Shown here: one piece after another, positions 1 through 64,000 of the stretch
Layout of the letters: each line of letters starts with the position of its first letter
How positions within the stretch are numbered: the first letter of the stretch is position 1
Origin: a virus
Taxonomy: Duplodnaviria > Caudoviricetes
DNA: 64,000 nt
IMG/VR virus record: IMGVR_UViG_2974626280_000001
Coordinates: 9,169 to 73,168 of that record
Reading direction: 5' to 3' (one strand)
Notes under the pieces: model-generated
What the model was told of the DNA's origin: nothing
Databases searched by the model: none
The model's input: only the letters and a program-made list of their open reading frames with translations
Program-made: the position numbers and the translations under genes

Positions 1-772
1 TAGCGTCCGCTACTTTCGTAACGGTTGCTGAAGAAGCAGCGCGAACCTTAGTCAGTGACGCATCTTCGATGATGAACGGAGATGTTGCGAGCTTGCCCGG
101 TTCGATTTGCAGCATACCCAGCTTCAGGCGGTTGTTTATCGTCTGATAGAACCAGCTCGACGTCCAATCGCCTGCCGCTAACCAGCCGCTGGGATAGGAG
201 CTGTTTTGCGTCAGGTAGAGGTAGAAATTGGCTTCGTTAGGGTTGGATAAACGGTGGCGAATACGGCTAAGGTTCTGAGAAGTATATTTAGCAACCTTTC
301 GCTGCCATGCAGGGTTCGCGTCATAAGCGGTGTAAGGTGCCATGACAATGCCGTTAACGTCCTGAGAGATTAAATAGTTCGCGCCGTCCGTATTTACGGT
401 GCCGATAGCGCCACCGTCTGGCCCACCTGTGGCGTCTGCGGCGAAGCCTGCACCAGTGCCCACGACGACGTAAGCGCTGGCAACGTTGCCGCGCCCGCTG
501 GGCTGGTAGTTGGTTGACGCTGGCTCAGGCTGGTGACGACCGACCGCGACGCCGTTGCGATACTCTACGGGCCATTGGTTGGTCGCGCTTGTCTTCAACT
601 TACCATCGCTGCCCCAATACATGTGAGCAGGACCGTTATAAGTGACGCGCGAATCAAGTACTGACGCTGTCATATCGATTGGAGGGATTGGTGCAGGACC
701 GGTGCGTATTTTGCCGAACCACAAAGGCTGGTTGATGCCGAACAAAGGTTTATTTCCCGGATGGATGATCAT
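1..772 (-). CDS. Partial (runs off window) head-spike/fibre-like protein with lectin/CBM-type domain
   Basis: Manual translation gives 257 open codons from ATG 772 (RBS GAGAGG) to the window edge: MIIHPGNKPLFG...LDSRVTYNGPAHMYWGSDGKLKTSATNQWPVEYRNG...QIEPGKLATSPFII. This resembles the F-T-R-A-S...G-L-L-I-E and Q-L-E-x-G-x-x-A-T-S-Y-I-P motifs of phage head-spike fibre proteins. Missed by the ORF track. Confidence 0.6.
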   Translation of the reverse strand, partial: MIIHPGNKPLFGINQPLWFGKIRTGPAPIPPIDMTASVLDSRVTYNGPAHMYWGSDGKLKTSATNQWPVEYRNGVAVGRHQPEPASTNYQPSGRGNVASAYVVVGTGAGFAADATGGPDGGAIGTVNTDGANYLISQDVNGIVMAPYTAYDANPAWQRKVAKYTSQNLSRIRHRLSNPNEANFYLYLTQNSSYPSGWLAAGDWTSSWFYQTINNRLKLGMLQIEPGKLATSPFIIEDASLTKVRAASSATVTKVADA

Positions 773-872
773 ACAGACCTCTCAAAAAAATGGTGGAGCA
801 GTCGCTAAACTGTCCACCAAACCGCTGGCTGCCGATAACTGGTTGTGTTTTGAATCTTATCAATAATTTTAC

Positions 873-902
873 TTGAAAAGAGTGATTTAATCAATATATA
901 AT
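873..902 (+). promoter_or_regulatory. sigma70-like promoter upstream of terL
   Basis: TTGAAA-18 nt-TATAAT. Confidence 0.5.
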
Positions 903-932
903 GTGGTAAAATTTCGTAAACGGACCTCATTA

Positions 933-2333
933 ATGTATCAACTGAATCCTGCGCTAAGAGATGTTTGGAACACTAAAGCACGCTACAAGGTTGTGTATGG
1001 TGGCCGTGCATCTTCCAAGTCGCATGATGCAGCAGGTTTCGCCGTATTCCTTGCAGCCAACTTCCGGCTGAAGTTCCTTTGCGTACGTCAATTCCAGAAT
1101 AAAATTTCGGAATCGGTTTACACGCTCCTCAAAGACAAGATTGAAAACTCTGAGTTCAAGGACGAGTTCAACTTGTTAAAGAACAGTATTGAGCACAAAG
1201 TTACCAAATCTGAATTCCTTTTCTACGGTATCGCACGCAACGTTGACGAAATCAAGTCAACGGAAGGTGTCGACGTTCTCTGGCTCGAAGAAGCGCACGC
1301 ACTTACTGAAGAGCAGTGGGACATCATTGAACCAACAATCCGTAAAGAAGGCAGTGAGATTTGGATAATCTTTAACCCGGATGAAGAAGCTGATTTTGTG
1401 TATCAGAATTTCATCGTGCGCCCTAAAAAGAATTCTATCGTCAGAAAGATTAATTGGCAAGAGAATCCTTTCTTATCGCAAACGATGATTGACGTTATCA
1501 AGGACATGTACGACCGCGACCCGAAAAAGGCAGAGCACGTGTATGGCGGAGAGCCGAAGACTGGCGGCGACAAGTCTGTTATCAACCGCGCATTCGTCAA
1601 GGCCGCGCTCAACTTGCACAAGCACCCAACCAAAGGTTGGGAAGCAACCGGAATGCGCCGAATCGGCTATGACGTAGCGGACGACGGCGGAGACGTCAAC
1701 GCAATGGCGAAAGGCGTTGGGAACGTGCTGCAAGTCATCGAGACTTGGGAAGGGCTTGAGGATGAGATGCTCAAGTCAGCCGCGCGTGTCTACAAGTCAG
1801 CAAAAGAGCTGAATGCTACAGTGACATATGACTCCGTCGGTATCGGCGCGGCCATCGGCTCGAAGTTTTCTGAGTTCAACGAAGACAACCCAGGCGGGTG
1901 GCAGATTGAATACGACGCATTCAACGCTGGTGGGCGCGTTCACAATCCTGATGACGTTTACCTTGAGCTGCCGCACGTTAAGATTCTTAACAAAGACCAC
2001 TTTTCTAACGTTAAGGCTCAAAAGTGGGTAGAGGTTGCAGAGCGCATGCGCGCATCTTTCGAATACCTCAACGACCCTAACGCCAACCCGGATAACACCG
2101 ACGTGTCTGAGCTTTGCTCAATCGATACTGAAGGATGGACTGAAGAAGAGATTGAGCAATTTCTCTTTGAGATTTCTGCGCCGAGAAAAGATATCGACCG
2201 AACCGGGAAATTCAAGGTGGAATCCAAGCCTGATATGTTAAAGCGCGGCATCAAATCCCCAAACAAGGCTGATGCCGCTATCATGTTTTGGATGAAGCCT
2301 ATGCGCGCAGCAGCAGGATTCTTCGACTTTTAA
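933..2333 (+). CDS. terL: Terminase large subunit (PBSX-like)
   Basis: Walker A YGGRASSKS, Walker B LWLEEAH, coupling motif FNP, nuclease IGYDVADDG and C-terminal SPNKADA. The start is moved to MYQLNPAL (933), matching PB1-like TerL N-termini. Confidence 0.95.
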   Translation: MYQLNPALRDVWNTKARYKVVYGGRASSKSHDAAGFAVFLAANFRLKFLCVRQFQNKISESVYTLLKDKIENSEFKDEFNLLKNSIEHKVTKSEFLFYGIARNVDEIKSTEGVDVLWLEEAHALTEEQWDIIEPTIRKEGSEIWIIFNPDEEADFVYQNFIVRPKKNSIVRKINWQENPFLSQTMIDVIKDMYDRDPKKAEHVYGGEPKTGGDKSVINRAFVKAALNLHKHPTKGWEATGMRRIGYDVADDGGDVNAMAKGVGNVLQVIETWEGLEDEMLKSAARVYKSAKELNATVTYDSVGIGAAIGSKFSEFNEDNPGGWQIEYDAFNAGGRVHNPDDVYLELPHVKILNKDHFSNVKAQKWVEVAERMRASFEYLNDPNANPDNTDVSELCSIDTEGWTEEEIEQFLFEISAPRKDIDRTGKFKVESKPDMLKRGIKSPNKADAAIMFWMKPMRAAAGFFDF

Positions 2334-3079
2334 TCGTCGGAAATCTTGCGCTGGATTTCAACGTCTTTCGCGCGCCTTTTGCCTTCAGTAAACGCAATTA
2401 TGCTTTCCGGGTCTTCTGCTGAGAATTTTGGCTGCTTCGCTTTTGAGTAATTAGCTTCACCAAAATACTCTGCGACCGCCGCGCCTTTCACGACAACCAA
2501 TGACGTTCCAGTAGAAGTCGTAAGCTTCTGGCGCTCTACGCGCAAATCGTTGAGCCTTTTACACAGCGTCTCACACGCTCCCAGCTTAAACTTGGAGCCT
2601 AACCCTACCGGATAGCGACCCTCGTGCCCTATCTCAACGAGCCATTCAGCGCACAGCTTGTTTACCAGGACGAGCAAGCTTTCATACATTTCAACTGCCA
2701 TGTCAACGTCGTGCTTGAATCCGCGAAAAACGATGCGATTACCCCAAACTTTCTTGTAAGCCTTGAAGTGCTTTTCCGCGCCTTCAAGAACCGCTTGGCA
2801 GTCATTAAATTCGGCTACCGCGACGGACAAAATGTTCATGTGATGCGGTATGTTGGCGAATGTGCGCGTCGCAGGCTGCTTGGAGAATTCACGGTCTTCT
2901 CCGTTAACGTTGAGGATGTCAACCTTTGTCAGTTGATACTCATCCATCAGCTTACGCGCTTTCGCCATCGCGTTGGCGGCTTCGTGCTCATTGGCACTGC
3001 CTTCAGCCAGACGGAACAACTTTTCAATTTTCAACTTGATGCGGTCAACGCCGCTGGATTTAGCGTATTCATTGCTCAT
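2330..3079 (-). CDS. DUF2786-family protein
   Basis: N-terminal KIEKLFRLAEGSANEHEAANAMAKARKLMDEYQL is typical of DUF2786. Confidence 0.75.
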   Translation of the reverse strand: MSNEYAKSSGVDRIKLKIEKLFRLAEGSANEHEAANAMAKARKLMDEYQLTKVDILNVNGEDREFSKQPATRTFANIPHHMNILSVAVAEFNDCQAVLEGAEKHFKAYKKVWGNRIVFRGFKHDVDMAVEMYESLLVLVNKLCAEWLVEIGHEGRYPVGLGSKFKLGACETLCKRLNDLRVERQKLTTSTGTSLVVVKGAAVAEYFGEANYSKAKQPKFSAEDPESIIAFTEGKRRAKDVEIQRKISDD

Positions 3080-3381
3080 TTGCCGAACCCCGATGCGATT
3101 GCAGTGCTTAACATGAGACGGATTGTTTCAACCAGCTTGTGAGCGGAAACTTCAACCGTGCTGCGCCCTTCAGACTCAGGAGAAACGTTATAGTGGCAGT
3201 CTACTGATACACGGTTGCCTTCTGCAGGGTGGACGATGATCAGAACGAAGTTTCCAGGCTTCTGATCATGGAAGTAAAAGCGGTTGAAACCGTGCTCACA
3301 AAGTACGGATACCATAATAGTATCTGGTACGTGATCAGCTTCGAAAAAGTAGCATTTCTTGACGGACATATACTGTGACAT
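3076..3381 (-). CDS. Hypothetical protein
   Basis: ATG at 3381 follows RBS GAGGA and its own promoter; 4-nt overlap with the next gene. Confidence 0.7.
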   Translation of the reverse strand: MSQYMSVKKCYFFEADHVPDTIMVSVLCEHGFNRFYFHDQKPGNFVLIIVHPAEGNRVSVDCHYNVSPESEGRSTVEVSAHKLVETIRLMLSTAIASGFGK

Positions 3382-3412
3382 TTTCAATTCCTCGTTTTGT
3401 TTCGATGAAATG

Positions 3413-3441
3413 ATTATCGCTCACTTTTAATCAAAAAGCAA
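3413..3441 (-). promoter_or_regulatory. sigma70-like promoter (GAGCGATAATCA class)
   Basis: TTGCTT-17-GATAAT on the minus strand; shares about 30 bp with the promoter/leader at 44826-44855. Confidence 0.75.
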
Positions 3442-3465
3442 GCGATAAAATGATATTTTGCATAA

Positions 3466-3702
3466 TTAAATTGCTGCGTTAGGGACTCTGGTATCGTAAC
3501 GCTGCGCCTTAACGCGCCACTGACAGGCTTTGCGGGCTGTCTTTTTGTTCTGTTTCTGTCGACACTGGGCCGTAGAATCCAGGTAATCGATGCCCGCAAG
3601 GATTTTTAACTTCAGCGAATCAATGTCGTCTTTTTCGGTAACTTCAACGTCCAGCACGGCGGCGACGTCTAACAGGGCATTCAGAGCTTTGTTCATGGTC
3701 AA
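3466..3702 (-). CDS. Hypothetical protein
   Basis: ORF packed in the leftward operon, with RBS GAGGA. Confidence 0.65.
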   Translation of the reverse strand: MTMNKALNALLDVAAVLDVEVTEKDDIDSLKLKILAGIDYLDSTAQCRQKQNKKTARKACQWRVKAQRYDTRVPNAAI

Positions 3703-3706
3703 ATCC

Positions 3707-4252
3707 TCACATAATCGATTTAAGAACCTGATATGGCACGAAGTAGCTCAAACCCTGCTCCGGGTTCAAGCCGTAAAAGATACCGACTAACTCGCCGCGC
3801 TCGTTCATGACGGGTCCACCGCTCATTCCCTGCACGCTTCCGGCGTCGGTGTATCCAACATAGCACTTTCCAACCTTCCTGAATCCTAAGATGGTGCCCT
3901 TAGAAGATACTGGAAGGTTGCTGCGTGAGCTAAAGCCGTAGATTGAAACCTTGTCGCCAGTCTGGGCATTGGCGAACTCTGGCAGCACGCGACCGTTGTT
4001 GCGTTCACGAATCAGCGCGACGTCGCAATGCTTGTGCTTGGCGATTACCTTTTTGAAAGGCAAGTCAGCGACGTGCGCGGCAGTCAAGCTGGTTGAATTG
4101 GTGACTGGCGTAGTCGTGCCAACGATAGACGCAACGTAAGGCACGCCGACAACGGTCAAACGTGAATGGGTCATCGCGTTACGGTCGAATTCGTAGTGGC
4201 CTGTTGAGCAACCAGCAAGAGCAAGTGAGAGTAACGCGATGGCCTTTTTCAT
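3707..4252 (-). CDS. Lipoprotein trypsin-like serine protease
   Basis: Signal with lipobox MKKAIALLSLALAG-C; catalytic triad motifs LTAAHV, CDVAL, QGMSGGPV; ATGA overlap with the upstream gene. Confidence 0.85.
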   Translation of the reverse strand: MKKAIALLSLALAGCSTGHYEFDRNAMTHSRLTVVGVPYVASIVGTTTPVTNSTSLTAAHVADLPFKKVIAKHKHCDVALIRERNNGRVLPEFANAQTGDKVSIYGFSSRSNLPVSSKGTILGFRKVGKCYVGYTDAGSVQGMSGGPVMNERGELVGIFYGLNPEQGLSYFVPYQVLKSIM

Positions 4253-4680
4253 TTTGCAACTCCTGTGATTTCGTCGTGATACATGGCTACGGTAGCCCAT
4301 TTGTCAGATACCCAGCCGGTGTCGGTGTGAGTTAATGAGCCAGCCTCGCAAACGATGCTGTAAATTGGGTTGCCGTTGTTTGGATTAACGTGCTCAACTT
4401 CTCCATAGCCACGTGAGAGGCGGTCACTGAATGCAAGCATGTCGCCAACCTTGTACGCGTCTTGCTTAACCAGGCGCTTGCCCATCACCGCTTCAACAAT
4501 GTTTTGCGCAGCGTCGGAGTAGTCCAGGACCCACGGCTCAACGGTGCAGGAGACCCAAAGTTCAGCGTTGGCGTTGCGAACCGCATTGGCGGTGTTTTCA
4601 TCAACGAAGGTGCCTAAAATCTGGAAAACGCTATGACCTCTGGCGACAACTACGAATACGATTGAAACTTGCTCTTTCAT
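4249..4680 (-). CDS. Hypothetical protein
   Basis: ORF with RBS GAGAGGA and its own promoter. Confidence 0.7.
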   Translation of the reverse strand: MKEQVSIVFVVVARGHSVFQILGTFVDENTANAVRNANAELWVSCTVEPWVLDYSDAAQNIVEAVMGKRLVKQDAYKVGDMLAFSDRLSRGYGEVEHVNPNNGNPIYSIVCEAGSLTHTDTGWVSDKWATVAMYHDEITGVAK

Positions 4681-4711
4681 CTCACTTTCCTCTCTTGTTT
4701 GCGTTAAAATA

Positions 4712-4740
4712 AATATACGTCAGAAATGGAAAGAAAGCAA
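4712..4740 (-). promoter_or_regulatory. sigma70-like promoter
   Basis: TTGCTT-17-TATATT on the minus strand. Confidence 0.55.
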
Positions 4741-4778
4741 ATATATTTCACAACTATTTTGCTGATTACACATATTGA

Positions 4779-4808
4779 TTGATTTTAAACACTTTCGGCA
4801 CTTATAAT
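4779..4808 (+). promoter_or_regulatory. sigma70-like promoter for the portal operon
   Basis: TTGATT-18-TATAAT. Confidence 0.55.
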
Positions 4809-4833
4809 AGAGGATGACTGTGAATCCACTCGA

Positions 4834-7242
4834 ATGGCGATAAACATGAAAAGACTCATCGGTTGGCCGTGGAATAAAGCCAAAGCAGAAGCAGCCAAAG
4901 ATGCTGCGAAACCCATAAAAGACCCGCTTGAAGCAGACACCAGGCTAGACATCGTCAAGCGCGGCGCTGATCAAGGCTGGGAATACACTGAGAAGCCTGT
5001 TCCAATCTTCAAAAGCATTGACGACTTTCCTACTCTTAAATCCCTTATCAACACCGAAGACGAATTAACGTTCAAAGGTAAAGCGCTGGACGCCGCGACA
5101 ATATCGCGTTCGGTAGTCGATAATGGCTTTAAGTCAATGTCATCTGACGGCGCGTTCAACAACTACACCGTGCCGGACCAGCTCCAGAACTGGTACATGA
5201 GCCAATCTTTCATTGGCTATCAGGCCTGCTCAATCATCGCGCAGCACTGGCTGGTAATGAAAGCTTGTTCCATGGTCGGAAAAGATGCCGTGCGTAAGGG
5301 CTGGGAAGTGAAATCCTCATCAGACGTCGAACTAACCGCAGAAGAAGCGGAGCGAATTAAATCACGTGATGAAGAGATGAAGATTCCTGAGAACCTGACA
5401 GAAAGCGTCACCTTCAAAAACATCTTCGGTATTCGCGTGCTGCTTTTTGTGGTAGAAAGCGCTGACCCTGAGTATTATGAAAAGCCGTTCAACATTGACG
5501 GGGTAACTAAAGGCTCTTATAAGGGTATGTCTCAGATTGACCCTTACTGGTGCATGCCGCTGGCTTCTAATAATATGACGGCCAACCCTGCATCGATGCA
5601 TTTTTATGAGCCTGAATTCTGGGTGATCAGCGGCAAGAAATACCACCGCAGCCACCTGATTGTGCTGCGCAACGATTTCACGTCGGATATTCTGAAGCCA
5701 ACTTACCTCTTCGGCGGCATCCCCTTAACCCAACAGATTTATGAGCGCGTGTATGCCGCAGAGCGCACCGCGAACGAAGCGCCGTTGCTGGCTATGTCCA
5801 AGCGAACCACTACGCTGCGAACCGACGTGGAAAAGGCTATTGTGAATGAAGCCAACTTCGCCAAGCGCCTGATGATGTGGATAAAGTACCGCGACAACCA
5901 CGGCGTGAAAGTGGTCGGCAAGGAAGAGGCTGTTGAGCAATTCGACACCAACCTGTCAGACTTTGACAGCGTGATCATGAACCAGTATCAGCTGGTTGCC
6001 GCAATTGCTAAGGTGCCGTCGACAAAGCTGTTGGGGACATCGCCTAAAGGCTTCAACGCCACGGGCGAATTCGAGATGGTATCGTATCACGAAGAGCTGG
6101 AGACGTGCCAGAAACACGACCTGACACCAATCCTGCGCCGTCACTACCTGCTGCTGACGAAGTCTGAAGGTATCTCCGTTAAAATCAAGGTCATCTGGGA
6201 GCCAGTAGGAAGTCTGACGGCGAAGCAGCAAGCGGAGATTAACCAGAACAAGGCAAATACTGGTAAGGCTCTTATCGACGGCGGCGTAATCTCTCCTGAT
6301 GAAGAGCGTCAACGCCTGAAAGACGACCGCAACAGCGGGTACAACCGTCTGGGCGAAGAAGAAGCCGAAACGCAACCAGGCCTCAGCCCTGAAAATATCG
6401 CTCTCATGGGTAAATCTGCTGGTGAGATGATTCAAGGTAAGGCGGATATCGAGCAAGCGAAAGCTGACATTCTTAAACAGTCTGGCGCATTCTACAAGAA
6501 CACTGGTGAACTGCCAGAGGGCGGTGAGCGCGGCGAACTTGCTGAGAACCAGGCAGGAAACAACGCCATTGAGCCAAACCCTGAATATCTGGGCGACACG
6601 CCGCAGGGCGCGACCACGAAGGCAAGCGCGTTTGAAACGAAGAGTAGCAACAACGAAGTTGAAGAATTAGTGCGTGAGCTTGACCGCTTACACGACTACT
6701 ATATCCCTGAAGGGAAAGACGTCAAAGAATTTGACCCTTACCAGAAGAAGCGCGGCACGCAGCCAAGCGTAACCCCTTCAACTAAAGCTTCAACTTTCGG
6801 AATGCACCACACCGTTGCGAGGATGGACGCAGCAGATATGCCGAAGATGAAAATTAACGGTCACATCTGCCTGATTGAAAATCCACGAACCTCTATCAGG
6901 AAAGGCAACAGCCTTGACGGAGCGTGGGAGCGCACAATGCCGCACCATTACGGATTCATTCGCGGCACCAAAGGCGCTGACGGTGACGATGTTGACTGCT
7001 TCATCGGTCCGAATCCTAAGTCAGGGAAGGTGTTTATCATTAACCAGAACGACAACCACTCTGGCGAATTTGATGAACACAAGGTCATGCTCGGATTCGA
7101 CTCCGCAGAAGAGGCTGAGAAGGGTTATCGCGCATCCTTTGATGCTAAATGGCAGGGCTTTGACTCAATCCATGAAGTGACACTGGATGAGTTCAACACC
7201 TGGGTCAAAGGCGATTGCAACACCCCTTACGGTAAGGTGTGA
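4834..7242 (+). CDS. Portal protein (DUF1073-like) with C-terminal inorganic pyrophosphatase-like domain
   Basis: Position after terL; portal motifs YMSQSFIGYQAC and LLGTSPKGFNATGE; C-terminal HHYGFIRGTKGADGDDVDCFIGP...FDEHKVMLGF is an InPase-type signature. Confidence 0.85.
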   Translation: MAINMKRLIGWPWNKAKAEAAKDAAKPIKDPLEADTRLDIVKRGADQGWEYTEKPVPIFKSIDDFPTLKSLINTEDELTFKGKALDAATISRSVVDNGFKSMSSDGAFNNYTVPDQLQNWYMSQSFIGYQACSIIAQHWLVMKACSMVGKDAVRKGWEVKSSSDVELTAEEAERIKSRDEEMKIPENLTESVTFKNIFGIRVLLFVVESADPEYYEKPFNIDGVTKGSYKGMSQIDPYWCMPLASNNMTANPASMHFYEPEFWVISGKKYHRSHLIVLRNDFTSDILKPTYLFGGIPLTQQIYERVYAAERTANEAPLLAMSKRTTTLRTDVEKAIVNEANFAKRLMMWIKYRDNHGVKVVGKEEAVEQFDTNLSDFDSVIMNQYQLVAAIAKVPSTKLLGTSPKGFNATGEFEMVSYHEELETCQKHDLTPILRRHYLLLTKSEGISVKIKVIWEPVGSLTAKQQAEINQNKANTGKALIDGGVISPDEERQRLKDDRNSGYNRLGEEEAETQPGLSPENIALMGKSAGEMIQGKADIEQAKADILKQSGAFYKNTGELPEGGERGELAENQAGNNAIEPNPEYLGDTPQGATTKASAFETKSSNNEVEELVRELDRLHDYYIPEGKDVKEFDPYQKKRGTQPSVTPSTKASTFGMHHTVARMDAADMPKMKINGHICLIENPRTSIRKGNSLDGAWERTMPHHYGFIRGTKGADGDDVDCFIGPNPKSGKVFIINQNDNHSGEFDEHKVMLGFDSAEEAEKGYRASFDAKWQGFDSIHEVTLDEFNTWVKGDCNTPYGKV

Positions 7243-7243
7243 T

Positions 7244-8095
7244 ATGGCGTTTAAGGCATCCAAGAAGAGGGAGCGCAGGGAACCTGAAAAGGTGGGCTTA
7301 GGCTCACCTATAACACCATCCTACGCGCTGTCCCTCTGGTATCGAAAAGAGCTAAATGCTGTCATAGCCGAAATGGTTAATGATTATCAGTTTAACATTG
7401 ATCAAGCATTCGTTCACCCTGAAGTCAGAAAGTATTTTGCCATGGACAGCGCGGCATCTTTCCTGACGGGCCTGCTTAATCGACTCAAAAAGAAGTGGGC
7501 CAACCAATTCAACCGCGTTGCCGCTGACTTGTCGAAGCGCTTCGTTGAGCGCATCGATGAGCAAGCGACGATTGCGACCTTCTCAAGCCTTAAGGTTGCC
7601 GGAATGGAAGCGCCAAAGGCTAAGTATACTGAAGCAGTAAAAAACACGATTCAAGGATTCGAAGAGTGGAATAAGACATTGATAACCAACGTGGGCGCGC
7701 AGGTACACGAAAAGGTTTTCAACGCAGTGATGCTGTCTCTTACCTCGGCAGACCCTGAAGAGCAAGGCATGCCGGGAATCCAAAAGGCTCTCAGAGAGGT
7801 TGGAATAAAAGAAAAAAGGCGCGTCAAATTCATCGCTCAAGACCAGGTTTCAAAAATATACGGTGCTCTTGCTGACCAGCGTATGGAGGACAACGGGGTC
7901 GAAGAGTTTGACTGGATTCATTCAGGGGCAGGAAAACACCCGCGCCAATGCCACGCCCATATGAATGGAATGCGCTTCAAGATTAATGATCCAAGGCTCT
8001 GGGAGATTGGAGGCGAATTGGGCCTCACTAAGCGCGACTTAGGGCCGCCCGGTTGGGCCATAGGTTGCAGGTGCAAGAGACGTCCAGTAATTTAA
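7244..8095 (+). CDS. Head morphogenesis protein (MuF/SPP1 gp7-like)
   Basis: Follows portal; C-terminal W-x-H-S...R-x-C-H...PPGWAIGCRC motif; start moved to MAFKASKK. Confidence 0.85.
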   Translation: MAFKASKKRERREPEKVGLGSPITPSYALSLWYRKELNAVIAEMVNDYQFNIDQAFVHPEVRKYFAMDSAASFLTGLLNRLKKKWANQFNRVAADLSKRFVERIDEQATIATFSSLKVAGMEAPKAKYTEAVKNTIQGFEEWNKTLITNVGAQVHEKVFNAVMLSLTSADPEEQGMPGIQKALREVGIKEKRRVKFIAQDQVSKIYGALADQRMEDNGVEEFDWIHSGAGKHPRQCHAHMNGMRFKINDPRLWEIGGELGLTKRDLGPPGWAIGCRCKRRPVI

Positions 8096-8104
8096 GGCAG
8101 CCTT

Positions 8105-8245
8105 ATGAAAGAATACATCAAATGTGGTCTTCTGATTACACTCGCCGCCGTAACATTTGCTTCTTACGGTGTTAGCGGGCATAATAAGGATTCCAATGCA
8201 ACTGACGGAACATTCATAGTTAAGAATATTCCTAGCAAAGGGTGA
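8105..8245 (+). CDS. Small secreted or membrane protein (46 aa)
   Basis: Manual translation MKEYIKCGLLITLAAVTFASYGVSGHNKDSNATDGTFIVKNIPSKG; RBS TAAGG; signal-like N-terminus; below the ORF-track cutoff. Confidence 0.5.
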   Translation: MKEYIKCGLLITLAAVTFASYGVSGHNKDSNATDGTFIVKNIPSKG

Positions 8246-8249
8246 CATT

Positions 8250-8402
8250 ATGCAGAAATTCACGACCGCAATTAAGCCTTTGAATGAGGGTTGGGTGTCA
8301 GAGGAATTTAAGACTAACCCTCTTCTCACTTGGCGATGGGCAATATTTGACATCACAATGGTTACTCTGATAGTAATCGGCGTGATACTCAAAGCCCTAT
8401 AA
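8250..8402 (+). CDS. Small membrane protein (50 aa)
   Basis: Manual translation MQKFTTAIKPLNEGWVSEEFKTNPLLTWRWAIFDITMVTLIVIGVILKAL; C-terminal hydrophobic helix; starts 4 nt after the previous stop. Confidence 0.5.
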   Translation: MQKFTTAIKPLNEGWVSEEFKTNPLLTWRWAIFDITMVTLIVIGVILKAL

Positions 8403-8507
8403 ATTTGCAAGTCTGGCGGCAATGGACTGCCGCGAAATGTTAATTAAATGTAGCTATTTGTGTAATTACACGATACAATCACCTAAAATATCCTGCCGCG
8501 CGACACA

Positions 8508-8795
8508 GGTTATTTTTTGGTTATTCGAATAATCCTTTCAAATCATAGGAATAACCGGAATAACCAAAATAACCAAGTTTTTCCGAAACTCTTAAGGTAA
8601 GCCGAAAAAAATAATAAATTGACTACAAAAAAATAGAGTTATTTTATTATTTTTTTAGACTATCCCCGTATATCTCAAATTTTATGGTTACGGAAGTTAT
8701 TTGGATATTTTACACTAATAGTTGCGGCAACTCAGCCACTTACAGAATATCCGAAAAAATAACTTAGGATATTTTTTCTAGTACACAGGTTATTC
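8508..8795. repeat. AT-rich palindromic iteron element, copy A (putative origin or protein-binding element)
   Basis: About a dozen GGWTATT/AATAWCC heptamers in both orientations around a 14-bp inverted repeat (8605-8618/8643-8656); colinear homologue at 60283-60575. Confidence 0.75.
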
Positions 8796-8855
8796 TCAGA
8801 ATTAACACCAGCCAATAAATTTTTCGCGGCGGATAAATTATCCTTAAACATTTTG

Positions 8856-8884
8856 TTGCTTACTGATTTAGCTGAATATATAAT
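8856..8884 (+). promoter_or_regulatory. sigma70-like promoter for the capsid operon
   Basis: TTGCTT-17-TATAAT. Confidence 0.7.
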
Positions 8885-8917
8885 ACCACCTAACACGAAA
8901 ACACACGGTGACTGAAT

Positions 8918-10321
8918 ATGCAGGGCACAAGCCGCGAAATCGACAAAAACGGTTTCATGACAATCAAGGGTTGTCCGCTCTCATCATTTGGGATTTTTGA
9001 ATATTCAGCAGGTCAGGTCGGATTACCCGGCGACCCACACCGCATCGTTAACGTTTACCGCCCAGAATCAGAAGTGAACAATGTTGATGCTATCAACTCG
9101 TTCCGCAACGTTCCTTTCATTGATGACCATGAGATGCTTTCCGGCTTCGAAGGTGATGAAGAGAACTCAGCGCCAGAAGATTACGGTGTCGATGGCGTAC
9201 TCACTTCTGAAGTCTATTACGCAAAACCGTGGATGCGCGGCGACCTGAAGGTATTTGCCCGCAAGCTGCGTCGCGCGATAGATTCTGGCAAGGTCGATTT
9301 GTCTCTGGGTTATGATTGCGAGTTTGTTGTTCAGTCAGGAACCTTCGACGGCAAGCCGTATGAGGTGATTCAACAGCGACTTCGCGGCAATCACATTGCA
9401 CTGGTTGACATAGGTCGTGTCCCCGGTGCACGTGTTCTGGATGGTCGGTGCTTTGACCATCTTAGTCTTTCTGTACTACCATCCAACGAGGATAACCCCA
9501 TGCCACAAAAAGGTATCACCAAGCCTATTCTGGGCAAAGGGATGGATAAAGCCGCTAAAGATAATGCGATTGAGCAGCTGAAGGCTCTGATTCCCGCATT
9601 AGAGCAGGCGCTTTCAGAAGAAGGTGGTGAACCTGCTTCTGAGCAACCGTCTGAGCAGCCATCCGTCTCAGTTGAGCAGACGCCAGAAGGTTCTGGCGAA
9701 GGCGAAACTAAGGTTGAAGTTGAGCCGGGTTCTGAAGTTTCAGAACATAACGACGAGCCGCCAACTAATGAAGGCGAACAGCCTTCAGGTGAAGGCGAAC
9801 TCTCAGGCCTGATCAGCCGTGTCAAAGCTGTCCTTGAGAAACTTGAATCAGGAGCCGCGACCGATGAATCAGAAGTTAAACCTGGTGAAGCTGAAGACCG
9901 CACTGAAGGTCTGGTGGACATCTCAGCACCAGCCGGTTCAGACCTCAAGGTTGACGACAAACCGACGGAAGTCGAAAAGGCGTCGCCAGGCCCATCAGCA
10001 GGAACTCACAAAATGGCAAACGATTCGGCGGTTCGCGCTATCCGCGCTGATATTGCTCGTGCGGATAACCTCTACAAGCGCGTGTCTAAAGTTACTGGTG
10101 CCTTTGATCATGCAGCTATGTCAGCATCTGATGTAGCCCGCTATGGTGTTCAGAAGCTGAAAATTAAGTGCCAAGATGGCGCTGAGTTTGATGCTTTGGA
10201 TGCATATCTGAACGGTCTGGATGCTGCTGCCCGTCAGCAGACCGTGACCACGTCTAAACGCGCAGCGGACTCAGCGGCAGAATCAGCTGAATTCGACGCA
10301 TGGTTGAAGGGTACTAAATAA
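8918..10321 (+). CDS. Prohead protease/scaffold (DUF2213-like)
   Basis: VYRPESEV, PFIDDH, LSLGYDC and GNHIALVDIGR motifs; acidic low-complexity linker; upstream of the capsid genes. Confidence 0.85.
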   Translation: MQGTSREIDKNGFMTIKGCPLSSFGIFEYSAGQVGLPGDPHRIVNVYRPESEVNNVDAINSFRNVPFIDDHEMLSGFEGDEENSAPEDYGVDGVLTSEVYYAKPWMRGDLKVFARKLRRAIDSGKVDLSLGYDCEFVVQSGTFDGKPYEVIQQRLRGNHIALVDIGRVPGARVLDGRCFDHLSLSVLPSNEDNPMPQKGITKPILGKGMDKAAKDNAIEQLKALIPALEQALSEEGGEPASEQPSEQPSVSVEQTPEGSGEGETKVEVEPGSEVSEHNDEPPTNEGEQPSGEGELSGLISRVKAVLEKLESGAATDESEVKPGEAEDRTEGLVDISAPAGSDLKVDDKPTEVEKASPGPSAGTHKMANDSAVRAIRADIARADNLYKRVSKVTGAFDHAAMSASDVARYGVQKLKIKCQDGAEFDALDAYLNGLDAAARQQTVTTSKRAADSAAESAEFDAWLKGTK

Positions 10322-10944
10322 TGTTCCAGCAAAAGGTCAATCGCAATTACCCTACTGGCTTCCCCGGTGACATCGTCCGCGATGGCCCGAAGCGTGCGAA
10401 GCCAGGTCGAATCGGCAGCGCCAATGACGTTGCGAACGGTAACACTAACCGCATCAGCCGTGTGTTCGGTTATGCGTCTGATCAGTCTTACTCCGGCCAG
10501 AACGGTCAGGTTAAAACCCTGGGCGCGTTCAACACCGAAGTGACGCTGGGTGGCGCTAACTTCTACGGCGTGCTGGGTCATCCTAAGCACTATGTACTGT
10601 ACGGTGGTCAGGACGGCGCTCTGTCCGCGACCTACGACCTGCCGCAGTACTTTGAAGGCGAATTCTTCGACATGGTTACTGGCCTTGTTGCAGAAATCTT
10701 CAACTTTGGCACAACTGCTCAGTCAATCCAATACGGTGCGCAGCTGTACTACGTACCAGTTGGTCTGGCGGCAAACCCTAACAAAATTCCGTTAGGTGCG
10801 CTGGTTGCAGTCAATCCGGGCGATACTGCGCCGGAAGGTCTGTTGCCAATTCCGAACTCCATGGTGACCAACCCTGTTGACCTCGCTGCTTCAAGCGCGA
10901 CCGCAGCGGTGAACACCTGGACCATCATTCAGCTGACTCAGTAA
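10321..10944 (+). CDS. Capsid decoration/cement protein
   Basis: Between protease and major capsid gene; MFQQKVNRNYPTGFPG start typical of this position. Confidence 0.7.
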   Translation: MFQQKVNRNYPTGFPGDIVRDGPKRAKPGRIGSANDVANGNTNRISRVFGYASDQSYSGQNGQVKTLGAFNTEVTLGGANFYGVLGHPKHYVLYGGQDGALSATYDLPQYFEGEFFDMVTGLVAEIFNFGTTAQSIQYGAQLYYVPVGLAANPNKIPLGALVAVNPGDTAPEGLLPIPNSMVTNPVDLAASSATAAVNTWTIIQLTQ

Positions 10945-10954
10945 GAGGTGAGCA

Positions 10955-12112
10955 ATGGTAATGCAATCTAAGGTACATTCTCACCTCTCTGGTAAGAACG
11001 TGCGCCCGTTCGAAATGACCGCCGTCACCGACGCTGCTGTAAGCCGCCTGCGTGACATTGGTCTGGTATTCGACCGCGCGACGGTTCAGCACCAGATTGG
11101 CGAGTTGAACCGTGCTGGCGCATTCGACAGCATCAGCGGTCGTGGTATGGACGCGTCTTTCACCGCGCCTGTTACCAACCCGTCGCTGCCGACGCCAATT
11201 CAGTTCCTGCAACAGTGGCTTCCGGGCTTCGTTAAGGTCATGACTGCCGCGCGCAAGATTGACGAGCTGGTCGGTATCACCACCGTGGGCAGCTGGGAAG
11301 ACCAGGAAATCGTTCAGGGTATGGTTGAGCCTGCTGGCACTGCAGCGGAGTACGGTGATTTCACCAATATCCCTCTGACCAGCTGGAACACCAACTTTGA
11401 CCGCCGTACCATCGTGCGCGGCGAGCTGGGTATTCTGGTCGGTATGCTGGAAGAAGCTCGCAGCTCTGCGATGCGTCTGAACAGCGCCGAAACTAAACGC
11501 CAGCAGTCTGCTGTCGGTCTGGAAGTGATGCGTAACGCCATTGGCTTCTTCGGCTGGTACAACGGCAAAAACCGCACCTTTGGTTTCCTGAATGACCCGA
11601 ACCTGCCTGCGGCGTTGACTTCAACGACCACCAACGGCTGGCGCAACGGTACATTCCAGCAGATCATCAATGATGTCCGTATCATGGTGCAGGAGCTGCG
11701 CGTCAATTCGCAGGACCAAATCAACCCGCAAGACCTCGACCTGGTGCTGGCTCTGCCGACCAACGTTGTGGACTTCCTTTCCATTACCACTGACTTTGGT
11801 ATCAGCGTCCGTGGCTGGATTGAGCAGACTTACCCGAACCTGCGTATCGTTTCAGCTCCAGAGCTGATGGGCGCAATCGAAGGTGAAGACGGCGAGTATG
11901 AAAACGTTGCTTACCTGTACGCAGAAAGCATTGATAACTCCATCGACGGTTCTTCTGACGGTGGCGAAGTCTTCATGCAGATGGTGCAGACTAAGTTCAT
12001 GACGCTGGGCGTTGAAAAACGCGCCAAATCCTACGTCGAAGACTACGCAAACGCCACAGCAGGTGTCCTGCTTAAGCGTCCGTGGGCCGTCGTTCGTATG
12101 ATTGGTATCTAA
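10955..12112 (+). CDS. Major capsid protein (DUF2184/HK97 fold)
   Basis: 385 aa; [10 protein letters not shown] and [14 protein letters not shown] motifs; strong codon bias; followed by a terminator. Confidence 0.9.
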
Positions 12113-12127
12113 CAGCCAATTGAACAC

Positions 12128-12156
12128 AAGGAATGGGCCATAAGGCCCATTCTTAT
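12128..12156 (+). terminator. Intrinsic terminator after the capsid gene
   Basis: GAATGGGCC-ATAA-GGCCCATTC stem followed by TTATT. Confidence 0.7.
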
Positions 12157-12219
12157 TACCAACCGATGGTATTGGGCTTCAGGGGCTGAAATACCACGTA
12201 AATTACTAGGACTGAACAT

Positions 12220-12717
12220 ATGTCAAGCGTATACGTATTATCCAAAATGTCAATGCCCGTTGCTTATTGCGTTTATGAGCAGCGCGACCGTAATTCTGGC
12301 GCGGTGCCGACAGCCCGTAATCCGGTTGTAGGTGACGTGCCTCTCCTGCGCAGAAAAATCTTTATCCACGGCGGCGCTGGTATCCCATCAACCCGCTCTG
12401 GATTTGGTGAGCGCATTCATGATCAGAACGGCCAGCCTCTTTGGGTTGCAGACGGCGTTGTGACTGCCATCTCAGAATCCGATTGGGAAATTTTGAAAGA
12501 GCACGAACTCTTCAAAAAGCACATGGAGCGCGGCCAGGTTAAAGTGATCAATCAGGACATTCGCGACAACCATCGCAAGGTGGCTAAAGAGGCCGCAGGC
12601 CTGACCAATGACCCGTTTGCTATGATGACGCCGGAACGTATGACGAAGCGTTACGCGCAGACCAAAAACATCACCGCATCAACTGGGTCAGTTGAAGAAA
12701 GCGAAAAACGAAACTAA
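12220..12717 (+). CDS. Virion structural protein
   Basis: Position after the capsid gene in the morphogenesis operon. Confidence 0.6.
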   Translation: MSSVYVLSKMSMPVAYCVYEQRDRNSGAVPTARNPVVGDVPLLRRKIFIHGGAGIPSTRSGFGERIHDQNGQPLWVADGVVTAISESDWEILKEHELFKKHMERGQVKVINQDIRDNHRKVAKEAAGLTNDPFAMMTPERMTKRYAQTKNITASTGSVEESEKRN

Positions 12718-12728
12718 TGGAGTGAGCC

Positions 12729-13205
12729 ATGTCCCAGAACTATCCAGAATTCGACATACCGCAGTTTCGTTTGAGATTCCCGGAATTCTCTGATACTACG
12801 GTATACAGCGACATAAAGCTGGAAGCCTTCTGGGACATGTCCAGCGTATTTATCAGCTTGGATGGTAGTCCATGTAGGGTTTTGACTGGTAAACAGTTAG
12901 CGCTGGCATTACAATTGATGACAGCGCATCTTTTATCTCTGGCTGTTCAGGCTGCATCCGACTCCGCTACTGGTTCAGCGGGCACCGGAGAGTCTGGCGG
13001 CTTTGTTGTATCGGCCTCAGTAGGCGACATTAGCGTTACAAAGTTAGCGCCGCCTGCGACCGATGGGTGGCAGTTCTGGCTCAACGGCTCACCGTATGGC
13101 ACGGAGCTGTGGGCATTACTGGGCCTGTTAGCGGTAGGCGGCTTGTCTTACGGCGGCCTGCCTGAGCGTGAGGGCTTCCGTAAAATTGGCGGGGTGTTCT
13201 GGTGA
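12729..13205 (+). CDS. Head-tail adaptor (DUF4054-like)
   Basis: FRLRFPEF start, LMTAHLL, SASVGDISV, SPYGTELW motifs. Confidence 0.8.
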   Translation: MSQNYPEFDIPQFRLRFPEFSDTTVYSDIKLEAFWDMSSVFISLDGSPCRVLTGKQLALALQLMTAHLLSLAVQAASDSATGSAGTGESGGFVVSASVGDISVTKLAPPATDGWQFWLNGSPYGTELWALLGLLAVGGLSYGGLPEREGFRKIGGVFW

Positions 13206-13615
13206 TTGTTCCCGGTGCTAATCTTTTCCGTCTTGCTACCCGGCTGATTAAACCTCAGCCGATTGAGTATTATCGTTTTGCTGGACGTGATACCGACCGC
13301 CAGCGAAATCTCGTTGATACTTATTTTCCTGTCCAAACCATCATGGCGTCAGTTCAGGCCGTTCCTCGTGATTCGTATGCTGAACTTGGTCTGGACTTCC
13401 AGAAGAATTACCTCAAGATATATGTCGCCATGGATGTTATGGACTTGGAGCGTGATGCCTCAGGTGATATGTTTGCTTTTGGAGCACGTAAGCGCTTCTA
13501 TAAGCTTACCAGTGAAACGCCATGGTTTGATATGGATGGTTGGTGCTCCGCTATCGCTGTTCAGGTGCTCCAGTCGTTTCCAATCACCTTTGTTTCAGAG
13601 GTTAATGGCTCATGA
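13202..13615 (+). CDS. Head closure protein
   Basis: Synteny and overlapping start/stop with neighbours. Confidence 0.6.
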   Translation: MIVPGANLFRLATRLIKPQPIEYYRFAGRDTDRQRNLVDTYFPVQTIMASVQAVPRDSYAELGLDFQKNYLKIYVAMDVMDLERDASGDMFAFGARKRFYKLTSETPWFDMDGWCSAIAVQVLQSFPITFVSEVNGS

Positions 13616-14157
13616 AAGACGTTGACCTGATTGATGCGATAGCAACCCGCTGCGAGGAAGGTCTTGCGGCTTTAGGCTATAACACCAGAAACTTTCCCCT
13701 TTTACAGTCTTATCAGCCGCGCCAGCAAGGTGTTCCGACTGGTAATTCAGTATATGTTGAAAAGTTGTATTCTCATGTTTACGGCTCACCTTCTCTTGGA
13801 CTAAAATATGATTCCAATAAAGACGTCTTCATTGAGAAAGAAGGTCAGATATATAATACGACTTTTCAAATCAGCGTTTTATTGCCTCAAATACCCGGCA
13901 ATACTGATATTCCAACTGCTGCCGACGTTGCTGAACATTTACAGCGCTGGATATCATCACGTGCATCATTAAGAATCTTCCGGTCAAAGGGTCTGTCTAT
14001 ATACAGAATCCTGGACGTAAAAAACCGAAAGTTTCAGGATGATCAGGAACAGCACGAAGCCTTTCCAAGTTTCGACGTCACCTTCAACCACATCAATAGC
14101 CTTGAGAGTGAGATTGGAGCAGTTAAGCGCGTTGTCGGTCGCATAATCGGGGTGTGA
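13612..14157 (+). CDS. Neck/tail terminator protein
   Basis: Synteny before the sheath gene; beta-rich composition. Confidence 0.55.
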   Translation: MKDVDLIDAIATRCEEGLAALGYNTRNFPLLQSYQPRQQGVPTGNSVYVEKLYSHVYGSPSLGLKYDSNKDVFIEKEGQIYNTTFQISVLLPQIPGNTDIPTAADVAEHLQRWISSRASLRIFRSKGLSIYRILDVKNRKFQDDQEQHEAFPSFDVTFNHINSLESEIGAVKRVVGRIIGV

Positions 14158-14158
14158 T

Positions 14159-14641
14159 ATGGCCCGCTCTAAAGAAATCCAAAAGCAAATTGACATGCTC
14201 AAGAACCTTCAAAATGCAAAGGTTCAAGCGGGCTGGTTCGAAACTGATAGATACTCAGATGAAGAGGGCGGCGAATTAGTCGCCGAACGCGCCCGCAAGT
14301 TAGAGTATGGATTCACTAGCAAATTCACACTTCCAAACGGCCAAGAGGTTGACGCTTATACGCCTCCTCGACCATTCATGCGATTCGCTGGCTTACTATT
14401 TTCGGCTGACCGCAGGCGGATTGAGAATAACATTGCTAAAAAGTTGTTTTCAGGTAAAATAGACGCTGACCAAGCGCTTGCCCAAATCGGGTTAGCGATG
14501 GAAGCCAAGATTGTAGATTCAATCAAAGAAGGTGAATGGATTGGCAACTCATATTTCACCATAAAACAAAAAGGATTTGACAAACCTTTGATTGAAACGG
14601 GTCATATGTGGCAGACCGTCAGCAGCAAGGTTGTTAAATAG
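14159..14641 (+). CDS. Tail completion/neck protein
   Basis: LEYG...TPPRPFMR and KGFDKPLIETGHM motifs. Confidence 0.7.
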   Translation: MARSKEIQKQIDMLKNLQNAKVQAGWFETDRYSDEEGGELVAERARKLEYGFTSKFTLPNGQEVDAYTPPRPFMRFAGLLFSADRRRIENNIAKKLFSGKIDADQALAQIGLAMEAKIVDSIKEGEWIGNSYFTIKQKGFDKPLIETGHMWQTVSSKVVK

Positions 14642-14651
14642 GAGAGAACCA

Positions 14652-16175
14652 GTGATCAGTCAATCTCGTTATATTCGCATTATCTCCGGCGTTGGTGCTG
14701 GCGCAGGCGTCGCAGAGCGTGAATTAATGCTCCGTGTACTCACTGCCAATAGCCTTATTCCGGCAGGCGTTGTCATGGAGTTTGATACTCCTGATGCAGT
14801 CCAAAGCTTCTTTGGCGCGGCGTCAGAAGAGTATAAACGTGCTCAGCGCTATTTTGCTTTCATTAGCAAGAACACCTTTTCACCGCAAACGATCAGTTTC
14901 AGCCGTTGGGTGAATTCGGTCATTTCCGCTCAGATTGTCGGCGATAGCGAAGACAAATCTCTGGGCACCCTCAAGTCATTCTCTGGCGCGACACTCTCGC
15001 TGGCGTTCAATGATGAGCAGTTCGATGTACCACCAATCGACCTGACCACTGCGACCACGCTGACGGACGTTGCTCAGAAGATTCAGGACGCTCTCGCGGC
15101 GGCTGAAGGTGCACCGGAAGCTATTTCTGGCGCGACCGTGACTTACAACACAAACACCCAGCAGTTTGTTATGACCGCCGCTTCTGCTGCGTCTGGTAGC
15201 GGTACGCTGACTACTGTTCCGACCAGCCTGAACACCGATATTTCCGGCTATCTGGGTTGGGGTGTGACCGGGACCGTTTACGTCGCCGGACAGGGTCAGG
15301 ACACCCCTGTAGAAGCTATCACCAAGTCCAGCGCCCTTTCCAACAACTTCTTTAGCTGGGTTGTTGCTGGCGCTGATTTGACGCTGGAGCAGATTGTTGA
15401 GAATGCTGCATGGAACGATTCGCGTAACAACGAATTCATGTATTGCTTCTCGACTACCCTGCGAAACGCTTCGGCGTATTATGCAGCGCTGAAAGGCTTC
15501 TCCGGCGTAGCAATGAGCCTGCGTTCACCTATTCTGGCCAATGATTTCATTGATCAGTTCCCTGGTGAAATCGCTGCGGCGACAAACTATCGTCGTCCGA
15601 ATGCGTCACAAAACTTTATGTACTACCAGAGCGCAGCCCGCAATGTGGTAGTGACCGAAGACCGTGATGCAGACCTCGCTGACGCCGCGCGCGCCAACTA
15701 TATCGGCGTAACCCAGCAGGCAGGCCAGCCGCTGTCGTTCTATCAGCGCGGCGTGCTGATGGGCGGCTCTCAGGCTGCTGTCGACATGAACACCTACACC
15801 AACGAAGCGTGGATGAAGGGTTCAATCACCAGCCAGCTGTTTGCGCTCTTCCTGAACGTGGGTCGCGTGCCTGCTAACGAAGCGGGCAAAAGCTCCATTA
15901 TTGGCGTGATTCAGACTGTAATCGATAACGCGACCGTCAACGGCACCATCTCCGTTGGTAAAGCGCTTACCGAAATCCAGAAGCAGTATATCAACCAGCA
16001 GACTGGCGACGATACCGCATGGCGCCAGGTTCAGACTATCGGCTACTGGCTCGACGTCGATTTTGAGACTGAGACCACGCCTGATGGCCGAATCGAGTAT
16101 TATGCGACGTATCAGCTGGTCTATTCGAAAGACGACATGGTTCGCCGTGTCGTTGGCCGCGACCAAATGATCTAA
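14652..16175 (+). CDS. Tail sheath protein (DUF3383-like)
   Basis: GTG start at 14652 with RBS GGAG; ISQSRYIRIISGV start; about 507 aa. Confidence 0.9.
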   Translation: MISQSRYIRIISGVGAGAGVAERELMLRVLTANSLIPAGVVMEFDTPDAVQSFFGAASEEYKRAQRYFAFISKNTFSPQTISFSRWVNSVISAQIVGDSEDKSLGTLKSFSGATLSLAFNDEQFDVPPIDLTTATTLTDVAQKIQDALAAAEGAPEAISGATVTYNTNTQQFVMTAASAASGSGTLTTVPTSLNTDISGYLGWGVTGTVYVAGQGQDTPVEAITKSSALSNNFFSWVVAGADLTLEQIVENAAWNDSRNNEFMYCFSTTLRNASAYYAALKGFSGVAMSLRSPILANDFIDQFPGEIAAATNYRRPNASQNFMYYQSAARNVVVTEDRDADLADAARANYIGVTQQAGQPLSFYQRGVLMGGSQAAVDMNTYTNEAWMKGSITSQLFALFLNVGRVPANEAGKSSIIGVIQTVIDNATVNGTISVGKALTEIQKQYINQQTGDDTAWRQVQTIGYWLDVDFETETTPDGRIEYYATYQLVYSKDDMVRRVVGRDQMI

Positions 16176-16222
16176 TCCGATAGCCGTCAGATGCCGGCGG
16201 CTAATCTTAACAGGAGAGTAAA

Positions 16223-16690
16223 ATGATTAATGTTTCCGGTTACGGGTTGGTTGGTCGTTTGATTGCCAACCGTACCTACCCACAAGGCGTTAATATTGCC
16301 GATTTTGCTGACGATGCGGACCCGGCTGACGCGCCGGACGTTACCATCAGCGACACTGGCGTTGGCCTTAACGGCGACCTGGTCGTTTGGAACCGTGCAT
16401 CAGCCCTTGAGGTTGGTGTAAACGTAATTCCGACCAGCCAGTCTGACGTTGACCTGCATGTTCTGGCGCAAGCCAACCGTGTGGGCAAGCGTAAGACCTC
16501 TGCGAAAGATGTGATCACGCTGGTACTCAATTATCCATCTGGTATGGTTGTAACCCTTACTAAGGGCACAATCATTTCTGGCTCGATGATTCCAGCGGTA
16601 GCGCAGCAGGGTCGTATCAAAACGCGCCAGTACCGTTTCCGCTTCGAGAATGTTGTTGTAACAGGCATCTCTAATCAGGAAATTCTGTAA
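16223..16690 (+). CDS. Tail tube protein
   Basis: Directly after the sheath gene; FADDADP and GLNGDL motifs. Confidence 0.8.
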   Translation: MINVSGYGLVGRLIANRTYPQGVNIADFADDADPADAPDVTISDTGVGLNGDLVVWNRASALEVGVNVIPTSQSDVDLHVLAQANRVGKRKTSAKDVITLVLNYPSGMVVTLTKGTIISGSMIPAVAQQGRIKTRQYRFRFENVVVTGISNQEIL

Positions 16691-17025
16691 TGTATAGAAT
16701 CCCACTGAGCAAGACCCCGAATCAGATTGTCAGCTTTAACCTTGATGGTGCGTATTGGACGCTGTATGTCTACTCAGCGATAACCCATATGTGCTGCGAT
16801 ATCGAGCGTAATGGTGAGACACTTATTCGCGGCGTCCGCTGCTTCGGTGGGATTCCCCTTATTCCATATAAGCACTTAGTTGGCGATTTTGGAAACTTCT
16901 ATTTTAATGATGAAGCCGATTGGGAATTATTCGACGGCTCTGTTCAGCTTAATTATTTAAATAAAAGTGAAGTTTCCCAATACAACTCATTAATCGAATC
17001 CGGGCTATATACATGGCAAGTGTAA
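16690..17025 (+). CDS. Baseplate-associated protein
   Basis: IPLSKTPNQIVSFNLDG motif of myophage baseplate/tail proteins. Confidence 0.6.
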   Translation: MYRIPLSKTPNQIVSFNLDGAYWTLYVYSAITHMCCDIERNGETLIRGVRCFGGIPLIPYKHLVGDFGNFYFNDEADWELFDGSVQLNYLNKSEVSQYNSLIESGLYTWQV

Positions 17026-17366
17026 CGATTTTAACGAATGAGAATAATGACATTTTCTTGCCTGATGGCAGGAATTTGTCTATTATTAAAGGGCTTCCTG
17101 CGCTGACTCAAAATATACGTCATGCGCACCTTATGCGTAAGGGTGAAGACCTTTATGATCAGGAAAATGGGGTTGACTACTTAGGTACAGTATTCAGCTC
17201 ACCCAGAGACGAGGATGGCGCAAGGCAGTCAATTGCCAACGCAATCCTGAAGAAGGAAGATGTGAAATCTATCGAGACTTTGCAGATTTCCTTCAACGGT
17301 GATGTGATGGATTTCGCGGCTGAAATCGTCACTGTTTACGGCGACACAATTAAATTGGGAAGTTAA
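17013..17366 (+). CDS. Baseplate wedge/sheath initiator (gp25-like)
   Basis: GEDLYDQENGVDYL motif. Confidence 0.65.
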   Translation: MASVTILTNENNDIFLPDGRNLSIIKGLPALTQNIRHAHLMRKGEDLYDQENGVDYLGTVFSSPRDEDGARQSIANAILKKEDVKSIETLQISFNGDVMDFAAEIVTVYGDTIKLGS

Positions 17367-17368
17367 TC

Positions 17369-17782
17369 ATGACAAAGCAAATCGTTACCAGCTTTGCGCA
17401 CGGCGTGATGAAAGTCACCAGCGGCGATAATGCACGTTTCGAAGACCTGACTGACGCCAAAAAGCGTGAGCTTGGTCTGATCAAAGACCCTACCGTAACC
17501 GATAGCAACGCCGCGCCTGTTGATCAGCGCACTGGCGCTCCTGTCGATGGCGCTGATGCTGAAGCGAAAGCCAAGCAGGCAGAGAAGATTGCCGCATCTG
17601 AAGAAGCTGATAAAAAGGCTGAAGGCGACGATGCGAGCGAAAAAGCTAAGCGTGAAGCAGAGCAGAAAGCAGAGGCTGAGAAGAAAGCCGAAGCTGACCG
17701 CCTCGCTGCTGAGCAGAAAGCCAAAGACGATGCTGCTGCAGCTCAGGCTAAAGCAGACGCTAAAACCACAACCAAGAAGTAA
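17369..17782 (+). CDS. Virion protein with K/E/A-rich tail
   Basis: Within the tail operon; low-complexity C-terminus. Confidence 0.6.
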   Translation: MTKQIVTSFAHGVMKVTSGDNARFEDLTDAKKRELGLIKDPTVTDSNAAPVDQRTGAPVDGADAEAKAKQAEKIAASEEADKKAEGDDASEKAKREAEQKAEAEKKAEADRLAAEQKAKDDAAAAQAKADAKTTTKK

Positions 17783-17792
17783 GGTGTAATAA

Positions 17793-18290
17793 ATGGTCAA
17801 CATCAGCGGATATGGGATGAGCGTTAACATCGTGGCACTTCAAACGTTCCCGATGGGCTTTTCACTTGAGTCTTTTTCTGACGACGCTGACCCGCTGGCC
17901 ATTGACGACACTGAGGTTGCTGGATATGAGATGACGTTTGACGGTGGCCTTGTTGCCTTTGATAAAGCAGCAGCGCACATCGTCAACGTCTCTGTTATTC
18001 CTAACTCAGAAGATGACATCAATTTAAAGCTGCTTTTACAGGCGCGTAAAAGCTCTGTTAAATGGTTGCCAATTCAAGACGTCACCACGATGGTGATAAA
18101 CTATCCAGAGCGCGGCAGGGTTGTATTCTCAAACGGAACCATCCTTAAAGGCCCGTTCGCTGATTCGATTCTTTCGACGGGTCGACGCCGGTCTAATACG
18201 TACACATTCGCCTTTGGAGCATTCGCAGGCGCTCAAACCACCAAGCAGGCGGTCATAGGTACAATTCAGAGTCTCATCGGGTTGATATAA
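17793..18290 (+). CDS. Tail tube paralogue (baseplate-proximal tube)
   Basis: MVNISGYG...FSDDADP aligns by eye with 16223..16690 (MINVSGYG...FADDADP). Confidence 0.75.
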   Translation: MVNISGYGMSVNIVALQTFPMGFSLESFSDDADPLAIDDTEVAGYEMTFDGGLVAFDKAAAHIVNVSVIPNSEDDINLKLLLQARKSSVKWLPIQDVTTMVINYPERGRVVFSNGTILKGPFADSILSTGRRRSNTYTFAFGAFAGAQTTKQAVIGTIQSLIGLI

Positions 18291-18835
18291 TGGCGAATGA
18301 TTTAATAAGCTATATCTTTGGCCCCGGCCAATTTAAATTAACCGATTTCAAAGCAGGGCCAGTTTCTTTAGCTGGCCTTAGCATTATCGATGTCACGATA
18401 ATAATGAATGGCAAGTTATTTAAAAATCCAAAAGAGGATGGCGGCTTCATCGTCGATGGAAAGATAAGGACTCCTGTTGAAGTCAATGTGACGGTCATCG
18501 TTCAAACGGTCGACGGTGCTGAGAGAATAAACTCAATTTTAAAGAACCGTGACACTATTTATTCATTGACGTCACGCGGCGTTATAATTGACAACCTGCT
18601 TTGTACTAACCAGCAGATAACAATGTCTTCAGATGTCCTGTCTGCCGCGCCTTATAGGCTCACGTTCCGTGAATTGCCTTTACAAAGGACCGTCCAACCG
18701 ACAACGCTCCAGCCTGCTGACTCAAGCATTATTGACAAGGGTATTGCATACGTCAAAGAGACTACGGACAGCGTAACCTCTATGGCTAATTCTGCAATTA
18801 ATAAGGTTAAAACTTCAATAACAGGATTATTCTGA
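18290..18835 (+). CDS. Tail tube initiator/Dit-like protein
   Basis: Synteny; similar in pattern to the next gene. Confidence 0.55.
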   Translation: MANDLISYIFGPGQFKLTDFKAGPVSLAGLSIIDVTIIMNGKLFKNPKEDGGFIVDGKIRTPVEVNVTVIVQTVDGAERINSILKNRDTIYSLTSRGVIIDNLLCTNQQITMSSDVLSAAPYRLTFRELPLQRTVQPTTLQPADSSIIDKGIAYVKETTDSVTSMANSAINKVKTSITGLF

Positions 18836-19401
18836 TGAACCTTATTAAGTTAATATTCGGCTCTTCAGAGGTGTCTATAAAAGACGAGCAAACAGGGCTT
18901 GCTAAGTTCACCCGGTTGACCGTCCTTTCAGCTGACATATTGACCAATGCCACAACGACCGACAACCCGATGAATGCGACGCCTACAGAGGCTTTGGAGT
19001 CGGTCGAAAATTCGCTGTTGACCAATATCAAGTCCGTCAAGGTTCTGATGCCGTCTTCATTGACCCTTAATTGCCTTGTCACGGACCAATCCACTTCTGA
19101 TAGTATTATGCACGCTTGGTCTGACCAAGAAGCGACTTTCACCATTACGTCACGCGCGATAATATCGCAGGCAATGGCTTTGGTAAACGTCGAATTTAAA
19201 CAGACGAACCAGAATACTTCGGCTATAATAGCGACACTTACATTTGAGCAAACGGCGGAAGCCCAGCTATCGAACTTCGACCCTAAACAGGCGGCTGACA
19301 GGGACACTCTTGGGATCACTACTAAAGTGCCAACCTCCTTGACTAGCACTGTGGGTAACTTTTATAATAACGTGAAATCTAAAATTGGAGCGTTATTATG
19401 A
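18835..19401 (+). CDS. Tail tube initiator/Dit-like protein (paralogue)
   Basis: Shares the ITSR...I...M/L motif with the previous gene. Confidence 0.55.
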   Translation: MNLIKLIFGSSEVSIKDEQTGLAKFTRLTVLSADILTNATTTDNPMNATPTEALESVENSLLTNIKSVKVLMPSSLTLNCLVTDQSTSDSIMHAWSDQEATFTITSRAIISQAMALVNVEFKQTNQNTSAIIATLTFEQTAEAQLSNFDPKQAADRDTLGITTKVPTSLTSTVGNFYNNVKSKIGALL

Positions 19402-19829
19402 ACATTATCGAAGTTGATGTGCACGGCCCAGACGGAACCGAAAAGCGCCGGATTAAAATCCATCGCATGGGCGCTCAAGAGGGTTGGGAAGCACAGCGCA
19501 GATTCATCGAATTTGCTATGTCGAAAGACCCTGCATTTAGAAAAGAATACACGTTTGAGATTCTGGCTTTTGCATCAGTGGTCCGTGACGGAAGCGATGA
19601 TTTGCCGCTGAATACGCCAACGCTGATTGAAAACCATTTGCAAAACTGGCGCAACCTTGAGAAGGTTTTCAACGCCATTCTTATGGACAACGGCATCGAC
19701 CCGTCAACGCACGCTGAGAAAGACCATTATTGGATGAACGCTGGCGGCGAAATTGCAGCAGCATTTATTCAGCAGACCATCGACATGCTTGGCCCGCTCC
19801 TCAAAGACGCTGGCAAAGTGACAAAATAA
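19398..19829 (+). CDS. Tail assembly chaperone
   Basis: Immediately upstream of the tape measure gene. Confidence 0.6.
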   Translation: MNIIEVDVHGPDGTEKRRIKIHRMGAQEGWEAQRRFIEFAMSKDPAFRKEYTFEILAFASVVRDGSDDLPLNTPTLIENHLQNWRNLEKVFNAILMDNGIDPSTHAEKDHYWMNAGGEIAAAFIQQTIDMLGPLLKDAGKVTK

Positions 19830-19838
19830 GGGTGCGCC

Positions 19839-22112
19839 ATGAGCGATTCATTAGAGAGATTTGTAATTGAATATTCTGTTGACCTAAAGGAATCGCTCAA
19901 GCGCCTTGAAGAACTACAAAACCGCATAGATTCTACCAACAAGAAAGCTAAAAGCTCAACTGACGTAAGCAATGCATTTAAGGACATGGCCGCAGAGATT
20001 AAACCTCTCTTCGGCGAGATGTCGCTTTTAGACACCGTAATAACCCGCGTCGGATATCGCCTGATGTGGATGGCTCCTATTATCGCCACACTTGGTGTCG
20101 CCGTCAAATCGGTGATGGATACGCGAAAAGAGTATGAAGCCCAGCGTAAGCTCGCATTTGAGTCAGGCATGGGGCCGATGGCTATTGAGCAATTCCAGCG
20201 CCAAGCTAACACGGCGTCCGGCGGCATTATCGGCGCTGAAGGTGCGCGAGGTATTATCCAGAAAACATCAAACCTGTCCATGCAGGCGTTCACCAACCCG
20301 GACGTGATGAGCCGTGAATCTCTCATCCTCAATCGTCTGGGCACGTCAGCATTTGACAAGGGCGGTAACATAAAATCTACCAGTAAAATCCTTGACGAAA
20401 TCGGCCAGAAGCTTGCCAGCGTAACCCAATCTCAGGCTGTAGCACTTGGCGCTCTGGCTAATTTTAGCGCGGACGAGGTTAAAGCTCTACGCAACCGTGG
20501 CGCGGCAGTCAGGGAAGCGTCCAAAATGTCTGAGCAGGAGTCTCAAAAGCTGCTTCAACAGCAAGCCGATATGGAAAAGGTTCGTAACAGCTTAGGCCGG
20601 ACTGCTGAGCAATGGCGCAGAATCGAGCTGGTAATCTCTTCCAATGTTATGCCGCTTGTTGAAGACCTGATCACCAACACCGCTAATGAAATCGAGATGG
20701 TGCAGCAAATATTCCAGACCATGAGTGATGGCTGGGAGACGTTCGTTGAGGATTTCAAGTGGGGGCTTCAACACCCATTCGCTACCTACGCAGAAACGCA
20801 GGAAGCGAAGTTGAGCCGATTCTTTGATAAGGTTCAAAAGGACCAAGAGAATCAGTCTCAGCGAGAATTACGTGAGCAGGACAAGAACTTCAATGAGTCA
20901 CGGCAGGCGCAGGCGTTATTCAGCCGTGACATCAACCTGTTTTCTTCCGCCGTCTCGACCTTTGCAGGCGTTATCGATGAGCGCCAGGCGTGGGCTGCAT
21001 GGGCCGGAGAGGTAGGAAGGGCTGCAGGGATTGGTCCTGTACAGGGTCAAGCCGCGCTGCCAACCGGGGCCACCTCCTCCACAGCTGTACCCGGTAAACC
21101 CGTAACCAATCAGGCGTATGACGAGATATTCCAGCGTGAAGCGGATAAGTACAAGCATTTGGGTATGACTCCTGACTTGCTTAAGGCGATTACGCGCGTA
21201 GAATCCAACTTCAACCCGAATGCTATAAGTGGCTCGGACGCTCATGGGCTGATGCAGATTATCGGCAAGAACTTTAAAGGGACCGGAATCACCAACCCTT
21301 ACGACCCGAACCAGAATATCGCAGCAGGCGCGCAACTCATGGCCGAATACCTGAAAGCGTCTGGCGGCGATTTACGTACCGCTCTAACAATGTATCATGG
21401 TGGCTATAAGCGTGAGAATTGGGGTCCGCTGACTCGTGCTTATCCAGACAAGGTCCTTGGTGCGCTTGACAATATCCAACGGGTTAAAGCGCAAGGCGGA
21501 GCCGCAGACCTTCAAAACCCTGACGGTGGTCGTCGCGTTGGTATGTACGAAAATATCAATGATAGCCGTCCAGCTGGCGCAGCTCCTTACCCGGTTGGGA
21601 CTCCAGGCGTTGATATGTCAACCAACAAGATGCCTAAAGGTCATACAGCGCCTGTTGCGGGTCAAGGTCGTGAAAATATTCAGTTGCGCGGTATTCAGGA
21701 AGCAATCGCGGGTTACTTAGGTGTGCCAGTTGAGCAAGTGATGCAGGGCTTCGTCAATAAAGGCGACGTTAAATTTGCACGCGAATACTTACAGATGGGT
21801 ACAGAACGTGAATACATCAAAAATGTCCAAATGTCAAAAATGCCCGGAATCAGGCCGAACATTGCAGCCGAAGCCGCCAAAAATGCACGCGCGGCTGCAT
21901 TCCAGCTCAATGCTTTCAACAAGTACGGTCAAGATGTGGAAAATAGAGCAAGACCGGGTGAGCGCGATATTACGATTGGACAGAAACAGATTGATATCCA
22001 TATTGATGGCGCTCGTGATCCACGCGGTACTGCTGAAGAAGTTCGCAGAAACCTGCTTCAGGACGACGTGAACGACATCAACAACCTTCTCTCAACTCCA
22101 GTACAGTGGTGA
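19839..22112 (+). CDS. Tape measure protein with soluble lytic transglycosylase domain
   Basis: Helical N-terminus; SLT motifs AITRVESNFNPNA, GLMQI, NIAAGA, ALTMYHGG. Confidence 0.9.
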   Translation: MSDSLERFVIEYSVDLKESLKRLEELQNRIDSTNKKAKSSTDVSNAFKDMAAEIKPLFGEMSLLDTVITRVGYRLMWMAPIIATLGVAVKSVMDTRKEYEAQRKLAFESGMGPMAIEQFQRQANTASGGIIGAEGARGIIQKTSNLSMQAFTNPDVMSRESLILNRLGTSAFDKGGNIKSTSKILDEIGQKLASVTQSQAVALGALANFSADEVKALRNRGAAVREASKMSEQESQKLLQQQADMEKVRNSLGRTAEQWRRIELVISSNVMPLVEDLITNTANEIEMVQQIFQTMSDGWETFVEDFKWGLQHPFATYAETQEAKLSRFFDKVQKDQENQSQRELREQDKNFNESRQAQALFSRDINLFSSAVSTFAGVIDERQAWAAWAGEVGRAAGIGPVQGQAALPTGATSSTAVPGKPVTNQAYDEIFQREADKYKHLGMTPDLLKAITRVESNFNPNAISGSDAHGLMQIIGKNFKGTGITNPYDPNQNIAAGAQLMAEYLKASGGDLRTALTMYHGGYKRENWGPLTRAYPDKVLGALDNIQRVKAQGGAADLQNPDGGRRVGMYENINDSRPAGAAPYPVGTPGVDMSTNKMPKGHTAPVAGQGRENIQLRGIQEAIAGYLGVPVEQVMQGFVNKGDVKFAREYLQMGTEREYIKNVQMSKMPGIRPNIAAEAAKNARAAAFQLNAFNKYGQDVENRARPGERDITIGQKQIDIHIDGARDPRGTAEEVRRNLLQDDVNDINNLLSTPVQW

Positions 22113-22116
22113 TTAG

Positions 22117-23001
22117 ATGAAAAAGAGACTTCTTAAAGTCACCTTCACGATGCCAGACGGAAAAGAGCAGGTGCTGGACCAGGAGATTATGTTGCGCTGC
22201 CGGATTAAAAAGGCCGCGCTTTCAATCCAAAATAAAGCTACAATAGAAGCAGGCTCCTTGACCGGGAACCTGCGAGAATTCTTACTTAGTAACTTTACTG
22301 CTTTTAACAAGCGCCTGCGTGAACAAGGAGCAATTGATGCATTCTACGTCGATGTTAAGATTGAAGCCGGATATCGTGAAAATGGCAGTGATAATCTTTA
22401 TCTTGTTTTTAAAGGCCAGACTGTGTTGGCCGAAATATCATCACCGCCGCCCAATCTGGCTGTGCGAATTACTTGCTACACGCAGCAAATTGATAGAACG
22501 AAATTCCGTACCCGTCCGGCCCCAAGCCCCAGTACATTTGAAGCGTTTTGTCGTTATGCGTCAGAGCAGATGGGTTTAAGCGCTCCGCCTATTATCGACA
22601 CGTCAATCAACCAAATGGAAGTGATAAATCCTGGCCGTACCGCCTTTGTAGTCGCGGCCTTGCTGCCTGAAATACAGAACTATGCGCGCAACACTATTGC
22701 TGCGTATATTGATGACGACCAGTTGATTGTCAGAGATAAAAACCGTATACTTGACCCTCAAAATGTGAAGCTTTTGACGGAGTTTGTAGAGCCGCCGATG
22801 TGGACCGAGTGGGGTGCAGATTTCTCGACTATGTACACGCCAGAGGTTCGGTTGGCTCAGGGCGTGAAATTCCGTTCCGTTCTTAACCCAAGCCTGAACG
22901 ATACGACCTTTGTTGTGCTCCAGATTGAGTATGACTTGGAATCGCGCGGCGATAACTTCCGTATGACTGGTGCCGTATCGCCAGCAGCGGTATCGAGCTG
23001 A
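22117..23001 (+). CDS. Baseplate hub protein
   Basis: Follows the tape measure gene; MKKRLLKVTF start; IEAGY motif. Confidence 0.7.
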   Translation: MKKRLLKVTFTMPDGKEQVLDQEIMLRCRIKKAALSIQNKATIEAGSLTGNLREFLLSNFTAFNKRLREQGAIDAFYVDVKIEAGYRENGSDNLYLVFKGQTVLAEISSPPPNLAVRITCYTQQIDRTKFRTRPAPSPSTFEAFCRYASEQMGLSAPPIIDTSINQMEVINPGRTAFVVAALLPEIQNYARNTIAAYIDDDQLIVRDKNRILDPQNVKLLTEFVEPPMWTEWGADFSTMYTPEVRLAQGVKFRSVLNPSLNDTTFVVLQIEYDLESRGDNFRMTGAVSPAAVSS

Positions 23002-23002
23002 A

Positions 23003-23518
23003 ATGAGAAAGGTTAAGCAATTCGAAGTGTTTGGCGTGGTGTATGAGAATCTCCAGATGCCTGCCGTAGAGGCATTTGGCTTGATTGATTACATAACGCT
23101 TGCAGAGCCTGAAGAGATGTTGCGCTACTGCTCCGTTGTCAAATATGACGGTTCTAAGGTCGCGCTAAACAAGAAGACGATTGATAAAGAGGTGAAGGAT
23201 GTTCTTGGCTATGTCCCGGCCAAAGCGGTCCTGTCAGCGATAATGCAAGTCGTCATTGATCACAACTTTGGATTTCTTCAGGAGTGGAAAGGGGCTAAAA
23301 TCCCATCCAGATTTGTATCGTCCGGCCACACTGAAAAGTCCACTTACATGGAACCTATTATTGCGCAAATAGTAACTGCCAATTTGGTTCAGTACAAAGA
23401 CCTTGAGACGTATTACTCATTATTCGATGCATTCTCTATGTTCGATGCACTATTAATCAAATCCCTCAACGAAGCTTACGCAAGCGAAGCTGCGGCAAAA
23501 GAAGCCAAGAACAGATAA
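23003..23518 (+). CDS. Tail/baseplate assembly chaperone-like protein
   Basis: Start moved to MRKVKQF; C-terminal DLETYYSLFDAFSMFDAL resembles gpT-type chaperone segments. Confidence 0.5.
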   Translation: MRKVKQFEVFGVVYENLQMPAVEAFGLIDYITLAEPEEMLRYCSVVKYDGSKVALNKKTIDKEVKDVLGYVPAKAVLSAIMQVVIDHNFGFLQEWKGAKIPSRFVSSGHTEKSTYMEPIIAQIVTANLVQYKDLETYYSLFDAFSMFDALLIKSLNEAYASEAAAKEAKNR

Positions 23519-23527
23519 CCCTGCTTA

Positions 23528-23576
23528 TTTACTATCCAGACCTCTTACAGTATAATCGCTTGATTACTGTAAGAGG
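23528..23576 (+). promoter_or_regulatory. Internal promoter overlapped by a 12-bp inverted repeat covering the RBS
   Basis: TTTACT-17-TATAAT (23528-23556); CCTCTTACAGTA (23541-23552) / TACTGTAAGAGG (23565-23576). Confidence 0.75.
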
Positions 23577-23581
23577 TTGAC

Positions 23582-24310
23582 ATGGCCGAAAAAATCACAC
23601 AGTTAACCAACAACAACTCCACGGATAAAGCCAGCCTATTCGCCGCGCTTAGCTTCATGACAAATCAGATGAAGCTGAATACTGACGGCATGATTCCTGC
23701 TAAGGTCGTATCATACGACAGAGACGCGAATGTGGCGACCGTGAAACCCGTTATTCACTTTCTTGCTCTGGATGGGAAAGAAATCCATCGAGACGAACTC
23801 ACCCAAATAAATGTCTTATCAATCGGTGGCGGCGGATTTCACATATCATTCCCTCTAAAGGCTGGTGACTTAGGCTGGATATTCGCATCAGACAGGGACT
23901 TGACGAAGTTTAAAAAGGATTTGGCTGAGGGCGCTCCGAGCAACGGCCAGGCCAAAACGTTTGCCAGCGGCCTGTTCATCCCTGATGTGTTCCGCCAGTA
24001 TACCATAAACGGAGAAGACTCCGGTGCCATGGTAATTCAGGCCACAGACGGAGCCACCCGCGTGGCCATAGATGGCAACGAGATTCGGATGACGGCTAAA
24101 ACGCTTGTGAAGATTGACGCTCCTACGACGCAAGTGATGAAAGAGTTAATCGTTGAGGGTCTTGCGACAATGAATGGCGGCGTCACGGCTAAAGACGGAA
24201 CCGCTGTCACATTACCTTCCACAACTACTGTTGCTGGTAAAAACGTAAACGACCACGGCCATGAGCAAAATGGCGATTCGGGCCGCACATCTGGAGGCAT
24301 GCTGCCATGA
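23582..24310 (+). CDS. Baseplate central spike (Gp138/gpV-like)
   Basis: MIPAKVVSYD, PLKAGDLGW motifs and C-terminal HxH (NDHGH) metal-binding tip. Confidence 0.85.
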   Translation: MAEKITQLTNNNSTDKASLFAALSFMTNQMKLNTDGMIPAKVVSYDRDANVATVKPVIHFLALDGKEIHRDELTQINVLSIGGGGFHISFPLKAGDLGWIFASDRDLTKFKKDLAEGAPSNGQAKTFASGLFIPDVFRQYTINGEDSGAMVIQATDGATRVAIDGNEIRMTAKTLVKIDAPTTQVMKELIVEGLATMNGGVTAKDGTAVTLPSTTTVAGKNVNDHGHEQNGDSGRTSGGMLP

Positions 24311-25572
24311 CAGCAGAATACGTATTCACTAACGAAACTGGAATCATATCGGTTGACACATCAACCCTTCTCGACGATGTCAAGAAAGAGTATACTGACG
24401 CGCTTGGCGACGGTCTTGACACTGATGCATCAACTCCTCAAGGAACTATGATTCAGGGCGAAACTCTGGCGCGAACCTCTGTTATGAAGAATAACGCAGA
24501 GCTTGCCAATGTTATTAATCCTTCATATTCTTATGGAACGTTCCTTGATGCCATCGCTTCGCTGACTGGTGTGGAGCGCGGCCTGAAACAACCAACCCTC
24601 GTCCGTGAACTTGCCTTTGAAGGGAACACTGGCGTGGTCGTCGATGCAGGGTCACGTATTCGGAGCGCCAACGGCGACGTCTTTACAGTGTTGAGTCCTG
24701 TAACCCTTGAGTCCAACACAATTGTTCGCGGCCTTGCCACCTCTGTAGCTATGGGGAACATCCCTCTTTCCGCAGGCGAGTTGACCATTGTTGATGGAAA
24801 AATTGGTTGGGGCGCAGTGCGCGCTGATGATTTGACAACCGTAGTTCCCGGACAGCTTGAGCTCAGCGACTCTGCACTTAAGGTTGCGCGTAAACGCCGC
24901 CTGTATCAGCAAGGCTCTGCAAGCCTGCAAGCTATTGCTGCTCGTGTGATGGCGATTGACGGTACTCGTTCAGTAAAAGCGATTGAGAACGACTCTGGCG
25001 CGATTGGACAGGTCCACGGAATAGACTTCCAGACCCCTAATGGCGTTTGGGTTTGCGTTGATAGTACGGCATCTGATCAAGTTATCGCAGAAGCGCTATT
25101 CAGAGCCAAGCAGGGCGGCCAGCCTTTTGACTTTGCAAGCAAAGGCGGAATAACCCAAGGCAGACCGGTTATGGGGCCGAACGGCGTGCCAGTTGTAGAC
25201 CCTGTAAGTAAGGTAACTTATTACGTAAAATTCATGCGCCCTGTTATGATGGATTTATATGTTCAAATTACTGTTGCGCGCGGTACTTCTATTGCCAATG
25301 CCGACGACATAAAACGCGCCTTGATTTATTACTCAGAAGGACTTATTCAGGGCGAAGAAGGTTTTGTGGTAGGGGCTTCCGCTTCGGCATTCGAGCTTTC
25401 TGGTGCAGTCTCTAACCAGTACCCCGGCCTTTATGTCAAAGACGTTAAGGTAGCGGCGGTAGCAGCAGGCTCAGCCGCGCCAACCGCTGGCTTCAGTACC
25501 GAAGTTGTTGCGCTTGCTTGGCAGAGATTCCAAATAAATGTAGGCTTTGTTCAGGTTACGGTGGTGCCATAA
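24307..25572 (+). CDS. Baseplate J-like wedge protein
   Basis: STPQGTMIQGE, GTFLDAI, ELSDSALKVARKR motifs. Confidence 0.85.
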   Translation: MTAEYVFTNETGIISVDTSTLLDDVKKEYTDALGDGLDTDASTPQGTMIQGETLARTSVMKNNAELANVINPSYSYGTFLDAIASLTGVERGLKQPTLVRELAFEGNTGVVVDAGSRIRSANGDVFTVLSPVTLESNTIVRGLATSVAMGNIPLSAGELTIVDGKIGWGAVRADDLTTVVPGQLELSDSALKVARKRRLYQQGSASLQAIAARVMAIDGTRSVKAIENDSGAIGQVHGIDFQTPNGVWVCVDSTASDQVIAEALFRAKQGGQPFDFASKGGITQGRPVMGPNGVPVVDPVSKVTYYVKFMRPVMMDLYVQITVARGTSIANADDIKRALIYYSEGLIQGEEGFVVGASASAFELSGAVSNQYPGLYVKDVKVAAVAAGSAAPTAGFSTEVVALAWQRFQINVGFVQVTVVP

Positions 25573-27296
25573 TGGAAAAGTTTAATACTGATTTAACTCA
25601 GGTAATTAAATGGCTGCAGAATAAGGCTCCTAGCATTCAATCAATCATTAACTCAAAAAGTGAGTGGTATGAAAGGTATAACACTGTTTTTTGGGAGCAA
25701 TGGGAGAAGGATGTTTTCAATCTGGACACCGCTAATGAATTCGGAATTTATGTTTGGTGCGAAATATTAGGCGTTCCGAAAGACAATTTTGTTTTTGATC
25801 CAATGGATAATGCTTGGGCTTTCGGTAAAGAGCGGAAAAACTTTGTTTACTCCGGCATGAACACCACGATACCTGCCGCGAACCGTGAACTTGTCGGCGG
25901 CAACTTTTTTGGCGCAGGCAACCAGGTTGTAAGAAGTTTGGAAGAGGCAAGAATTATTCTCAAGCTGCGCTACGTCACATTAATATCCGATGGAAAGATT
26001 GCTAGCATAAACCAGGCAATTCAATTTGCAATCAACAAAGGTCAACCATGGGATTTTCAAAATTTAAAATTCCTTTATGCTGTTGACTCAGCAAGCACGC
26101 CTTTGAATAATACAGGATTCAAGTTCCCTGATATATACGTGCAGGATGTTCTTGGAGTAGATAAACTTGAGCTTGGTACACGCAGAAACTGGATTGGATA
26201 TTCTTCTGACCTTAGAATGATTCAAGAATTAGCTGGCGCACGCTGGAATTCTTCTTTGCCTTATAAGACTTCTCAGAGTATTGAAAGCCCTCATATTAAA
26301 GTGATCCAGAATTACAGTGCTATTAAGATAACTGCGCTTGACTTCGACAATACCGGGTTTGACTTTGGGCCAAGGGTGTCAACTGATGTGCAAACTAGCT
26401 ATCTTGGCAGCTCACCTTCTGATGTGATAATATTATCAACCTACGTCAAGTTGAATGGCTCTGGTGACATGGATATGGTCACTCTTTCAGGAATGGATTA
26501 TAAAGCGCCAAATATGAATGACGATACGGTCAGAAACTGGTTTGTTAATCAGACTGCCACTTTCGACTTCAGCTCAAGGGGTAATCCGAAGATTACTGTC
26601 AGCGGCGTTACTTTAGCCGATGGCCGATGCCCTTCTGACATAAAGTGCGCAGGGTTCCAAATGCTTTCAAACGGATGGTGCCGCATCTGGAATACTTGCA
26701 TACGCAGCAGCGCGGCACAAGTGGTCGGCACTGTCCCAAGAGTAGGAAAAGCAAGATTCACATTCTATTCTAAAAACGGCGACAACAAAGGCAAGACAGT
26801 AAGCATTTTTGGCCCTATGGCAGAGAAACTCACCTATTCTGCTACTGTTCGAAAATACCCAGGAAGGGTTATATATGGAAACAATAATTTCAGCTCATCA
26901 TCTTCAACGAGTTTCGGAGATTATGCGCAGTTTTACAATGCTGATTCGACTGTAAGAGTAACATTTGGCAATTACGTTTTCAGCGTAAACGGAACGACTT
27001 ACAACGTTTCTTCTTTGGTAAACAACGCCAAAGCGTTTTACGGCGGCGAATGGAACAATTACGCCCTAACTGGTTTAACTCAATTCGCAACTGGCGACGG
27101 CTATGCTAACGTGTTTAATATTACACAGCCGCCAGGATATCCTGGTCCATATGGCGCTTACCAATCAATGGGTATGGCTTACCGACTGGGCAGCGGCTTA
27201 GGCTTTAGTCAGCAGATGATTAATATTTTAAGTAACAGAGAATTGGGCATACTCCCAGCAAATGCTGGCGTGCCTTATACTTTAATAGTTATGTAA
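25572..27296 (+). CDS. Baseplate wedge (DUF2612-like) with large inserted domain
   Basis: ATG overlaps the previous TAA; N-terminal FNLDTANEFGIYVWCEILG and C-terminal LGILPANAGV flank roughly 350 extra residues. Confidence 0.75.
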   Translation: MEKFNTDLTQVIKWLQNKAPSIQSIINSKSEWYERYNTVFWEQWEKDVFNLDTANEFGIYVWCEILGVPKDNFVFDPMDNAWAFGKERKNFVYSGMNTTIPAANRELVGGNFFGAGNQVVRSLEEARIILKLRYVTLISDGKIASINQAIQFAINKGQPWDFQNLKFLYAVDSASTPLNNTGFKFPDIYVQDVLGVDKLELGTRRNWIGYSSDLRMIQELAGARWNSSLPYKTSQSIESPHIKVIQNYSAIKITALDFDNTGFDFGPRVSTDVQTSYLGSSPSDVIILSTYVKLNGSGDMDMVTLSGMDYKAPNMNDDTVRNWFVNQTATFDFSSRGNPKITVSGVTLADGRCPSDIKCAGFQMLSNGWCRIWNTCIRSSAAQVVGTVPRVGKARFTFYSKNGDNKGKTVSIFGPMAEKLTYSATVRKYPGRVIYGNNNFSSSSSTSFGDYAQFYNADSTVRVTFGNYVFSVNGTTYNVSSLVNNAKAFYGGEWNNYALTGLTQFATGDGYANVFNITQPPGYPGPYGAYQSMGMAYRLGSGLGFSQQMINILSNRELGILPANAGVPYTLIVM

Positions 27297-27312
27297 AACT
27301 CAGAGGTGTGTA

Positions 27313-29199
27313 ATGCCTAAATTATTCACAAGACCTTTCGCTGAAACAGGTGACAAGTCTCTACCGCCTGATAACGATAATAGCGGATTCGTCAGCTTTA
27401 CGCAAGGTTATACGCCGGATTATGAGCGAAGCCTTGCAAAGGGCGACCCGCTTGCAAAGGCCGTAGAGCGACCAATTCAGAACGGTCTTTTCAACCAAAT
27501 CACTGATCACCTGCTTTGGTATCAAACTCACGGTTTTATGCAGTGGGATGCGACACGCGCGGCGAACGCGGGTTATTCGTTTAATGACATTGTTGTAGAC
27601 ACCGTTCAAACGGTTGAGCCGTTTACTTGGCGAGTATTCCGCGCGGCCAAGGACAATGTAATGTCTAAACCGACATCGGCGTCAGCTTCGTCTGCAAGTC
27701 CTGATTGGGAAGAGATTCCGCTTCCAAGCGTGGTGCGCTCTCTGATACCTTTCCAGTCTGGCAAGGACTTTGCGAACCTGCGCAATGCCGCCACTTCGTT
27801 CATCACTGGTGGAACGATTGAGAGCCTGTCTAAAGGCTTTTATATCTGCCCTAACGTGACATCCGTAACCACGATAACCGACCTTCCGCCGAAGATTGGT
27901 GAATCCACCATTATCAAGCCTTTCACCGTTGAAGTTGCTGAGTGGGAAACGACGGAAGGCACCACGCCAACGGTGTATCGCATTGAGCGCATGGTCACGG
28001 TTGACGGCTTCGTATTCGTTCGCAGCAAAGTCAATGGTAATAAAGGTAACTGGGTTCCACAGGTTACGCCGCAGATGCAAGCGCGTGGGTATCTGAATAT
28101 GGCCGATGCTACCGTATCGGGCAACGGCGCTGCTCTGGTTCCTAAAGTTCCATTTGTTGCGACTGTCGGCAGTCACCTTAATTTTGTGGCTCCGGGCGCA
28201 TCCAGCGGCGCTGCTGATTACCAGGTCAATATAGGCGGCAACAACTACAACGTCGTTGGCCGGAACATGGCTCGTTTGGCTAATAACGCCATCCAGGCTG
28301 ATACCTGGGTTGAGATGGTATTGATCAATCCAACAACGTTCATGCTGTTGAGCGCAAACAGCGGTCAATTTCAGGTTCCGACTGCCGTTGCAGACGACGC
28401 CGCGCCAACCTGGAAGCAGGTGAAAGACCTTTTTGCCACCGCTCTTAACTTTGACAAGATTTTCCCTGTTGGATTCGCTTTCGGATTCATGAACGGAACC
28501 GACCCGAATACTGCCTATCCGGGAACGAAGTGGAGAAAGCTGCCGCAAGGCACAAGCTGGCGTAACGCAGCAGCGGGTCAAAATCCAGGCGACTTGATTG
28601 GTAGCGATACATTCAAGCTTGCTCTGGCTAACATTCCAGCTCATGATCACAAGTTCTCGACAACGACCGGGCAGTCTGGTGCGGCAACGCTGACGACTTC
28701 TCCTTACGATTACGGCTCGAAGCCTACCAACTCGACTGGCAATCATTCTCACCGTTTCAGCGGTTCAACGAGTTCAAACGGCCAGCACAGCCACGGCGCT
28801 TCAACCAATACGACTGGCTCACACGCCCATGCTTATGCAGGCGATGATGAGTTGCCGCCAGTATGGGGGTATCAGGCCAGAGAGACTGACCGATACGATG
28901 CTGACTCTGACAAGAACCGCTGGAGTAACCGTTATTGGACCTCAACGTCTGGCGCTCACTCGCACACCGTTACCATCGTCGCTAACGGCGCTCACCAGCA
29001 CACTTTCAGTGGAACAACCAGCTCAGACGGTGAACACGCTCACAGTGTGGAAATAGGCTCTCACGGTCACAGCGTTCAAACGCCTAACCACACTCACTCA
29101 GTTAACGGCACTACTGATAAAACTGGTAATGCCGATGCAACTCCGATTGATACGGTTCCTAAAAGTATCATTCTGATTGGCTGGTATCGTTACGAATAA
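27313..29199 (+). CDS. Long tail fibre/receptor-binding protein
   Basis: PFAETGD...SFTQGYTPDYE N-terminus; C-terminal HxH repeats as in T4 gp37-type needle tips. Confidence 0.85.
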   Translation: MPKLFTRPFAETGDKSLPPDNDNSGFVSFTQGYTPDYERSLAKGDPLAKAVERPIQNGLFNQITDHLLWYQTHGFMQWDATRAANAGYSFNDIVVDTVQTVEPFTWRVFRAAKDNVMSKPTSASASSASPDWEEIPLPSVVRSLIPFQSGKDFANLRNAATSFITGGTIESLSKGFYICPNVTSVTTITDLPPKIGESTIIKPFTVEVAEWETTEGTTPTVYRIERMVTVDGFVFVRSKVNGNKGNWVPQVTPQMQARGYLNMADATVSGNGAALVPKVPFVATVGSHLNFVAPGASSGAADYQVNIGGNNYNVVGRNMARLANNAIQADTWVEMVLINPTTFMLLSANSGQFQVPTAVADDAAPTWKQVKDLFATALNFDKIFPVGFAFGFMNGTDPNTAYPGTKWRKLPQGTSWRNAAAGQNPGDLIGSDTFKLALANIPAHDHKFSTTTGQSGAATLTTSPYDYGSKPTNSTGNHSHRFSGSTSSNGQHSHGASTNTTGSHAHAYAGDDELPPVWGYQARETDRYDADSDKNRWSNRYWTSTSGAHSHTVTIVANGAHQHTFSGTTSSDGEHAHSVEIGSHGHSVQTPNHTHSVNGTTDKTGNADATPIDTVPKSIILIGWYRYE

Positions 29200-29205
29200 G
29201 GGTAT

Positions 29206-29862
29206 ATGATGATTACTGAAAAAGCAATAGCAATTGGGACTGGTTGTTCAGCAGAAGACGCTAAAAAGTGGCTTAATCCCGTCATCGCAGCATGTGCGCA
29301 TTACGGTATTACCAGCAACCGCGCCATTGCTGCTTTCCTCGCCAACATCGGCGTTGAAACTGGCGGCCTGACTAAGCTGGTCGAGAACCTGAATTATTCG
29401 GCCCAGGGGCTGGCTAATACATGGCCTAACCGCTACCGGGAAACCCTCAAGGACGGAACCAAGCGCCCTAACGCGTTGGCTGAGAAGCTGGCTCGCAACC
29501 CAGAAGCGATTGCCAATAACGTTTACGCCAACCGTATGGGCAACGGCGACGAAGCGAGCGGTGACGGCTGGAAATATCGCGGCCATGGGCCAATGCAGCT
29601 AACCGGAAAAGACAATTATCTGGCTTATGAAAAGGCGTCAGGCTATATGGTGATGAACCAGCCTGAGATTCTGGCCATTGATCCTCTTCTGGCTATCGAT
29701 AGCGCTGCTTGGTTTTTCGCAGAGCGCGGCAAGTGTATTCCGGCCGCAAATGCTGGCAACTTCGATGAGGTTGTGCGCCGTATAAACGGAAGCCTGCCGA
29801 ACGATGCCAATAAGGGTCCGTTGCGCCGCAAGCGTTACCAGGATTGTTTAGCGCAGTTGTAA
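29206..29862 (+). CDS. Endolysin, glycoside hydrolase family 19
   Basis: AAFLANIGVETGGL, ENLNYSA, GDGWKYRGHGPMQLTGKDNY, SAAWFF, RRING. Confidence 0.92.
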   Translation: MMITEKAIAIGTGCSAEDAKKWLNPVIAACAHYGITSNRAIAAFLANIGVETGGLTKLVENLNYSAQGLANTWPNRYRETLKDGTKRPNALAEKLARNPEAIANNVYANRMGNGDEASGDGWKYRGHGPMQLTGKDNYLAYEKASGYMVMNQPEILAIDPLLAIDSAAWFFAERGKCIPAANAGNFDEVVRRINGSLPNDANKGPLRRKRYQDCLAQL

Positions 29863-29898
29863 AAGAAAAGGCCCGGATATCCGGGCCTGTTTTTATTT
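29861..29898. terminator. Bidirectional intrinsic terminator
   Basis: A-tract, GGCCCGG-ATAT-CCGGGCC, T-tract, between convergent genes. Confidence 0.85.
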
Positions 29899-30123
29899 GA
29901 TGACTTGCTGTTGAGGTGGAGTCATTAACTGGTCTGTATCAACAGGGGCAACGTCGAAGTAATATCCGAACGCTCCAACAGCACCAATAAGTAACGTCCT
30001 GAGTAACCTGTCCTTGATAGTCTCTCCAAGAAGTCTCACCAGAAGAGCCAAGATTGCGCCATAAAGTTCCTTTTTAAGCCTTGCATCTTCCGGGTGTTCA
30101 CGTTTCCTGCGTCGCACCGCCAT
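29893..30123 (-). CDS. Small membrane protein
   Basis: Basic N-terminus and two hydrophobic stretches. Confidence 0.6.
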   Translation of the reverse strand: MAVRRRKREHPEDARLKKELYGAILALLVRLLGETIKDRLLRTLLIGAVGAFGYYFDVAPVDTDQLMTPPQQQVIK

Positions 30124-30138
30124 GCTAACCGCCTAATA

Positions 30139-30690
30139 TCATTTCGCCTCCACCAGCGGCATTTTGCCATCCTTCATTCGACTTGGCATGGGATAATACA
30201 TCATTTCGTATTGACCAGAATCATCGGTTTTATAGAACATGATTACGTCTTTACTGGCTAACAGCAAGTGGACGATATCTTGTCTGTCTTCAGGGTTTAC
30301 GATAAACACGGACTTGTCCCCGTTATCCCCTGGCGCGGCACTATATGTGCGGTCGATGATTCCCTGATCAAATGTATTATACCGTATCAGTACAGTTAAG
30401 TCTTTAGAATCTTTAATCTGTTTGTCGGTATCGAAATAAACGAAGTCTTTTCCACCGTTTTTCCTGATGCAAAATAGTTCGTCCTTGAACCGTTTGGCGG
30501 TAACGTTATACGCCTGAAAGCAATACATGAAGCTATTGCCTGAGTCGAAATATTTATAAAGTACAGCAGTTTCATCGTTTGGTGGATTGAACATAGCAGG
30601 CTGGTCATCCTGCGCGACGGCGACCGTGGCGGCGGTCGTAACTAACAGAGCGGTCAATGCCGCTGCTTTCATAATATCAATCGGACGCAT
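30139..30690 (-). CDS. Secreted hypothetical protein
   Basis: Signal peptide MKAAALTALLVTTAATVAVA. Confidence 0.65.
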   Translation of the reverse strand: MRPIDIMKAAALTALLVTTAATVAVAQDDQPAMFNPPNDETAVLYKYFDSGNSFMYCFQAYNVTAKRFKDELFCIRKNGGKDFVYFDTDKQIKDSKDLTVLIRYNTFDQGIIDRTYSAAPGDNGDKSVFIVNPEDRQDIVHLLLASKDVIMFYKTDDSGQYEMMYYPMPSRMKDGKMPLVEAK

Positions 30691-30854
30691 GGAAATTCAC
30701 CTTTTTGCTAGTCAATAATATTATTATACGCTATTTTGAGTGGGTGAAAAGTAAAGAAACGAAAACCCGGATTAGTCCTAGATAGCGTACACATATATTT
30801 GGATAATAGAAAAGGCGTGAAGGAGATTACCCGCACGCCTTGCCGAATTAGTGT

Positions 30855-31805
30855 TTAGTAATCGGTGGTGTCTTCCGGGAACCGGAGCGACTTATAAAGG
30901 GCGCTGCGCGGCACGTCGACGACGCCAAAATCAAAGAACTTGTACGTGACGAGCTTGCCGGGATAAGTGTCTTTCAACTCCCAAACGTGTTTACGCTCTG
31001 CCATCGTCATAGTTCCCAGGCTCACCCGGAAAGGAATTTGCTTTCCGTCTTCATCGACATACTTAGGGTTGGTCACGACGAACGCGCCAGCGTAACCCTT
31101 GCCAACTAACCCTTCAGAAGAGGTTGAGCGCTTGGTGTTTCCAAACTCATCTTCAAACGCTTCGTTGGTGTTTTCCATCATTTCGATTACTTCATGGATA
31201 ACACCTTCTTCATCGGTCCAAGGCTTATCCTTCCAGCAACTTTTATCTTTTGGGGTGCCGCGACCGTGCTTATACGGCTTAAGCCAGTCTTTTCCGTATA
31301 AGCCTTCATATCCGAGCGCGGCGGCTTCCTGCTGCATCGCTTCATAATCTGCCATTGAGTTGATTTCTCGGTACTCTACGGCACGCAGGAATGGACGATA
31401 ACCGGCCTTTTCCAGCGCTTCATTGATCACGGCGACACGACTTTGATACTGTGCATAGCGCTCACTGAAAGGGCGGCCTCCAATGGAGAAATCATCGAAA
31501 ACCCAAAAAGTGAAATCTGTTACTGCATCGGTATTCATCGCCGCCGTAGTCGCGGCCTGCATCACGTTTTTATCGTTCGGGTTGCCGTCGATGATTTCGC
31601 CGTCCAGCCCGGTCATCAGGTGAGCCACATGTCCATAGGCAACTTGAATCTGTTTGTTGCGCAGCGCCTTGCCGCTGGTACTGTTGAATCGGTCATCGTA
31701 GCAGAGACCACGGATGCCGTCGATTTTGAATGACAGGGCGCAAGGAAGTGGAACGCTGTCCATCTCTTCGCGTTTACAGCCTTTGAATGGTTTGATAGCG
31801 GTCAT
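30855..31805 (-). CDS. ATP-dependent DNA ligase
   Basis: Motif I KIDGIR, III LDGEI, IIIa FWVFD, IV EGLYGK, VI PRSALY; start moved to MTAIKPF. Confidence 0.9.
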   Translation of the reverse strand: MTAIKPFKGCKREEMDSVPLPCALSFKIDGIRGLCYDDRFNSTSGKALRNKQIQVAYGHVAHLMTGLDGEIIDGNPNDKNVMQAATTAAMNTDAVTDFTFWVFDDFSIGGRPFSERYAQYQSRVAVINEALEKAGYRPFLRAVEYREINSMADYEAMQQEAAALGYEGLYGKDWLKPYKHGRGTPKDKSCWKDKPWTDEEGVIHEVIEMMENTNEAFEDEFGNTKRSTSSEGLVGKGYAGAFVVTNPKYVDEDGKQIPFRVSLGTMTMAERKHVWELKDTYPGKLVTYKFFDFGVVDVPRSALYKSLRFPEDTTDY

Positions 31806-31860
31806 AATATGTTTCTCTGAGGTTATTAGAATAAACCCGGCCTTTCGACCGGGTAATTGA

Positions 31861-32484
31861 TCAGGCGTGGTCGTGCAGACCGTGCGCGGCGGTTGAGCTA
31901 TTAAGGCCCAGCTCTTCAACAATCCGCTCATAGTTCGCGTCATCGGACTTGACAAAGATGCCGTTATACATGACGCCTTTGCGGTCTTTGATTTCCAAAT
32001 AAGCATGCTCGACGCAATCTTCAACGCGCAGGCCGTACTCATTACAAATCAGCTGTAGACCGTAAATCATAAGCCCGATAGCAGCGTAAGCATCATCAGG
32101 GTTATTCTTCTTAATCGCGTCAGCCAACCGACCCTGGCCCATGCCCGCAATCAATAACCCGTGGTGCGGCACCTGAGTGAAAACCGCGAAGCTTTGCGAG
32201 CCGTAGATGGTCTTAATATCCAGCCCCATTTGCGCTGAAACATTGACCAGGACCACAAAGGAGTCGCCGATGGCGTCTTTAAGAGACGTCACAATCAGCT
32301 TTTTACGCTGATGAGTGTCGCTGCCGTGATACGTCCAGATTTCGTAAATGGCGGTTGAAATCTCGTTAGAGAACTCACTCACCAGCTTGACGAATTGGTC
32401 TGCGGCCTTGCCGCCGCCGATAATGTTGCGGGCTTTAGACCATTCCAGAATCAGATTGAACAGCACGAAAATTTGTGGAGTCAT
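31861..32484 (-). CDS. MazG-like nucleotide pyrophosphohydrolase
   Basis: WSKARNI...KLVSE...DAIGDSFVVL...HAYLEIKDRKG pattern. Confidence 0.8.
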   Translation of the reverse strand: MTPQIFVLFNLILEWSKARNIIGGGKAADQFVKLVSEFSNEISTAIYEIWTYHGSDTHQRKKLIVTSLKDAIGDSFVVLVNVSAQMGLDIKTIYGSQSFAVFTQVPHHGLLIAGMGQGRLADAIKKNNPDDAYAAIGLMIYGLQLICNEYGLRVEDCVEHAYLEIKDRKGVMYNGIFVKSDDANYERIVEELGLNSSTAAHGLHDHA

Positions 32485-33086
32485 TTATTGTTACCTTTAT
32501 CGGTTTTTTCGATTACCATGTCAGGCGACGTGGCGAATTTAGTGATAGCTTCAGCAGTACGGTTAGAGTCCTTAGTGGCACCAAACCAGAACGCTAACAC
32601 CTGTTTCACTTCACCAAACCACAGGCCAATCAGAGTACCTACCGTGATTGACGCAGTTGGGTCCGTTAACAGGTCTTTAGCATAACCGCTAAAAACTAAT
32701 AAGACAATACCTATTCCACCTAAAAGCATTAAAACGGTCACTGCTGGACGAATAAAATCACGCTGCTGTTGCGCGGCCAATAAACGAGCACTTGCACGGT
32801 CGCTTGCTTCGGCCTTGTACGTCTCCAGGTCGGATTGGAGGCGGTTTTGTTCAGCCTGCACGGCAAGCTTTTGCAGCTCCACTTTGGAATTCTCTTGCAA
32901 CTCCTTTAGGCGCAGGAGAGCTTCAGGATTGTTACGTAGGGCCGAATCTACACTGTCAGGCGTGTTCTCAACGCCTAACGTTGCAGAGACTACCGAACCT
33001 ATGGCAGCGCCCGCTGGCCCACCTAAAAGGCCACCGAGGATTGGAGCCGCGCCACCTATTGCCTTGCCTATGTCCGACCAATTCAT
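32481..33086 (-). CDS. Putative holin (3TM family-like)
   Basis: N-terminal GGLLGGPAGAAIG, coiled coil with DRASAR, two C-terminal transmembrane helices, FWFG. Confidence 0.65.
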   Translation of the reverse strand: MNWSDIGKAIGGAAPILGGLLGGPAGAAIGSVVSATLGVENTPDSVDSALRNNPEALLRLKELQENSKVELQKLAVQAEQNRLQSDLETYKAEASDRASARLLAAQQQRDFIRPAVTVLMLLGGIGIVLLVFSGYAKDLLTDPTASITVGTLIGLWFGEVKQVLAFWFGATKDSNRTAEAITKFATSPDMVIEKTDKGNNK

Positions 33087-33150
33087 AATGTAATCTCCAG
33101 AACGATAAAAAGGCCGCCAGATTGGCAGCCTTTGAGGGGTGATGCTTTAA

Positions 33151-34008
33151 TTAGAAGCCTTCAGCGTCCTGCGGCGTGTCTTCTACAGGTTGATCAGAAG
33201 CGGACCCGGCTTCTTTGCTGCGGTCGACGACTACAGTACCGCCAGCGACGGCGTCGTGCAGCTCTTTCGCAGCACTGTAGATGTCAGCGTTATCCACCAG
33301 ACCTTCCAGCTTGAACGACGGCACCGACCAGTTACCCTTGTCGTTTGACTGACCCTGAGTAGTCAGACGGACCATGTTCAGGAACGTTGGCGGAGTACGC
33401 AGGCCTTTGCTGGTTTGAACCTTTTTCTGCGACAGAGCTGTCATCAGAGCGCGTGACGCTTTGGTAGCGGTCGCGGCCAGAGAAAGCAGCGCCTGACCGA
33501 ATTCGCCCGTTTCAGGGTCAATGGCGATAACAAAGTGAGAACGGGTGTCGGCGTAGTAATCGGCTTTTTTCGGGTCAACTTTACCGTTTTCATCAACAGC
33601 GTAATGCTTGCCATCGATTTCGAGCACAGCGCCGGAATCAACCAGAGCTTTGAACTCTTCAACAGTAACTTCACCTTTGAAGCCGCCGTCAGCGTCGCGT
33701 GAACCCCAGCGAACGAAGCTGCGTTTGTACGCCGCAGGAACGATAACGATACCAGCTTTGCCGTCATACAGCTGCTGAGTAACGGTGTTGATCAGCATGC
33801 CTGACTTAGCGCCAGCAACGTATTTCGGGCTGTCTTCGTCAACCATCGGAGACATTTTCTGCAGCACAGCGATAAAGGGAAGGGCATATGATTCTTGATC
33901 AGCACCTTCAAAACCCTGACCAAAATCGTCCATATTGACGAATGAGCCCAGAGCGATTTCATTTTTTGCTACTTCTGCAACTTCGGTGTTTTCTTTCTTA
34001 GCGGTCAT
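33151..34008 (-). CDS. Putative single-stranded DNA-binding protein
   Basis: In the replication module; LPFIAVLQKMSP motif; acidic C-terminal tail ending in F. Confidence 0.55.
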   Translation of the reverse strand: MTAKKENTEVAEVAKNEIALGSFVNMDDFGQGFEGADQESYALPFIAVLQKMSPMVDEDSPKYVAGAKSGMLINTVTQQLYDGKAGIVIVPAAYKRSFVRWGSRDADGGFKGEVTVEEFKALVDSGAVLEIDGKHYAVDENGKVDPKKADYYADTRSHFVIAIDPETGEFGQALLSLAATATKASRALMTALSQKKVQTSKGLRTPPTFLNMVRLTTQGQSNDKGNWSVPSFKLEGLVDNADIYSAAKELHDAVAGGTVVVDRSKEAGSASDQPVEDTPQDAEGF

Positions 34009-34073
34009 GTTATAGTACCCTTTAACATAGGATTATAGGCCAATTCAACTTACTGTTGAGATTAGATAGTAAC

Positions 34074-34637
34074 TTACTTTTTGCGCTTAGGCAATACTAT
34101 TTTTGCTTCACGGAACTCAAAAACGGTCACTGAATCTGGCAGTGTTTCGCCTGCTTCAAGACGCTCTTTCACAAACGCCTTCAATGTTGCCGGATGAACA
34201 CCCTGTTTCAGCGCGGCGGTGATGTCTTCATTACGCAGCTGACCAACAACGGCATTCGCCTTGTCGATTTCGTCGCGCTCGAATTCAGCCGTCACTGTCG
34301 ACTTGATCAGGCCGCCGAAACTGTTGGCTTGGAGCCAATCGAAAAAGCGGTGCTCTTCAGACTTTTTGACACTTGCCTGAACAGCCTTGCCGATGGTGAT
34401 TTTGGTCTTGTCTTCCAGCTTAATTTCAGACAAGCCCATTTCGTCAAGAAGCTCAGGCAGCAGCATGCGGTTGATTGTAGTCAAACGCTCTTTTTTCAGC
34501 TCCAGCTCGTCTTCATGGGTTCTGATGGCTTCGTTGCACTCTTCAACTTCAGCCAGCAAAGCCAAAAGACGCTCTTTTGCTGTCCCAACGGGCTTGGCAT
34601 TATCCAAGTCGCTTTCCCAGTCAATCGTTTGACTCAT
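34074..34637 (-). CDS. Conserved replication-module protein
   Basis: Start moved to MSQTIDW (RBS AAGGAG); LPELLDEMG and VHPATLKAFVKE motifs. Confidence 0.7.
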   Translation of the reverse strand: MSQTIDWESDLDNAKPVGTAKERLLALLAEVEECNEAIRTHEDELELKKERLTTINRMLLPELLDEMGLSEIKLEDKTKITIGKAVQASVKKSEEHRFFDWLQANSFGGLIKSTVTAEFERDEIDKANAVVGQLRNEDITAALKQGVHPATLKAFVKERLEAGETLPDSVTVFEFREAKIVLPKRKK

Positions 34638-34773
34638 CACAGTCTCCTTCGCAGTAAACAGGGTTGGCGTCAGGCTCGTTACAATCCCAGCTTGACTCTT
34701 TAGCGTTAGGGCAATGGAGAGGGAATGAATATCCATCACCTTCCATCGTCTCACCACATTTCTTGCAGATCAT
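34621..34773 (-). CDS. Small Cys-rich protein (50 aa)
   Basis: Manual translation MICKKCGETMEGDGYSFPLHCPNAKESSWDCNEPDANPVYCEGDCDESND; RBS TAAGGAG; own promoter; missed by the ORF track. Confidence 0.75.
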   Translation of the reverse strand: MICKKCGETMEGDGYSFPLHCPNAKESSWDCNEPDANPVYCEGDCDESND

Positions 34774-34798
34774 GTTGATCTCCTTAGTTGGTAAAGTA

Positions 34799-34827
34799 AG
34801 TATGCCTCACAATCCTTCGTAAGGCAA
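34799..34827 (-). promoter_or_regulatory. sigma70-like promoter
   Basis: TTGCCT-17-CATACT on the minus strand. Confidence 0.6.
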
Positions 34828-34840
34828 GCTATTTAGTGAA

Positions 34841-36367
34841 TTAAAGTTTCTTACCGTCAAGCAAGTGCGCGGCAACCTGAGACTTCATCGAAAGGTTACG
34901 GTGAATCTCTTCGTCAATCGAGTCTTCCGCAACAAAGTCGACGTAGAGGACACTGTTCTTTGTGCCGATTCGGTGGTTGCGGTCTTCTGATTGCATGCGC
35001 AACTCGTTATCGTAGCCGATACTGAAGAAAATGGCCAAATCAGCGGCTGTAAGCGTAAGGCCGATACCCATTGCCGCAGGTTGTCCGACGATACATTGGA
35101 TGCCACCTTTTTCAACGGTGTTTCCCTGGAAGTCATCAATGATGAAATCGCGCTGCGTCTGCTTGGTGTCGCCGTTATAGACGGCAGTTGGTACGCCTTC
35201 AGATTCCAGCCATTCTTGCAGCTGGCGCATCTCTTCCTTGTACATAGCCCAAACGATGAACTTGCGCTCAGGCTCTTCTTCCAGCATGCCGCGCACGTAA
35301 TCTTTAAATGCTTTCATTCGCGGGTTATCTTCCGGCGCTAATAGCTGGACTTCGCCATCAACGATAATATATCCAGAAGTAATCTGTTTCATTTTAGTAC
35401 GCGCGGCAATAAGCTCAAACTGAACGTTTTCTTTCTCACCCTGATATTCCAACAGGTAAGTTAATTCCCGGTCAAGTTCGTCATAAATATCGCGCTGCTT
35501 CGGCGTCATTTCAAAGTTAATAAACTTGTAAACCTTATCCGGCAAATTAGGAAGATATTCCGCCTTTGTCGCACGGAATGAATGAGGCTCAAGCATGCGT
35601 TTAAGTTTGTCCAAGTTCTTATACATTGGACGTCCGTGCTCATCCTTTTTAGGCACCTGTGGAATGCCATAAGTTTTCCCACCAAGCTTATGGAGAATAG
35701 CCTGCATTTCAGGGTCGCCAGCTTCCAGCAATACGGTATATTCAGCATTAAAAGCGCGGAATGACTTGGTGCCCAGAATACCTTCTTTCAGGAAGTGGAA
35801 TTGCATGTACAGGTCGGATGGAGAGCGCGGCAGAGGCGTACCCGAAAGGATTCGCCGCGCCTTTGCTTTCCGCCCCAGCTCAACGACCTTTATAGAGCGT
35901 TTCGCTGTGTTATTCTTGATGCGGGTCGACTCGTCGATGGCCATCAGGCAGTCGTACGTCGTTAGCACCTTTTCGATATGGGCATAGCCAGCGGGCGTGT
36001 TTACCGTATCGATGTTGAAGGTGAAGATTCGCAATGGCACCTGGCCTTCAGGGTAATGGTCGGCAAACATCTTTTCCCACTCAGCCTTTCCCTTTTTGGT
36101 CTTGATGCGGTCGTTTCCTTTCCAATAATAGCCGATATAAGGCACTTCCAGGTGCGCAGGGCATTCGCGGCGAATCCAGTTACTATGGACGCCGTTCGGA
36201 GCTATTACCACGATGCACTCAATCAACTTGCCCTGATATAAGCGCTCACCATCGGCTAATAATTCCCATGTCTTTCCAAGACCCTGCTCAAATAAAAAAG
36301 CGAAGTTTCTTTTTCCATAACTTTTTTCAAGAGCCAGCGATTGGTGCAGCATCGGTTTTGTTTTCAT
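34841..36367 (-). CDS. SNF2-family (SF2) DNA helicase
   Basis: EQGLGKT, IDESTRIKN, LSGTP, YNGDT, MGIGLTL, QSEDRNHRIG; start moved to MKTKPMLHQ. Confidence 0.9.
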   Translation of the reverse strand: MKTKPMLHQSLALEKSYGKRNFAFLFEQGLGKTWELLADGERLYQGKLIECIVVIAPNGVHSNWIRRECPAHLEVPYIGYYWKGNDRIKTKKGKAEWEKMFADHYPEGQVPLRIFTFNIDTVNTPAGYAHIEKVLTTYDCLMAIDESTRIKNNTAKRSIKVVELGRKAKARRILSGTPLPRSPSDLYMQFHFLKEGILGTKSFRAFNAEYTVLLEAGDPEMQAILHKLGGKTYGIPQVPKKDEHGRPMYKNLDKLKRMLEPHSFRATKAEYLPNLPDKVYKFINFEMTPKQRDIYDELDRELTYLLEYQGEKENVQFELIAARTKMKQITSGYIIVDGEVQLLAPEDNPRMKAFKDYVRGMLEEEPERKFIVWAMYKEEMRQLQEWLESEGVPTAVYNGDTKQTQRDFIIDDFQGNTVEKGGIQCIVGQPAAMGIGLTLTAADLAIFFSIGYDNELRMQSEDRNHRIGTKNSVLYVDFVAEDSIDEEIHRNLSMKSQVAAHLLDGKKL

Positions 36368-36771
36368 AACTTCTCCAAATAGCTTACTATCGGCTCTTTG
36401 CCGATAATTAATGTGGCCATAGACAATAACTCGTCTTTGGTCATTGAGTCCAGAGGGTGCGACGGATTTAATAATATAAAGTCGTTTGCGACCCGAATCA
36501 ATACGAATGCGTGACCTTTCCAGTCGCGGCATTGTCTGGCGAATCCGAGTTGGCCGCGCTCGAATTTACCGCGCAAAGGAAGAGTAGAGGCCCGTTTGGG
36601 CCAATCCTCCAGGTACTTGTTTTCGAGCCAGAACATAGTGCCGTTGCGGTTTTGCCCGATGGTGTCGGGCATCGCTTCAGCTATGCTGTTCTCAATCCTC
36701 TTCAGGATCAGTTTCCGGCCCGCTGCTTTCTTCATCGGTTCGTACGTCTTCTTTTGTTCTGTCGTCGGCAT
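36364..36771 (-). CDS. PD-(D/E)xK nuclease (VRR-NUC/resolvase-like)
   Basis: IEN...MPD...FWLENK. Confidence 0.7.
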   Translation of the reverse strand: MPTTEQKKTYEPMKKAAGRKLILKRIENSIAEAMPDTIGQNRNGTMFWLENKYLEDWPKRASTLPLRGKFERGQLGFARQCRDWKGHAFVLIRVANDFILLNPSHPLDSMTKDELLSMATLIIGKEPIVSYLEKL

Positions 36772-39703
36772 GGCTTAGCACCCTTATGTTGTTGATAAAG
36801 AACATATCCAGACCGGAGAGTTTGAGCGCATTCATCATCACCCAAGAGCCTTTTGGCACGTTCTCTGCAATGTTACGACCCAGCCTTTCATAGTCCTGCT
36901 CTTTGATACGGAAGCGCATCGGCGAATCGCTCGAATCGTCAACGCACATAATATCGATGAACGCGGTTGGCCCTTCAATCCGTCCATCAGGTAAGTGATT
37001 CTTTTTAAGCACTTCTATGCCGCGCCTGTTATCCCAGCGGGTGATACCCTTTTCCAGACGCTTTTTGATGCGAATCGGTTCGTTTTGGTCTGCAACGATT
37101 TTCTTAGTTATCTTGCCGATTACCAAGCCAACTTCGCCGTCTTTAACGTCGCGCATATTCTCAGGCAGCACTTCTTTGGTACGCATCAGCGGCTTGCCAT
37201 AATCCCACATCGGCTTACCATTACTGTCTTTACGCTGCACCTTGATTAAAGTAGGCTTCTCATAGAGATGGCCGAACCGGGTGTGGGCCTCGTTAAGGTC
37301 GTTATACAGAACCTCTGCTTTCATCAGGCGGTCTTTATCGGCCTGAGTCAATACGCCGCGATTACGCTTATCGACGTACATGGCAGCCTTAGCAGGGCCA
37401 TAACCTTTGGCGTTCATGATACCGCCTACCAGACGACCGTCAGACGAAATGGTCCAGTTCATTTCGCTGTGATCAGGGTCAAGCGCGGTATAGTTAATTC
37501 CCTCTTTAGCCAGTTCACGAAGAATCGCAATGGTTTGCGTCTCATCTTTCGCTGCACGTAAACAGGCTGCGGCAAACTGTAGAGGGAAATAGCGCTTCAG
37601 GTAACAGGTCCAGTAGGTGATGATAGCGTATGATACGGAGTGAGACTTGTTAAAGCCCCATGAACCGAATGTAACCATCTCACGCCAAATCTTTTCAGCC
37701 TGGTCCTTTGGTACGCCAGACTCAACCGCGCCGCGCACGAAGTCTTCACCCTGTTGGTTGAAGTATTCCTCACCTTTACGACCAGACATCGCCTTACGAA
37801 CCGCAGAAGTCTTAACCCAGTCAAAGAGGCCAATCTCTTTAACCACGGCCATGATCTGTTCCTGGTACAGGAATACACCGAATGTTTCGTCAAGATACGC
37901 CTTCAGCTGCGGCACGTCATAGACAACCTCTTCATCGCCTTTAGAGCGTGCGATATACTTCTGAGCCATACCGGATGCGAGCGGGCCGGGCCGCGCAAGT
38001 GCTGTCAGGTTATCGATTTTACTGAAGCGGTCGATATTAACGAAGCGGGCAACAGAGCGGACGGCGTCGCCCTCAAACTGGAAAATCCCTGACATCTTGT
38101 CCTCGTTCAGGACATCTAAAACGCTTTGATCATCAAGGGTTAGCGAGTAGAGTTGTTCGATAGTTACCGCTCCAGTGTCGCCAATTATTCCAAGCGTACG
38201 CAGCCCAAGGGCATCGATTTTCAACAGGTCGAGATACTCGGAATCAGGCTTATCTATCTGAGCAATACCTTCCGCCGTAACGGTGCAATAATCTGATATC
38301 GGGTCATTACAGACGAGAATACCAGCAGCGTGAACGCCAGTGTGAGAAGGGTGAATCTCAAGGTCGCCCATGCAACGCGCGGCTTCAGGATATTGCTCAG
38401 AGAAGAGCTTGCCCGGTGTGGTCGTCGTCATTGTATCGTGCAGTCCTTTACCGTAACGCGCATCACCGGATGAATATTCAATCAGGGCGTTTTTGACGCT
38501 GTCTACAGCACCATAAGGAAGGCGAAAGCGCTTACTGACTACCGCCATCACGGAGTTAGCCTTGAGCGTGTTGATGTTACCCAGCTTTACGACGTTCTCT
38601 TTACCATACTTTTCTTGCAGGTAGTCGAACACCATATAGCGTTTGGTATCCTCAAAGTCAATATCGATATCGGGTAAATCGGCGCGGCTGATATCGATAA
38701 AGCGCTGGAAAAGCAGCTTATGGGGCAGCGGGTCTACTTCGGTAATCTCCATGCAGTAGCACACCAGAGAGCCAGCAGACGAGCCGCGAGCGGGTCCAAC
38801 GAGCATATGCTTTTTAGCGAACTTAACAAGGTCGGCAACCACCAGGAAGTAAGAATCAAATTTCTTGTTTTGAATCTGCTTGATTTCTTCCTGGAAACGG
38901 GCTTCATACTCCGGCGTCCACTCTTTGATGTGACCCGCCTTTAAGCGGTACTCCATCCCCTCACGCGCCAGCGCTACCATATCACCATCGAGGTGAATAA
39001 TTGGAGCCTTATTAAGAGCGCGGCCAGCAAGTGTTTCTGCCAGTCGAGTGGTTACGCCAATGGCGTCACAAAGCTCTTCATCGGTTGCAATACCTACCAA
39101 AGCAGATGTGTAGTCCTGCGCATCTTCAATAGTGCGCATACCTACAGATTCACGCGTTTCGAAAGCATAAGCAAAGTCTTTCTGCTCTTCTTTTGGAAGG
39201 TCGTTATATCCGGTGATGACCATTGGTTGCCCGGTTTCCCGGTGGGCCAATACGCCACGACGAGCGTGGAGCAACGACGACGGGTTGACGTCGATATAGT
39301 CGTACTGGTCAGGAGCCAGGAGAGCCAGCGCCCCGCCAGAGAATCGCACAACCCCTTCCAGCGCTCCGAACTCTTCAGGAGTCAGGCCGCCGTTCTGCAC
39401 CGCTTTGGTGGTCGCGTTATAGAACTTGCGCAGGTCGTCTGCGAGAATCCAGGCCTTTGGACGGAAGCCAAGTCCCTGTAGACGCTCGTCGTCTACCTTG
39501 ATTTGAATTTCCATCCCGAAGATGGGTTTTATATCGGCAGCCTTGCAGGCCTTTTCCCAGCGAACGTGACCCCAAGTATTGTTATCGACCATCGCGGCAA
39601 TGGGGCAATTCAACTCTTTCAGCCGCGCAATGATTTCGCCAGTACGGCCATAAACCTCTTTAAAGGTGTACGCGCTTCTTACGCGCAACTGAGGAAATGT
39701 CAT
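36692..39703 (-). CDS. dnaE: DNA polymerase III alpha-type (family C) replicative polymerase
   Basis: GPARGSSAGSL, FQRF, PDIDIDF, GVHAAG, KIDALGL, GIFQFE, YQEQIM, GFNKSH. Confidence 0.95.
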   Translation of the reverse strand: MTFPQLRVRSAYTFKEVYGRTGEIIARLKELNCPIAAMVDNNTWGHVRWEKACKAADIKPIFGMEIQIKVDDERLQGLGFRPKAWILADDLRKFYNATTKAVQNGGLTPEEFGALEGVVRFSGGALALLAPDQYDYIDVNPSSLLHARRGVLAHRETGQPMVITGYNDLPKEEQKDFAYAFETRESVGMRTIEDAQDYTSALVGIATDEELCDAIGVTTRLAETLAGRALNKAPIIHLDGDMVALAREGMEYRLKAGHIKEWTPEYEARFQEEIKQIQNKKFDSYFLVVADLVKFAKKHMLVGPARGSSAGSLVCYCMEITEVDPLPHKLLFQRFIDISRADLPDIDIDFEDTKRYMVFDYLQEKYGKENVVKLGNINTLKANSVMAVVSKRFRLPYGAVDSVKNALIEYSSGDARYGKGLHDTMTTTTPGKLFSEQYPEAARCMGDLEIHPSHTGVHAAGILVCNDPISDYCTVTAEGIAQIDKPDSEYLDLLKIDALGLRTLGIIGDTGAVTIEQLYSLTLDDQSVLDVLNEDKMSGIFQFEGDAVRSVARFVNIDRFSKIDNLTALARPGPLASGMAQKYIARSKGDEEVVYDVPQLKAYLDETFGVFLYQEQIMAVVKEIGLFDWVKTSAVRKAMSGRKGEEYFNQQGEDFVRGAVESGVPKDQAEKIWREMVTFGSWGFNKSHSVSYAIITYWTCYLKRYFPLQFAAACLRAAKDETQTIAILRELAKEGINYTALDPDHSEMNWTISSDGRLVGGIMNAKGYGPAKAAMYVDKRNRGVLTQADKDRLMKAEVLYNDLNEAHTRFGHLYEKPTLIKVQRKDSNGKPMWDYGKPLMRTKEVLPENMRDVKDGEVGLVIGKITKKIVADQNEPIRIKKRLEKGITRWDNRRGIEVLKKNHLPDGRIEGPTAFIDIMCVDDSSDSPMRFRIKEQDYERLGRNIAENVPKGSWVMMNALKLSGLDMFFINNIRVLSHADDRTKEDVRTDEESSGPETDPEED

Positions 39704-39704
39704 G

Positions 39705-40247
39705 TTAATCTCCGAATATGTCGTAAACGCCTTGTGTCTGGCAAATTTTATGAAGCATCATGATATCGTCCAATGCCCTGTGCTTCTGAGTATACTTGCC
39801 TATAAACAATTCGTAAAGCTCTTGCAGCTTCATCCTTCGACCGAATTGGGGATAGAATTGCTCAACGGTACATATTTGGATTTTAGGGAACTTCATGTCA
39901 TCCAGCGTCAGGCCGATTCGACGCGCGGCATAGTCGATAATGTTTTTATCGAACGACATGTTGTGAGCAATAATGGCTTGGCCGCGACTGATGAAATCGG
40001 CTATCTGCTCATGCTGCTCTGCAAAGGTCTTGTTGACCTCAAGGTCTTCATTCGTCAACCCGGTGAGCTTTGTGATGATTTCTTCGATGATGATTTCAGG
40101 GTTGATAATCAATTCGAGGGTGTCGATGATTTCCTTTCCATCGGTAATGATTCCCGCGAATTCAATAGGGCGCGGCTGCAGGCCAAGCGGTGCCTGATGG
40201 TGAACGGTCAGGCCAGTGGTTTCGGTATCGAATACGGTAAACAGCAT
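39705..40247 (-). CDS. DEDDh 3'-5' exonuclease (epsilon/DnaQ-like)
   Basis: FDTETTG, AHNMSFD, HRALDD; adjacent to dnaE. Confidence 0.9.
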   Translation of the reverse strand: MLFTVFDTETTGLTVHHQAPLGLQPRPIEFAGIITDGKEIIDTLELIINPEIIIEEIITKLTGLTNEDLEVNKTFAEQHEQIADFISRGQAIIAHNMSFDKNIIDYAARRIGLTLDDMKFPKIQICTVEQFYPQFGRRMKLQELYELFIGKYTQKHRALDDIMMLHKICQTQGVYDIFGD

Positions 40248-40261
40248 AATCTGCTCCTATG

Positions 40262-40286
40262 AAAAAGCGCCCAATCAAGGGCGCTC
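40262..40286 (-). terminator. Intrinsic terminator after the VOC gene
   Basis: Minus strand AGCGCCC-TTGATT-GGGCGCT followed by TTTT. Confidence 0.7.
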
Positions 40287-40302
40287 TGTTAGCATCAACC
40301 AA

Positions 40303-40848
40303 TCAACCCTTTGCTGCTGTCACGGTTGGCTCAACATACGGCGTGTAATTGGTATTCAGGCGGACGATGAACTTGAGGTCAACGCCAAGCAGGTCGTAAG
40401 TGTCAAAGATTACGTAGTTGTAACGGCGCTCGTCTTTGATGGCTTCGTTGGTGTGGGTCTGCGTCATAACTTCTTGCGCAATCGCCACGCCTTTAGACGC
40501 GAAGTAAGCCCGGTAAGACAGCAACTCGTCATTGGTGACGTGCATACCAAGGTGGCTTACACAATGCGGACGGTTCTCCAGCCAGTTGTTGCCTTTGGTG
40601 TAGTTAAGCACCTCCAGCTCCAGCGGCTTACCAGCTTCGACATCAGAGCCGCTGCCAGCCTGATAGTTGAAGTTCAGCTCTGCAATGTTAGTGCCGTTGG
40701 AGCCGTTAATCGCGCCAGTGGCGGTGACGACGTCCGTCACCCAACTGGTCAGGCCCAGGTCGCGTAGGATTTCAATGGCGACGTCGCTGTCAGGAGCGTT
40801 GAGAGCAATCTGCTGGATTTCGAATTTTTTCACTTTAATCTTTTCCAT
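40303..40848 (-). CDS. VOC/glyoxalase-superfamily protein (methylmalonyl-CoA epimerase-like)
   Basis: IQQIAL...LELEVL...SHLGMHV...YVIFDT...LGVDL pattern; start moved to MEKIKV. Confidence 0.75.
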   Translation of the reverse strand: MEKIKVKKFEIQQIALNAPDSDVAIEILRDLGLTSWVTDVVTATGAINGSNGTNIAELNFNYQAGSGSDVEAGKPLELEVLNYTKGNNWLENRPHCVSHLGMHVTNDELLSYRAYFASKGVAIAQEVMTQTHTNEAIKDERRYNYVIFDTYDLLGVDLKFIVRLNTNYTPYVEPTVTAAKG

Positions 40849-40858
40849 TTTATTCACC

Positions 40859-40984
40859 TTAAATCTTGCAAGCGTCGCCGCAATCGTTATCGTCAGCGGA
40901 CTCTTCAAATTCAACTTCTTTACGATTGTTGACGCGCTCTACAGCTTCGTCAACGCCAGGGATTTCAAAATCGTCTTCGCCCAT
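40859..40984 (-). CDS. Acidic 41-aa peptide ending DDNDCGDACKI
   Basis: Manual translation MGEDDFEIPGVDEAVERVNNRKEVEFEESADDNDCGDACKI; RBS TAAGG; exactly fills the gap between the SDR and VOC genes. Confidence 0.75.
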   Translation of the reverse strand: MGEDDFEIPGVDEAVERVNNRKEVEFEESADDNDCGDACKI

Positions 40985-40992
40985 AGTTTACC

Positions 40993-41670
40993 TTATTTAC
41001 CGAAGGGGATGTCAGTACCAGACATGTACTTATAGCTGCCTGATTCGATGAGGTGGCCGATGAATTCCGCGATGGACTCCGGCGGCGTTTCCAGACCGTG
41101 CATCAGAGCCTTGCGTTGGTACTCCGCAGCAAACTCTGGCGTCCAGCCGCGAACCTTGCAGACGTTCTCTTCAATCTGCTTGGACATGCCAGTACCAGCC
41201 AGCTTGTTAGGGCTGATAGAGAACACCGTGATGCCGTGCTTAGGCGTCAGTTCATGCGCCATCTGCTTAGTGATCATCAGACCCGCTGCTTTAGACGCGT
41301 TGTAAGCCAGGCTGGACGTCATAGGGATGTGCGCAGCGTTTGAAACGATGTTGATAACGAAGCCTTTCGACGCAATGAGTTGCGGCAGAACCGCCTGAGT
41401 CATAGCGACGAAAGAAAATGCGTTAACGTGCATCACATGGTCGAACTGCTCAACACTTACTTCTTCAAACCACTCGTTGCGGTTGATACCGGCACAGTTG
41501 ATCAGACCGTCGACTTTGTCGAGTTCACTTACCCACTTTGGCGGGTCTTGAACAGTCTGGTTAGGAGCAACGTTGCGGTCAAATTCGATAACCTGAATTC
41601 CGTTGAACTCCAGGACAGAAGCGATTTCACGACCTAAACCAGAAGAAGAGCCTGTTACGATAACTTTCAT
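40993..41670 (-). CDS. Short-chain dehydrogenase/reductase
   Basis: TGSSSGLG, INCAG, catalytic S and YNASK. Confidence 0.92.
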   Translation of the reverse strand: MKVIVTGSSSGLGREIASVLEFNGIQVIEFDRNVAPNQTVQDPPKWVSELDKVDGLINCAGINRNEWFEEVSVEQFDHVMHVNAFSFVAMTQAVLPQLIASKGFVINIVSNAAHIPMTSSLAYNASKAAGLMITKQMAHELTPKHGITVFSISPNKLAGTGMSKQIEENVCKVRGWTPEFAAEYQRKALMHGLETPPESIAEFIGHLIESGSYKYMSGTDIPFGK

Positions 41671-41700
41671 TATTATTTCCCGTTCGTTTAAGATGAGATA

Positions 41701-41728
41701 AGAATACGCCCCTTTGGAAGAGGCGTCA
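41701..41728 (-). promoter_or_regulatory. sigma70-like promoter for SDR/peptide/VOC, overlapping a hairpin
   Basis: TTGACG-16-TATTCT; ACGCC/GGCGT stem inside the spacer. Confidence 0.5.
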
Positions 41729-41732
41729 ACCT

Positions 41733-42833
41733 TTATTTGATTTTGATAGTGTGCGTATTAATCAGCGGCTCCAGCATCGCTGCATACACGGTTAAATCCA
41801 GAATCGAGTCCTGATGAGTCAGACCGCTGTTGGTGAAGCGCGTCAACTTAACAATAAGCAGCTCGAAGAGGTGCCACATGTTATAGTCTTCCTGCGTCTT
41901 CAACTCAACGCCATTCGGAAACAGCGCGGCCATCACCTTACCGACGACCAGCGCGTTGTCTTTATAGACGGCGTTACGCTCACGGAACGTTGCGGCGGCT
42001 TCTTCCAGCACGTCAGCCGCGATACGGCCTGACTTGTATTGGGCGCGAAGAGCATCGAGCGTGTCAACAGGTTGAGTTCGCTCCAGCTTCTCCGGGACTT
42101 CCACCGGGCGCACCGCCGCGCGGGTGTAGTAGTCGCCCAACTCGACGGCGCTGCAAGGGTATGCCAGAGTTGAGTCATCTGTTTCCTTCAACAGCGCCGC
42201 AATTAGAGGGTTAGTGGCGCAGCGCATTGTGGTGTGCGGCTTGAAGACGAAGTCGTGGCGTCCTTTGAATCTGACAGGGAACGCACTATCAACCTCTTGA
42301 GATTCGCCTTTGCGAATTTTCGCAATAATGTGCTCGTTGCCGCCAGCAATGACCATCTTTTTGGTCACCAGCCAAGGCTCAATAATAGCAGCATCAAATT
42401 CACGGTACATCTTAATAACGTCAGGGTGATCATCGAATGCGATGATGTGCTCATACTCATGGCCAGGCATCAAAAGGAACTTTTCCAGCATCTGGCGCTT
42501 CAGCGTCGCACTTGGCACGCCGTCTTCGTGATCAGCTCGCATAGCCAGAACTTTGTACTGGTCATCGGAAATACCGATAACATGATTCAACTGGTATTTG
42601 GTCACGCCAAAAATCCTCTGCGGCCTTGCGGTAAAAAAGGCGATATCCATGCCAGCCGCTAAGGCGTAGGCGACGAGGTGAGAGCCGATTGGCAGCGCCG
42701 TATCTTTAGCCATCTGCTCTTCAGAATGATACGCGTCAAAGTTCCGATTAGCCCAGTCGATGAGCGGTACACGGTGGGAATCGTCGATAGTGCAGCCGTC
42801 AAGGTCAAAGATAGCCAGTGTTCTGTTAGTCAT
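41733..42833 (-). CDS. HAD phosphatase (PNK-phosphatase-like) fused to an all-alpha nucleotide-modification-associated domain (DUF6378/DUF1599-like)
   Basis: FDLDG, FFTAR, LK, FDD HAD motifs; C-terminal RERNAVYKDN...KLTRF...HQDSILDLTVYAAML. Confidence 0.75.
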   Translation of the reverse strand: MTNRTLAIFDLDGCTIDDSHRVPLIDWANRNFDAYHSEEQMAKDTALPIGSHLVAYALAAGMDIAFFTARPQRIFGVTKYQLNHVIGISDDQYKVLAMRADHEDGVPSATLKRQMLEKFLLMPGHEYEHIIAFDDHPDVIKMYREFDAAIIEPWLVTKKMVIAGGNEHIIAKIRKGESQEVDSAFPVRFKGRHDFVFKPHTTMRCATNPLIAALLKETDDSTLAYPCSAVELGDYYTRAAVRPVEVPEKLERTQPVDTLDALRAQYKSGRIAADVLEEAAATFRERNAVYKDNALVVGKVMAALFPNGVELKTQEDYNMWHLFELLIVKLTRFTNSGLTHQDSILDLTVYAAMLEPLINTHTIKIK

Positions 42834-43120
42834 TCTACACGCCCTATTGATTTAGAATATTGATAGTAAAAGTCAATCTTATTTAACTTTGCCATAATCT
42901 TATCTTCATTAGGCTCAAAGTTAAAGCCGAATTTATCAGTCAGCAACGAAAGTACAGCAAACAAGTCTTGCACTTCATTTTGCAGACGTTCACGATTCGG
43001 CGGCGTGCTGTCGTTCATACGCTCATCAAGGCCGAAGCGGTCGCACTTGGAGCATTCCTGGGCTATCTCAGCACACTCTTCAGCAAGTAGCCCAAGAAGG
43101 AATTGATCACGTGTTTTCAT
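42830..43120 (-). CDS. MazG-like NTP pyrophosphatase
   Basis: LAEECAEIAQ...K...FGLD...LQNEVQDL pattern. Confidence 0.7.
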   Translation of the reverse strand: MKTRDQFLLGLLAEECAEIAQECSKCDRFGLDERMNDSTPPNRERLQNEVQDLFAVLSLLTDKFGFNFEPNEDKIMAKLNKIDFYYQYSKSIGRVE

Positions 43121-43953
43121 CAGCCGCTCGACTTGCCATTGTTGGCTACCGGGTTATTGGTCTGAACTTCAATATTCCAGAAGTCCTGTTTAAGTTTTGC
43201 TTTCTCCGCTTCCAGGTCCATCCACGGACGCCAGAAGGGGCAATGAGCCTTACCGTGGCGAGGGAAAGCGCACTGGCCAGTGGCTACGCAAGCGACTTGA
43301 AGCAGCGGCTCAGCCCACCAATGGACTTCGAGAATCAAGCGGCGCATCTCACGGAAAACCTCTTGGTACTCTCCTTGTGTACGCGTACAGAGGCGAGTCT
43401 TGGCGGTCTCAGAGAGCGTGCGCAGGTTGAACTTCGCCTGAATACGTGTCGACATGTTAGACGGCATGATACCACGAGCGTCTTGCAGTTCGGCCCCTGC
43501 CGCGATAAGCTCGGCATACAGCGCGTCAATGGTCGCCATGCCATCGTCCCATAGTTCGGCACGATTTTGCTTGGCGCGAAGATTGTTGATTCGCTCCTCA
43601 TCATTGGAGCTAAAAACATCCACTGTTTGATCAGGATTAAGGTGCTCAAACGCTTTCGGACGAACCGCATCAAACGCTGAAATTTCAAGTGCGCGGCTGG
43701 TTTCCTGCTGATAAGCTCCGGTGCGCGTTCTCACCAATTGGTGAGTAAAGTTCTTGCTCACTCCAGAGATATCAAAAACGTAATCGACGAATTCAAACGG
43801 CGACTTGATGGTGTCCAGCATATACTTAAAGTGGTCTGCCTTCTCCTGCTCAGTCATAGTCTTTGGGTCAGCGCCGCGCATACGTGCGGACTTAGTACCC
43901 AGCAAAAGCTCCAGCGCGTTAGGAGTAACGCTAATAAGTTCAACTTTCATCAT
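43120..43953 (-). CDS. thyX: Divergent flavin-dependent thymidylate synthase (ThyX-family)
   Basis: SPFE, GVSKNFTHQLVRTR...ETSR, ARGIMP, RL...Q-E; the signature RHRx7SxR reads RTRx7TSR. Confidence 0.85.
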   Translation of the reverse strand: MMKVELISVTPNALELLLGTKSARMRGADPKTMTEQEKADHFKYMLDTIKSPFEFVDYVFDISGVSKNFTHQLVRTRTGAYQQETSRALEISAFDAVRPKAFEHLNPDQTVDVFSSNDEERINNLRAKQNRAELWDDGMATIDALYAELIAAGAELQDARGIMPSNMSTRIQAKFNLRTLSETAKTRLCTRTQGEYQEVFREMRRLILEVHWWAEPLLQVACVATGQCAFPRHGKAHCPFWRPWMDLEAEKAKLKQDFWNIEVQTNNPVANNGKSSG

Positions 43954-44366
43954 TTGAAGTCCACAATGTCGTATTCAGAAGTCAGGCCGCAAGTATAGAT
44001 TTTCGACCCATATTTAGTCACTACCTGGGAACCGTCGCCAAGAACGATTACCAATAATTCTGCGCTCTTGCGCGTCTCAGGATGGAAGAAGGCATCACGA
44101 TTCCCTTCCAACTTAATTGGCGCGGCGTCTTCGATTACAATTTGCTGGCCGGACGGTAAGATGACCCGGAAATCAGCGCCACCGTAGCCAGCAGGCGTGG
44201 CCGCAAGCGTCATCTGGTGGTTAAGGTCGGCACTGGCACAGGCGTAGTCCCAGCTCTTGTTTACGGCGCGTACCTGGGCGTCAGCGCCCGGTGCGAAGAA
44301 GCCGAAGAGGAAAGCGGCCAGAAGCAGCAGTCCATACCAACGTTCGCCTTTAAGTAAGTTTTTCAT
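43950..44366 (-). CDS. Secreted hypothetical protein
   Basis: Signal peptide ending GADA; two Cys; own promoter. Confidence 0.7.
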   Translation of the reverse strand: MKNLLKGERWYGLLLLAAFLFGFFAPGADAQVRAVNKSWDYACASADLNHQMTLAATPAGYGGADFRVILPSGQQIVIEDAAPIKLEGNRDAFFHPETRKSAELLVIVLGDGSQVVTKYGSKIYTCGLTSEYDIVDFK

Positions 44367-44394
44367 CTTACACCTCCGATTAGTTGTTAAAGTG

Positions 44395-44423
44395 ATTATC
44401 GCTCATCCTTGAGCAGAAAGCAA
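44395..44423 (-). promoter_or_regulatory. sigma70-like promoter (GAGCGATAATCA class)
   Basis: TTGCTT-17-GATAAT; 22 bp identical to 44843-44864. Confidence 0.8.
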
Positions 44424-44430
44424 GTTTATT

Positions 44431-44808
44431 TTACCACTCTTCACGACCGGTGACGATGCACGGAATAAGCTTGCTACCATCGACGACGATAGACGCAGTA
44501 TTGTTGCGCATATCCTTCTTGGTGATTCCGATGCTTACTACATGGTTGCCGTTGAAAGCGCTCTGCATGACGTAAACTTCACCGTCAGCATTAATGCCAC
44601 GGCGCGTTCCGCCATTGGTTGGGTAGTTAACGCCGTTGTAATCGATAGCGTTTAAGATACCCTGCGGAGTGCGCGATTGCGAGTACAGGAGAGGTTTGCC
44701 GCCGCAAATCATACGGAAGTAAACAGCGCTTGACTCAGCATGAACGGCTACGGGGCAAAGGGTTGAGGCGGCGACGATAGCGGCTGCTGCAATAATAAAA
44801 CGTTTCAT
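44431..44808 (-). CDS. Secreted hypothetical protein
   Basis: Signal peptide MKRFIIAAAAIVAASTLCPVAVHA; Cys near both ends of the mature part. Confidence 0.7.
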   Translation of the reverse strand: MKRFIIAAAAIVAASTLCPVAVHAESSAVYFRMICGGKPLLYSQSRTPQGILNAIDYNGVNYPTNGGTRRGINADGEVYVMQSAFNGNHVVSIGITKKDMRNNTASIVVDGSKLIPCIVTGREEW

Positions 44809-44844
44809 TTTTAATTCCTTCAATTGTTTTGTTTCGATAGAATG

Positions 44845-44873
44845 ATTATCGCTCATCCTTGAGCGTACGTCAA
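44845..44873 (-). promoter_or_regulatory. sigma70-like promoter (GAGCGATAATCA class)
   Basis: TTGACG-17-GATAAT. Confidence 0.8.
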
Positions 44874-44879
44874 GCACTT

Positions 44880-45842
44880 TTATTTAAAATTTTTGAGACG
44901 TTGATAATTAGTCGCGTGGATAAGGTTATCGACCTTTAAAACGTCGTCGGCTACGTCGTCCAGTAACAGGTTTCGCCATGTAGCGAAGCGACCGATAGAG
45001 AAGACGCGGAATTGAGACGTCAACTCATAGAGTACCGCCTGTCGCAAGTCCTGCGGCATGTCGACAATCTTACCATAGCGCTGATCAACGACTTCGGCAG
45101 ACGCGATGTCGACCTGAGTTGGGTGCAGACCGAACTTGCCAGCTATGTACGCCAGCTCGATATCCGTATCCATATAACTGCCGCCGTTCTCTATCATTTC
45201 GACAATCATAGTGTCGCCAGTGATAGAGGCGCGATAGGTCTTAAGGTCTTCGGCAGGGAAATAGATTGTTTGGTAAATGTCGCATGGAACATTCACCTTG
45301 AAGCGGTGAACGCTGATGCTCTGACGGGCGAACGCGAAAGGGATTTGCTCATCGTGTTCGAGGTTGGTAATCTTCATCATCACCTGCATAGGGATAGTGC
45401 TGATGATTGAAGGGCGGTTATCGAGGTTGAAATTGAAAGCCTCATCAATCGGAGTCTCAAATAAGATTCGGTCCTCACCAACCTCTTCAATGAGTCGGTC
45501 ATAGAAGTCGTCAGGCGCAATGTAGCGCGTCGCCGTCTCCAGCTTCATGATGCTGCGGCCAGAGAGCTGCCCTGTTACCTTCAGCGAGTACATGTTGGCA
45601 AGGTTGAGCGGGCAAGTGCCCTGATGCATCTGGTTGCCGTAAACAACGGCCTTATCCACGCGTACGGCGCGGAAAGGAATTCCGGTCAGCTTTGATACCT
45701 CTTCGCCGCGAAAACGCAGGAGAGCGCGGTGCTGTGGCATTCTTGGGCCTGCTTCATACACGGGCGCTTTCTTGAAGTGGCAAGCGGTGATAAGGCCAGC
45801 AAGTCCTGCCCCGGCGATTACGATTGATTTGGTCAGGTTCAT
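44880..45842 (-). CDS. FAD-dependent protein, UDP-galactopyranose mutase/amine-oxidase-like fold
   Basis: N-terminal IAGAGLAG...VYEA Rossmann motif; C-terminal IGRFATWRNLLLDDV resembles the GRLAxYxYxxMxxV flavin motif of UGM. Confidence 0.75.
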   Translation of the reverse strand: MNLTKSIVIAGAGLAGLITACHFKKAPVYEAGPRMPQHRALLRFRGEEVSKLTGIPFRAVRVDKAVVYGNQMHQGTCPLNLANMYSLKVTGQLSGRSIMKLETATRYIAPDDFYDRLIEEVGEDRILFETPIDEAFNFNLDNRPSIISTIPMQVMMKITNLEHDEQIPFAFARQSISVHRFKVNVPCDIYQTIYFPAEDLKTYRASITGDTMIVEMIENGGSYMDTDIELAYIAGKFGLHPTQVDIASAEVVDQRYGKIVDMPQDLRQAVLYELTSQFRVFSIGRFATWRNLLLDDVADDVLKVDNLIHATNYQRLKNFK

Positions 45843-45930
45843 TAGTATTTCCTAAATAATGAGGGTAGTCACAGCCATTATAATCCATTGCCGCAACTTT
45901 GGGAATAGGATGGTGAACTTTATGTGGACG

Positions 45931-45955
45931 AAAAAAGGCCCGGATTTACCGGGCC
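45931..45955 (-). terminator. Intrinsic terminator
   Basis: GGCCCGG/CCGGGCC stem with T6 tract on the minus strand. Confidence 0.8.
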
Positions 45956-45984
45956 AATACTTACCTCAGTGAAACTTTGACTGA

Positions 45985-46872
45985 TCAGTCGTTATCGAAG
46001 CGCTGAACGGATTCGTCATCTTCAAAAGTGTCGGCGTCACCGTCTTCAACTTCTGGCTGCCCGGTCTGATCAACGGTGTGGAACACCAGGTGACCCATCT
46101 CTTCCAGCTTGCTCAGGTAAGAGCGGACGCTTGCGCCGTACAGCAGGCCTTTCACTTCTTCGCCGAACTCGTCGATGTTGATCAGTGTGCCATCGCTGTA
46201 TTTTTCACGAATCACCGCCAGCACTTTGCCGCGCGTTGAGTGCTCCTGCGGGTTCGACAGACCTTCGCCGGTATACTGGAAGTGGGTCGATTTGGTACGG
46301 CGGCCACCTTCAGCTTTCTTAGCAGCTTTACGCTCTTCCAGGATGGCACGGCGCTCTTCGGCTTCCTGCTTACGCGCAGCCTTATCGGCTTCGGCCTGCT
46401 GACGTTTCGCTTCACGCTCAGCATCACGCTCAGCTTTGCGGTCCGCTTTAGCCTGATCACGTTCAGCCTTTTTAGCAGCTTTCGCTTCTTCACGCGCCTT
46501 AGCACGCTCTTCAGCCTGCTCAGCTTTAGCAGCTTCGCGCTCAGCTTTCTTGGCTTCTTTCTCTTCTTCACGCTGCTTAGCGCGTTCAGCTTTAGCGGCT
46601 TCACGCTCTTCAGCTTTAGCAGCTGCTTTAGCTTCGCGCTCTTTGGCTTTCTCTTCAGCCTGAGCTGCGCGCTTCTCTTCCTTCTCCTGCGCCTTAGCAG
46701 CGCGGGCATCGGCCTGTTCCTGACGCTTGGCTTCGCGCTTGGCTTCAGCTTCTTTACGCGCTGCTTCACGCGCTTCAGCCTTTTCCTGGCGCTCTGCTTC
46801 ACGCTTAGCGCGGCGCTCCGCTGCTTCAGCGGCTTTCTGTTCTTTCGATTTAACCTGGATTGGTTCGCTCAT
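45985..46872 (-). CDS. E/K/A/R-rich charged helical protein with C-terminal helix-turn-helix-like domain
   Basis: About 190 aa of EAK/ERA repeats, then STRGKVLAVIRE...VRSYLSKLEEMGHL. Confidence 0.8.
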   Translation of the reverse strand: MSEPIQVKSKEQKAAEAAERRAKREAERQEKAEAREAARKEAEAKREAKRQEQADARAAKAQEKEEKRAAQAEEKAKEREAKAAAKAEEREAAKAERAKQREEEKEAKKAEREAAKAEQAEERAKAREEAKAAKKAERDQAKADRKAERDAEREAKRQQAEADKAARKQEAEERRAILEERKAAKKAEGGRRTKSTHFQYTGEGLSNPQEHSTRGKVLAVIREKYSDGTLINIDEFGEEVKGLLYGASVRSYLSKLEEMGHLVFHTVDQTGQPEVEDGDADTFEDDESVQRFDND

Positions 46873-47030
46873 GGTAGTGTCCTTAGTAGGTAGATTATAT
46901 TTTAATTTACTGCTTTCGTTTAAAGTAAATTGATTATCTATTGCCTGCGTGATTAAAGCAACGGAATAATCCTATTAATACTGCACTTTAATTCGCCACA
47001 ATTTTAAAGTGAATTATTCCGTAAATTATT

Positions 47031-48179
47031 CTATGAGCGGAACACCCAAAGACGCTTAGCGGCACGTGTAACTGCCGTGTACATCATCTTAGCGTATGGG
47101 ACGCCGCGCAACATCTCCTCAATGACGATTACATTATCCCACTCAGAGCCTTGTGACTTGTGTATGGTAATGCAATAGCCGTAATCAAATCCACCGACAT
47201 TACGTTGGGCCGCGCGTTGATCCAGCTCGTCTTCGTATATAAAGCAGTCAGGATTGAGCTTGCACTTAATCTCTTTGCCCGTCGTCAACGATGTTCCGAT
47301 TACGTACAGCATCCCTGGCATTTCGTACTCGTCCAGCTCCATGTCAGGCACGTCTTCATACGACTTGACGATAAGCTGTTCACCGTTCATGAAGCCCGCG
47401 CCGTGCTGGTTAAAGGTGCAGACTATCTTTTCACCTGGAGAGGGGATAGGGTTGCAATGGCCAGCAACGTCGCGCATCAGCTTGTTATAGAATACGCGCG
47501 TCGTATTAAAGGAGCAGATAACCTGAGAGTCAGGACCCATGTGCGCCTTTAGGAAAGTAGAGCGCGGCTTGGCGTCGCTTACCACGACGTCGTCGTATTC
47601 ACGGACGGGCAGCCGATTACCCTGACGGACAAAGAAACTGGCGCGAATAATGTTAGATTCTTTACTTTGTCGCATTATCTGCTGAAGCTCTGTATCAGGG
47701 TGAATGAAGTAAGGCGCGGCCTTGACTGGAGGAATCTGCCCGGTGTCGAGGAGAACCAGCACAGGGATGCGGTGAGAAAGAAGCCTTTCTGCGTCCCACT
47801 CTCCGACCATCGACCCCTCATCCAGAACGACCATCTGCGGCTTTTCTAGCAGAGTGTCCTTTCGGAAAAACATCGGGTTTCCTTCTTCATCTTCGCCGCG
47901 CACGTTGTAGATGAATTGGTGCAGGGTCTTCGCGCCGGGGAATCCTTTTTGCTTAAGACGCGCGGCTGCTTTCCCGGTTGGCGCGATTGCCAGCGCTCCG
48001 TACTCGCCAACGCATTGGGTGGCTATCTCCTTAGCGACCGACGTCTTGCCAGTTCCCGCGAAGCCTGCCAGCGCGAAATAGGGCTTGCGGGTCTTACCAT
48101 CCTGATAGCGCCGATACCAGTCTACGGCCATACGGATGGCTTCTTTTTGTTCCGGGTTAAACTCGAAGTTGTTCGACAT
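47031..48179 (-). CDS. RecD/Dda-like SF1 helicase
   Basis: GFAGTGKT, APTGKAA, LDEGSM, GQIPPV, YCITIHKSQGSEW, YTAVTRA. Confidence 0.92.
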   Translation of the reverse strand: MSNNFEFNPEQKEAIRMAVDWYRRYQDGKTRKPYFALAGFAGTGKTSVAKEIATQCVGEYGALAIAPTGKAAARLKQKGFPGAKTLHQFIYNVRGEDEEGNPMFFRKDTLLEKPQMVVLDEGSMVGEWDAERLLSHRIPVLVLLDTGQIPPVKAAPYFIHPDTELQQIMRQSKESNIIRASFFVRQGNRLPVREYDDVVVSDAKPRSTFLKAHMGPDSQVICSFNTTRVFYNKLMRDVAGHCNPIPSPGEKIVCTFNQHGAGFMNGEQLIVKSYEDVPDMELDEYEMPGMLYVIGTSLTTGKEIKCKLNPDCFIYEDELDQRAAQRNVGGFDYGYCITIHKSQGSEWDNVIVIEEMLRGVPYAKMMYTAVTRAAKRLWVFRS

Positions 48180-48508
48180 TATAATTCAGCGACCTCGTTA
48201 AGTTGTAAGAAGGCATAGTGCATTAGGCCGCAACCACAGTTATCAACAAACTGTTCTCCTGTTAGTTTATCGAACTTTATTGACGTACCTGGTATGTGCC
48301 AATAGTTCTCAGACTCCACCAGCCAAGTCTGATGAGCGCTGACCTGGTTACTTGGATTAAGCGGAGAAGTGAAGATAAACAGCAAGCGACCTGTCACCCT
48401 CATTTGGACGGGCTTTCGTACAAGTTCCGTATGGTTATAGTTGTGCACAATTCCGATGTGCGTTGCTTCGTTCATAGACATCTTCTTTATATCATGTTCT
48501 TTATTCAT
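48179..48508 (-). CDS. Hypothetical protein
   Basis: ORF coupled to the helicase start. Confidence 0.6.
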   Translation of the reverse strand: MNKEHDIKKMSMNEATHIGIVHNYNHTELVRKPVQMRVTGRLLFIFTSPLNPSNQVSAHQTWLVESENYWHIPGTSIKFDKLTGEQFVDNCGCGLMHYAFLQLNEVAEL

Positions 48509-48589
48509 TTTCAGGCGACCATAGTTAGTGCGGAAAAGGTAGCGATAGTATATATTCGAATCTCACAATAAAGCAAAGGAAGTTTAATC

Positions 48590-48796
48590 ATGGGCAAGAA
48601 GAAAGTTAAAGTTATGTTTGATGGTAAGCTGTTAAAGGGTCACGCAGGCCACGATCAAGTTGAGAAGGCAAAGAACATGCGCACCTCAACGCTCGCTCAA
48701 TATATCCGCTTCGGCATCGTGCAGTCAGCCGATAACGCGCTAGTGCAGCGTAAAATCGAAGAATTCAAAATCCGTCAAAATAATTCTAAAAAGTGA
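48590..48796 (+). CDS. Small basic hypothetical protein
   Basis: RBS AAGGA; first gene of the rightward block. Confidence 0.6.
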   Translation: MGKKKVKVMFDGKLLKGHAGHDQVEKAKNMRTSTLAQYIRFGIVQSADNALVQRKIEEFKIRQNNSKK

Positions 48797-48797
48797 C

Positions 48798-48826
48798 TTT
48801 ACTTTGACGCATGGACGCGTTATAGT
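48798..48826 (+). promoter_or_regulatory. sigma70-like promoter (TTTACT class)
   Basis: TTTACT-17-TATAGT. Confidence 0.7.
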
Positions 48827-48861
48827 GAATCTATCAACTACTGACTCACAAGGAGAGTCAA

Positions 48862-49185
48862 ATGAGCGATCAATCAAGAGCAGGACTAGTTCGTCATGAG
48901 GGCGGCTGGAATGGTGGACGCTTCGTGCCGGAGCTAAAAGATGGCGACCAGGTTTTCATCTACGTCTTCGGAGAGCACTGTGACACCGAGATTAAAGCGA
49001 AGTTGCGCAGGGTAGAGATACACGGCAAAGACTTTGATCATGGTCACGAATACGCCTGGACCAACGAAGATTTCATGGTCGAGGTTGAAGGCGACTTATT
49101 CAACCGCCAAACCTCACTCATTGGCCTATTGCGTAATCCAGTACAATCCAACGTCAAATTTGTTATTCTGGACAATAATCCATGA
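48862..49185 (+). CDS. Hypothetical protein
   Basis: RBS AAGGAG; overlaps the primase start. Confidence 0.7.
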   Translation: MSDQSRAGLVRHEGGWNGGRFVPELKDGDQVFIYVFGEHCDTEIKAKLRRVEIHGKDFDHGHEYAWTNEDFMVEVEGDLFNRQTSLIGLLRNPVQSNVKFVILDNNP

Positions 49186-50258
49186 GCCTACGCGAAGAAG
49201 CCGAAAAGGCAGAGAAATTCCTAAGCGAACTCACCAAGTTCATCCCTGAAGACCAGCGCGCCATGGTCGTGTACGCTGATGAAGCGACCGTGCAGTTTGA
49301 CGCGAACGGTAAGAAGATTAACAGCGTCTTCTGGCCTAAGCCGTGGAAGTTGGGCAAGCCGATTATGCAACAGCAAAACTGCTACGTCTGTATCTCTTCC
49401 ATGGAGAAGACGCCTAACCCAAAAACGGGTGAGATGCGTTTCTGGCGTACTGAGTCAGCATTCGGTTGCGGCATGGCAATGATGGTCGATGACATCGGAA
49501 CGGGTAAAGGCTCCAAAGGTGAACTACCGCTGGAATCCTTTTACAACCGACTGCCGCCGACTGTCACCGTTGAAACGTCGCCGGACAACTACCAATTATG
49601 GTATTTCTTTACTGAGCCTTGCTACAACCTGCTTGAATTCAAAGCGTACCTGGCATCATTCGTTGCGCAGATACTCCAGAAGGGCGGCGATAACACCATC
49701 AAGGACGTCACGCGCGTTGGCCGTATGCCATGCGGAGTCAACAACAAGCGTAACTCCGATAATACCTACAAGTACGTGGGCGACGATGGCAAGCTGTGGC
49801 GCGTACGCATCCACGATGCGGATTATAGCCGTCGCTACTCTATGGAGGAGATTCGGCAGGCGTTCGGCTTTACCATGGTGCTGCCGCAAAAGCGCGAAAT
49901 CGAGATTGACGAGGAGCAATATAAGCTTGATGCGGTATGGCTTAAGATTGCTCAGCGCGTAATGACGCAGGCTAAGATGGGAGAGGGCGCTGGCGGTGAA
50001 GCGGTCGAGAATATGTCTGGTAAGATTCGTTGTAAGTGCCCATGGGGTCATGAGCATTCGAACGGCGACCCTTACGGCGCATACTTCCGTGGGCCTATCG
50101 CAGGCGCTGAACATGAATTCGTTTTCGGTTGCGCGCACGACTGCCACCGTAAAGGCGAAGGCAAGAAGGGCTGGACGGCATTTGTTGAAGAAGTCGTGAT
50201 GCCGTATATCGAAAATAATCTGGATGCGATTAATCGCAAAGCGAGCGGATTCAAATGA
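49182..50258 (+). CDS. RepB-type (AEP) DNA primase with C-terminal Zn-binding domain
   Basis: MVDDIG, VETSPDNYQLWYFF, RVGRMPCGVN; CPWGHEH...CAHDCH. Confidence 0.8.
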   Translation: MSLREEAEKAEKFLSELTKFIPEDQRAMVVYADEATVQFDANGKKINSVFWPKPWKLGKPIMQQQNCYVCISSMEKTPNPKTGEMRFWRTESAFGCGMAMMVDDIGTGKGSKGELPLESFYNRLPPTVTVETSPDNYQLWYFFTEPCYNLLEFKAYLASFVAQILQKGGDNTIKDVTRVGRMPCGVNNKRNSDNTYKYVGDDGKLWRVRIHDADYSRRYSMEEIRQAFGFTMVLPQKREIEIDEEQYKLDAVWLKIAQRVMTQAKMGEGAGGEAVENMSGKIRCKCPWGHEHSNGDPYGAYFRGPIAGAEHEFVFGCAHDCHRKGEGKKGWTAFVEEVVMPYIENNLDAINRKASGFK

Positions 50259-50788
50259 GCAAAGATATCAGCGTTTTCAGAGACAGAATCGTATCAGCGC
50301 TTTTCGACTGGCGCAAGGGCTACGACAAGGCAACTGAAGAGCACATCCTTCAGGCCAGCAACCAGTTTGGCCACTTCATGATTCTTTGGCGCGATGGCCT
50401 CGAAGAATACACCGTCGTCTTTAATAACGACATCACTGGCGGCGACACTCTCGACTCTCTGGAAGAGGCAAAAGAATTCGCGCTGGCGACCGTGCGCGGA
50501 GTCCTTGTGCGTGACCTTATGATGCTTTCCATCCTGGGCGTTCATGAGGGTGAAGAGGCCGCGAAAGGTAAGTGGAATACAAAGCAGCTTAAATCATTCG
50601 TCGCTGACCAGCACCTGAATGCGTACAACCCTTTCAAGGAAGAGCAGCTGGAAGACTTCGTATCATATATTGAAGACGGCGAGTCATACAACGGTCACTG
50701 CGACTGCGAAAGCTGCCAGGATTTATTCAGCAGCGGCGAAGAAGAAAGCGCCGTTGAAGAAGACACTGCACCTCGCGTGCTCCACTAA
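50255..50788 (+). CDS. Hypothetical protein
   Basis: ATGA-coupled ORF. Confidence 0.65.
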   Translation: MSKDISVFRDRIVSALFDWRKGYDKATEEHILQASNQFGHFMILWRDGLEEYTVVFNNDITGGDTLDSLEEAKEFALATVRGVLVRDLMMLSILGVHEGEEAAKGKWNTKQLKSFVADQHLNAYNPFKEEQLEDFVSYIEDGESYNGHCDCESCQDLFSSGEEESAVEEDTAPRVLH

Positions 50789-50799
50789 TAGGTATCGCC

Positions 50800-51216
50800 A
50801 TGAAACAAAATAAAGTTTTAATCAGTGTTACGTTATACGAAACGCCTGAGCGCCACACGCACGACTCCGGTGCCGTCACCGTCCAACAGGATTTCGAGTT
50901 GCCTGTTGCCGCGCCCGGTGATGCAGGCTTCGGTCAGATTTCGACTGCCCTGCGTGGCTTTGAGCGCCACCTCTTTAAGCAGCTGGAGCAGCTTGGGGTC
51001 ATCGCTGTTGAGTCCGATAAGGTCGCGCAGGAAGTGACTAAGGAAGTCGCCAGCGCTATCGACCCTGACCCACAGAGTGTGATCACTTGCCCTAAGTGCC
51101 GTGGACAGGGATGGGTTCATTCCGAACCGCCTTTGTCGACCGATTCATTCGGCAACATTGAATGGAGCAAGGTTGAGTGCGACAATTGCGGCGGCTTCGG
51201 CAAGGTCGGCGTATGA
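50800..51216 (+). CDS. Hypothetical protein with DnaJ-type zinc finger
   Basis: CPKCRGQG...CDNCGGFG. Confidence 0.65.
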   Translation: MKQNKVLISVTLYETPERHTHDSGAVTVQQDFELPVAAPGDAGFGQISTALRGFERHLFKQLEQLGVIAVESDKVAQEVTKEVASAIDPDPQSVITCPKCRGQGWVHSEPPLSTDSFGNIEWSKVECDNCGGFGKVGV

Positions 51217-51437
51217 AAAAGAAAAAGACGTACATGAGCGCTGACGAGCTTGTCCGTGATTTAGGCGACGGCAAGCGCTTTGAACTCGCAAGCGTGCTGC
51301 ACGAATTTCGATCAGAATCGTACAGCGCATTTGAATTAAAAGAGTCGATTTCACGTGCGATTGGCGTTAAACTAACTACCAGTTGCGCAAACGACTTGCG
51401 CCACAAATACAACAAGATTTATAAGGGGAAGCAATGA
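51213..51437 (+). CDS. Hypothetical protein
   Basis: ATGA overlap; start moved to MKKKKTY. Confidence 0.6.
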   Translation: MKKKKTYMSADELVRDLGDGKRFELASVLHEFRSESYSAFELKESISRAIGVKLTTSCANDLRHKYNKIYKGKQ

Positions 51438-51736
51438 AGAATTTAGAGCGTCAAATGCTGGAGCATAACCCGGCGCTGCAAGACCAGCTGGTAAACGAGC
51501 TTATGGAAACTATCATGCGCCATAAGTACAACATCAACGTGGCTGACGTCCACACGGCCCTGCTCCGCGTACAGACTACGGTCTGCGCTCAGAGCGGTAC
51601 GAACCAGCACAGCGCTGAGTTCGGCTTTGGGATGGTCGGTCAAGAGCCTATTCCAACCATCGCGGAGTTCATCTGCTATGATAAAACGCAGGACGTACAA
51701 AAACCTGGGGAAGTGCCCAGCGTGTCAGACGAATAG
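51434..51736 (+). CDS. Hypothetical protein
   Basis: ATGA overlap with the previous gene. Confidence 0.6.
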   Translation: MKNLERQMLEHNPALQDQLVNELMETIMRHKYNINVADVHTALLRVQTTVCAQSGTNQHSAEFGFGMVGQEPIPTIAEFICYDKTQDVQKPGEVPSVSDE

Positions 51737-51881
51737 CGTATATGTCTATTCAAACGGGCCAACAGGTTACTTCAGCGAAGGTGACGAGTGCATCTGCGAG
51801 TACTGCGGGCATGACGGCGAAATGGTCGAAAAGTACGACCAGAAAGAGCCTTGCTGTGAAATTAAGTGGGAGCCTGTTTAA
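51678..51881 (+). CDS. Zinc-ribbon hypothetical protein
   Basis: CPAC...CEYC; start uncertain. Confidence 0.55.
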   Translation: MIKRRTYKNLGKCPACQTNSVYVYSNGPTGYFSEGDECICEYCGHDGEMVEKYDQKEPCCEIKWEPV

Positions 51882-52135
51882 TGGCTAAATTACGCTTTAA
51901 GTTGAGAAAAGCCGCGCTGGTAGAGGTTGGCGACTTCATCCTGATCAAAGGTGATGATAACAAAGTTCGTCCGGTTAGCGTTTCGAGAAAGTACGCCCGA
52001 ATCGACACTCTTCGCGGTGAATACCACGTTGTCGTTGTTCTGGGTTGTAGCGACCAAAGATTGTATGAATCTCTGCACGACTGCACTGTCTGGTCAAGCC
52101 AGCCAATATTGCGCGGCAGAGGCTTAGGCTCCTGA
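51881..52135 (+). CDS. Hypothetical protein
   Basis: TAATG coupling; MAKLRFK start. Confidence 0.6.
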   Translation: MAKLRFKLRKAALVEVGDFILIKGDDNKVRPVSVSRKYARIDTLRGEYHVVVVLGCSDQRLYESLHDCTVWSSQPILRGRGLGS

Positions 52136-52335
52136 TCAACAGTAAAGTTATACCAGGAGAAGGTAAAGAATTATTTATTGTTCGTTGCCTTCTCCTCACT
52201 TCAGGCGTTATCATATTCACTACAGACAGCGGCTTTTGATGTGGAGTACATCTAGCCCGGTTCTGGGTTTTGTTTAACGTCGTTAATCGGAATAATCCGA
52301 CAAAGTGGCGGTATAACCAAAGTACAGAGGTGATT

Positions 52336-52635
52336 ATGAATATTGGCATCTTATATGGTAGAGATATCAATGAAGAATCTGAAGACGCAGAAGTGGCGGC
52401 AAGTGTCTATGATGCTGATCAAGTGCTCTTTGTGGACGAGATTACGCTTGAGACTCTTGCGGGCGTCAAGTCCGAAACAGGTTGCAAGACAGAGACTGTT
52501 CTTGTGGTTACTAATGATGATCTGTCTGATATGGGTCTGCTCCGCCGCCTGTATGCAGGATGTCTTCAACTTGCATTCGTTCAGTCTGTGAGCAATCTTC
52601 GCGCTAACTACCGCGATATGTATCAGATTAATTAA
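52336..52635 (+). CDS. Acidic hypothetical protein
   Basis: RBS GAGGTG; start moved to MNIGIL. Confidence 0.65.
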   Translation: MNIGILYGRDINEESEDAEVAASVYDADQVLFVDEITLETLAGVKSETGCKTETVLVVTNDDLSDMGLLRRLYAGCLQLAFVQSVSNLRANYRDMYQIN

Positions 52636-52807
52636 CACGCTTCGTATAAAAATTGATTTACTTTTTGTGGTGAATTAATTAATAATACTCAAATGCCAGT
52701 AATAACGCTGGCATTTTATTACCTCAGTGTACAGGAATAAAAAATGGCTTCATCATTATTCCAAAAAGAATGGGGCGTGTCCAATGTCGATTGAGGAAGG
52801 CCACCCA

Positions 52808-54508
52808 ATGTCAGATAAAGACCCAAACAAAAATCACTATCCTGACGATGATGATCAGGATATGTTTTCACCCGGAAACGTCCAAGACGCAGGTGAGAGC
52901 GAAGAAGCAAAGGAAGCTGAGTCACAAGCTAAGCAGACAACGTTAAACCTTCAACATCGTCGCGCCGATATCGATGCAGTACGCATGGAGTGCTACGGTG
53001 AACAAGACCTCGTTAAGAGAGCGCAAAAGCTCCAGTCTGTTGGCGGCATCAAATACGTTCACTTTAAGCCAGCACCAGGCGACTTAGGCAAGATGGGTAT
53101 GACCGTGGCTAAAGCCGAATCGGAGTTGAACCGCCTCGCGGCGTTTGATGCCTTGTTCGATTTCGGGTCCGGTATCGTGCCATATCCTCACAGGGACACA
53201 TTTAGAGGGCGTCTTGTCGACCACCATGGAGAAGTCCTTACCCAGAAGACGTCACAGCAGGTAGACGTTATTCAGGCCATCAACGCCGCAGGGTTAGAGA
53301 ATCCGACAGCGCGTGGAGTAGGCGAGTCAATGATGATTTGGGCTGGTCAACATAAGCGCGACGGGTTGTTGTTTAACTTTGAGCGTAACATGAAGGAATG
53401 GGACGGCGTCGAAAGGCTGGAAAATACTCTGATAGAGTTATTCAAGCCGAAGCCAAGCGCCCTGACGCAGCTCGTTGGTAAATACTTCTGGTTGAGCCTC
53501 TACAACCGTATCACCAACCCAGGCTGTCCGGCTCCAACCTCTATTGCGTTAATCGGTACGCAGGGCGCGGGTAAGACACAATTCTCTCGCATCCTCTGTG
53601 AAACATTGATGGATGATTCTAACGTCGCGCCTATCCCTCTGGATTGGTCGATGAAAGACTTCAACAAGTTCCTGCGAGCGATTACGGGCCAGTCAATCAT
53701 CGCCAACGTCGCGGAAATGGGCGGCTTGAAGAAGGTTGACATCGAGCGTATGAAAGACTTCGCAACGCGCGACAAAGATGAACTGGACTTCAAGTTTGAA
53801 GACACGCTTATCAAGAAGCGCCAATGGATTATCATTACAGATGGTAACTCATACGAAGGTCTTCAGCGTGATGAGACGGGCAACCGCCGTTTCTATCCGA
53901 TATTTGTCGGTCAGAAAGATGATGAAAACGGACAGCCCGCGTGGGAAGAAAACTTTGAAGTCGATTACACCGGGTTCCGCGAAAAGGTCTGGCAGATTAT
54001 GGCTGAGTGCCGCGCGTGGATGGCGGAGCACGGCCAGAACGGCTATATCAAGTTAGTGGTTGACGTTCAGCGCGGCGTTCAGAACTTCTCACGCAGCGAG
54101 ATGGAGAACGACCGTGGTACGATTAAGGACATGGAGTTTGACGCTATCATGCGTGAGATTCTGTCGACCGCTCCTTATGAAAGGTCCGCGAAAAACGGTT
54201 GGATGGTATCTATCAAACATATCAACGGTCAACTGAACAGCTACAAGCTGCCTAAGTATAACAGCGTGATCAAGTCATTCATGGCCCGCTTCAAGTACGA
54301 ACCTGGGCAGATGGCGATTGGTAAAGGTTACTTCATGAAGCAGGAGCTTATGGATGGAACGCCTGAGACAGAGCTGTTACCGTTACTGGTAGACAGGTTC
54401 TGGTACAAAGGTGATGAACTTACCATTGAAGAGCGCTGCGAAGCTTTAAAAGAGCAACGTAGAAAAGTCGAACTTGAGAGAAGCCAATACGGCGGAGAAG
54501 CATTCTAA
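52808..54508 (+). CDS. VapE-family (virulence-associated E) replicative helicase
   Basis: Walker A GTQGAGKT, ANVAE, LQRDETGNRRFYPI; RBS GAGGAAGG before ATG 52808. Confidence 0.85.
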   Translation: MSDKDPNKNHYPDDDDQDMFSPGNVQDAGESEEAKEAESQAKQTTLNLQHRRADIDAVRMECYGEQDLVKRAQKLQSVGGIKYVHFKPAPGDLGKMGMTVAKAESELNRLAAFDALFDFGSGIVPYPHRDTFRGRLVDHHGEVLTQKTSQQVDVIQAINAAGLENPTARGVGESMMIWAGQHKRDGLLFNFERNMKEWDGVERLENTLIELFKPKPSALTQLVGKYFWLSLYNRITNPGCPAPTSIALIGTQGAGKTQFSRILCETLMDDSNVAPIPLDWSMKDFNKFLRAITGQSIIANVAEMGGLKKVDIERMKDFATRDKDELDFKFEDTLIKKRQWIIITDGNSYEGLQRDETGNRRFYPIFVGQKDDENGQPAWEENFEVDYTGFREKVWQIMAECRAWMAEHGQNGYIKLVVDVQRGVQNFSRSEMENDRGTIKDMEFDAIMREILSTAPYERSAKNGWMVSIKHINGQLNSYKLPKYNSVIKSFMARFKYEPGQMAIGKGYFMKQELMDGTPETELLPLLVDRFWYKGDELTIEERCEALKEQRRKVELERSQYGGEAF

Positions 54509-55182
54509 TGAACGAACAACGTAAAGAGTTTTTATCTGAGCTGGCCGCGCGTCTCTCTGACATCTATGCGGCGTCAAGCCCTAAGCCGTCAATGCAGACC
54601 GCTGCTAAGCTGGTGCGCTCCACCCTCGCTAAGTTCGACATCGTCGACGAAGTGAGTATCATCACGCGCAAGCTGAAAGACGGCGGCAACATCTCTATTG
54701 TCAAGGTCGGTAATCATATCATCGACATCACATCAGAGCAGTCCTTCAGCGAAACGGAGCTTGATCACCCGCTCTTCAATTCATTCCGTGGGCGCGGTCG
54801 TGACCCTATCGACCGTGATAAGGAAGAGGGCGAATCAAGCCCGCTCAACGTCGCCGCCGTAATCCGTGCGATGATGTCAACGCCAAAGATGGCGAAGCTG
54901 GCAGGGCCGGACGAAGAAATGGTGTTTCACATGAAACTCAAGGACTTACGCTTCATCCTTAAACGCCTGGGCATCATCTCCTCATATGAGGACATTAAAT
55001 CTTTCCTGTCGCATCACATGGCAGAGGATTTATCGGCGGACCTCATCGTAAACGGTGTTAAGGTAGTCGAGCTTAAGACGGGCCGGACCACCAGCAACTG
55101 GATGCAGGAGCGGCTGACGGTAGCGGAGCTTATCGAAGAGCTGTTTAAAAAGTACGTCAAAAAAACTCAGGCGACTGGATAA
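54508..55182 (+). CDS. Hypothetical protein
   Basis: TAATG-coupled to the helicase. Confidence 0.7.
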   Translation: MNEQRKEFLSELAARLSDIYAASSPKPSMQTAAKLVRSTLAKFDIVDEVSIITRKLKDGGNISIVKVGNHIIDITSEQSFSETELDHPLFNSFRGRGRDPIDRDKEEGESSPLNVAAVIRAMMSTPKMAKLAGPDEEMVFHMKLKDLRFILKRLGIISSYEDIKSFLSHHMAEDLSADLIVNGVKVVELKTGRTTSNWMQERLTVAELIEELFKKYVKKTQATG

Positions 55183-55212
55183 TAATTGTTGCCTTATTCT
55201 GAGGATTGCATT

Positions 55213-55446
55213 ATGATTAATTTCAATAAGCAAACAGTTGAGCGGGCGTTAGACGCTCTGAACATCTACTATATCCGGGCACGCAACCAGCAGTTCATGA
55301 ACTTTGTGTTTGGTCGCTTTAAGCGTAATCCAAATACTCTAAGACTCAAGACCGCTGGCATTGTGTGGCACGACCGGATTCTAAACGGACGCGCAAACAA
55401 TGAATCTGAGCAACAGTTACGTAAAGGAAAATCACCCGGCTCTTAA
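55213..55446 (+). CDS. Hypothetical protein
   Basis: RBS GAGGA; shares the LRxKT...HDR motif with the next ORF. Confidence 0.6.
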   Translation: MINFNKQTVERALDALNIYYIRARNQQFMNFVFGRFKRNPNTLRLKTAGIVWHDRILNGRANNESEQQLRKGKSPGS

Positions 55447-55681
55447 CGAGCCGAAGATTGCAGAGGCCATCCCTTCCAAGCACCACCTGCGCATCCAACT
55501 CTGTGCACAGCGATATATCAACCTTCTGCTGTGCACGCTCTACCCTCTCAAGAACGTTGAGCACCCGGATAACGGCGACGTCTTCCGTCACGAAAACCTG
55601 CGCCGTAAAACGAATGCCCTTGTCATGCACGACCGCGTGTTGACTAACCGCGTCGAAATCGACGTAAGGAAATGGTTATGA
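55400..55681 (+). CDS. Hypothetical protein
   Basis: Partial paralogue of the previous ORF. Confidence 0.55.
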   Translation: MNLSNSYVKENHPALNEPKIAEAIPSKHHLRIQLCAQRYINLLLCTLYPLKNVEHPDNGDVFRHENLRRKTNALVMHDRVLTNRVEIDVRKWL

Positions 55682-55902
55682 CAGAAGAAGATAGAGTGCT
55701 ACTTGATTTCAGGAGTTGCGCCACTTCTATTGGTAACACTCTCGAATGCCCGCACTTGACCCTTTCAAGAGTCAATAACGTGCGTAAACATCTGGTAAGG
55801 CACGAAGCGGTGAAGGATGCCGCGCCATACATGAACTACCTGCTTCACGTTCTTACCTGCGAGGCGTACCGGAAGAGAGGAATAAAGTATTATGGCTGCT
55901 AA
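55672..55902 (+). CDS. Hypothetical protein
   Basis: Overlapping chain of small ORFs. Confidence 0.55.
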   Translation: MVMTEEDRVLLDFRSCATSIGNTLECPHLTLSRVNNVRKHLVRHEAVKDAAPYMNYLLHVLTCEAYRKRGIKYYGC

Positions 55903-56119
55903 ACGTCGGTTCCGCCTCATGCGCATCGGCAACATCTTACCGGGTACGCGCTTTTGGTTCGTCTACGGTAAGAAGCGGCCTGGCACGCTAATCTGGCTGA
56001 ACAAAAAGAATGTGGCCTGTTATCACATCGGTCACAGCTTCAACGTAAAGGCGCGTCGGTTCACTATCGGCGCATGGTGCCAAGTATGGGTGGAGATTCC
56101 TGATTATGAAAAACATTAA
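55892..56119 (+). CDS. Hypothetical basic protein
   Basis: RBS GAGG; overlapping chain. Confidence 0.55.
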   Translation: MAAKRRFRLMRIGNILPGTRFWFVYGKKRPGTLIWLNKKNVACYHIGHSFNVKARRFTIGAWCQVWVEIPDYEKH

Positions 56120-56279
56120 AAGAGAGTTCTGGATTGCTATGTTATTTCTGCTCAAGCCAATCCAGGTAATCGCGCTCAACAAGCGCTGCCCTAAATGGAT
56201 GAACAAGCTGGCGCTGCGTATCACCATCAGGTCGCTGCGTAACCTTGCTCAAACATTCGGTGGGAGGATGGACGCATGA
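56106..56279 (+). CDS. Hypothetical protein (57 aa)
   Basis: Manual translation MKNIKREFWIAMLFLLKPIQ...GGRMDA; fills the gap and is ATGA-coupled to the next gene. Confidence 0.55.
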   Translation: MKNIKREFWIAMLFLLKPIQVIALNKRCPKWMNKLALRITIRSLRNLAQTFGGRMDA

Positions 56280-56458
56280 AGCGAATCCTCGAAACAATCG
56301 AGATGGTGCTGCAACTCCTTCTCCTCGTCCTCTGCTTTCAACTCTTTCTCGCTGAAGCAGGTCTGGAAGTGAATCTGACCATTGGCCCAGCGGTTCAACA
56401 GGAAGTGCCGCGCTCTATGATCATCATCCCGCAGGGCCGTGAGGAGACGTTGATATGA
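56276..56458 (+). CDS. Small membrane protein
   Basis: Hydrophobic N-terminal helix; ATGA overlaps on both sides. Confidence 0.6.
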   Translation: MKRILETIEMVLQLLLLVLCFQLFLAEAGLEVNLTIGPAVQQEVPRSMIIIPQGREETLI

Positions 56459-56865
56459 ACGCCTATCAAAGCAAACTCTGGAAGAAGGTTGCGGACTTCC
56501 TTGCCAGCGGCGCTAAGTATATGTATATGACGCGCAAGCAGGTCGAGGGTTTAACAACCCTGAACGCTGACGAAATCTTGCGTCTCAAAGGTGAGTCGAA
56601 AACTTTAGACCAGATTCTGAAAGAAGTGGTTGACCTTCGCGCACTTTCCGACTATACTGCTAAAGAGTTGAGAAAGGCAAAGATGCAAGCTTCTTTCGCG
56701 CTGGAAGACCGCGACGAGTACGTAAGGAAAGAAACACGGTCACTTAACGAGGCGCTTCAGGGGCTTCAATCCTTAGTTGAACACGAAAGGTTGGCGACGG
56801 CAAGAGAGCGTAAAAAGAATGAAGCTCACCTGCGGCGAATCAAAGAACTGGAGAGTAAGAAATGA
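56455..56865 (+). CDS. Coiled-coil hypothetical protein
   Basis: ATGA-coupled ORF. Confidence 0.65.
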   Translation: MNAYQSKLWKKVADFLASGAKYMYMTRKQVEGLTTLNADEILRLKGESKTLDQILKEVVDLRALSDYTAKELRKAKMQASFALEDRDEYVRKETRSLNEALQGLQSLVEHERLATARERKKNEAHLRRIKELESKK

Positions 56866-57305
56866 AAGAATTTGAAGGCATTCCGGTCGGCAAGCAGACA
56901 GAAAGCTGGTCCGAGCTTACGCCTGAGCAGCTCGCTAAGAGTATTGGCGAAGTAATCAGCACGGTCCGCACCTCAACCGAACTCGTCGCAGAGCACCGTC
57001 GCAAGGTGGAGAGCGCGTTAGAGCTGGAGCTTATCTGCGCAGTGGGTCGCTTCTATAACGTGCCGAAAGGCGCGACGCTGGCTGAGTACCCGTTTGGGCG
57101 CGTCCAGTATCAGGTTGGGCCGGACTTCCGTCAGGTCGTCGACTACAAGAGCGGGCAGATAATCGCCAAGGCGGTTTGCCAACACTTCTGGGAGACGGCG
57201 GCATCTATCTATCTTCCCTGGGAAGAGATGAAAGATAAATGGTCGATTCGCTACGTGTTCGAATCTTTCGACAATGCCCACTCCAACCCTCTGGTGATAT
57301 TATGA
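56862..57305 (+). CDS. Hypothetical protein
   Basis: ATGA-coupled ORF. Confidence 0.65.
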   Translation: MKEFEGIPVGKQTESWSELTPEQLAKSIGEVISTVRTSTELVAEHRRKVESALELELICAVGRFYNVPKGATLAEYPFGRVQYQVGPDFRQVVDYKSGQIIAKAVCQHFWETAASIYLPWEEMKDKWSIRYVFESFDNAHSNPLVIL

Positions 57306-57769
57306 ACCACGTATTCGCTACGGCGGAAGCAAAGAAGTATTATGAAGAGCTTCAGGATGCGCGTAAAGAGATAAGCGAAGCTTTGTCTAAGGGTGAGATC
57401 AACTGGAGTTCTTACAGCCAATTCCTTGGTCACCTGATCAAGCTGGAGCGCGAAATGAACCACGGCCTGCCGGACGGCGCTCAAATCGTTCTCACAGCTC
57501 CGTTGGACGGTCGACTTCCCGGAGAAATCTTCACCGTAAACCACGACCGCCACCCCGATACGGTATGGGTGAATACGGCTAACGGTAAAGGCTCCGTGCT
57601 GCCCAGAGAACACGTCAGGTTGGCTACGTTCGCTGACGAAGGTTACAAGGCGACCAGCCGCGAATGGATTAAATACTCAAATCGTCCGTCACGCAAAAGA
57701 TATTTCTTTTTGCTTTTCGTCACGGTATACTTATTCATCACTTGCGTAATGATGAGCAACCTCTCATAA
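57302..57769 (+). CDS. Hypothetical protein with C-terminal transmembrane helix
   Basis: Start moved to MNHVFAT (ATGA overlap). Confidence 0.65.
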   Translation: MNHVFATAEAKKYYEELQDARKEISEALSKGEINWSSYSQFLGHLIKLEREMNHGLPDGAQIVLTAPLDGRLPGEIFTVNHDRHPDTVWVNTANGKGSVLPREHVRLATFADEGYKATSREWIKYSNRPSRKRYFFLLFVTVYLFITCVMMSNLS

Positions 57770-57779
57770 GGATAATAGT

Positions 57780-58538
57780 ATGACACAAGTTAGCGATATG
57801 TACGACCGTGCACGCCAAGCGGAATACGAATGCGGACTTCTGCGCGTTGAGGTAAACCAGCTGGCGTCAAGGCTCGAAGCGGCTGAACAAGAGCACAAGA
57901 AGAAGGTGCTCGATACGCTGGCGCGCCACGATGAAGAGCGCGTCCGTTGGGCGAATGATATGCAACTGCTTCGTGAGCGCTTAGCAGGTGTTGAGCGCAA
58001 CTTCCACTTTGCGGTTGCTGAACTGGGTGTTAGCGTCGAAGACTTCCACAAGCGCTATGGTATGAGCGCTAAGCTGCATCAAGCCCAGCACGTTGCGCTC
58101 TTCGGGTTGAGCGGCCTTCAAGACTGGGCCACCAAGCGCGCAACCGGGCAGTCCGAAGAAGCGCCAAACGACGAGCAAGCGAAGAACTGGCAAAAAGGCG
58201 CGGTCCGTCGTATGTTCCTGCCAGTTATCAATGCGGTCCATGCCACGGGCGCTAAGCCCCCAAGCCTCGGATGGCACGACCATCGCCCACGCTACCGCGC
58301 AAAACGCGCCGATGAGCTGAAGGTGCTTGAGCGCTACACAGTCTGGGTCATTGGAAGCGACGGCAAAGAGCGGGAAGAAGAGCGCGAAATCATCGGCATC
58401 AATAAGGAATTCAGGAGCAAAGGAGGGCGCGAAGCGATCACGGTCGTTAAAGTGTATCACAAAGTCGCTGAAGGAGAAAGAGGGTCGCACACTAATCTTT
58501 TCTACCCAGAGACACTGTTATGGGTTCGCGTCAAGTAA
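57780..58538 (+). CDS. Hypothetical protein (N-terminal coiled coil)
   Basis: RBS TAAGGA. Confidence 0.7.
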   Translation: MTQVSDMYDRARQAEYECGLLRVEVNQLASRLEAAEQEHKKKVLDTLARHDEERVRWANDMQLLRERLAGVERNFHFAVAELGVSVEDFHKRYGMSAKLHQAQHVALFGLSGLQDWATKRATGQSEEAPNDEQAKNWQKGAVRRMFLPVINAVHATGAKPPSLGWHDHRPRYRAKRADELKVLERYTVWVIGSDGKEREEEREIIGINKEFRSKGGREAITVVKVYHKVAEGERGSHTNLFYPETLLWVRVK

Positions 58539-59053
58539 CCCAACCCGGCGACGACGGCGCAAAGGAATGCGCCCGCTGCAACCGGGTCCAACCTCTCACC
58601 TCATTCACTAAGGACTCCAGGCGGCTCGATGGCCGCCGCTCCTATTGCAAAGCATGTGAACGAGCCAGCAAGAAAGCGTACACCGAAAAGAACGCAGACG
58701 CGATAAAGCAGCGCAACCACGAACACCACCTAAAGCGCTGGCCGAAGAAAGGCAAGGTCATCAACCACCACAAGTCAATCAAGCGCTCGCTACGCAAGTA
58801 CGCCGGAGTCCTACGCCCGGACGAGATAGCCGAACGCATGGACCTGGCTCCACTCACCGTCATCGGCTACGCCTCGAAGTTCAGCATCAGCCTTGAGCTC
58901 ACCAAGATACACTGGCCGCCAGAAGACGAGGCAACGCTAATCAAGCTCAAAAGAGAGCGATGCAAGGATAAGGATATCGCAGCGCATTTAGGCCGGACAA
59001 TCGCGGCGGTCCGATGGAGATTAGTTGCCTTACGCAAAGAAGGCAAGCTATAA
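58520..59053 (+). CDS. Zinc-finger plus helix-turn-helix (Myb/GcrA-like) putative regulator
   Basis: CARC...YCKACE; IAERMDLAPLTV; WPPEDEATL...IAAHLGRTIAAVRWR; start uncertain. Confidence 0.65.
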   Translation: MGSRQVTQPGDDGAKECARCNRVQPLTSFTKDSRRLDGRRSYCKACERASKKAYTEKNADAIKQRNHEHHLKRWPKKGKVINHHKSIKRSLRKYAGVLRPDEIAERMDLAPLTVIGYASKFSISLELTKIHWPPEDEATLIKLKRERCKDKDIAAHLGRTIAAVRWRLVALRKEGKL

Positions 59054-59088
59054 TAAATCGTCAATAATTAACTCAACAGGTAAGTAAT

Positions 59089-59643
59089 ATGAATAACGTA
59101 AAGACCGAAGTGTTTAAAGAATCCGGCATCATCAAGTTCACGCACGAAAACTGGGACAGCGCGAAGTACCTGTTGTTGCGGGAAGTCTACGCCATAACGG
59201 AGCGCAAGCCGTACCTGCGACCGTCCGAAGAGGAGCTTGAGAAAATGACCTCTAACGAACGATTCTGGGCGGCATCGCGGTTGTACGACCCGGCTTGCGA
59301 CGTCATTTGCGACGTTCACACGAAGGAGAGAAAGACTGAGCTTTCATTATTCCTGACGCGTGAGGCCGCTGATACGCTCGTTGCTGAGTGGAGGGCCGTT
59401 AATACGCCTGAGCAAGTTGGCACGGTACGCAAGGCGATTGAACCTAAGATATCCCATAGCTATAGTGAGCTTTGGGCTAACATGGTCAACGGCGATAAGG
59501 CAAGCGCACGTTTCGTTGCGTATGACGTTGAAGAAGAGGGCGACGTCGTCCGGTTTGCTTTCGTCAGGGGCGGTCGTAAAGCGGAAGTGCACAAAGATGA
59601 AATAGCCCTGCAAAAACCCTGGAATAAAGAAGGTGGTGAATAA
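59089..59643 (+). CDS. Hypothetical protein
   Basis: RBS CAGG; coupled to the next gene. Confidence 0.65.
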   Translation: MNNVKTEVFKESGIIKFTHENWDSAKYLLLREVYAITERKPYLRPSEEELEKMTSNERFWAASRLYDPACDVICDVHTKERKTELSLFLTREAADTLVAEWRAVNTPEQVGTVRKAIEPKISHSYSELWANMVNGDKASARFVAYDVEEEGDVVRFAFVRGGRKAEVHKDEIALQKPWNKEGGE

Positions 59644-60059
59644 TGGCTAACATTGCTGGAATACCTGATGATGAAGTCGCCGCGATGGCGGAGCGTGCTG
59701 GCGTAAGCGTTGAAGAAATGGAAATCAAAATCAACGTACGTCAGGGAAACATTAACGAGCGTCAGCGAATGGAGGAAGCGAAAGCCAGGAAAAAGGCGAA
59801 CGACAGGAAGACGTACCGGCAAAAACAGGCGGAGCTTCGCGCCCAAGCCGATGCACGAAAGCAGGAGATTCTTGACCTAAAAGACCAGAAGCGCGACCTG
59901 AAAGAGCGAATCAGGGAGCTTCAAGAGAAGTTAATTGACGCTGATAAGGCGATAAAGAGAGTGCAAAAGACGGCCAAAAAGGATAAGGAAAGGCTATTCA
60001 ACGCAAATGCAAGGCTAAGGAAGATTCTTGCAGCGCATGGAATATCTACTCACGAATGA
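59643..60059 (+). CDS. Coiled-coil hypothetical protein
   Basis: TAATG coupling; K/R/E-rich heptads. Confidence 0.7.
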   Translation: MANIAGIPDDEVAAMAERAGVSVEEMEIKINVRQGNINERQRMEEAKARKKANDRKTYRQKQAELRAQADARKQEILDLKDQKRDLKERIRELQEKLIDADKAIKRVQKTAKKDKERLFNANARLRKILAAHGISTHE

Positions 60060-60074
60060 TGGTGCGCCAACATT

Positions 60075-60100
60075 GGCCGGATAATCCCGGCCTTTGCTCT
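60075..60100 (+). terminator. Intrinsic terminator
   Basis: GGCCGG-ATAATC-CCGGCC followed by TTTGCTCT. Confidence 0.65.
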
Positions 60101-60282
60101 TTAAAAATAGGTTAGAAAATATCGACTCTTTGTTGAGGATTTACGGTTCTTTACTGTTTGGGCATTAAATCTGAGTTAGTGTATGCATTTTACAGGCGAT
60201 TTATGCCCTAAAAAGGCCGGTGAACACACAAAATATCCTACAGGTGCATGATTCTATTATAAAAATCCTAGAATATCCGAAT

Positions 60283-60575
60283 GGTTATTTTTTGGTTATT
60301 CTATAAGCCGCTGTTGCCGCAGCACAATAACCGGAGTACCCGAAATATCCGAACTTTCCGAAAGTATTAAGGGTATACCTAAAAAAATGATAAATTCACT
60401 TAAAAAAAATACAGTGAATTTATTTTTAGACTACCTTCTACATAATCGAAATTTGTAGTTATTTAGGTTACTACGGTTATTTAAATACAGAACAGGTACT
60501 TAGAGAATATCCGAAAAATAACCAGCGGCTAAATTCCGGTTATTATCCTTTGCGGCAATCACCTCTAGGTTATTT
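60283..60575. repeat. AT-rich palindromic iteron element, copy B
   Basis: About a dozen GGWTATT/AATAWCC heptamers; central perfect 11-bp inverted repeat ATAAATTCACT (60390-60400) / AGTGAATTTAT (60413-60423); colinear with 8508-8795. Confidence 0.75.
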
Positions 60576-60683
60576 TCGAAGTACACTAGCGATGCGCATC
60601 CAGTACACGCTTCACCTCGTTCACCACCCATCTACCCGCTCTGAGCAGTGTCCACCAGCTTGCATTTATACACCACAACGGTG

Positions 60684-60713
60684 TTGACGCATCCACCAGC
60701 AGCGGCGTATAAT
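60684..60713 (+). promoter_or_regulatory. sigma70-like promoter for terS
   Basis: TTGACG-18-TATAAT, with a Chi site inside the spacer. Confidence 0.75.
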
Positions 60714-60753
60714 TACACCAGGCATCTTTAACCATTCACACAGGCGATTTCTC

Positions 60754-61236
60754 ATGAGTGCATCAGGAATTCTTTTACCAGAAGATTTTGAAGACTATAA
60801 CTTTGCGCTCAATAACAAAGAGCACTTTGACAAATACATTGATATGATCATTAAGGGCTACGACGAGACAACCGCACTACGTGTAGTCTTCGGCGAAGAG
60901 GCTTGTTCAGACGGAGGCTTCTGGGCGCGCATTTATGCTATTCGCCGGAATCGGTACTACAATCAGCAGTACCAACTTGCACTACAGAATATCAAACTGG
61001 AAGAGCTTTGGAATCCTCGCTTAGCCATTACGATGCTGCTCTTAATCGCACGCTCCAGTGAGAAACATTCTGCGCGTATTAACGCAATCAAAGAATTGAA
61101 TATCATGACAGGTATTACAGTGATGGACGAGGCTGGTAACACAAAACAGGGCCGGAGCATGGAAGATTTCTACGCGAAAATCCAGGAATCAGCCGATTCG
61201 CACTACCCACCAGCAAACGGCACTACCAAGCACTAA
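60754..61236 (+). CDS. terS: Terminase small subunit (PB1-type)
   Basis: FDKYID...WARIYA...LWNP...SARINAIKELN...DEAGNT...DFYA follows the motif order I recall for PB1-like TerS. Confidence 0.75.
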   Translation: MSASGILLPEDFEDYNFALNNKEHFDKYIDMIIKGYDETTALRVVFGEEACSDGGFWARIYAIRRNRYYNQQYQLALQNIKLEELWNPRLAITMLLLIARSSEKHSARINAIKELNIMTGITVMDEAGNTKQGRSMEDFYAKIQESADSHYPPANGTTKH

Positions 61237-61334
61237 AATTACACAAGCTTTCAGGGGTAGGCGCGGCGAATCCATACTAAGCTGCCCTACCCCACCAGTT
61301 TCGCACTACAACCCACGAGAATGCCACCTATTGG

Positions 61335-61622
61335 TTATAGTACATAACGACGAATCCACACTATACCTTTCGCACTAAGGTTAAACTCTTCCACACTAGC
61401 GTCATGCCCATTATCGAAGACAACCTGACCAGTGTCCCTGCGTAACCGCCAGCAGAAGTCCATAGTGACCAGATTCGCACTATTAAGCGCAGAGCCTTTC
61501 AGCCAGCCATAGTCGCAACCCGTACTATCCGCATAAAGCTCTAACCGTCCACCAGCGTTATCGGGTTGCACTAGGACTGGCTCATTAGCCACCAGCGCGG
61601 CCACCAGCAATAGACTCTTCAT
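61335..61622 (-). CDS. Secreted/early hypothetical protein
   Basis: Short signal-like start MKSLLLVAALVA; ATGA overlap. Confidence 0.65.
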   Translation of the reverse strand: MKSLLLVAALVANEPVLVQPDNAGGRLELYADSTGCDYGWLKGSALNSANLVTMDFCWRLRRDTGQVVFDNGHDASVEEFNLSAKGIVWIRRYVL

Positions 61623-61828
61623 CCGACAATCCGCACTATACCGCCTCGACGGGCAATCCGGTCAAAGAACGAATCGCGGAAGCTGAAGTCATCTTGCACT
61701 ACGACGACAGAGCGCTTAATCTGCTCCGCTACAACGTCCAGCTTTTGCACTACAGGCTTATTCAGGTTCAGGCCACCAGCGGCCTCAACCATCATGCGCT
61801 CATAATCTGCACTATTAAGCTCTTTCAT
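61619..61828 (-). CDS. Early hypothetical protein
   Basis: RBS GGAG. Confidence 0.65.
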   Translation of the reverse strand: MKELNSADYERMMVEAAGGLNLNKPVVQKLDVVAEQIKRSVVVVQDDFSFRDSFFDRIARRGGIVRIVG

Positions 61829-61846
61829 AATGTTCTCCAGATGTGA

Positions 61847-61868
61847 GAAAAGGCCGGATAACCCGGCC
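61847..61868 (-). terminator. Intrinsic terminator
   Basis: GGCCGG/CCGGCC stem with T tract on the minus strand. Confidence 0.65.
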
Positions 61869-61877
61869 CGATTTGCA

Positions 61878-62414
61878 CTACACGATTTCGAAGCGGTACG
61901 CGACGCCTACCCAATCGAACACCGCCACTTTCGCTTCCTTAAGCTTCATGCGGAACCGGATGTGCTTGCTGTCCGGCAGGTTAAGCGCGGTAAACGCAGC
62001 TCTAACCGATTTAAACTCTTCTTCCTTATCGCCCCATTTAACGATAACGCCGTTGCGGGTCATGCGGGCTTCAAACACCTTCTCATTGCCCCAGCTCGCC
62101 TTAATCCCTTCGGAGTTCGATTTCCGCTCGCTGGTCTTCTCTTCCACCAGCTCGCTTTTAACCTTCGCTTCAAATTCTTCGTCGGTCATCGCGTCGTAAT
62201 CCGGCGCTGGCTCTTCGGCCTTAACCGGGCGCGGAGAGTGGACTACTACCGGGCGGACATTATCATCTTCCCAGGCCAGCGCGTTAACCAGCGCCGTTAC
62301 GCGTTTTTCGGCGGTAGCGCGGTCAGCGAACTTCTTAACCGGTTTTTCGCTATGGAGGTTGTAAAACTCCACCAGCTCCTTCGTAGAAGCGGTTGCGACG
62401 TCGATGGTGTTCAT
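61878..62414 (-). CDS. Early hypothetical protein
   Basis: RBS GAGGA; own strong promoter; ELVEFYN...VKKFADRATAEKR motif. Confidence 0.75.
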   Translation of the reverse strand: MNTIDVATASTKELVEFYNLHSEKPVKKFADRATAEKRVTALVNALAWEDDNVRPVVVHSPRPVKAEEPAPDYDAMTDEEFEAKVKSELVEEKTSERKSNSEGIKASWGNEKVFEARMTRNGVIVKWGDKEEEFKSVRAAFTALNLPDSKHIRFRMKLKEAKVAVFDWVGVAYRFEIV

Positions 62415-62445
62415 AGCTAAATCCTCATTTCGTTTCGATAAATAC

Positions 62446-62474
62446 ATTATAGGTGAACCGTGTATTAAAGTAAA
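62446..62474 (-). promoter_or_regulatory. Strong early promoter (TTTACT class)
   Basis: TTTACT-17-TATAAT. Confidence 0.85.
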
Positions 62475-62548
62475 GCACTTTCTTAAAATATTTTCGAAAA
62501 GATGGAAAGTATTTTAAGAAGCCCGGTTATCGTTACCGGGCGGAACGG

Positions 62549-62749
62549 TTAGCCGAAGAGGATAGCCTCTAAGACTTCGGCGGCGTCTTCCTTCGATGCA
62601 TGTTTAGAATCGAGGTGCCATACATATTCGCCGTAATGGCGGGTATAGATATAGACCTTTCCTTCGTCTTCGGTTTTACGAACCATCTTACCCTGTAGGC
62701 TGGAGATAGGACGCTGGTACACTTCGTTAAGGTTAAGTTTTCGAGCCAT
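62549..62749 (-). CDS. Early hypothetical protein
   Basis: RBS GAGG; own promoter and terminator. Confidence 0.75.
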   Translation of the reverse strand: MARKLNLNEVYQRPISSLQGKMVRKTEDEGKVYIYTRHYGEYVWHLDSKHASKEDAAEVLEAILFG

Positions 62750-62782
62750 CTTTCTATACCTCGTTTTCGTTTCGATAAGTAC

Positions 62783-62810
62783 ATTATAGATGAGCGACGA
62801 AAAAAGTAAA
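62783..62810 (-). promoter_or_regulatory. Strong early promoter (TTTACT class)
   Basis: TTTACT-16-TATAAT. Confidence 0.75.
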
Positions 62811-62864
62811 GCATTTTTTCGACATTTTTATTTAAATTATTTTCGAAAAAATGAGAGATTTTTC

Positions 62865-62893
62865 TTTACTTCCATCTTAGCCTATCTTATAAT
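62865..62893 (+). promoter_or_regulatory. Strong early promoter (TTTACT class)
   Basis: TTTACT-17-TATAAT with AT-rich UP region. Confidence 0.85.
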
Positions 62894-62947
62894 GTATCTC
62901 ATAGGGCGACGGAATAGACCGAAGCCGAAACGAACGAGGATTTAAAG

Positions 62948-63232
62948 ATGGCTAAACTAACCGCTACCGAACTCGCTAACGCGTCCGCTTTCTTCGCTGG
63001 CGAGTACGTTCCTTACGCTTCCCTACTCGCCGCTAACGTGGGCGTTAAAATCGGCGAAGAAATCCCCGCCGAAGTAGTAGGAGATTTCGGTTTCGACGAC
63101 GAAGAAGGTGCGTATCTCGATACCGTCGACGGGCGCGAAATCCGGGTTATCGAAACCGAACTTTACGTAGCCGCCGAAGACGTAGCGACCGGAGAAGTTG
63201 CCTTCTTCGCCCTCGAAGAAATCGAAGAATAA
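62948..63232 (+). CDS. Highly acidic early protein (candidate DNA mimic)
   Basis: 94 aa, about 22 D/E versus 4 K/R; RBS GAGGA. Confidence 0.75.
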   Translation: MAKLTATELANASAFFAGEYVPYASLLAANVGVKIGEEIPAEVVGDFGFDDEEGAYLDTVDGREIRVIETELYVAAEDVATGEVAFFALEEIEE

Positions 63233-63270
63233 AAAGATGTAAATATTTCGGATAAAGTGAGAAATAAAGC

Positions 63271-63299
63271 TTTACTAGTCGGACACTTTATCCTATAAT
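63271..63299 (+). promoter_or_regulatory. Strong early promoter (TTTACT class)
   Basis: TTTACT-17-TATAAT. Confidence 0.85.
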
Positions 63300-63357
63300 G
63301 TTTATATCGGAAGGGGAAATGAACCTCTTCTACCTAACCTAAAACGAGGACTTAAAA

Positions 63358-63624
63358 ATGACTAACATGACTAAAGAAATTATCGCTATCCTGATGGCTT
63401 CTAAAACTAACGAAGGTGTTGCGTTCTCCGAAATTACCGGCCATGTCCGCCTCGTCGTCGATAACACCGAAACGTCCGAAGTTGCGAGCCTCATCGTTAC
63501 CGGCTTCGTTCCTAACCTCGACGACGATATGGACGACGAATTAGCTCCGGTATGGTTACATAAATATTCTTTCGGATGGATGCTCGGACTCGATAACGGC
63601 GACCAGTACGCTATCCTTAACTAA
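63358..63624 (+). CDS. Acidic early hypothetical protein
   Basis: RBS GAGGA; DDDMDDE patch. Confidence 0.75.
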   Translation: MTNMTKEIIAILMASKTNEGVAFSEITGHVRLVVDNTETSEVASLIVTGFVPNLDDDMDDELAPVWLHKYSFGWMLGLDNGDQYAILN

Positions 63625-63643
63625 AAATACACAGCCTTACATT

Positions 63644-63670
63644 AGCCTCGCTTATAGCGGGGCTTTCGTC
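63644..63670 (+). terminator. Intrinsic terminator
   Basis: AGCCTCGCT-TAT-AGCGGGGCT followed by TTCGTC. Confidence 0.65.
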
Positions 63671-63783
63671 GTTCTATCCCCTTCCTCCGCTATACCCTCT
63701 CTTAGAAAGTGTTCCCTTGGTTAATGTTGTTATGTCGAATAATAACGCTCGTTAATTATATCTTCGCCGCGCTGTCGCGTCCG

Positions 63784-63995
63784 GTATAGTTAGGACGGAG
63801 ATAGTTTGAGGGTTAATGGTATGGGAGCTAATTGTTACGGTCGGTGATGGTTAGCTGACGAATGATTATGCTGCGTATTGTATGTTGCGTAATTGTTAGG
63901 GCGCGAATGATTACGGTGCGTGATGGTTTGCTGACTAATCATTAGCCTTCTAATTACAAGCGAAATAATGGTTAGTGCGCTAATCATTGAGTGTG
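63784..63995. repeat. Degenerate 15-16-bp tandem array with 76-bp higher-order period
   Basis: 14 units, most beginning with a KWATNRTTA-like box, at 63784, 63799, 63814, 63829, 63844, 63860, 63875, 63890, 63905, 63920, 63936, 63951, 63966, 63981. Confidence 0.75.
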
Positions 63996-64000
63996 CCCTT

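Follow-up and report, generated by a model that had tools for sequence, protein, structure and literature searches.

A block of co-oriented genes in a PB1-like myovirus of 73 kb may encode a flavin-dependent pathway for the sugar-derived hypermodification of thymidine, in which a conserved set of core genes is joined by tailoring genes that differ between lineages, and we put the probability of this reading at about 45%. The window is a stretch of 64,000 nucleotides of this phage, in which the block occupies positions 40,303 to 45,842. To date, no better candidate than this block has emerged for the synthesis of modified thymidine of the type found in the Pbunaviruses F8 and 14-1. We infer this link from the genes present and their synteny, the predicted folds, the altered residues and the reappearance of the gene set in other phages.

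The DNAs of F8 and 14-1 contain a sugar-type hypermodified thymidine, as LC-MS and digestion with restriction enzymes showed (Yee et al., bioRxiv 10.1101/2025.03.31.646159). Modified nucleosides with masses of 362 and 390 Da were reported from these phages, the two phages carry different bases, and the modification affects about a quarter of T, in a TG context, while the remaining three quarters or so of T in F8 are canonical and not 5-hmdU (bioRxiv 10.1101/2025.03.31.646159). The preprint names no biosynthetic genes, and its authors cite the family as one likely to escape screens by gene homology (bioRxiv 10.1101/2025.03.31.646159). Our literature search found no later paper assigning genes to the F8/14-1 base. 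The pathway proposed by the sequence-only reading, in which a ThyX variant attaches a sugar-derived chain to dUMP, therefore fits a real chemistry whose genes are unnamed. By calculation, the two masses correspond to dU + C5H10O4 (362.3) and dU + C6H10O5 (390.3), as expected if a pentose or a hexose alkylated C5 with reduction or cyclisation. They are also the masses of 5-hmdU + tetritol - H2O and 5-hmdU + pentose - H2O, and O-linked 5-hmdU ethers or glycosides fit them as well as C-linked chains do. In the phage genome, none of 16 TG-containing palindromic hexamers was strongly depleted, as compared with 12 of 40 others (p = 0.01), and F8 behaved likewise; this is a modest test, and one control, phiKMV, leans the same way, if less strongly. 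Common restriction sites are present in the window as the sequence-only reading had noted, with 29 GAATTC, 21 AAGCTT and 77 GATC. A point against the proposed link is that Wifcevirus is resistant to EcoRI and EcoRV, although their sites, which are present in WFC, contain no TG.

All of the ORFs described for the block were found. They lie in the replication module, co-oriented on the minus strand and immediately upstream of DnaQ (39705-40247) and DnaE (36692-39703). The flavoprotein gene is the first gene of the unit. Just upstream of it, on the same strand, lie a terminator-like hairpin with seven G-C pairs and a T-run (45955-45937), followed by a promoter-like site with 10 of 12 matches (45905-45877). 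In MTx and WFC, terminators are annotated at the corresponding position and downstream of the VOC gene, and the unit is bounded by terminators. The genes overlap by 1-4 nt at three junctions.

The gene at 43120..43953 (minus strand) encodes an altered homologue of flavin-dependent thymidylate synthase, hereafter ThyX*. It matched Pfam Thy1 at 4.7e-27, and residues 1-222 of its AF2 model superimposed on T. maritima ThyX (1o26) with a Z score of 15.2. Alignment to the ThyX proteins of the PDB bore out the residue changes that had been read by eye, namely His53 to Ile49, RHR to RTR and Ser88 to Thr85, and added Ser83 to Ala80, Arg74 to His71 and Tyr91 to Ala88. The claim that the dUMP-binding arginines are kept also held: T. 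maritima R78, R80, R90, R147 and R174 align with R75, R77, R87, R160 and R187 of ThyX*. These counterparts of the dUMP-binding and activating residues are invariant in 77 ThyX* sequences, in which seven arginines are invariant altogether. The position of the folate-stacking His53 is Ile in 76 of the 77 and Leu in the other. His is never seen at the position of T. maritima His79, the RHR histidine (Thr, Ser or Asn in 77/77), nor Tyr at that of Tyr91 (Ala, Val or Thr in 77/77). The ThyX motif RHRxxSxxxxSxR is accordingly absent; ThyX* reads RTRTGAYQQETSR, and in the 77 sequences the first Ser position of the motif holds Ala or Ser, the second Thr, Ser or Ala. One subclade, which includes the present phage, has a C-terminal extension with four all-or-none cysteines (C189, C222, C228 and C238). 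ThyX* is the sole gene of the thymidylate-synthase type in the genomes examined, and ThyA (PF00303) is absent from the phage genome and from PB1, WFC, MATE2, RHph_Y65 and Sparcetus.

In related loci the ThyX* gene always adjoins that of a 320-residue FAD-type flavoprotein of the amine-oxidase/PPO/UGM fold (44880..45842, minus strand). The protein has a GxGxxG Rossmann motif and belongs to phrog_4828 (2.5e-107), with no match to a Pfam family. The closest structure to its AF2 model (pLDDT 87) was T. cruzi UDP-galactopyranose mutase (UGM; 4dsg), with Z 21.3 and rmsd 3.9 over 306 of 320 residues at 18% identity, followed by a small margin by protoporphyrinogen oxidases (Z 18-19). UGMs were also the top matches listed by Foldseek. 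The earlier description of this protein as UGM-like thus stands at the level of the fold, but not as membership of the UGM family by sequence, which we rejected: GLF (PF03275) gave no match at E <= 10 anywhere in the genome, and hhalign against E. coli Glf aligned only 18 residues of the Rossmann motif with a probability of 2.7%. A search retrieved 2784 homologues of the flavoprotein, and the contigs listed were mostly phage-sized or short fragments.

The remaining genes of the block are likewise all on the minus strand. Two ORFs of 148 aa (44431..44877) and 138 aa (43950..44366, overlapping the start of ThyX* by 4 nt), each with an N-terminal hydrophobic stretch read by eye as a signal peptide, lie in slots that hold other small variable ORFs in relatives. 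The 148-aa ORF has no family match and no match in any of 80 related loci, and probably lies outside the pathway. A MazG-like NTP pyrophosphohydrolase of 96 aa with an EExxE motif (42830..43120) was recognised weakly by Pfam (0.0045) and clearly by PHROGs (phrog_4856, 1.3e-22), in agreement with the earlier assignment, and is restricted to the lineage of this phage. Because its gene overlaps those on either side, the three may be translationally coupled. The next gene (41733..42833) encodes a DxD phosphatase of the PNKP-type HAD family (HAD_PNKP 9e-6, 26.3 bits, slightly under the cut-off of 27.6; phrog_4889, 2.3e-56) with the nucleophile motif FDLDGC near its N-terminus. The fusion that had been proposed for it was found, but the label of a nucleotide-modification-associated domain is not established, since the match of the C-terminal domain to DUF6378 is weak (0.036); we describe this domain as DUF6378-like, all-alpha and NTP-pyrophosphatase-like. 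The assignment of a classical SDR (40993..41670; TGxxxGxG and YxxxK; adh_short 2.9e-37) was secure, and its neighbours in the PDB are FabG-type enzymes and polyol or sugar dehydrogenases. The predicted dithiol peptide exists as an acidic ORF of 41 aa ending in CGDACKI (40859..40984), but MTx and WFC lack a conserved counterpart. The last gene (40303..40851, with ATG at 40851 as its likely start rather than TTG at 40914) encodes a glyoxalase/epimerase-type VOC protein. Pfam gave only Glyoxalase_4 at 0.018, and the VOC identity is supported by structure neighbours and by ESM Atlas, with feature scores of 0.91-0.96 and TM values of 0.68-0.80 to VOC clusters.

The distribution of these genes counts in favour of the pathway. 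The core gene set of the whole PB1-like group includes the flavoprotein, ThyX* and the HAD phosphatase with its DUF6378-like domain; of 48 IMG/VR loci, 47-48 have the flavoprotein, ThyX* and this domain together and in a fixed order. The SDR and VOC genes are gained or lost jointly, being concordant in 47 of the 48 loci (both in 31, neither in 16). The flavoprotein, ThyX* and HAD core is present in F8 (tblastn), 14-1 and PB1. The Pbunaviruses lack the SDR, VOC and 96-aa MazG-like genes, so that the base of the present phage, if any, may differ from those of F8 and 14-1. Shared gene order among PB1-like phages reflects inheritance and does not count as independent evidence. The same gene families are clustered in the unrelated Rhizobium phage RHph_Y65, with the same fusion of HAD and DUF6378-like domains, and in Microbacterium phage Sparcetus, where the two parts are separate genes and the module lies beside a GT2 glycosyltransferase gene and a weak pyrimidine-dimer-glycosylase-like gene. 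The linkage of ThyX* with the UGM-fold flavoprotein and the HAD-pyrophosphatase is strict in three unrelated phage lineages.

In UGM, the N5 of the reduced flavin is the nucleophile on sugar C1, giving a flavin-N5-sugar iminium. In the favoured pathway, the reduced flavin of ThyX*, of the UGM-fold flavoprotein or of both would form an N5-iminium with C1 of an aldose or activated sugar, replacing the methylene of CH2-THF; the replacement of the folate-stacking His in ThyX* makes this step fit. The C5 of a deoxyuridine nucleotide would then attack the iminium as in normal ThyX chemistry, which fits because the nucleotide-holding arginines are kept. Elimination followed by hydride transfer would yield a 5-(polyhydroxyalkyl)uracil, or, alternatively, intramolecular ring closure would give a cyclic form. 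The HAD phosphatase may strip the phosphate from a sugar or a nucleotide, nucleotide pools may be trimmed by the DUF6378-like and MazG-like pyrophosphatases, and the SDR and VOC pair, where present as in this phage, may oxidise, epimerise or dehydrate the side chain. Clearance of dTTP by the pyrophosphatases, as formerly proposed, is unlikely as stated in view of the canonical T in F8. The base in F8 and 14-1, the UGM-like fold, the invariant changes in ThyX* and the recurrence of the module favour the sugar-chain idea, but a pathway confined to the nucleotide pool does not account for the TG specificity. The modification of about a quarter of T at TG in F8 points to recognition on DNA, which such a pathway does not supply, and would imply a step at the DNA or polymerase level. 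This could be context-dependent incorporation and proofreading by the phage DnaE/DnaQ, or some DNA-level enzyme, although no DNA-acting modification enzyme was found in the ORFs scanned. In line with the sequence-only reading, no dNMP kinase or DNA transferase, and no glycosylase, was found in 30 further ORFs (Pfam; 10 of these also PHROGs). The difference between the bases of F8 and 14-1 despite near-identical flavoproteins (97% identity) and ThyX* proteins (94%) also counts against the favoured pathway.

The block may instead serve ordinary nucleotide supply, an explanation that we consider unlikely. ThyX* would then be a divergent normal dTMP synthase of a fast-replicating phage, with HAD, MazG and DUF6378 proteins for house-cleaning or salvage and the SDR, VOC and flavoprotein as unrelated auxiliaries, and the base would be made by other, anonymous genes. 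As the sole gene of its type, with the fold and all substrate arginines kept, ThyX* may simply make dTMP; the block lies in the replication module, the many ORFs of the genome that remained without any family in Pfam and PHROGs scans could hide the real modification genes, and TG specificity calls for a DNA-level enzyme that is absent from the block. However, the folate-stacking His, the RHR His and Tyr91 are lost invariantly across the clade, the strict linkage in three unrelated lineages would be unaccounted for, and the base is sugar-derived, yet the scan of 30 further ORFs turned up nothing else that handles sugars.

The TG specificity fits a DNA-level enzyme, such as would act in a 5-hydroxymethyl-dU or post-replicative route, which we regard as rather improbable. 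Here ThyX* would be a flavin-dependent dUMP hydroxymethylase or act on DNA, while the job of the flavoprotein, SDR and VOC would be to provide an unusual donor, either a sugar or an alditol, for O-linkage to 5-hmU in the TG context by a putative DNA transferase, as in base J. The masses agree with such products, making sugar donors is the usual job of UGM-type enzymes, the glycosyltransferase and glycosylase-like genes beside the Sparcetus module are suggestive, and the four-cysteine extension of the ThyX* subclade could be a metal- or DNA-binding element. Conversely, no glycosyltransferase, 5-hmU DNA kinase, aGPT-Pplase or TET/JBP was found among the same 30 ORFs (Pfam/PHROGs), the rest of T in F8 is not 5-hmdU, and a folate-dependent hydroxymethylase needs the folate site that is altered in ThyX*. 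Very improbable, in our view, is that the flavoprotein, SDR and VOC remodel LPS or O-antigen receptor precursors of the host, unconnected with DNA, beside ThyX and phosphatases as mere neighbours. The UGM-like fold, the use of LPS or O-antigen as receptor by PB1-like and Wifcevirus phages, and the apparent signal peptides of two ORFs in the operon would suit this; the fixed placement between replication genes, the linkage with ThyX* and nucleotide phosphatases in unrelated phages of very different hosts, and the flavoprotein's lack of a GLF sequence signature speak against it.

Pbunaviruses rank with the phages most often used against Pseudomonas aeruginosa, and it was not until 2025 that the hypermodification of their DNA was recognised, with no gene assignment. 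The concrete candidate gene set makes the Pbunavirus pathway directly testable. If the flavin-dependent pathway is right, the more than 2,700 flavoprotein homologues would point to the uncultured phages with DNA of this kind, and it could explain the restriction resistance of Wifcevirus. The chemistry as proposed would be a new reaction type for ThyX and UGM flavin chemistry.

Compared with known systems, ThyX* retains the Thy1 fold and substrate arginines of T. maritima TM0449 and M. tuberculosis ThyX but is altered at His53, the RHR His, Ser83, Ser88 and Tyr91, with an extra C-terminal segment in the subclade. In support of the proposed chemistry, the titles of PDB entries 7ndw and 7ndz describe a formaldehyde soak of ThyX-FADH2 and a reconstitution of ThyX with N5-carbinolamine flavin, respectively. 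PolB (polyoxin UMP/dUMP C5-methylase, 4p5a/4p5b) and the atypical ThyX of C. glutamicum (3fnn/3ge9) share the fold and are precedents for Thy1-fold enzymes with a role other than cellular dTMP supply, although a one-carbon unit is still transferred. No ThyX-family enzyme is known to transfer a sugar-derived substituent. The flavoprotein shares its fold with UGM/Glf but is shorter (320 aa versus 365-510 aa) and nearly as close to PPOs. The M6, ViI, PaMx11, SP10 and PhiW-14 pathways resemble the proposed one in partial replacement of T, a bulky C5 substituent that blocks nucleases and genes near replication genes; they use a dUMP hydroxymethylase, a 5-hmdU DNA kinase and an aGPT-Pplase amino-acid:DNA transferase, of which the first is absent here as a ThyA-family gene and the other two were not detected in the 30 further ORFs scanned, some of them without any family, and their substituents are amino-acid-derived rather than sugar-like as in the relatives of this phage. 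Such 5-hmdU-based thymidine hypermodification was reportedly described by Lee et al. in 2018 and 2021. F8 and 14-1 belong to the same phage supergroup as the present phage and share its flavoprotein, ThyX* and HAD core. The DNA of Bacillus phage SP-15 contains 5-(4',5'-dihydroxypentyl)uracil, and thus a five-carbon polyol chain on C5. The analogy to SP-15 drawn earlier gained support, since an SDR (SP15_129), a very divergent Thy1-family gene (SP15_130) and a HAD phosphatase (SP15_135) lie within 6 kb there, but the relationship to the block is at the family level only: no flavoprotein homologue was found in SP-15, and BLASTP between the two SDRs was not significant. It is conceivable, though doubtful, that ThyX* and the UGM-fold flavoprotein represent a new kind of flavoenzyme that joins deoxyuridine C5 to aldose C1 by a C-C bond via a flavin-N5 iminium. 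Such a 'glycityl' transfer, in place of a methylene transfer, would yield 5-(polyhydroxyalkyl)uracils and explain the Pbunavirus bases of 362 and 390 Da and, by SDR-type deoxygenation, the dihydroxypentyluracil of SP-15. If the favoured pathway is right, it would offer a lead on the unsolved pathway to this SP-15 base.

The genome of the IMG/VR phage is 73,168 bp long and has direct terminal repeats (3,603 bp by our own count). Its nearest cultured relatives are Pantoea phage PA1, Serratia phage MTx (Myosmarvirus) and the E. coli Wifcevirus phages, and the Pseudomonas Pbunaviruses (PB1, F8 and 14-1) belong to the same supergroup, farther off. The gene block described in the sequence-only reading was confirmed on the minus strand, upstream of the genes for DnaQ (39705-40247) and DnaE (36692-39703) on the same strand. 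In transcription order, it begins with the gene for a 320-aa FAD-type protein (44880-45842; the flavoprotein), preceded by a hairpin that resembles a terminator and a site that resembles a promoter. Next come two small ORFs (44431-44877 and 43950-44366), which seem to encode signal peptides and for which no relatives were detected, and then the genes for an altered ThyX homologue, designated ThyX* (43120-43953), a 96-aa MazG-like protein (42830-43120), a 366-aa fusion of a HAD phosphatase with a C-terminal DUF6378-like domain (41733-42833), an SDR (40993-41670), a very acidic 41-aa ORF (40859-40984) and a VOC protein (40303-40851), which is the last of the block. The ThyX, MazG-like, HAD and SDR assignments were obtained from both Pfam and PHROGs, and that of VOC from weak matches in these databases and from VOC families in the ESM Atlas. 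Overlaps of 1-4 nt were present at the 138-aa ORF/ThyX*, ThyX*/MazG and MazG/HAD junctions, where the 138-aa ORF (43950-44366) runs 4 nt into the ThyX* start, and annotated terminators bound the equivalent unit at both ends in MTx and in the Wifcevirus phage WFC. The 41-aa ORF, which had been proposed as a dithiol peptide of the pathway, was rejected as a member because it is not conserved, with a different 64-aa ORF in MTx and no ORF in WFC; its tail (DDNDCGDACKI) resembles the redox-active C-terminus of E. coli NrdA. Directly upstream of the block lies the gene for a 295-aa protein (45985-46872, minus strand) that is kept only by the nearer PB1-like relatives. Its long N-terminal part is rich in Lys, Glu and Ala ("TolA-like"), and its C-terminal domain is conserved.

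The flavoprotein (phrog_4828) was assigned to no family by the Pfam search, and PDB sequence searches with it and with the HAD fusion gave nothing meaningful. Of its 2,784 homologues, those listed come mostly from contigs of phage size or from short fragments. Foldseek with its AF2 model (pLDDT 87) ranked UDP-galactopyranose mutases (UGMs) first. In an exhaustive VIA search, T. cruzi UGM was at the top (Z 21.3, 306 residues aligned), followed by protoporphyrinogen oxidases (PPOs; Z 18-19) and bacterial UGM (Z 16.6). On the other hand, the GLF signature had no match anywhere in the genome, and the hhalign alignment to E. coli Glf was confined to the Rossmann motif. The UGM-like fold that had been proposed is thus retained, but the identification as a true UGM was dropped. 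From the UGM-first structural matches and the missing GLF signature, we therefore class the flavoprotein as a predicted new, short member of the amine-oxidase/PPO/UGM fold, UGM-like on its model and not demonstrably a UGM.

Structural comparison of the ThyX* model showed the ThyX fold (Z 15). The alignment to T. maritima ThyX bore out the residue changes noted earlier by eye and extended them: His53, Arg74, His79, Ser83, Ser88 and Tyr91 correspond to Ile49, His71, Thr76, Ala80, Thr85 and Ala88, respectively, and Arg78, Arg80, Arg90, Arg147 and Arg174 have Arg counterparts. Among 77 homologues adjoining a flavoprotein gene, position 49 was Ile in 76 and Leu in one, His at position 76 and Tyr at position 88 were found in none (0/77), and seven arginines were invariant. 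Cysteines 189, 222, 228 and 238 were present all together in 36 of the 77 and were all missing in the rest, which suggests a putative metal site or disulphide module of a subclade. Judged from these alignments, ThyX* is a stable, selected variant rather than a product of decay. No fused (Rosetta-stone) form of ThyX* was found among longer proteins, although this is weak evidence.

In PB1, ORF65 encodes the flavoprotein, ORF59 ThyX* and ORF57 the HAD protein, and SDR and VOC are absent; all five are present in WFC, MTx and Xylella phage MATE2. Of 80 IMG/VR loci fetched, 48 extend 6 kb or more beyond the flavoprotein gene in the downstream direction and were used for counting. The gene order was identical throughout; ThyX* was present in 48/48, the DUF6378-like domain in 47/48 and DnaQ plus DnaE in 47/48, while SDR and VOC were both present in 31, both lacking in 16 and split in one. 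Synteny within the PB1-like group is largely inherited, and three cases from outside the group, in RHph_Y65, Sparcetus and Bacillus phage SP-15, weigh more. Rhizobium phage RHph_Y65 (207 kb) encodes the flavoprotein, ThyX* and the HAD-DUF6378-like fusion inside 6 kb; in its ThyX*, Ile stands where T. maritima ThyX has His53, and RHR reads RNR. In Microbacterium phage Sparcetus, a Rossmann flavoprotein (matched to the flavoprotein family by hhalign at E 1.5e-4) is followed by HAD, SDR, VOC (33% identical to that of this phage) and a protein that shares the DUF6378-like motif, and all of them adjoin DnaE. A ThyX* of 466 aa, in which RHR reads RQR, is located a few kb away (1366-2766 of the fetched record L019). 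A weak pyrimidine-dimer-glycosylase-like gene and a GT2 glycosyltransferase gene also lie near the Sparcetus module; the region as a whole comprises genes 54-59 and 65 and the ThyX* gene.

In nucleoside digests of F8 and 14-1, about a quarter of T was replaced by thymidine derivatives not seen before, with masses of 362 and 390 Da; the DNA studied was reported to be cut by EcoRI, HindIII, XbaI, DraI and BsaI, and no biosynthetic genes were named, Pbunavirus being cited as a family that known-gene screens would miss (Yee et al., bioRxiv 10.1101/2025.03.31.646159). An older paper described incomplete digestion of the DNA of one PB1-like phage by EcoRI and HindIII. In the literature searched, we found neither a later gene assignment for the Pbunavirus base nor a ThyX tied to a phage hypermodification. 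By mass arithmetic, 362.3 Da corresponds to dU + C5H10O4, i.e., 5-(tetrahydroxypentyl)-dU, and equally to 5-hmdU + tetritol - H2O, and 390.3 Da to dU + C6H10O5, i.e., C-hexosyl-dU, and equally to 5-hmdU + pentose - H2O; the SP-15 type of base as a nucleoside is 330 Da. UGM forms the sugar counterpart of the flavin-N5 adduct. By their PDB titles, 7ndw is ThyX with formaldehyde and 7ndz is ThyX with an N5-carbinolamine flavin. If an aldose C1 took the place of the methylene on a ThyX-type flavin-N5 iminium, the C-linked readings of 362 and 390 Da would result, and the SDR-VOC pair could bring the chain closer to the SP-15 type of base by deoxygenating or epimerising it.

Palindromic hexamer counts were judged against Markov-corrected expectations. 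In this genome, none of the 16 TG-containing sites was strongly depleted, as compared with 5/32 T-containing sites without TG and 7/8 G/C-only sites (TG vs rest, p = 0.01). F8 gave 0/14 for TG vs 9/36 for the others, WFC and MTx showed the same pattern, phiKMV leaned the same way, though less strongly (3/13 vs 17/31), and T7 lacked it (5/15 vs 9/28). In addition, 25.7% of T precede G in this genome, which matches the published "about a quarter". These counts are modestly consistent with TG-context protection in this phage, too. Across the whole genome, observed vs expected counts were 0 vs 23 for CCGCGG, 0 vs 17 for TCCGGA, 1 vs 23 for GGCGCC and 83 vs 286 for GATC; the extremely avoided restriction-type palindromes include CCCGGG, GGTACC and CGGCCG, and TG-containing ones are near expectation. 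Wifcevirus phages are reported to be EcoRI- and EcoRV-resistant in vivo and EcoP1_I-sensitive. In WFC, 61 kb contain 18 EcoRI sites and 6 EcoRV sites, neither kind containing TG, and TG-only modification does not explain this resistance.

Elsewhere in the genome, 30 further ORFs were scanned with Pfam, 10 of them also with PHROGs, and no dNMP kinase, DNA transferase, DNA glycosylase/transglycosylase, glycosyltransferase or TET/JBP family member was found among them. A 611-aa protein of initially unknown function turned out to be a tail depolymerase. Two conserved replication-module genes (33151-34757, minus strand), with only the Pfam matches "Pam3 gp34-like" and "Pam3 gp33-like" (DUF7307), are possible candidates for the missing DNA-level factor. 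Between F8 and 14-1, of which the bases differ, identity was 97% for the flavoprotein, 94% for ThyX*, 79% for HAD and 57% for ORF70, the latter two being the most divergent genes, and no enzyme-like determinant of the base difference emerged from the gene comparison. ORF70 (15997-17301 in the 14-1 record L010; 15894-17087 in the F8 record L011) has a weak DnaJ-type zinc-finger match and neighbouring genes of 91-99% identity; this divergence hot spot might be related to the differing bases or to anti-defence.

Taken together, the most likely reading, to which we give a probability of about 0.45, is that the block forms the core of a flavin-dependent, sugar-type thymidine hypermodification pathway in PB1-like phages, with added tailoring genes. 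The pathway proposed from the sequence is partly supported, by the residue changes, the recurrence and the published base. A misfit for this pathway is TG specificity, which calls for recognition at the DNA or polymerase level, and wholesale clearing of dTTP by the pyrophosphatases is unlikely because most T stays canonical. It also does not fit that the F8 and 14-1 bases differ although the flavoprotein and ThyX* hardly do.

An ordinary dTMP and pool module is a less likely alternative. In its favour, neither ThyA nor a second ThyX was found in this genome, PB1, WFC, MATE2 or RHph_Y65; against it are the ThyX* substitutions described. That the same block genes serve a 5-hmdU or DNA-level route is unlikely; both masses agree equally with 5-hmdU derivatives and TG recognition could be placed on DNA, and the ORFs scanned included no transferase or glycosylase. 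Remodelling of host sugars by the block genes, with which a UGM-like fold would agree, is very improbable. The modification had been described before; what is new, as far as the literature searched shows, is its assignment to these genes and the chemistry proposed for the flavin-dependent pathway.

To our knowledge, Bacillus phage SP-15 is the only phage with a C5 polyol chain on uracil. A flavoprotein homologue was looked for in SP-15 and was not found. A second, highly divergent gene of the Thy1 family in SP-15, SP15_130 (413 aa), immediately follows an SDR gene; a gene for a HAD phosphatase lies 3.6 kb away, and one for a nucleoside 2-deoxyribosyltransferase is nearby (115025-121105 of the SP-15 record). 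Kinship of these genes with those of this phage is at the family level only, and the SDRs are not significantly similar. This SP-15 locus, with SP15_130, SDR and HAD, is a candidate for the dihydroxypentyluracil pathway.

What the first reader, a model, noticed from the sequence alone, without database searches (positions are those of the whole stretch)
60652..62376. Nine co-oriented Chi sites in 1.7 kb, pointing at a DNA end beside terS
Seen: GCTGGTGG occurs nine times on the minus strand, in intergenic DNA, inside plus-strand terS and inside minus-strand genes, so its orientation does not follow the coding strand. I noticed only three others in the rest of the window (1926 +, 30150 -, 48316 -); random expectation is about one per 65 kb per strand. 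Established: RecBCD recognises Chi when entering from its 3' side, then stops degrading and loads RecA, and Chi also limits CRISPR spacer acquisition. Inference: these sites would act on RecBCD entering from lower coordinates, which predicts a physical end or cut near 60.3-60.6 kb (element B/terS promoter). The phage would then be mimicking host self signals to protect the first-entering end and promote recombination-dependent circularisation.
Basis: partly seen in the sequence, partly recalled or inferred. Interest (0 to 1): 0.78.

Follow-up and report, generated by a model that had tools for sequence, protein, structure and literature searches.

The report
Chi-site array in phage terminal repeat
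Nine same-direction copies of Chi, the 8-letter signal that switches the host enzyme RecBCD from degrading DNA to recombining it, sit just inside the 3.6-kb repeat at both ends of this lytic phage genome and face its left end; the trick is known from phages P1 and LLS, but no searched paper reports it for this phage family.

Summary
GCTGGTGG occurs nine times on the minus strand in window 60652-62376, against 0.02-0.06 expected (P about 1e-17).

The window is the right 64 kb of a 73,168-bp myovirus genome with an exact 3,603-bp direct terminal repeat (DTR, window 60398-64000). The cluster lies 255-1979 bp inside the DTR's left boundary.

The neighbouring gene is a genuine small terminase (PDB 7UXE, E = 2e-32). 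Relatives with PhageTerm-defined DTRs have their ends at the same place.

- Pantoea phage PA1 keeps seven sites, six at the same positions, in DNA only 55-65% identical.
- Serratia and Erwinia relatives have four or five co-oriented sites at non-homologous positions.
- E. coli relatives have one or two. Pseudomonas and unknown-host relatives have no cluster.

Most likely reading: a RecBCD/Chi trap that spares the left end and loads RecA for repeat-to-repeat recombination, as proposed for P1 and shown for LLS. Function, and which end enters first, are untested.

I file it as a new member of a known kind. This scan has already reported Chi-filled terminal repeats in giant E. coli phages.

The parts
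60398..64000 (.). Right-hand copy of the exact 3,603-bp direct terminal repeat (same as genome 1-3603)
   Evidence: genome 1-3603 is identical to 69566-73168; the source run assembles to 69,595 bp with one copy, so the repeat was added deliberately by the depositor.
60391..60422 (+). Hairpin (arms 60391-60400 and 60413-60422) containing the repeat's left boundary (60397|60398), at the centre of a ~300-bp GGTTATT/AATAACC element
   Evidence: dG -10.4 kcal/mol, z = -3.5; a second copy of the element lies at window ~8495-8820 (78% identity).
60652..60659 (-). Chi 1 (repeat position 255), intergenic
   Evidence: PA1 has a one-mismatch version here.
60693..60700 (-). Chi 2 (repeat position 296), inside the spacer of the terS promoter
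   Evidence: conserved in PA1.
60684..60713 (+). Sigma-70-type promoter TTGACG-18-TATAAT upstream of terS
   Evidence: 11 of 12 consensus positions.
60754..61236 (+). Small terminase (TerS), E217 type
   Evidence: PDB 7UXE 'Small terminase', E = 1.9e-32; phrog_4783; annotated terS in phage Mansfield.
61207..61214 (-). Chi 3 (repeat position 810), antisense in terS (Pro-Pro-Ala)
   Evidence: conserved in PA1.
61549..61556 (-). Chi 4 (repeat position 1152), in orf95 (Ala-Gly-Gly)
   Evidence: conserved in PA1.
61589..61596 (-). Chi 5 (repeat position 1192), in the orf95 signal-peptide-like N-terminus (Leu-Val)
   Evidence: absent in PA1 and lost by C>A in a metagenomic relative.
61601..61608 (-). 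Chi 6 (repeat position 1204), in orf95 (Leu-Val)
   Evidence: conserved in PA1.
61773..61780 (-). Chi 7 (repeat position 1376), in orf69 (Ala-Gly-Gly)
   Evidence: conserved in PA1. In a ~97% identical metagenomic contig, three substitutions flank the octamer and none fall inside it.
62144..62151 (-). Chi 8 (repeat position 1747), in orf189 (Leu-Val)
   Evidence: conserved in PA1.
62369..62376 (-). Chi 9 (repeat position 1972), in orf189 (Leu-Val)
   Evidence: not present in PA1.
60874..61880 (+). Separate array of 14 GCACTA boxes (consensus TT[CT]GCACTA[CT]), interleaved with the Chi sites on the other strand; probably a binding site for a phage protein (terminase recognition?)
   Evidence: The boxes are present in PA1 and Wifcevirus but absent from MyoSmar, so they are independent of Chi.
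61335..61622 (-). orf95, unknown function, signal-peptide-like N-terminus
61619..61828 (-). orf69, unknown function
61878..62447 (-). orf189, conserved protein of unknown function (phrog_4730)
62446..63299 (.). Four near-identical early-type promoters TTTACT-N16/17-TATAAT (62474-, 62810-, 62865+, 63271+)
   Evidence: four of the window's five copies lie in the repeat, where shuffles give none.

Best explanation
The nine octamers are functional Chi sites kept by selection in the outer half of the phage's direct terminal repeat.

Virion DNA is linear, with the 3.6-kb repeat at both ends. A RecBCD enzyme that loads on the left end moves rightwards with the minus strand as its 3'-ended strand, so it meets nine correctly oriented Chi sites within the first 2 kb. 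If each site is recognised about 30% of the time, the array is recognised about 96% of the time (the per-site figure is from my own knowledge).

Recognition attenuates the nuclease. RecBCD then loads RecA on a 3' tail that still has 1.6-3.3 kb of repeat sequence ahead of it. That tail can invade the right-hand repeat of the same or a sister genome. This protects the end and creates a circle or concatemer junction, the substrate for replication and packaging.

Shown here: the sites, their orientation, their position relative to the deposited end, and their conservation and turnover in relatives.

Inferred: that the host RecBCD recognises this octamer, that the left end is the exposed (probably first-ejected) end, and that recombination follows.
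For: 1. Nine exact Chi octamers, all on one strand, against 0.02-0.06 expected. Thirteen of the 15 genomic sites share this orientation, and they cluster at the left end (K-S P = 5e-7).
2. The cluster lies 255-1979 bp from the left boundary of an exact 3,603-bp terminal repeat.
3. Relatives place their ends at the same offset from terS. The PhageTerm-annotated repeats of Mansfield (3,673 bp) and MyoSmar (3,559 bp) begin 360-390 bp upstream of terS, against 356 bp here. WFC and WFH carry a ~3.7-kb repeat (PMC6563267).
4. PA1 has seven sites, all co-oriented. Six are positionally identical (48 of 48 bases) in DNA that is 55-65% identical, and the other sites differ between the two phages.
5. Other relatives have their own co-oriented clusters beside terS, in non-homologous sequence and at differing positions: MyoSmar 4, TropicalSun 5, MTx 4.
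6. There is no cluster in Pseudomonas or unknown-host relatives, which fits a host-enzyme signal.
7. The sites fall in several reading frames and in intergenic DNA. They are independent of the lineage-specific GCACTA boxes.
8. No recombinase or Gam-type inhibitor was found among the 30 proteins scanned. This matches the pattern reported for Chi-rich lambdoid phages that lack a recombination module (PMC12315714).
9. The same logic is published for P1 (bioRxiv 10.1101/2021.07.08.451572). Chi is reported active in all enteric bacteria tested.
10. The cluster's density, 5.2 per kb on one strand, far exceeds that of enterobacterial genomes (about 0.1-0.45 per kb on both strands). Captured host DNA therefore does not explain it.
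Against: - No experiment or read-level end mapping exists for this phage. Only assembled contigs were available, so the termini rest on the depositor's record and on relatives.
- The E. coli relatives (Wifcevirus) infect the model Chi host yet carry only one or two sites, so the array is not essential to this genome design.
- The right-hand end has no correctly oriented Chi for 62 kb. It must be shielded some other way, or the model is incomplete.
- If packaging runs rightwards from terS as in lambda, the right end would be ejected first, not the left.
- The host is not known to me, and Chi activity in Pantoea, Serratia or Erwinia was not verified here.
- Many proteins have unknown function, so a hidden recombinase or RecBCD inhibitor cannot be excluded.
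Confidence: 0.65

Rival explanations
1. Shield only. The array acts purely to switch off RecBCD degradation at an exposed left end, at entry or at a cut concatemer. This would also curb RecBCD-fed CRISPR spacer capture. Repeat-to-repeat recombination would play no needed part, and concatemers would form some other way.
For: It has the same sequence evidence as the main reading. The repeat also carries five strong host-type promoters and two small, very acidic proteins. That fits an early region which needs to survive only until phage anti-host proteins are made.
Against: Chi recognition and RecA loading are coupled in RecBCD, so recombination is hard to avoid (general knowledge). The sites sit in the outer half of the repeat and leave at least 1.6 kb of homology downstream. 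That placement suits recombination and is not needed for shielding.
Confidence: 0.15
2. The octamer is a binding or recognition site for something other than RecBCD, such as terminase, a phage regulator or a nicking enzyme. Its identity to Chi would then be coincidental.
For: The sites surround terS and are interleaved with a second, clearly phage-specific box array. Wifcevirus and Pseudomonas relatives keep one or two copies at similar places.
Against: - All eight positions match Chi at every copy, while the flanks vary.
- The arrays recur at non-homologous positions in three genera whose phage-specific boxes differ or are absent.
- Spacing is irregular.
- E217 TerS showed no appreciable DNA binding in vitro (PMC9611059).
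Confidence: 0.08
3. The deposited ends are wrong or irrelevant, for example because the genome is permuted or the boundary was mis-called. The sites might still be selected, for instance to protect rolling-circle tails, but they would not point at a fixed end.
For: No raw reads could be examined. The repeat was added to a 69.6-kb assembly by the depositor.
Against: Three other groups of records (Mansfield, MyoSmar/MTx, WFC/WFH) place the boundary at the same offset from terS. Both boundaries have similar sequence in Mansfield. The boundary falls in a conserved hairpin element.
Confidence: 0.08
4. The cluster is a by-product of composition, codon use or repeated peptides, or of captured host DNA.
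For: Leu-Val and Ala-Gly-Gly codons can spell Chi.
Against: Markov models up to order 4 expect no more than 0.06 sites. The sites use three coding contexts plus intergenic DNA. All nine share one strand although the genes lie on both strands. The density is more than ten times that of enterobacterial genomes. The octamers are conserved where their flanks are not.
Confidence: 0.02

Closest known systems
Phage P1 (and P7, D6): Chi concentrated in and near the terminal redundancy (Subramaniam & Smith, bioRxiv 10.1101/2021.07.08.451572)
   Same: The enteric Chi octamer is strongly over-represented and concentrated where the packaged DNA ends and its terminal repeats lie. The proposed role is RecBCD/RecA recombination between the repeats to circularise incoming DNA.
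   Different: P1 is temperate and packages by headful from pac, so its ends are variable and its redundancy is 5-10 kb. It has Chi on both strands, serving both ends, and its need for recA and recBC is shown experimentally. The phage here appears virulent: no lysogeny genes were seen in the proteins scanned, and its relatives are lytic. It has a fixed 3.6-kb repeat and sites in one orientation only, and nothing has been tested.
Lambdoid phage LLS and the 'no Rec module' class; Pseudomonas phage MD8 (Genome Res 2025, PMC12315714)
   Same: Many co-oriented Chi sites are clustered at one end (20 of 23 in LLS), pointing at the end open to RecBCD. These phages lack their own recombination module. 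Relatives in other hosts use that host's octamer.
   Different: Those phages are cos-packaging temperate siphoviruses, with sites spread over several kb at the right end. LLS has measured RecBCD-dependent growth. The array here is far tighter (9 sites in 1.7 kb) and lies inside a terminal repeat, so every genome carries one active copy and one inactive copy.
Chi-filled ~21-kb terminal repeats of giant E. coli phages
   Same: Lytic phages with fixed long terminal repeats that hold co-oriented Chi sites.
   Different: They belong to an unrelated phage group, have a much longer repeat and a lower site density. I did not re-examine those genomes.
Protein-based answers to RecBCD: lambda Gam, T7 gp5.9, P22 Abc2, T4 gp2 (general knowledge)
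   Same: They solve the same problem of an exposed double-strand end in a RecBCD-positive cell.
   Different: They inhibit RecBCD or cap the end. The array here would instead recruit the enzyme through a DNA signal. No homologue of these proteins was detected among the 30 proteins scanned.

Membership tests
Enteric Chi site (RecBCD hotspot 5'-GCTGGTGG-3') | Exact octamer sequence | tested here: met
   Nine exact copies.
Enteric Chi site (RecBCD hotspot 5'-GCTGGTGG-3') | Oriented so that RecBCD coming from a double-strand end approaches from the octamer's 3' side | tested here: met
   All nine lie on the minus strand, 255-1979 bp to the right of the repeat's left boundary and genome left end. 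This depends on the deposited termini, which relatives corroborate.
Enteric Chi site (RecBCD hotspot 5'-GCTGGTGG-3') | The host has a RecBCD that recognises this octamer | not testable with these tools
   The host is not disclosed. The nearest relatives infect Pantoea, Serratia, Erwinia and E. coli. The literature reports Chi active in all tested enterics. The octamer is 3-6 times the reversed-pattern control in 4-6 Mb genomes of a 151-genome family sample, but genera were not named.
Enteric Chi site (RecBCD hotspot 5'-GCTGGTGG-3') | Chi-dependent nicking or hotspot activity | not testable with these tools
   Needs an enzyme assay or genetic crosses.
Phages with terminally clustered, co-oriented Chi (P1 / LLS class) | Chi among the top octamers and significantly clustered at an end | tested here: met
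   Top octamer of the repeat, rank 4 of 37,220 in the genome, K-S P = 5e-7.
Phages with terminally clustered, co-oriented Chi (P1 / LLS class) | Strong orientation bias towards the end open to RecBCD | tested here: met
   Nine of nine in the cluster and 13 of 15 in the genome.
Phages with terminally clustered, co-oriented Chi (P1 / LLS class) | No phage-encoded recombination module or RecBCD inhibitor | tested here: inconclusive
   None among the 30 proteins scanned with PHROGs, but many proteins have no assigned function and the smaller ORFs were not all scanned.
Phages with terminally clustered, co-oriented Chi (P1 / LLS class) | Growth depends on or is enhanced by RecBCD, RecA and Chi | not testable with these tools
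   Needs plating on rec mutants.
Fixed direct-terminal-repeat genome | Identical sequence at both ends of the linear genome | tested here: met
   3,603 bp, exact.
Fixed direct-terminal-repeat genome | Read-start pile-ups or doubled coverage at the repeat boundaries | not testable with these tools
   Only assembled contigs were served. Relatives carry PhageTerm annotations.
E217-type small terminase | Sequence homology to the solved TerS (7UXE) | tested here: met
   E = 1.9e-32 over residues 4-146; 41% identical to the MyoSmar gene.

The most novel reading that the evidence does not exclude
In this family of lytic myoviruses (Kylevirus, Myosmarvirus), the terminal repeat together with a one-sided Chi array would be a self-contained module. 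It hands genome circularisation or concatemer formation to host RecBCD and RecA in place of phage recombinases. Site number would be tuned lineage by lineage to the host: 7-9 in Pantoea phages, 4-5 in Serratia/Erwinia phages and 1-2 in E. coli phages, which may carry a protein countermeasure instead. The strict one-sidedness would then reveal, from sequence alone, which genome end is exposed first. Such arrays could be used to read host Chi motifs and ejection polarity across terminal-repeat phages.
Probability: 0.3. Interest if true: 0.62.

Novelty: new member of a known kind. Interest (0 to 1): 0.5.

Why it matters
If the array works as proposed, a virulent phage is using a host DNA signal, not a protein, to survive RecBCD and to start recombination-dependent replication. 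That extends a strategy so far documented for temperate phages (P1, LLS-type lambdoids).

The related genera form a natural series of 9, 7, 5, 4 and 1 sites with the same genome layout. This offers a ready comparative and experimental system for asking how many Chi sites an end needs, and what replaces them when they are lost.

In practice, the orientation of such arrays could help annotate true genome ends and ejection polarity in terminal-repeat phages. It could also help predict sensitivity to RecBCD-linked defences when choosing biocontrol phages for Pantoea, Erwinia or Serratia.

Tried and rejected
- **Read-level end mapping.** The only run holding the sequence, and three metagenomes with relatives, are served as assembled contigs. 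They give no read starts or coverage steps. They showed only that the source assembly is 69,595 bp with one repeat copy.
- **Host-swap test with the Pseudomonas octamer GCTGGCGC in PB1-like relatives.** One phage has three co-oriented copies 1.6-2.7 kb past terS, and another has a single copy there. This is neither conserved nor convincing.
- **Host-side check for Pantoea.** E. coli RecC recovered only close Enterobacteriaceae. The family-wide scan gave counts without genus names, so Pantoea could not be singled out.
- **Pfam on the repeat's ORFs.** No hits.
- **Near-identity DNA searches.** No close record in the phage or E. coli collections except partial 73% identity to PA1.
- **Literature.** No paper in the searched library mentions Chi in Wifcevirus, Kylevirus or Myosmarvirus. 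One hit for GCTGGTGG plus 'direct terminal repeat' was only a ribosome-binding-site table entry.
- **Rejected explanations.** Codon or peptide bias, local composition, and captured host DNA.
- **Not attempted.** Structure prediction of the repeat's unknown proteins, and complex prediction.
Full report
**1. Observation**

GCTGGTGG occurs 13 times in the window. Nine copies lie on the minus strand between 60652 and 62376.

- Shuffles give 1.58 sites per window on both strands.
- Markov models of order 0-4 give 0.02-0.06 sites for 1,725 bp of one strand.
- Poisson P(>=9) is about 1e-17, and none of 200,000 random placements of the genome's 15 sites put nine within 1,725 bp.
- The spacings are irregular: 41, 514, 342, 40, 12, 172, 371 and 225 bp.
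- Two sites are intergenic, one is antisense in the plus-strand gene (Pro-Pro-Ala), and six are sense in three minus-strand ORFs in two frames (Ala-Gly-Gly twice, Leu-Val four times).

Codon or peptide bias therefore does not explain the sites.

**2. What the region is**

The held genome is 73,168 bp, and the window is its right-hand 64 kb. The first 3,603 bp are repeated exactly at the right end, so window 60398-64000 is the right copy of a direct terminal repeat.

The source run assembles to 69,595 bp, which is one repeat copy plus a k-mer overlap. The repeat was therefore added deliberately by the depositor and is not an assembler artefact.

The phage is a myovirus (tail sheath, portal, protease and major head protein). 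Its large terminase lies about 10 kb from the left end. It has a DnaE/DnaQ-type polymerase, primases, helicases and a ligase.

Its relatives, found by protein search, are:
- Pantoea phage PA1 (Kylevirus, Lindbergviridae);
- the E. coli Wifceviruses (WFC, WFH, Mansfield, ECML-117);
- the Serratia/Erwinia Myosmarviruses;
- the Pseudomonas PB1-like Pbunaviruses.

The gene beside the cluster (60754-61236) had no Pfam hit and only an unnamed PHROG. It does match the solved E217 small terminase, 7UXE, at E = 1.9e-32. In this family terS is known to lie far from terL (PMC9611059).

**3. The end**

- terS starts 356 bp inside the boundary.
- In phage Mansfield the PhageTerm-annotated 3,673-bp repeat starts 360 bp before the homologous terS.
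- WFC and WFH have a ~3.7-kb repeat with the same layout (PMC6563267).
- MyoSmar's PhageTerm-annotated 3,559-bp repeat, flipped to the terS-plus orientation, starts about 390 bp before terS.
- The MTx record also begins about 400 bp before terS.
- Both boundaries look alike in Mansfield: an A/T-rich start, an end of the form ...CTT(T)|, and a conserved stretch just beyond.
- The boundary sits in the left arm of a hairpin (z = -3.5) at the centre of a ~300-bp element that recurs once elsewhere in the genome.

The copy in this window is internal in virion DNA. The physical left end is the identical copy at genome position 1, or the cut made at a concatemer junction.

**4. Orientation**

RecBCD recognises Chi on the 3'-ended strand as it approaches from the octamer's 3' side. 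At the left end that strand is the minus strand, so all nine sites are active for an enzyme entering there. They are inactive for one entering at the right end.

Across the non-redundant genome, 13 of the 15 sites have this orientation, and they cluster at the left end (K-S P = 5e-7). The nearest correctly oriented site for an enzyme entering at the right end is 62 kb away.

**5. Comparative evidence for selection**

- **PA1.** It has seven sites, all on the same strand, in the homologous 1.6 kb. In a pairwise alignment that is only 55-65% identical, six of our nine octamers are identical at all eight bases in PA1. One PA1 site and three of ours have no exact counterpart, which indicates turnover.
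- **A ~97% identical metagenomic contig.** It has three substitutions within four bases of the Chi at 61773 and none inside it. It has lost the same site that PA1 lacks.
- **Myosmarviruses.** They have their own co-oriented clusters just past terS: MyoSmar 4, TropicalSun 5 and MTx 4, with MTx at different positions. These lie in small genes and spacers that are not homologous to ours.
- **Wifceviruses.** One site, occasionally two.
- **Pbunaviruses.** One or two stray copies, and no conserved cluster of the Pseudomonas octamer GCTGGCGC.
- **Metagenomic relatives of unknown host.** None.

Every site in the enteric-phage clusters is on the strand opposite terS.

A second array of 14 GCACTA boxes on the plus strand behaves differently. 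It is shared with PA1 and Wifcevirus and absent from MyoSmar, and one distant relative has a different box repeated 11 times. The boxes therefore follow phage lineage, whereas Chi follows the host group.

**6. Other context**

- The repeat holds a near-consensus sigma-70 promoter for terS, with one Chi in its spacer.
- It also holds four near-identical TTTACT-N16/17-TATAAT promoters, where shuffles give none in 64 kb. This marks it as an early region read by host polymerase.
- It encodes two small, very acidic proteins (pI about 4.1) and several proteins of unknown function.
- None of the 30 proteins scanned is a recognisable recombinase or Gam/Abc2/gp5.9-type inhibitor. Many have no assignment.
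- In a 151-genome sample of the enterobacterial family, every 4-6 Mb genome has the octamer at 3-6 times the reversed-pattern control, or 0.1-0.45 per kb on both strands. The cluster's 5.2 per kb on one strand cannot be borrowed host DNA.

**7. Mechanism**

The best reading (about 0.65) is a RecBCD/Chi trap at the left end. With about 30% recognition per site, nine sites give about 96% recognition (the per-site figure is from my own knowledge).

Recognition attenuates degradation and loads RecA on a 3' tail that still has 1.6-3.3 kb of repeat ahead of it. This is enough to invade the right-hand repeat of the same or a sister genome and form a circle or concatemer junction. The same logic is proposed for P1 and supported experimentally for the lambdoid phage LLS.

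Several things remain inferred:
- that the host enzyme reads this octamer;
- that the left end is the exposed end;
- that recombination follows.

The one-sidedness predicts that the left end is ejected first, or that it is the free end left by terminase, as in T7-type right-to-left packaging (my own knowledge). If packaging instead ran rightwards from terS, as in lambda, the right end would be ejected first and the model would need revising.

Two facts limit the claim. The E. coli relatives manage with one site, and the right end has no Chi protection.

**8. Known or new**

Terminal, co-oriented Chi clusters are an established idea for P1 and its relatives, for LLS-type lambdoid phages, and for a Pseudomonas phage with its own octamer.

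No paper in the searched library reports them for Wifcevirus, Kylevirus, Myosmarvirus, or any lytic myovirus with a fixed terminal repeat.

This scan has already reported Chi-filled 21-kb terminal repeats in giant E. coli phages (AI notes, not rechecked here).

I file this as a new member of a known kind and give it moderate interest. Its value lies in the graded series of relatives and in the sharp, testable polarity.

Noticed in passing
window 60874-61880 (+): Fourteen GCACTA boxes (TT[CT]GCACTA[CT]) lie on one strand through terS, intergenic DNA and two opposite-strand ORFs, often 51-105 bp apart. They are shared with PA1 and Wifcevirus (ATTTGCACTAT, 9-10 copies) and absent from MyoSmar. 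A distant IMG/VR relative (L035) has TTCAAATC 11 times beside its terS instead. This is probably a lineage-specific protein-binding array, possibly for terminase recognition.
   Followed up: partly
whole window, e.g. 2242, 4958, 6527 ... 61594: AGCGCGGC is the genome's most frequent octamer: 29 copies in the window against 4.2 expected. The copies are dispersed every 2-3 kb, 20 on the plus strand and 9 on the minus, regardless of gene strand. One copy bridges the adjacent Chi pair at 61589/61601. Its function is unknown; it could be a nick site, a modification target or a polarity motif.
   Followed up: partly
window 60270-60600 and 8495-8820: A ~300-bp element rich in GGTTATT/AATAACC heptamers around an A-loop hairpin occurs twice (78% identity). 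The terminal repeat's left boundary falls in the left arm of the hairpin in the first copy. The second copy lies between head genes.
   Followed up: partly
window 62948-63232 (+) and 63358-63624 (+): Two small, very acidic proteins (94 aa, pI 4.05; 88 aa, pI 4.11), each behind a TTTACT-N17-TATAAT promoter and a good ribosome-binding site, lie inside the terminal repeat. They are candidate DNA-mimic anti-host proteins, for example against restriction or RecBCD.
   Followed up: no
window 63740-64000: The inner end of the terminal repeat is a run of short degenerate repeats (ATGATTA / TAATCATT / GGTTAG motifs). Mansfield has a similar AATCATTA-type run at its repeat end.
   Followed up: no
window 61335-61622 (-): orf95 begins MKSLLLVAALVA, which looks like a signal peptide. 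Two of the Chi sites are spelled by its Leu-Val codons.
   Followed up: no
window 47031-48179 (-): The phage encodes a RecD/Dda-like helicase (PHROG hits: 'Dda-like helicase' and 'exonuclease V').
   Followed up: no
L004 (Pseudomonas phage fHoPae01) 2305-3365: Three of this phage's six copies of the Pseudomonas Chi-like octamer GCTGGCGC are co-oriented within 1.1 kb downstream of terS. The related phage Banzai has only one there.
   Followed up: partly
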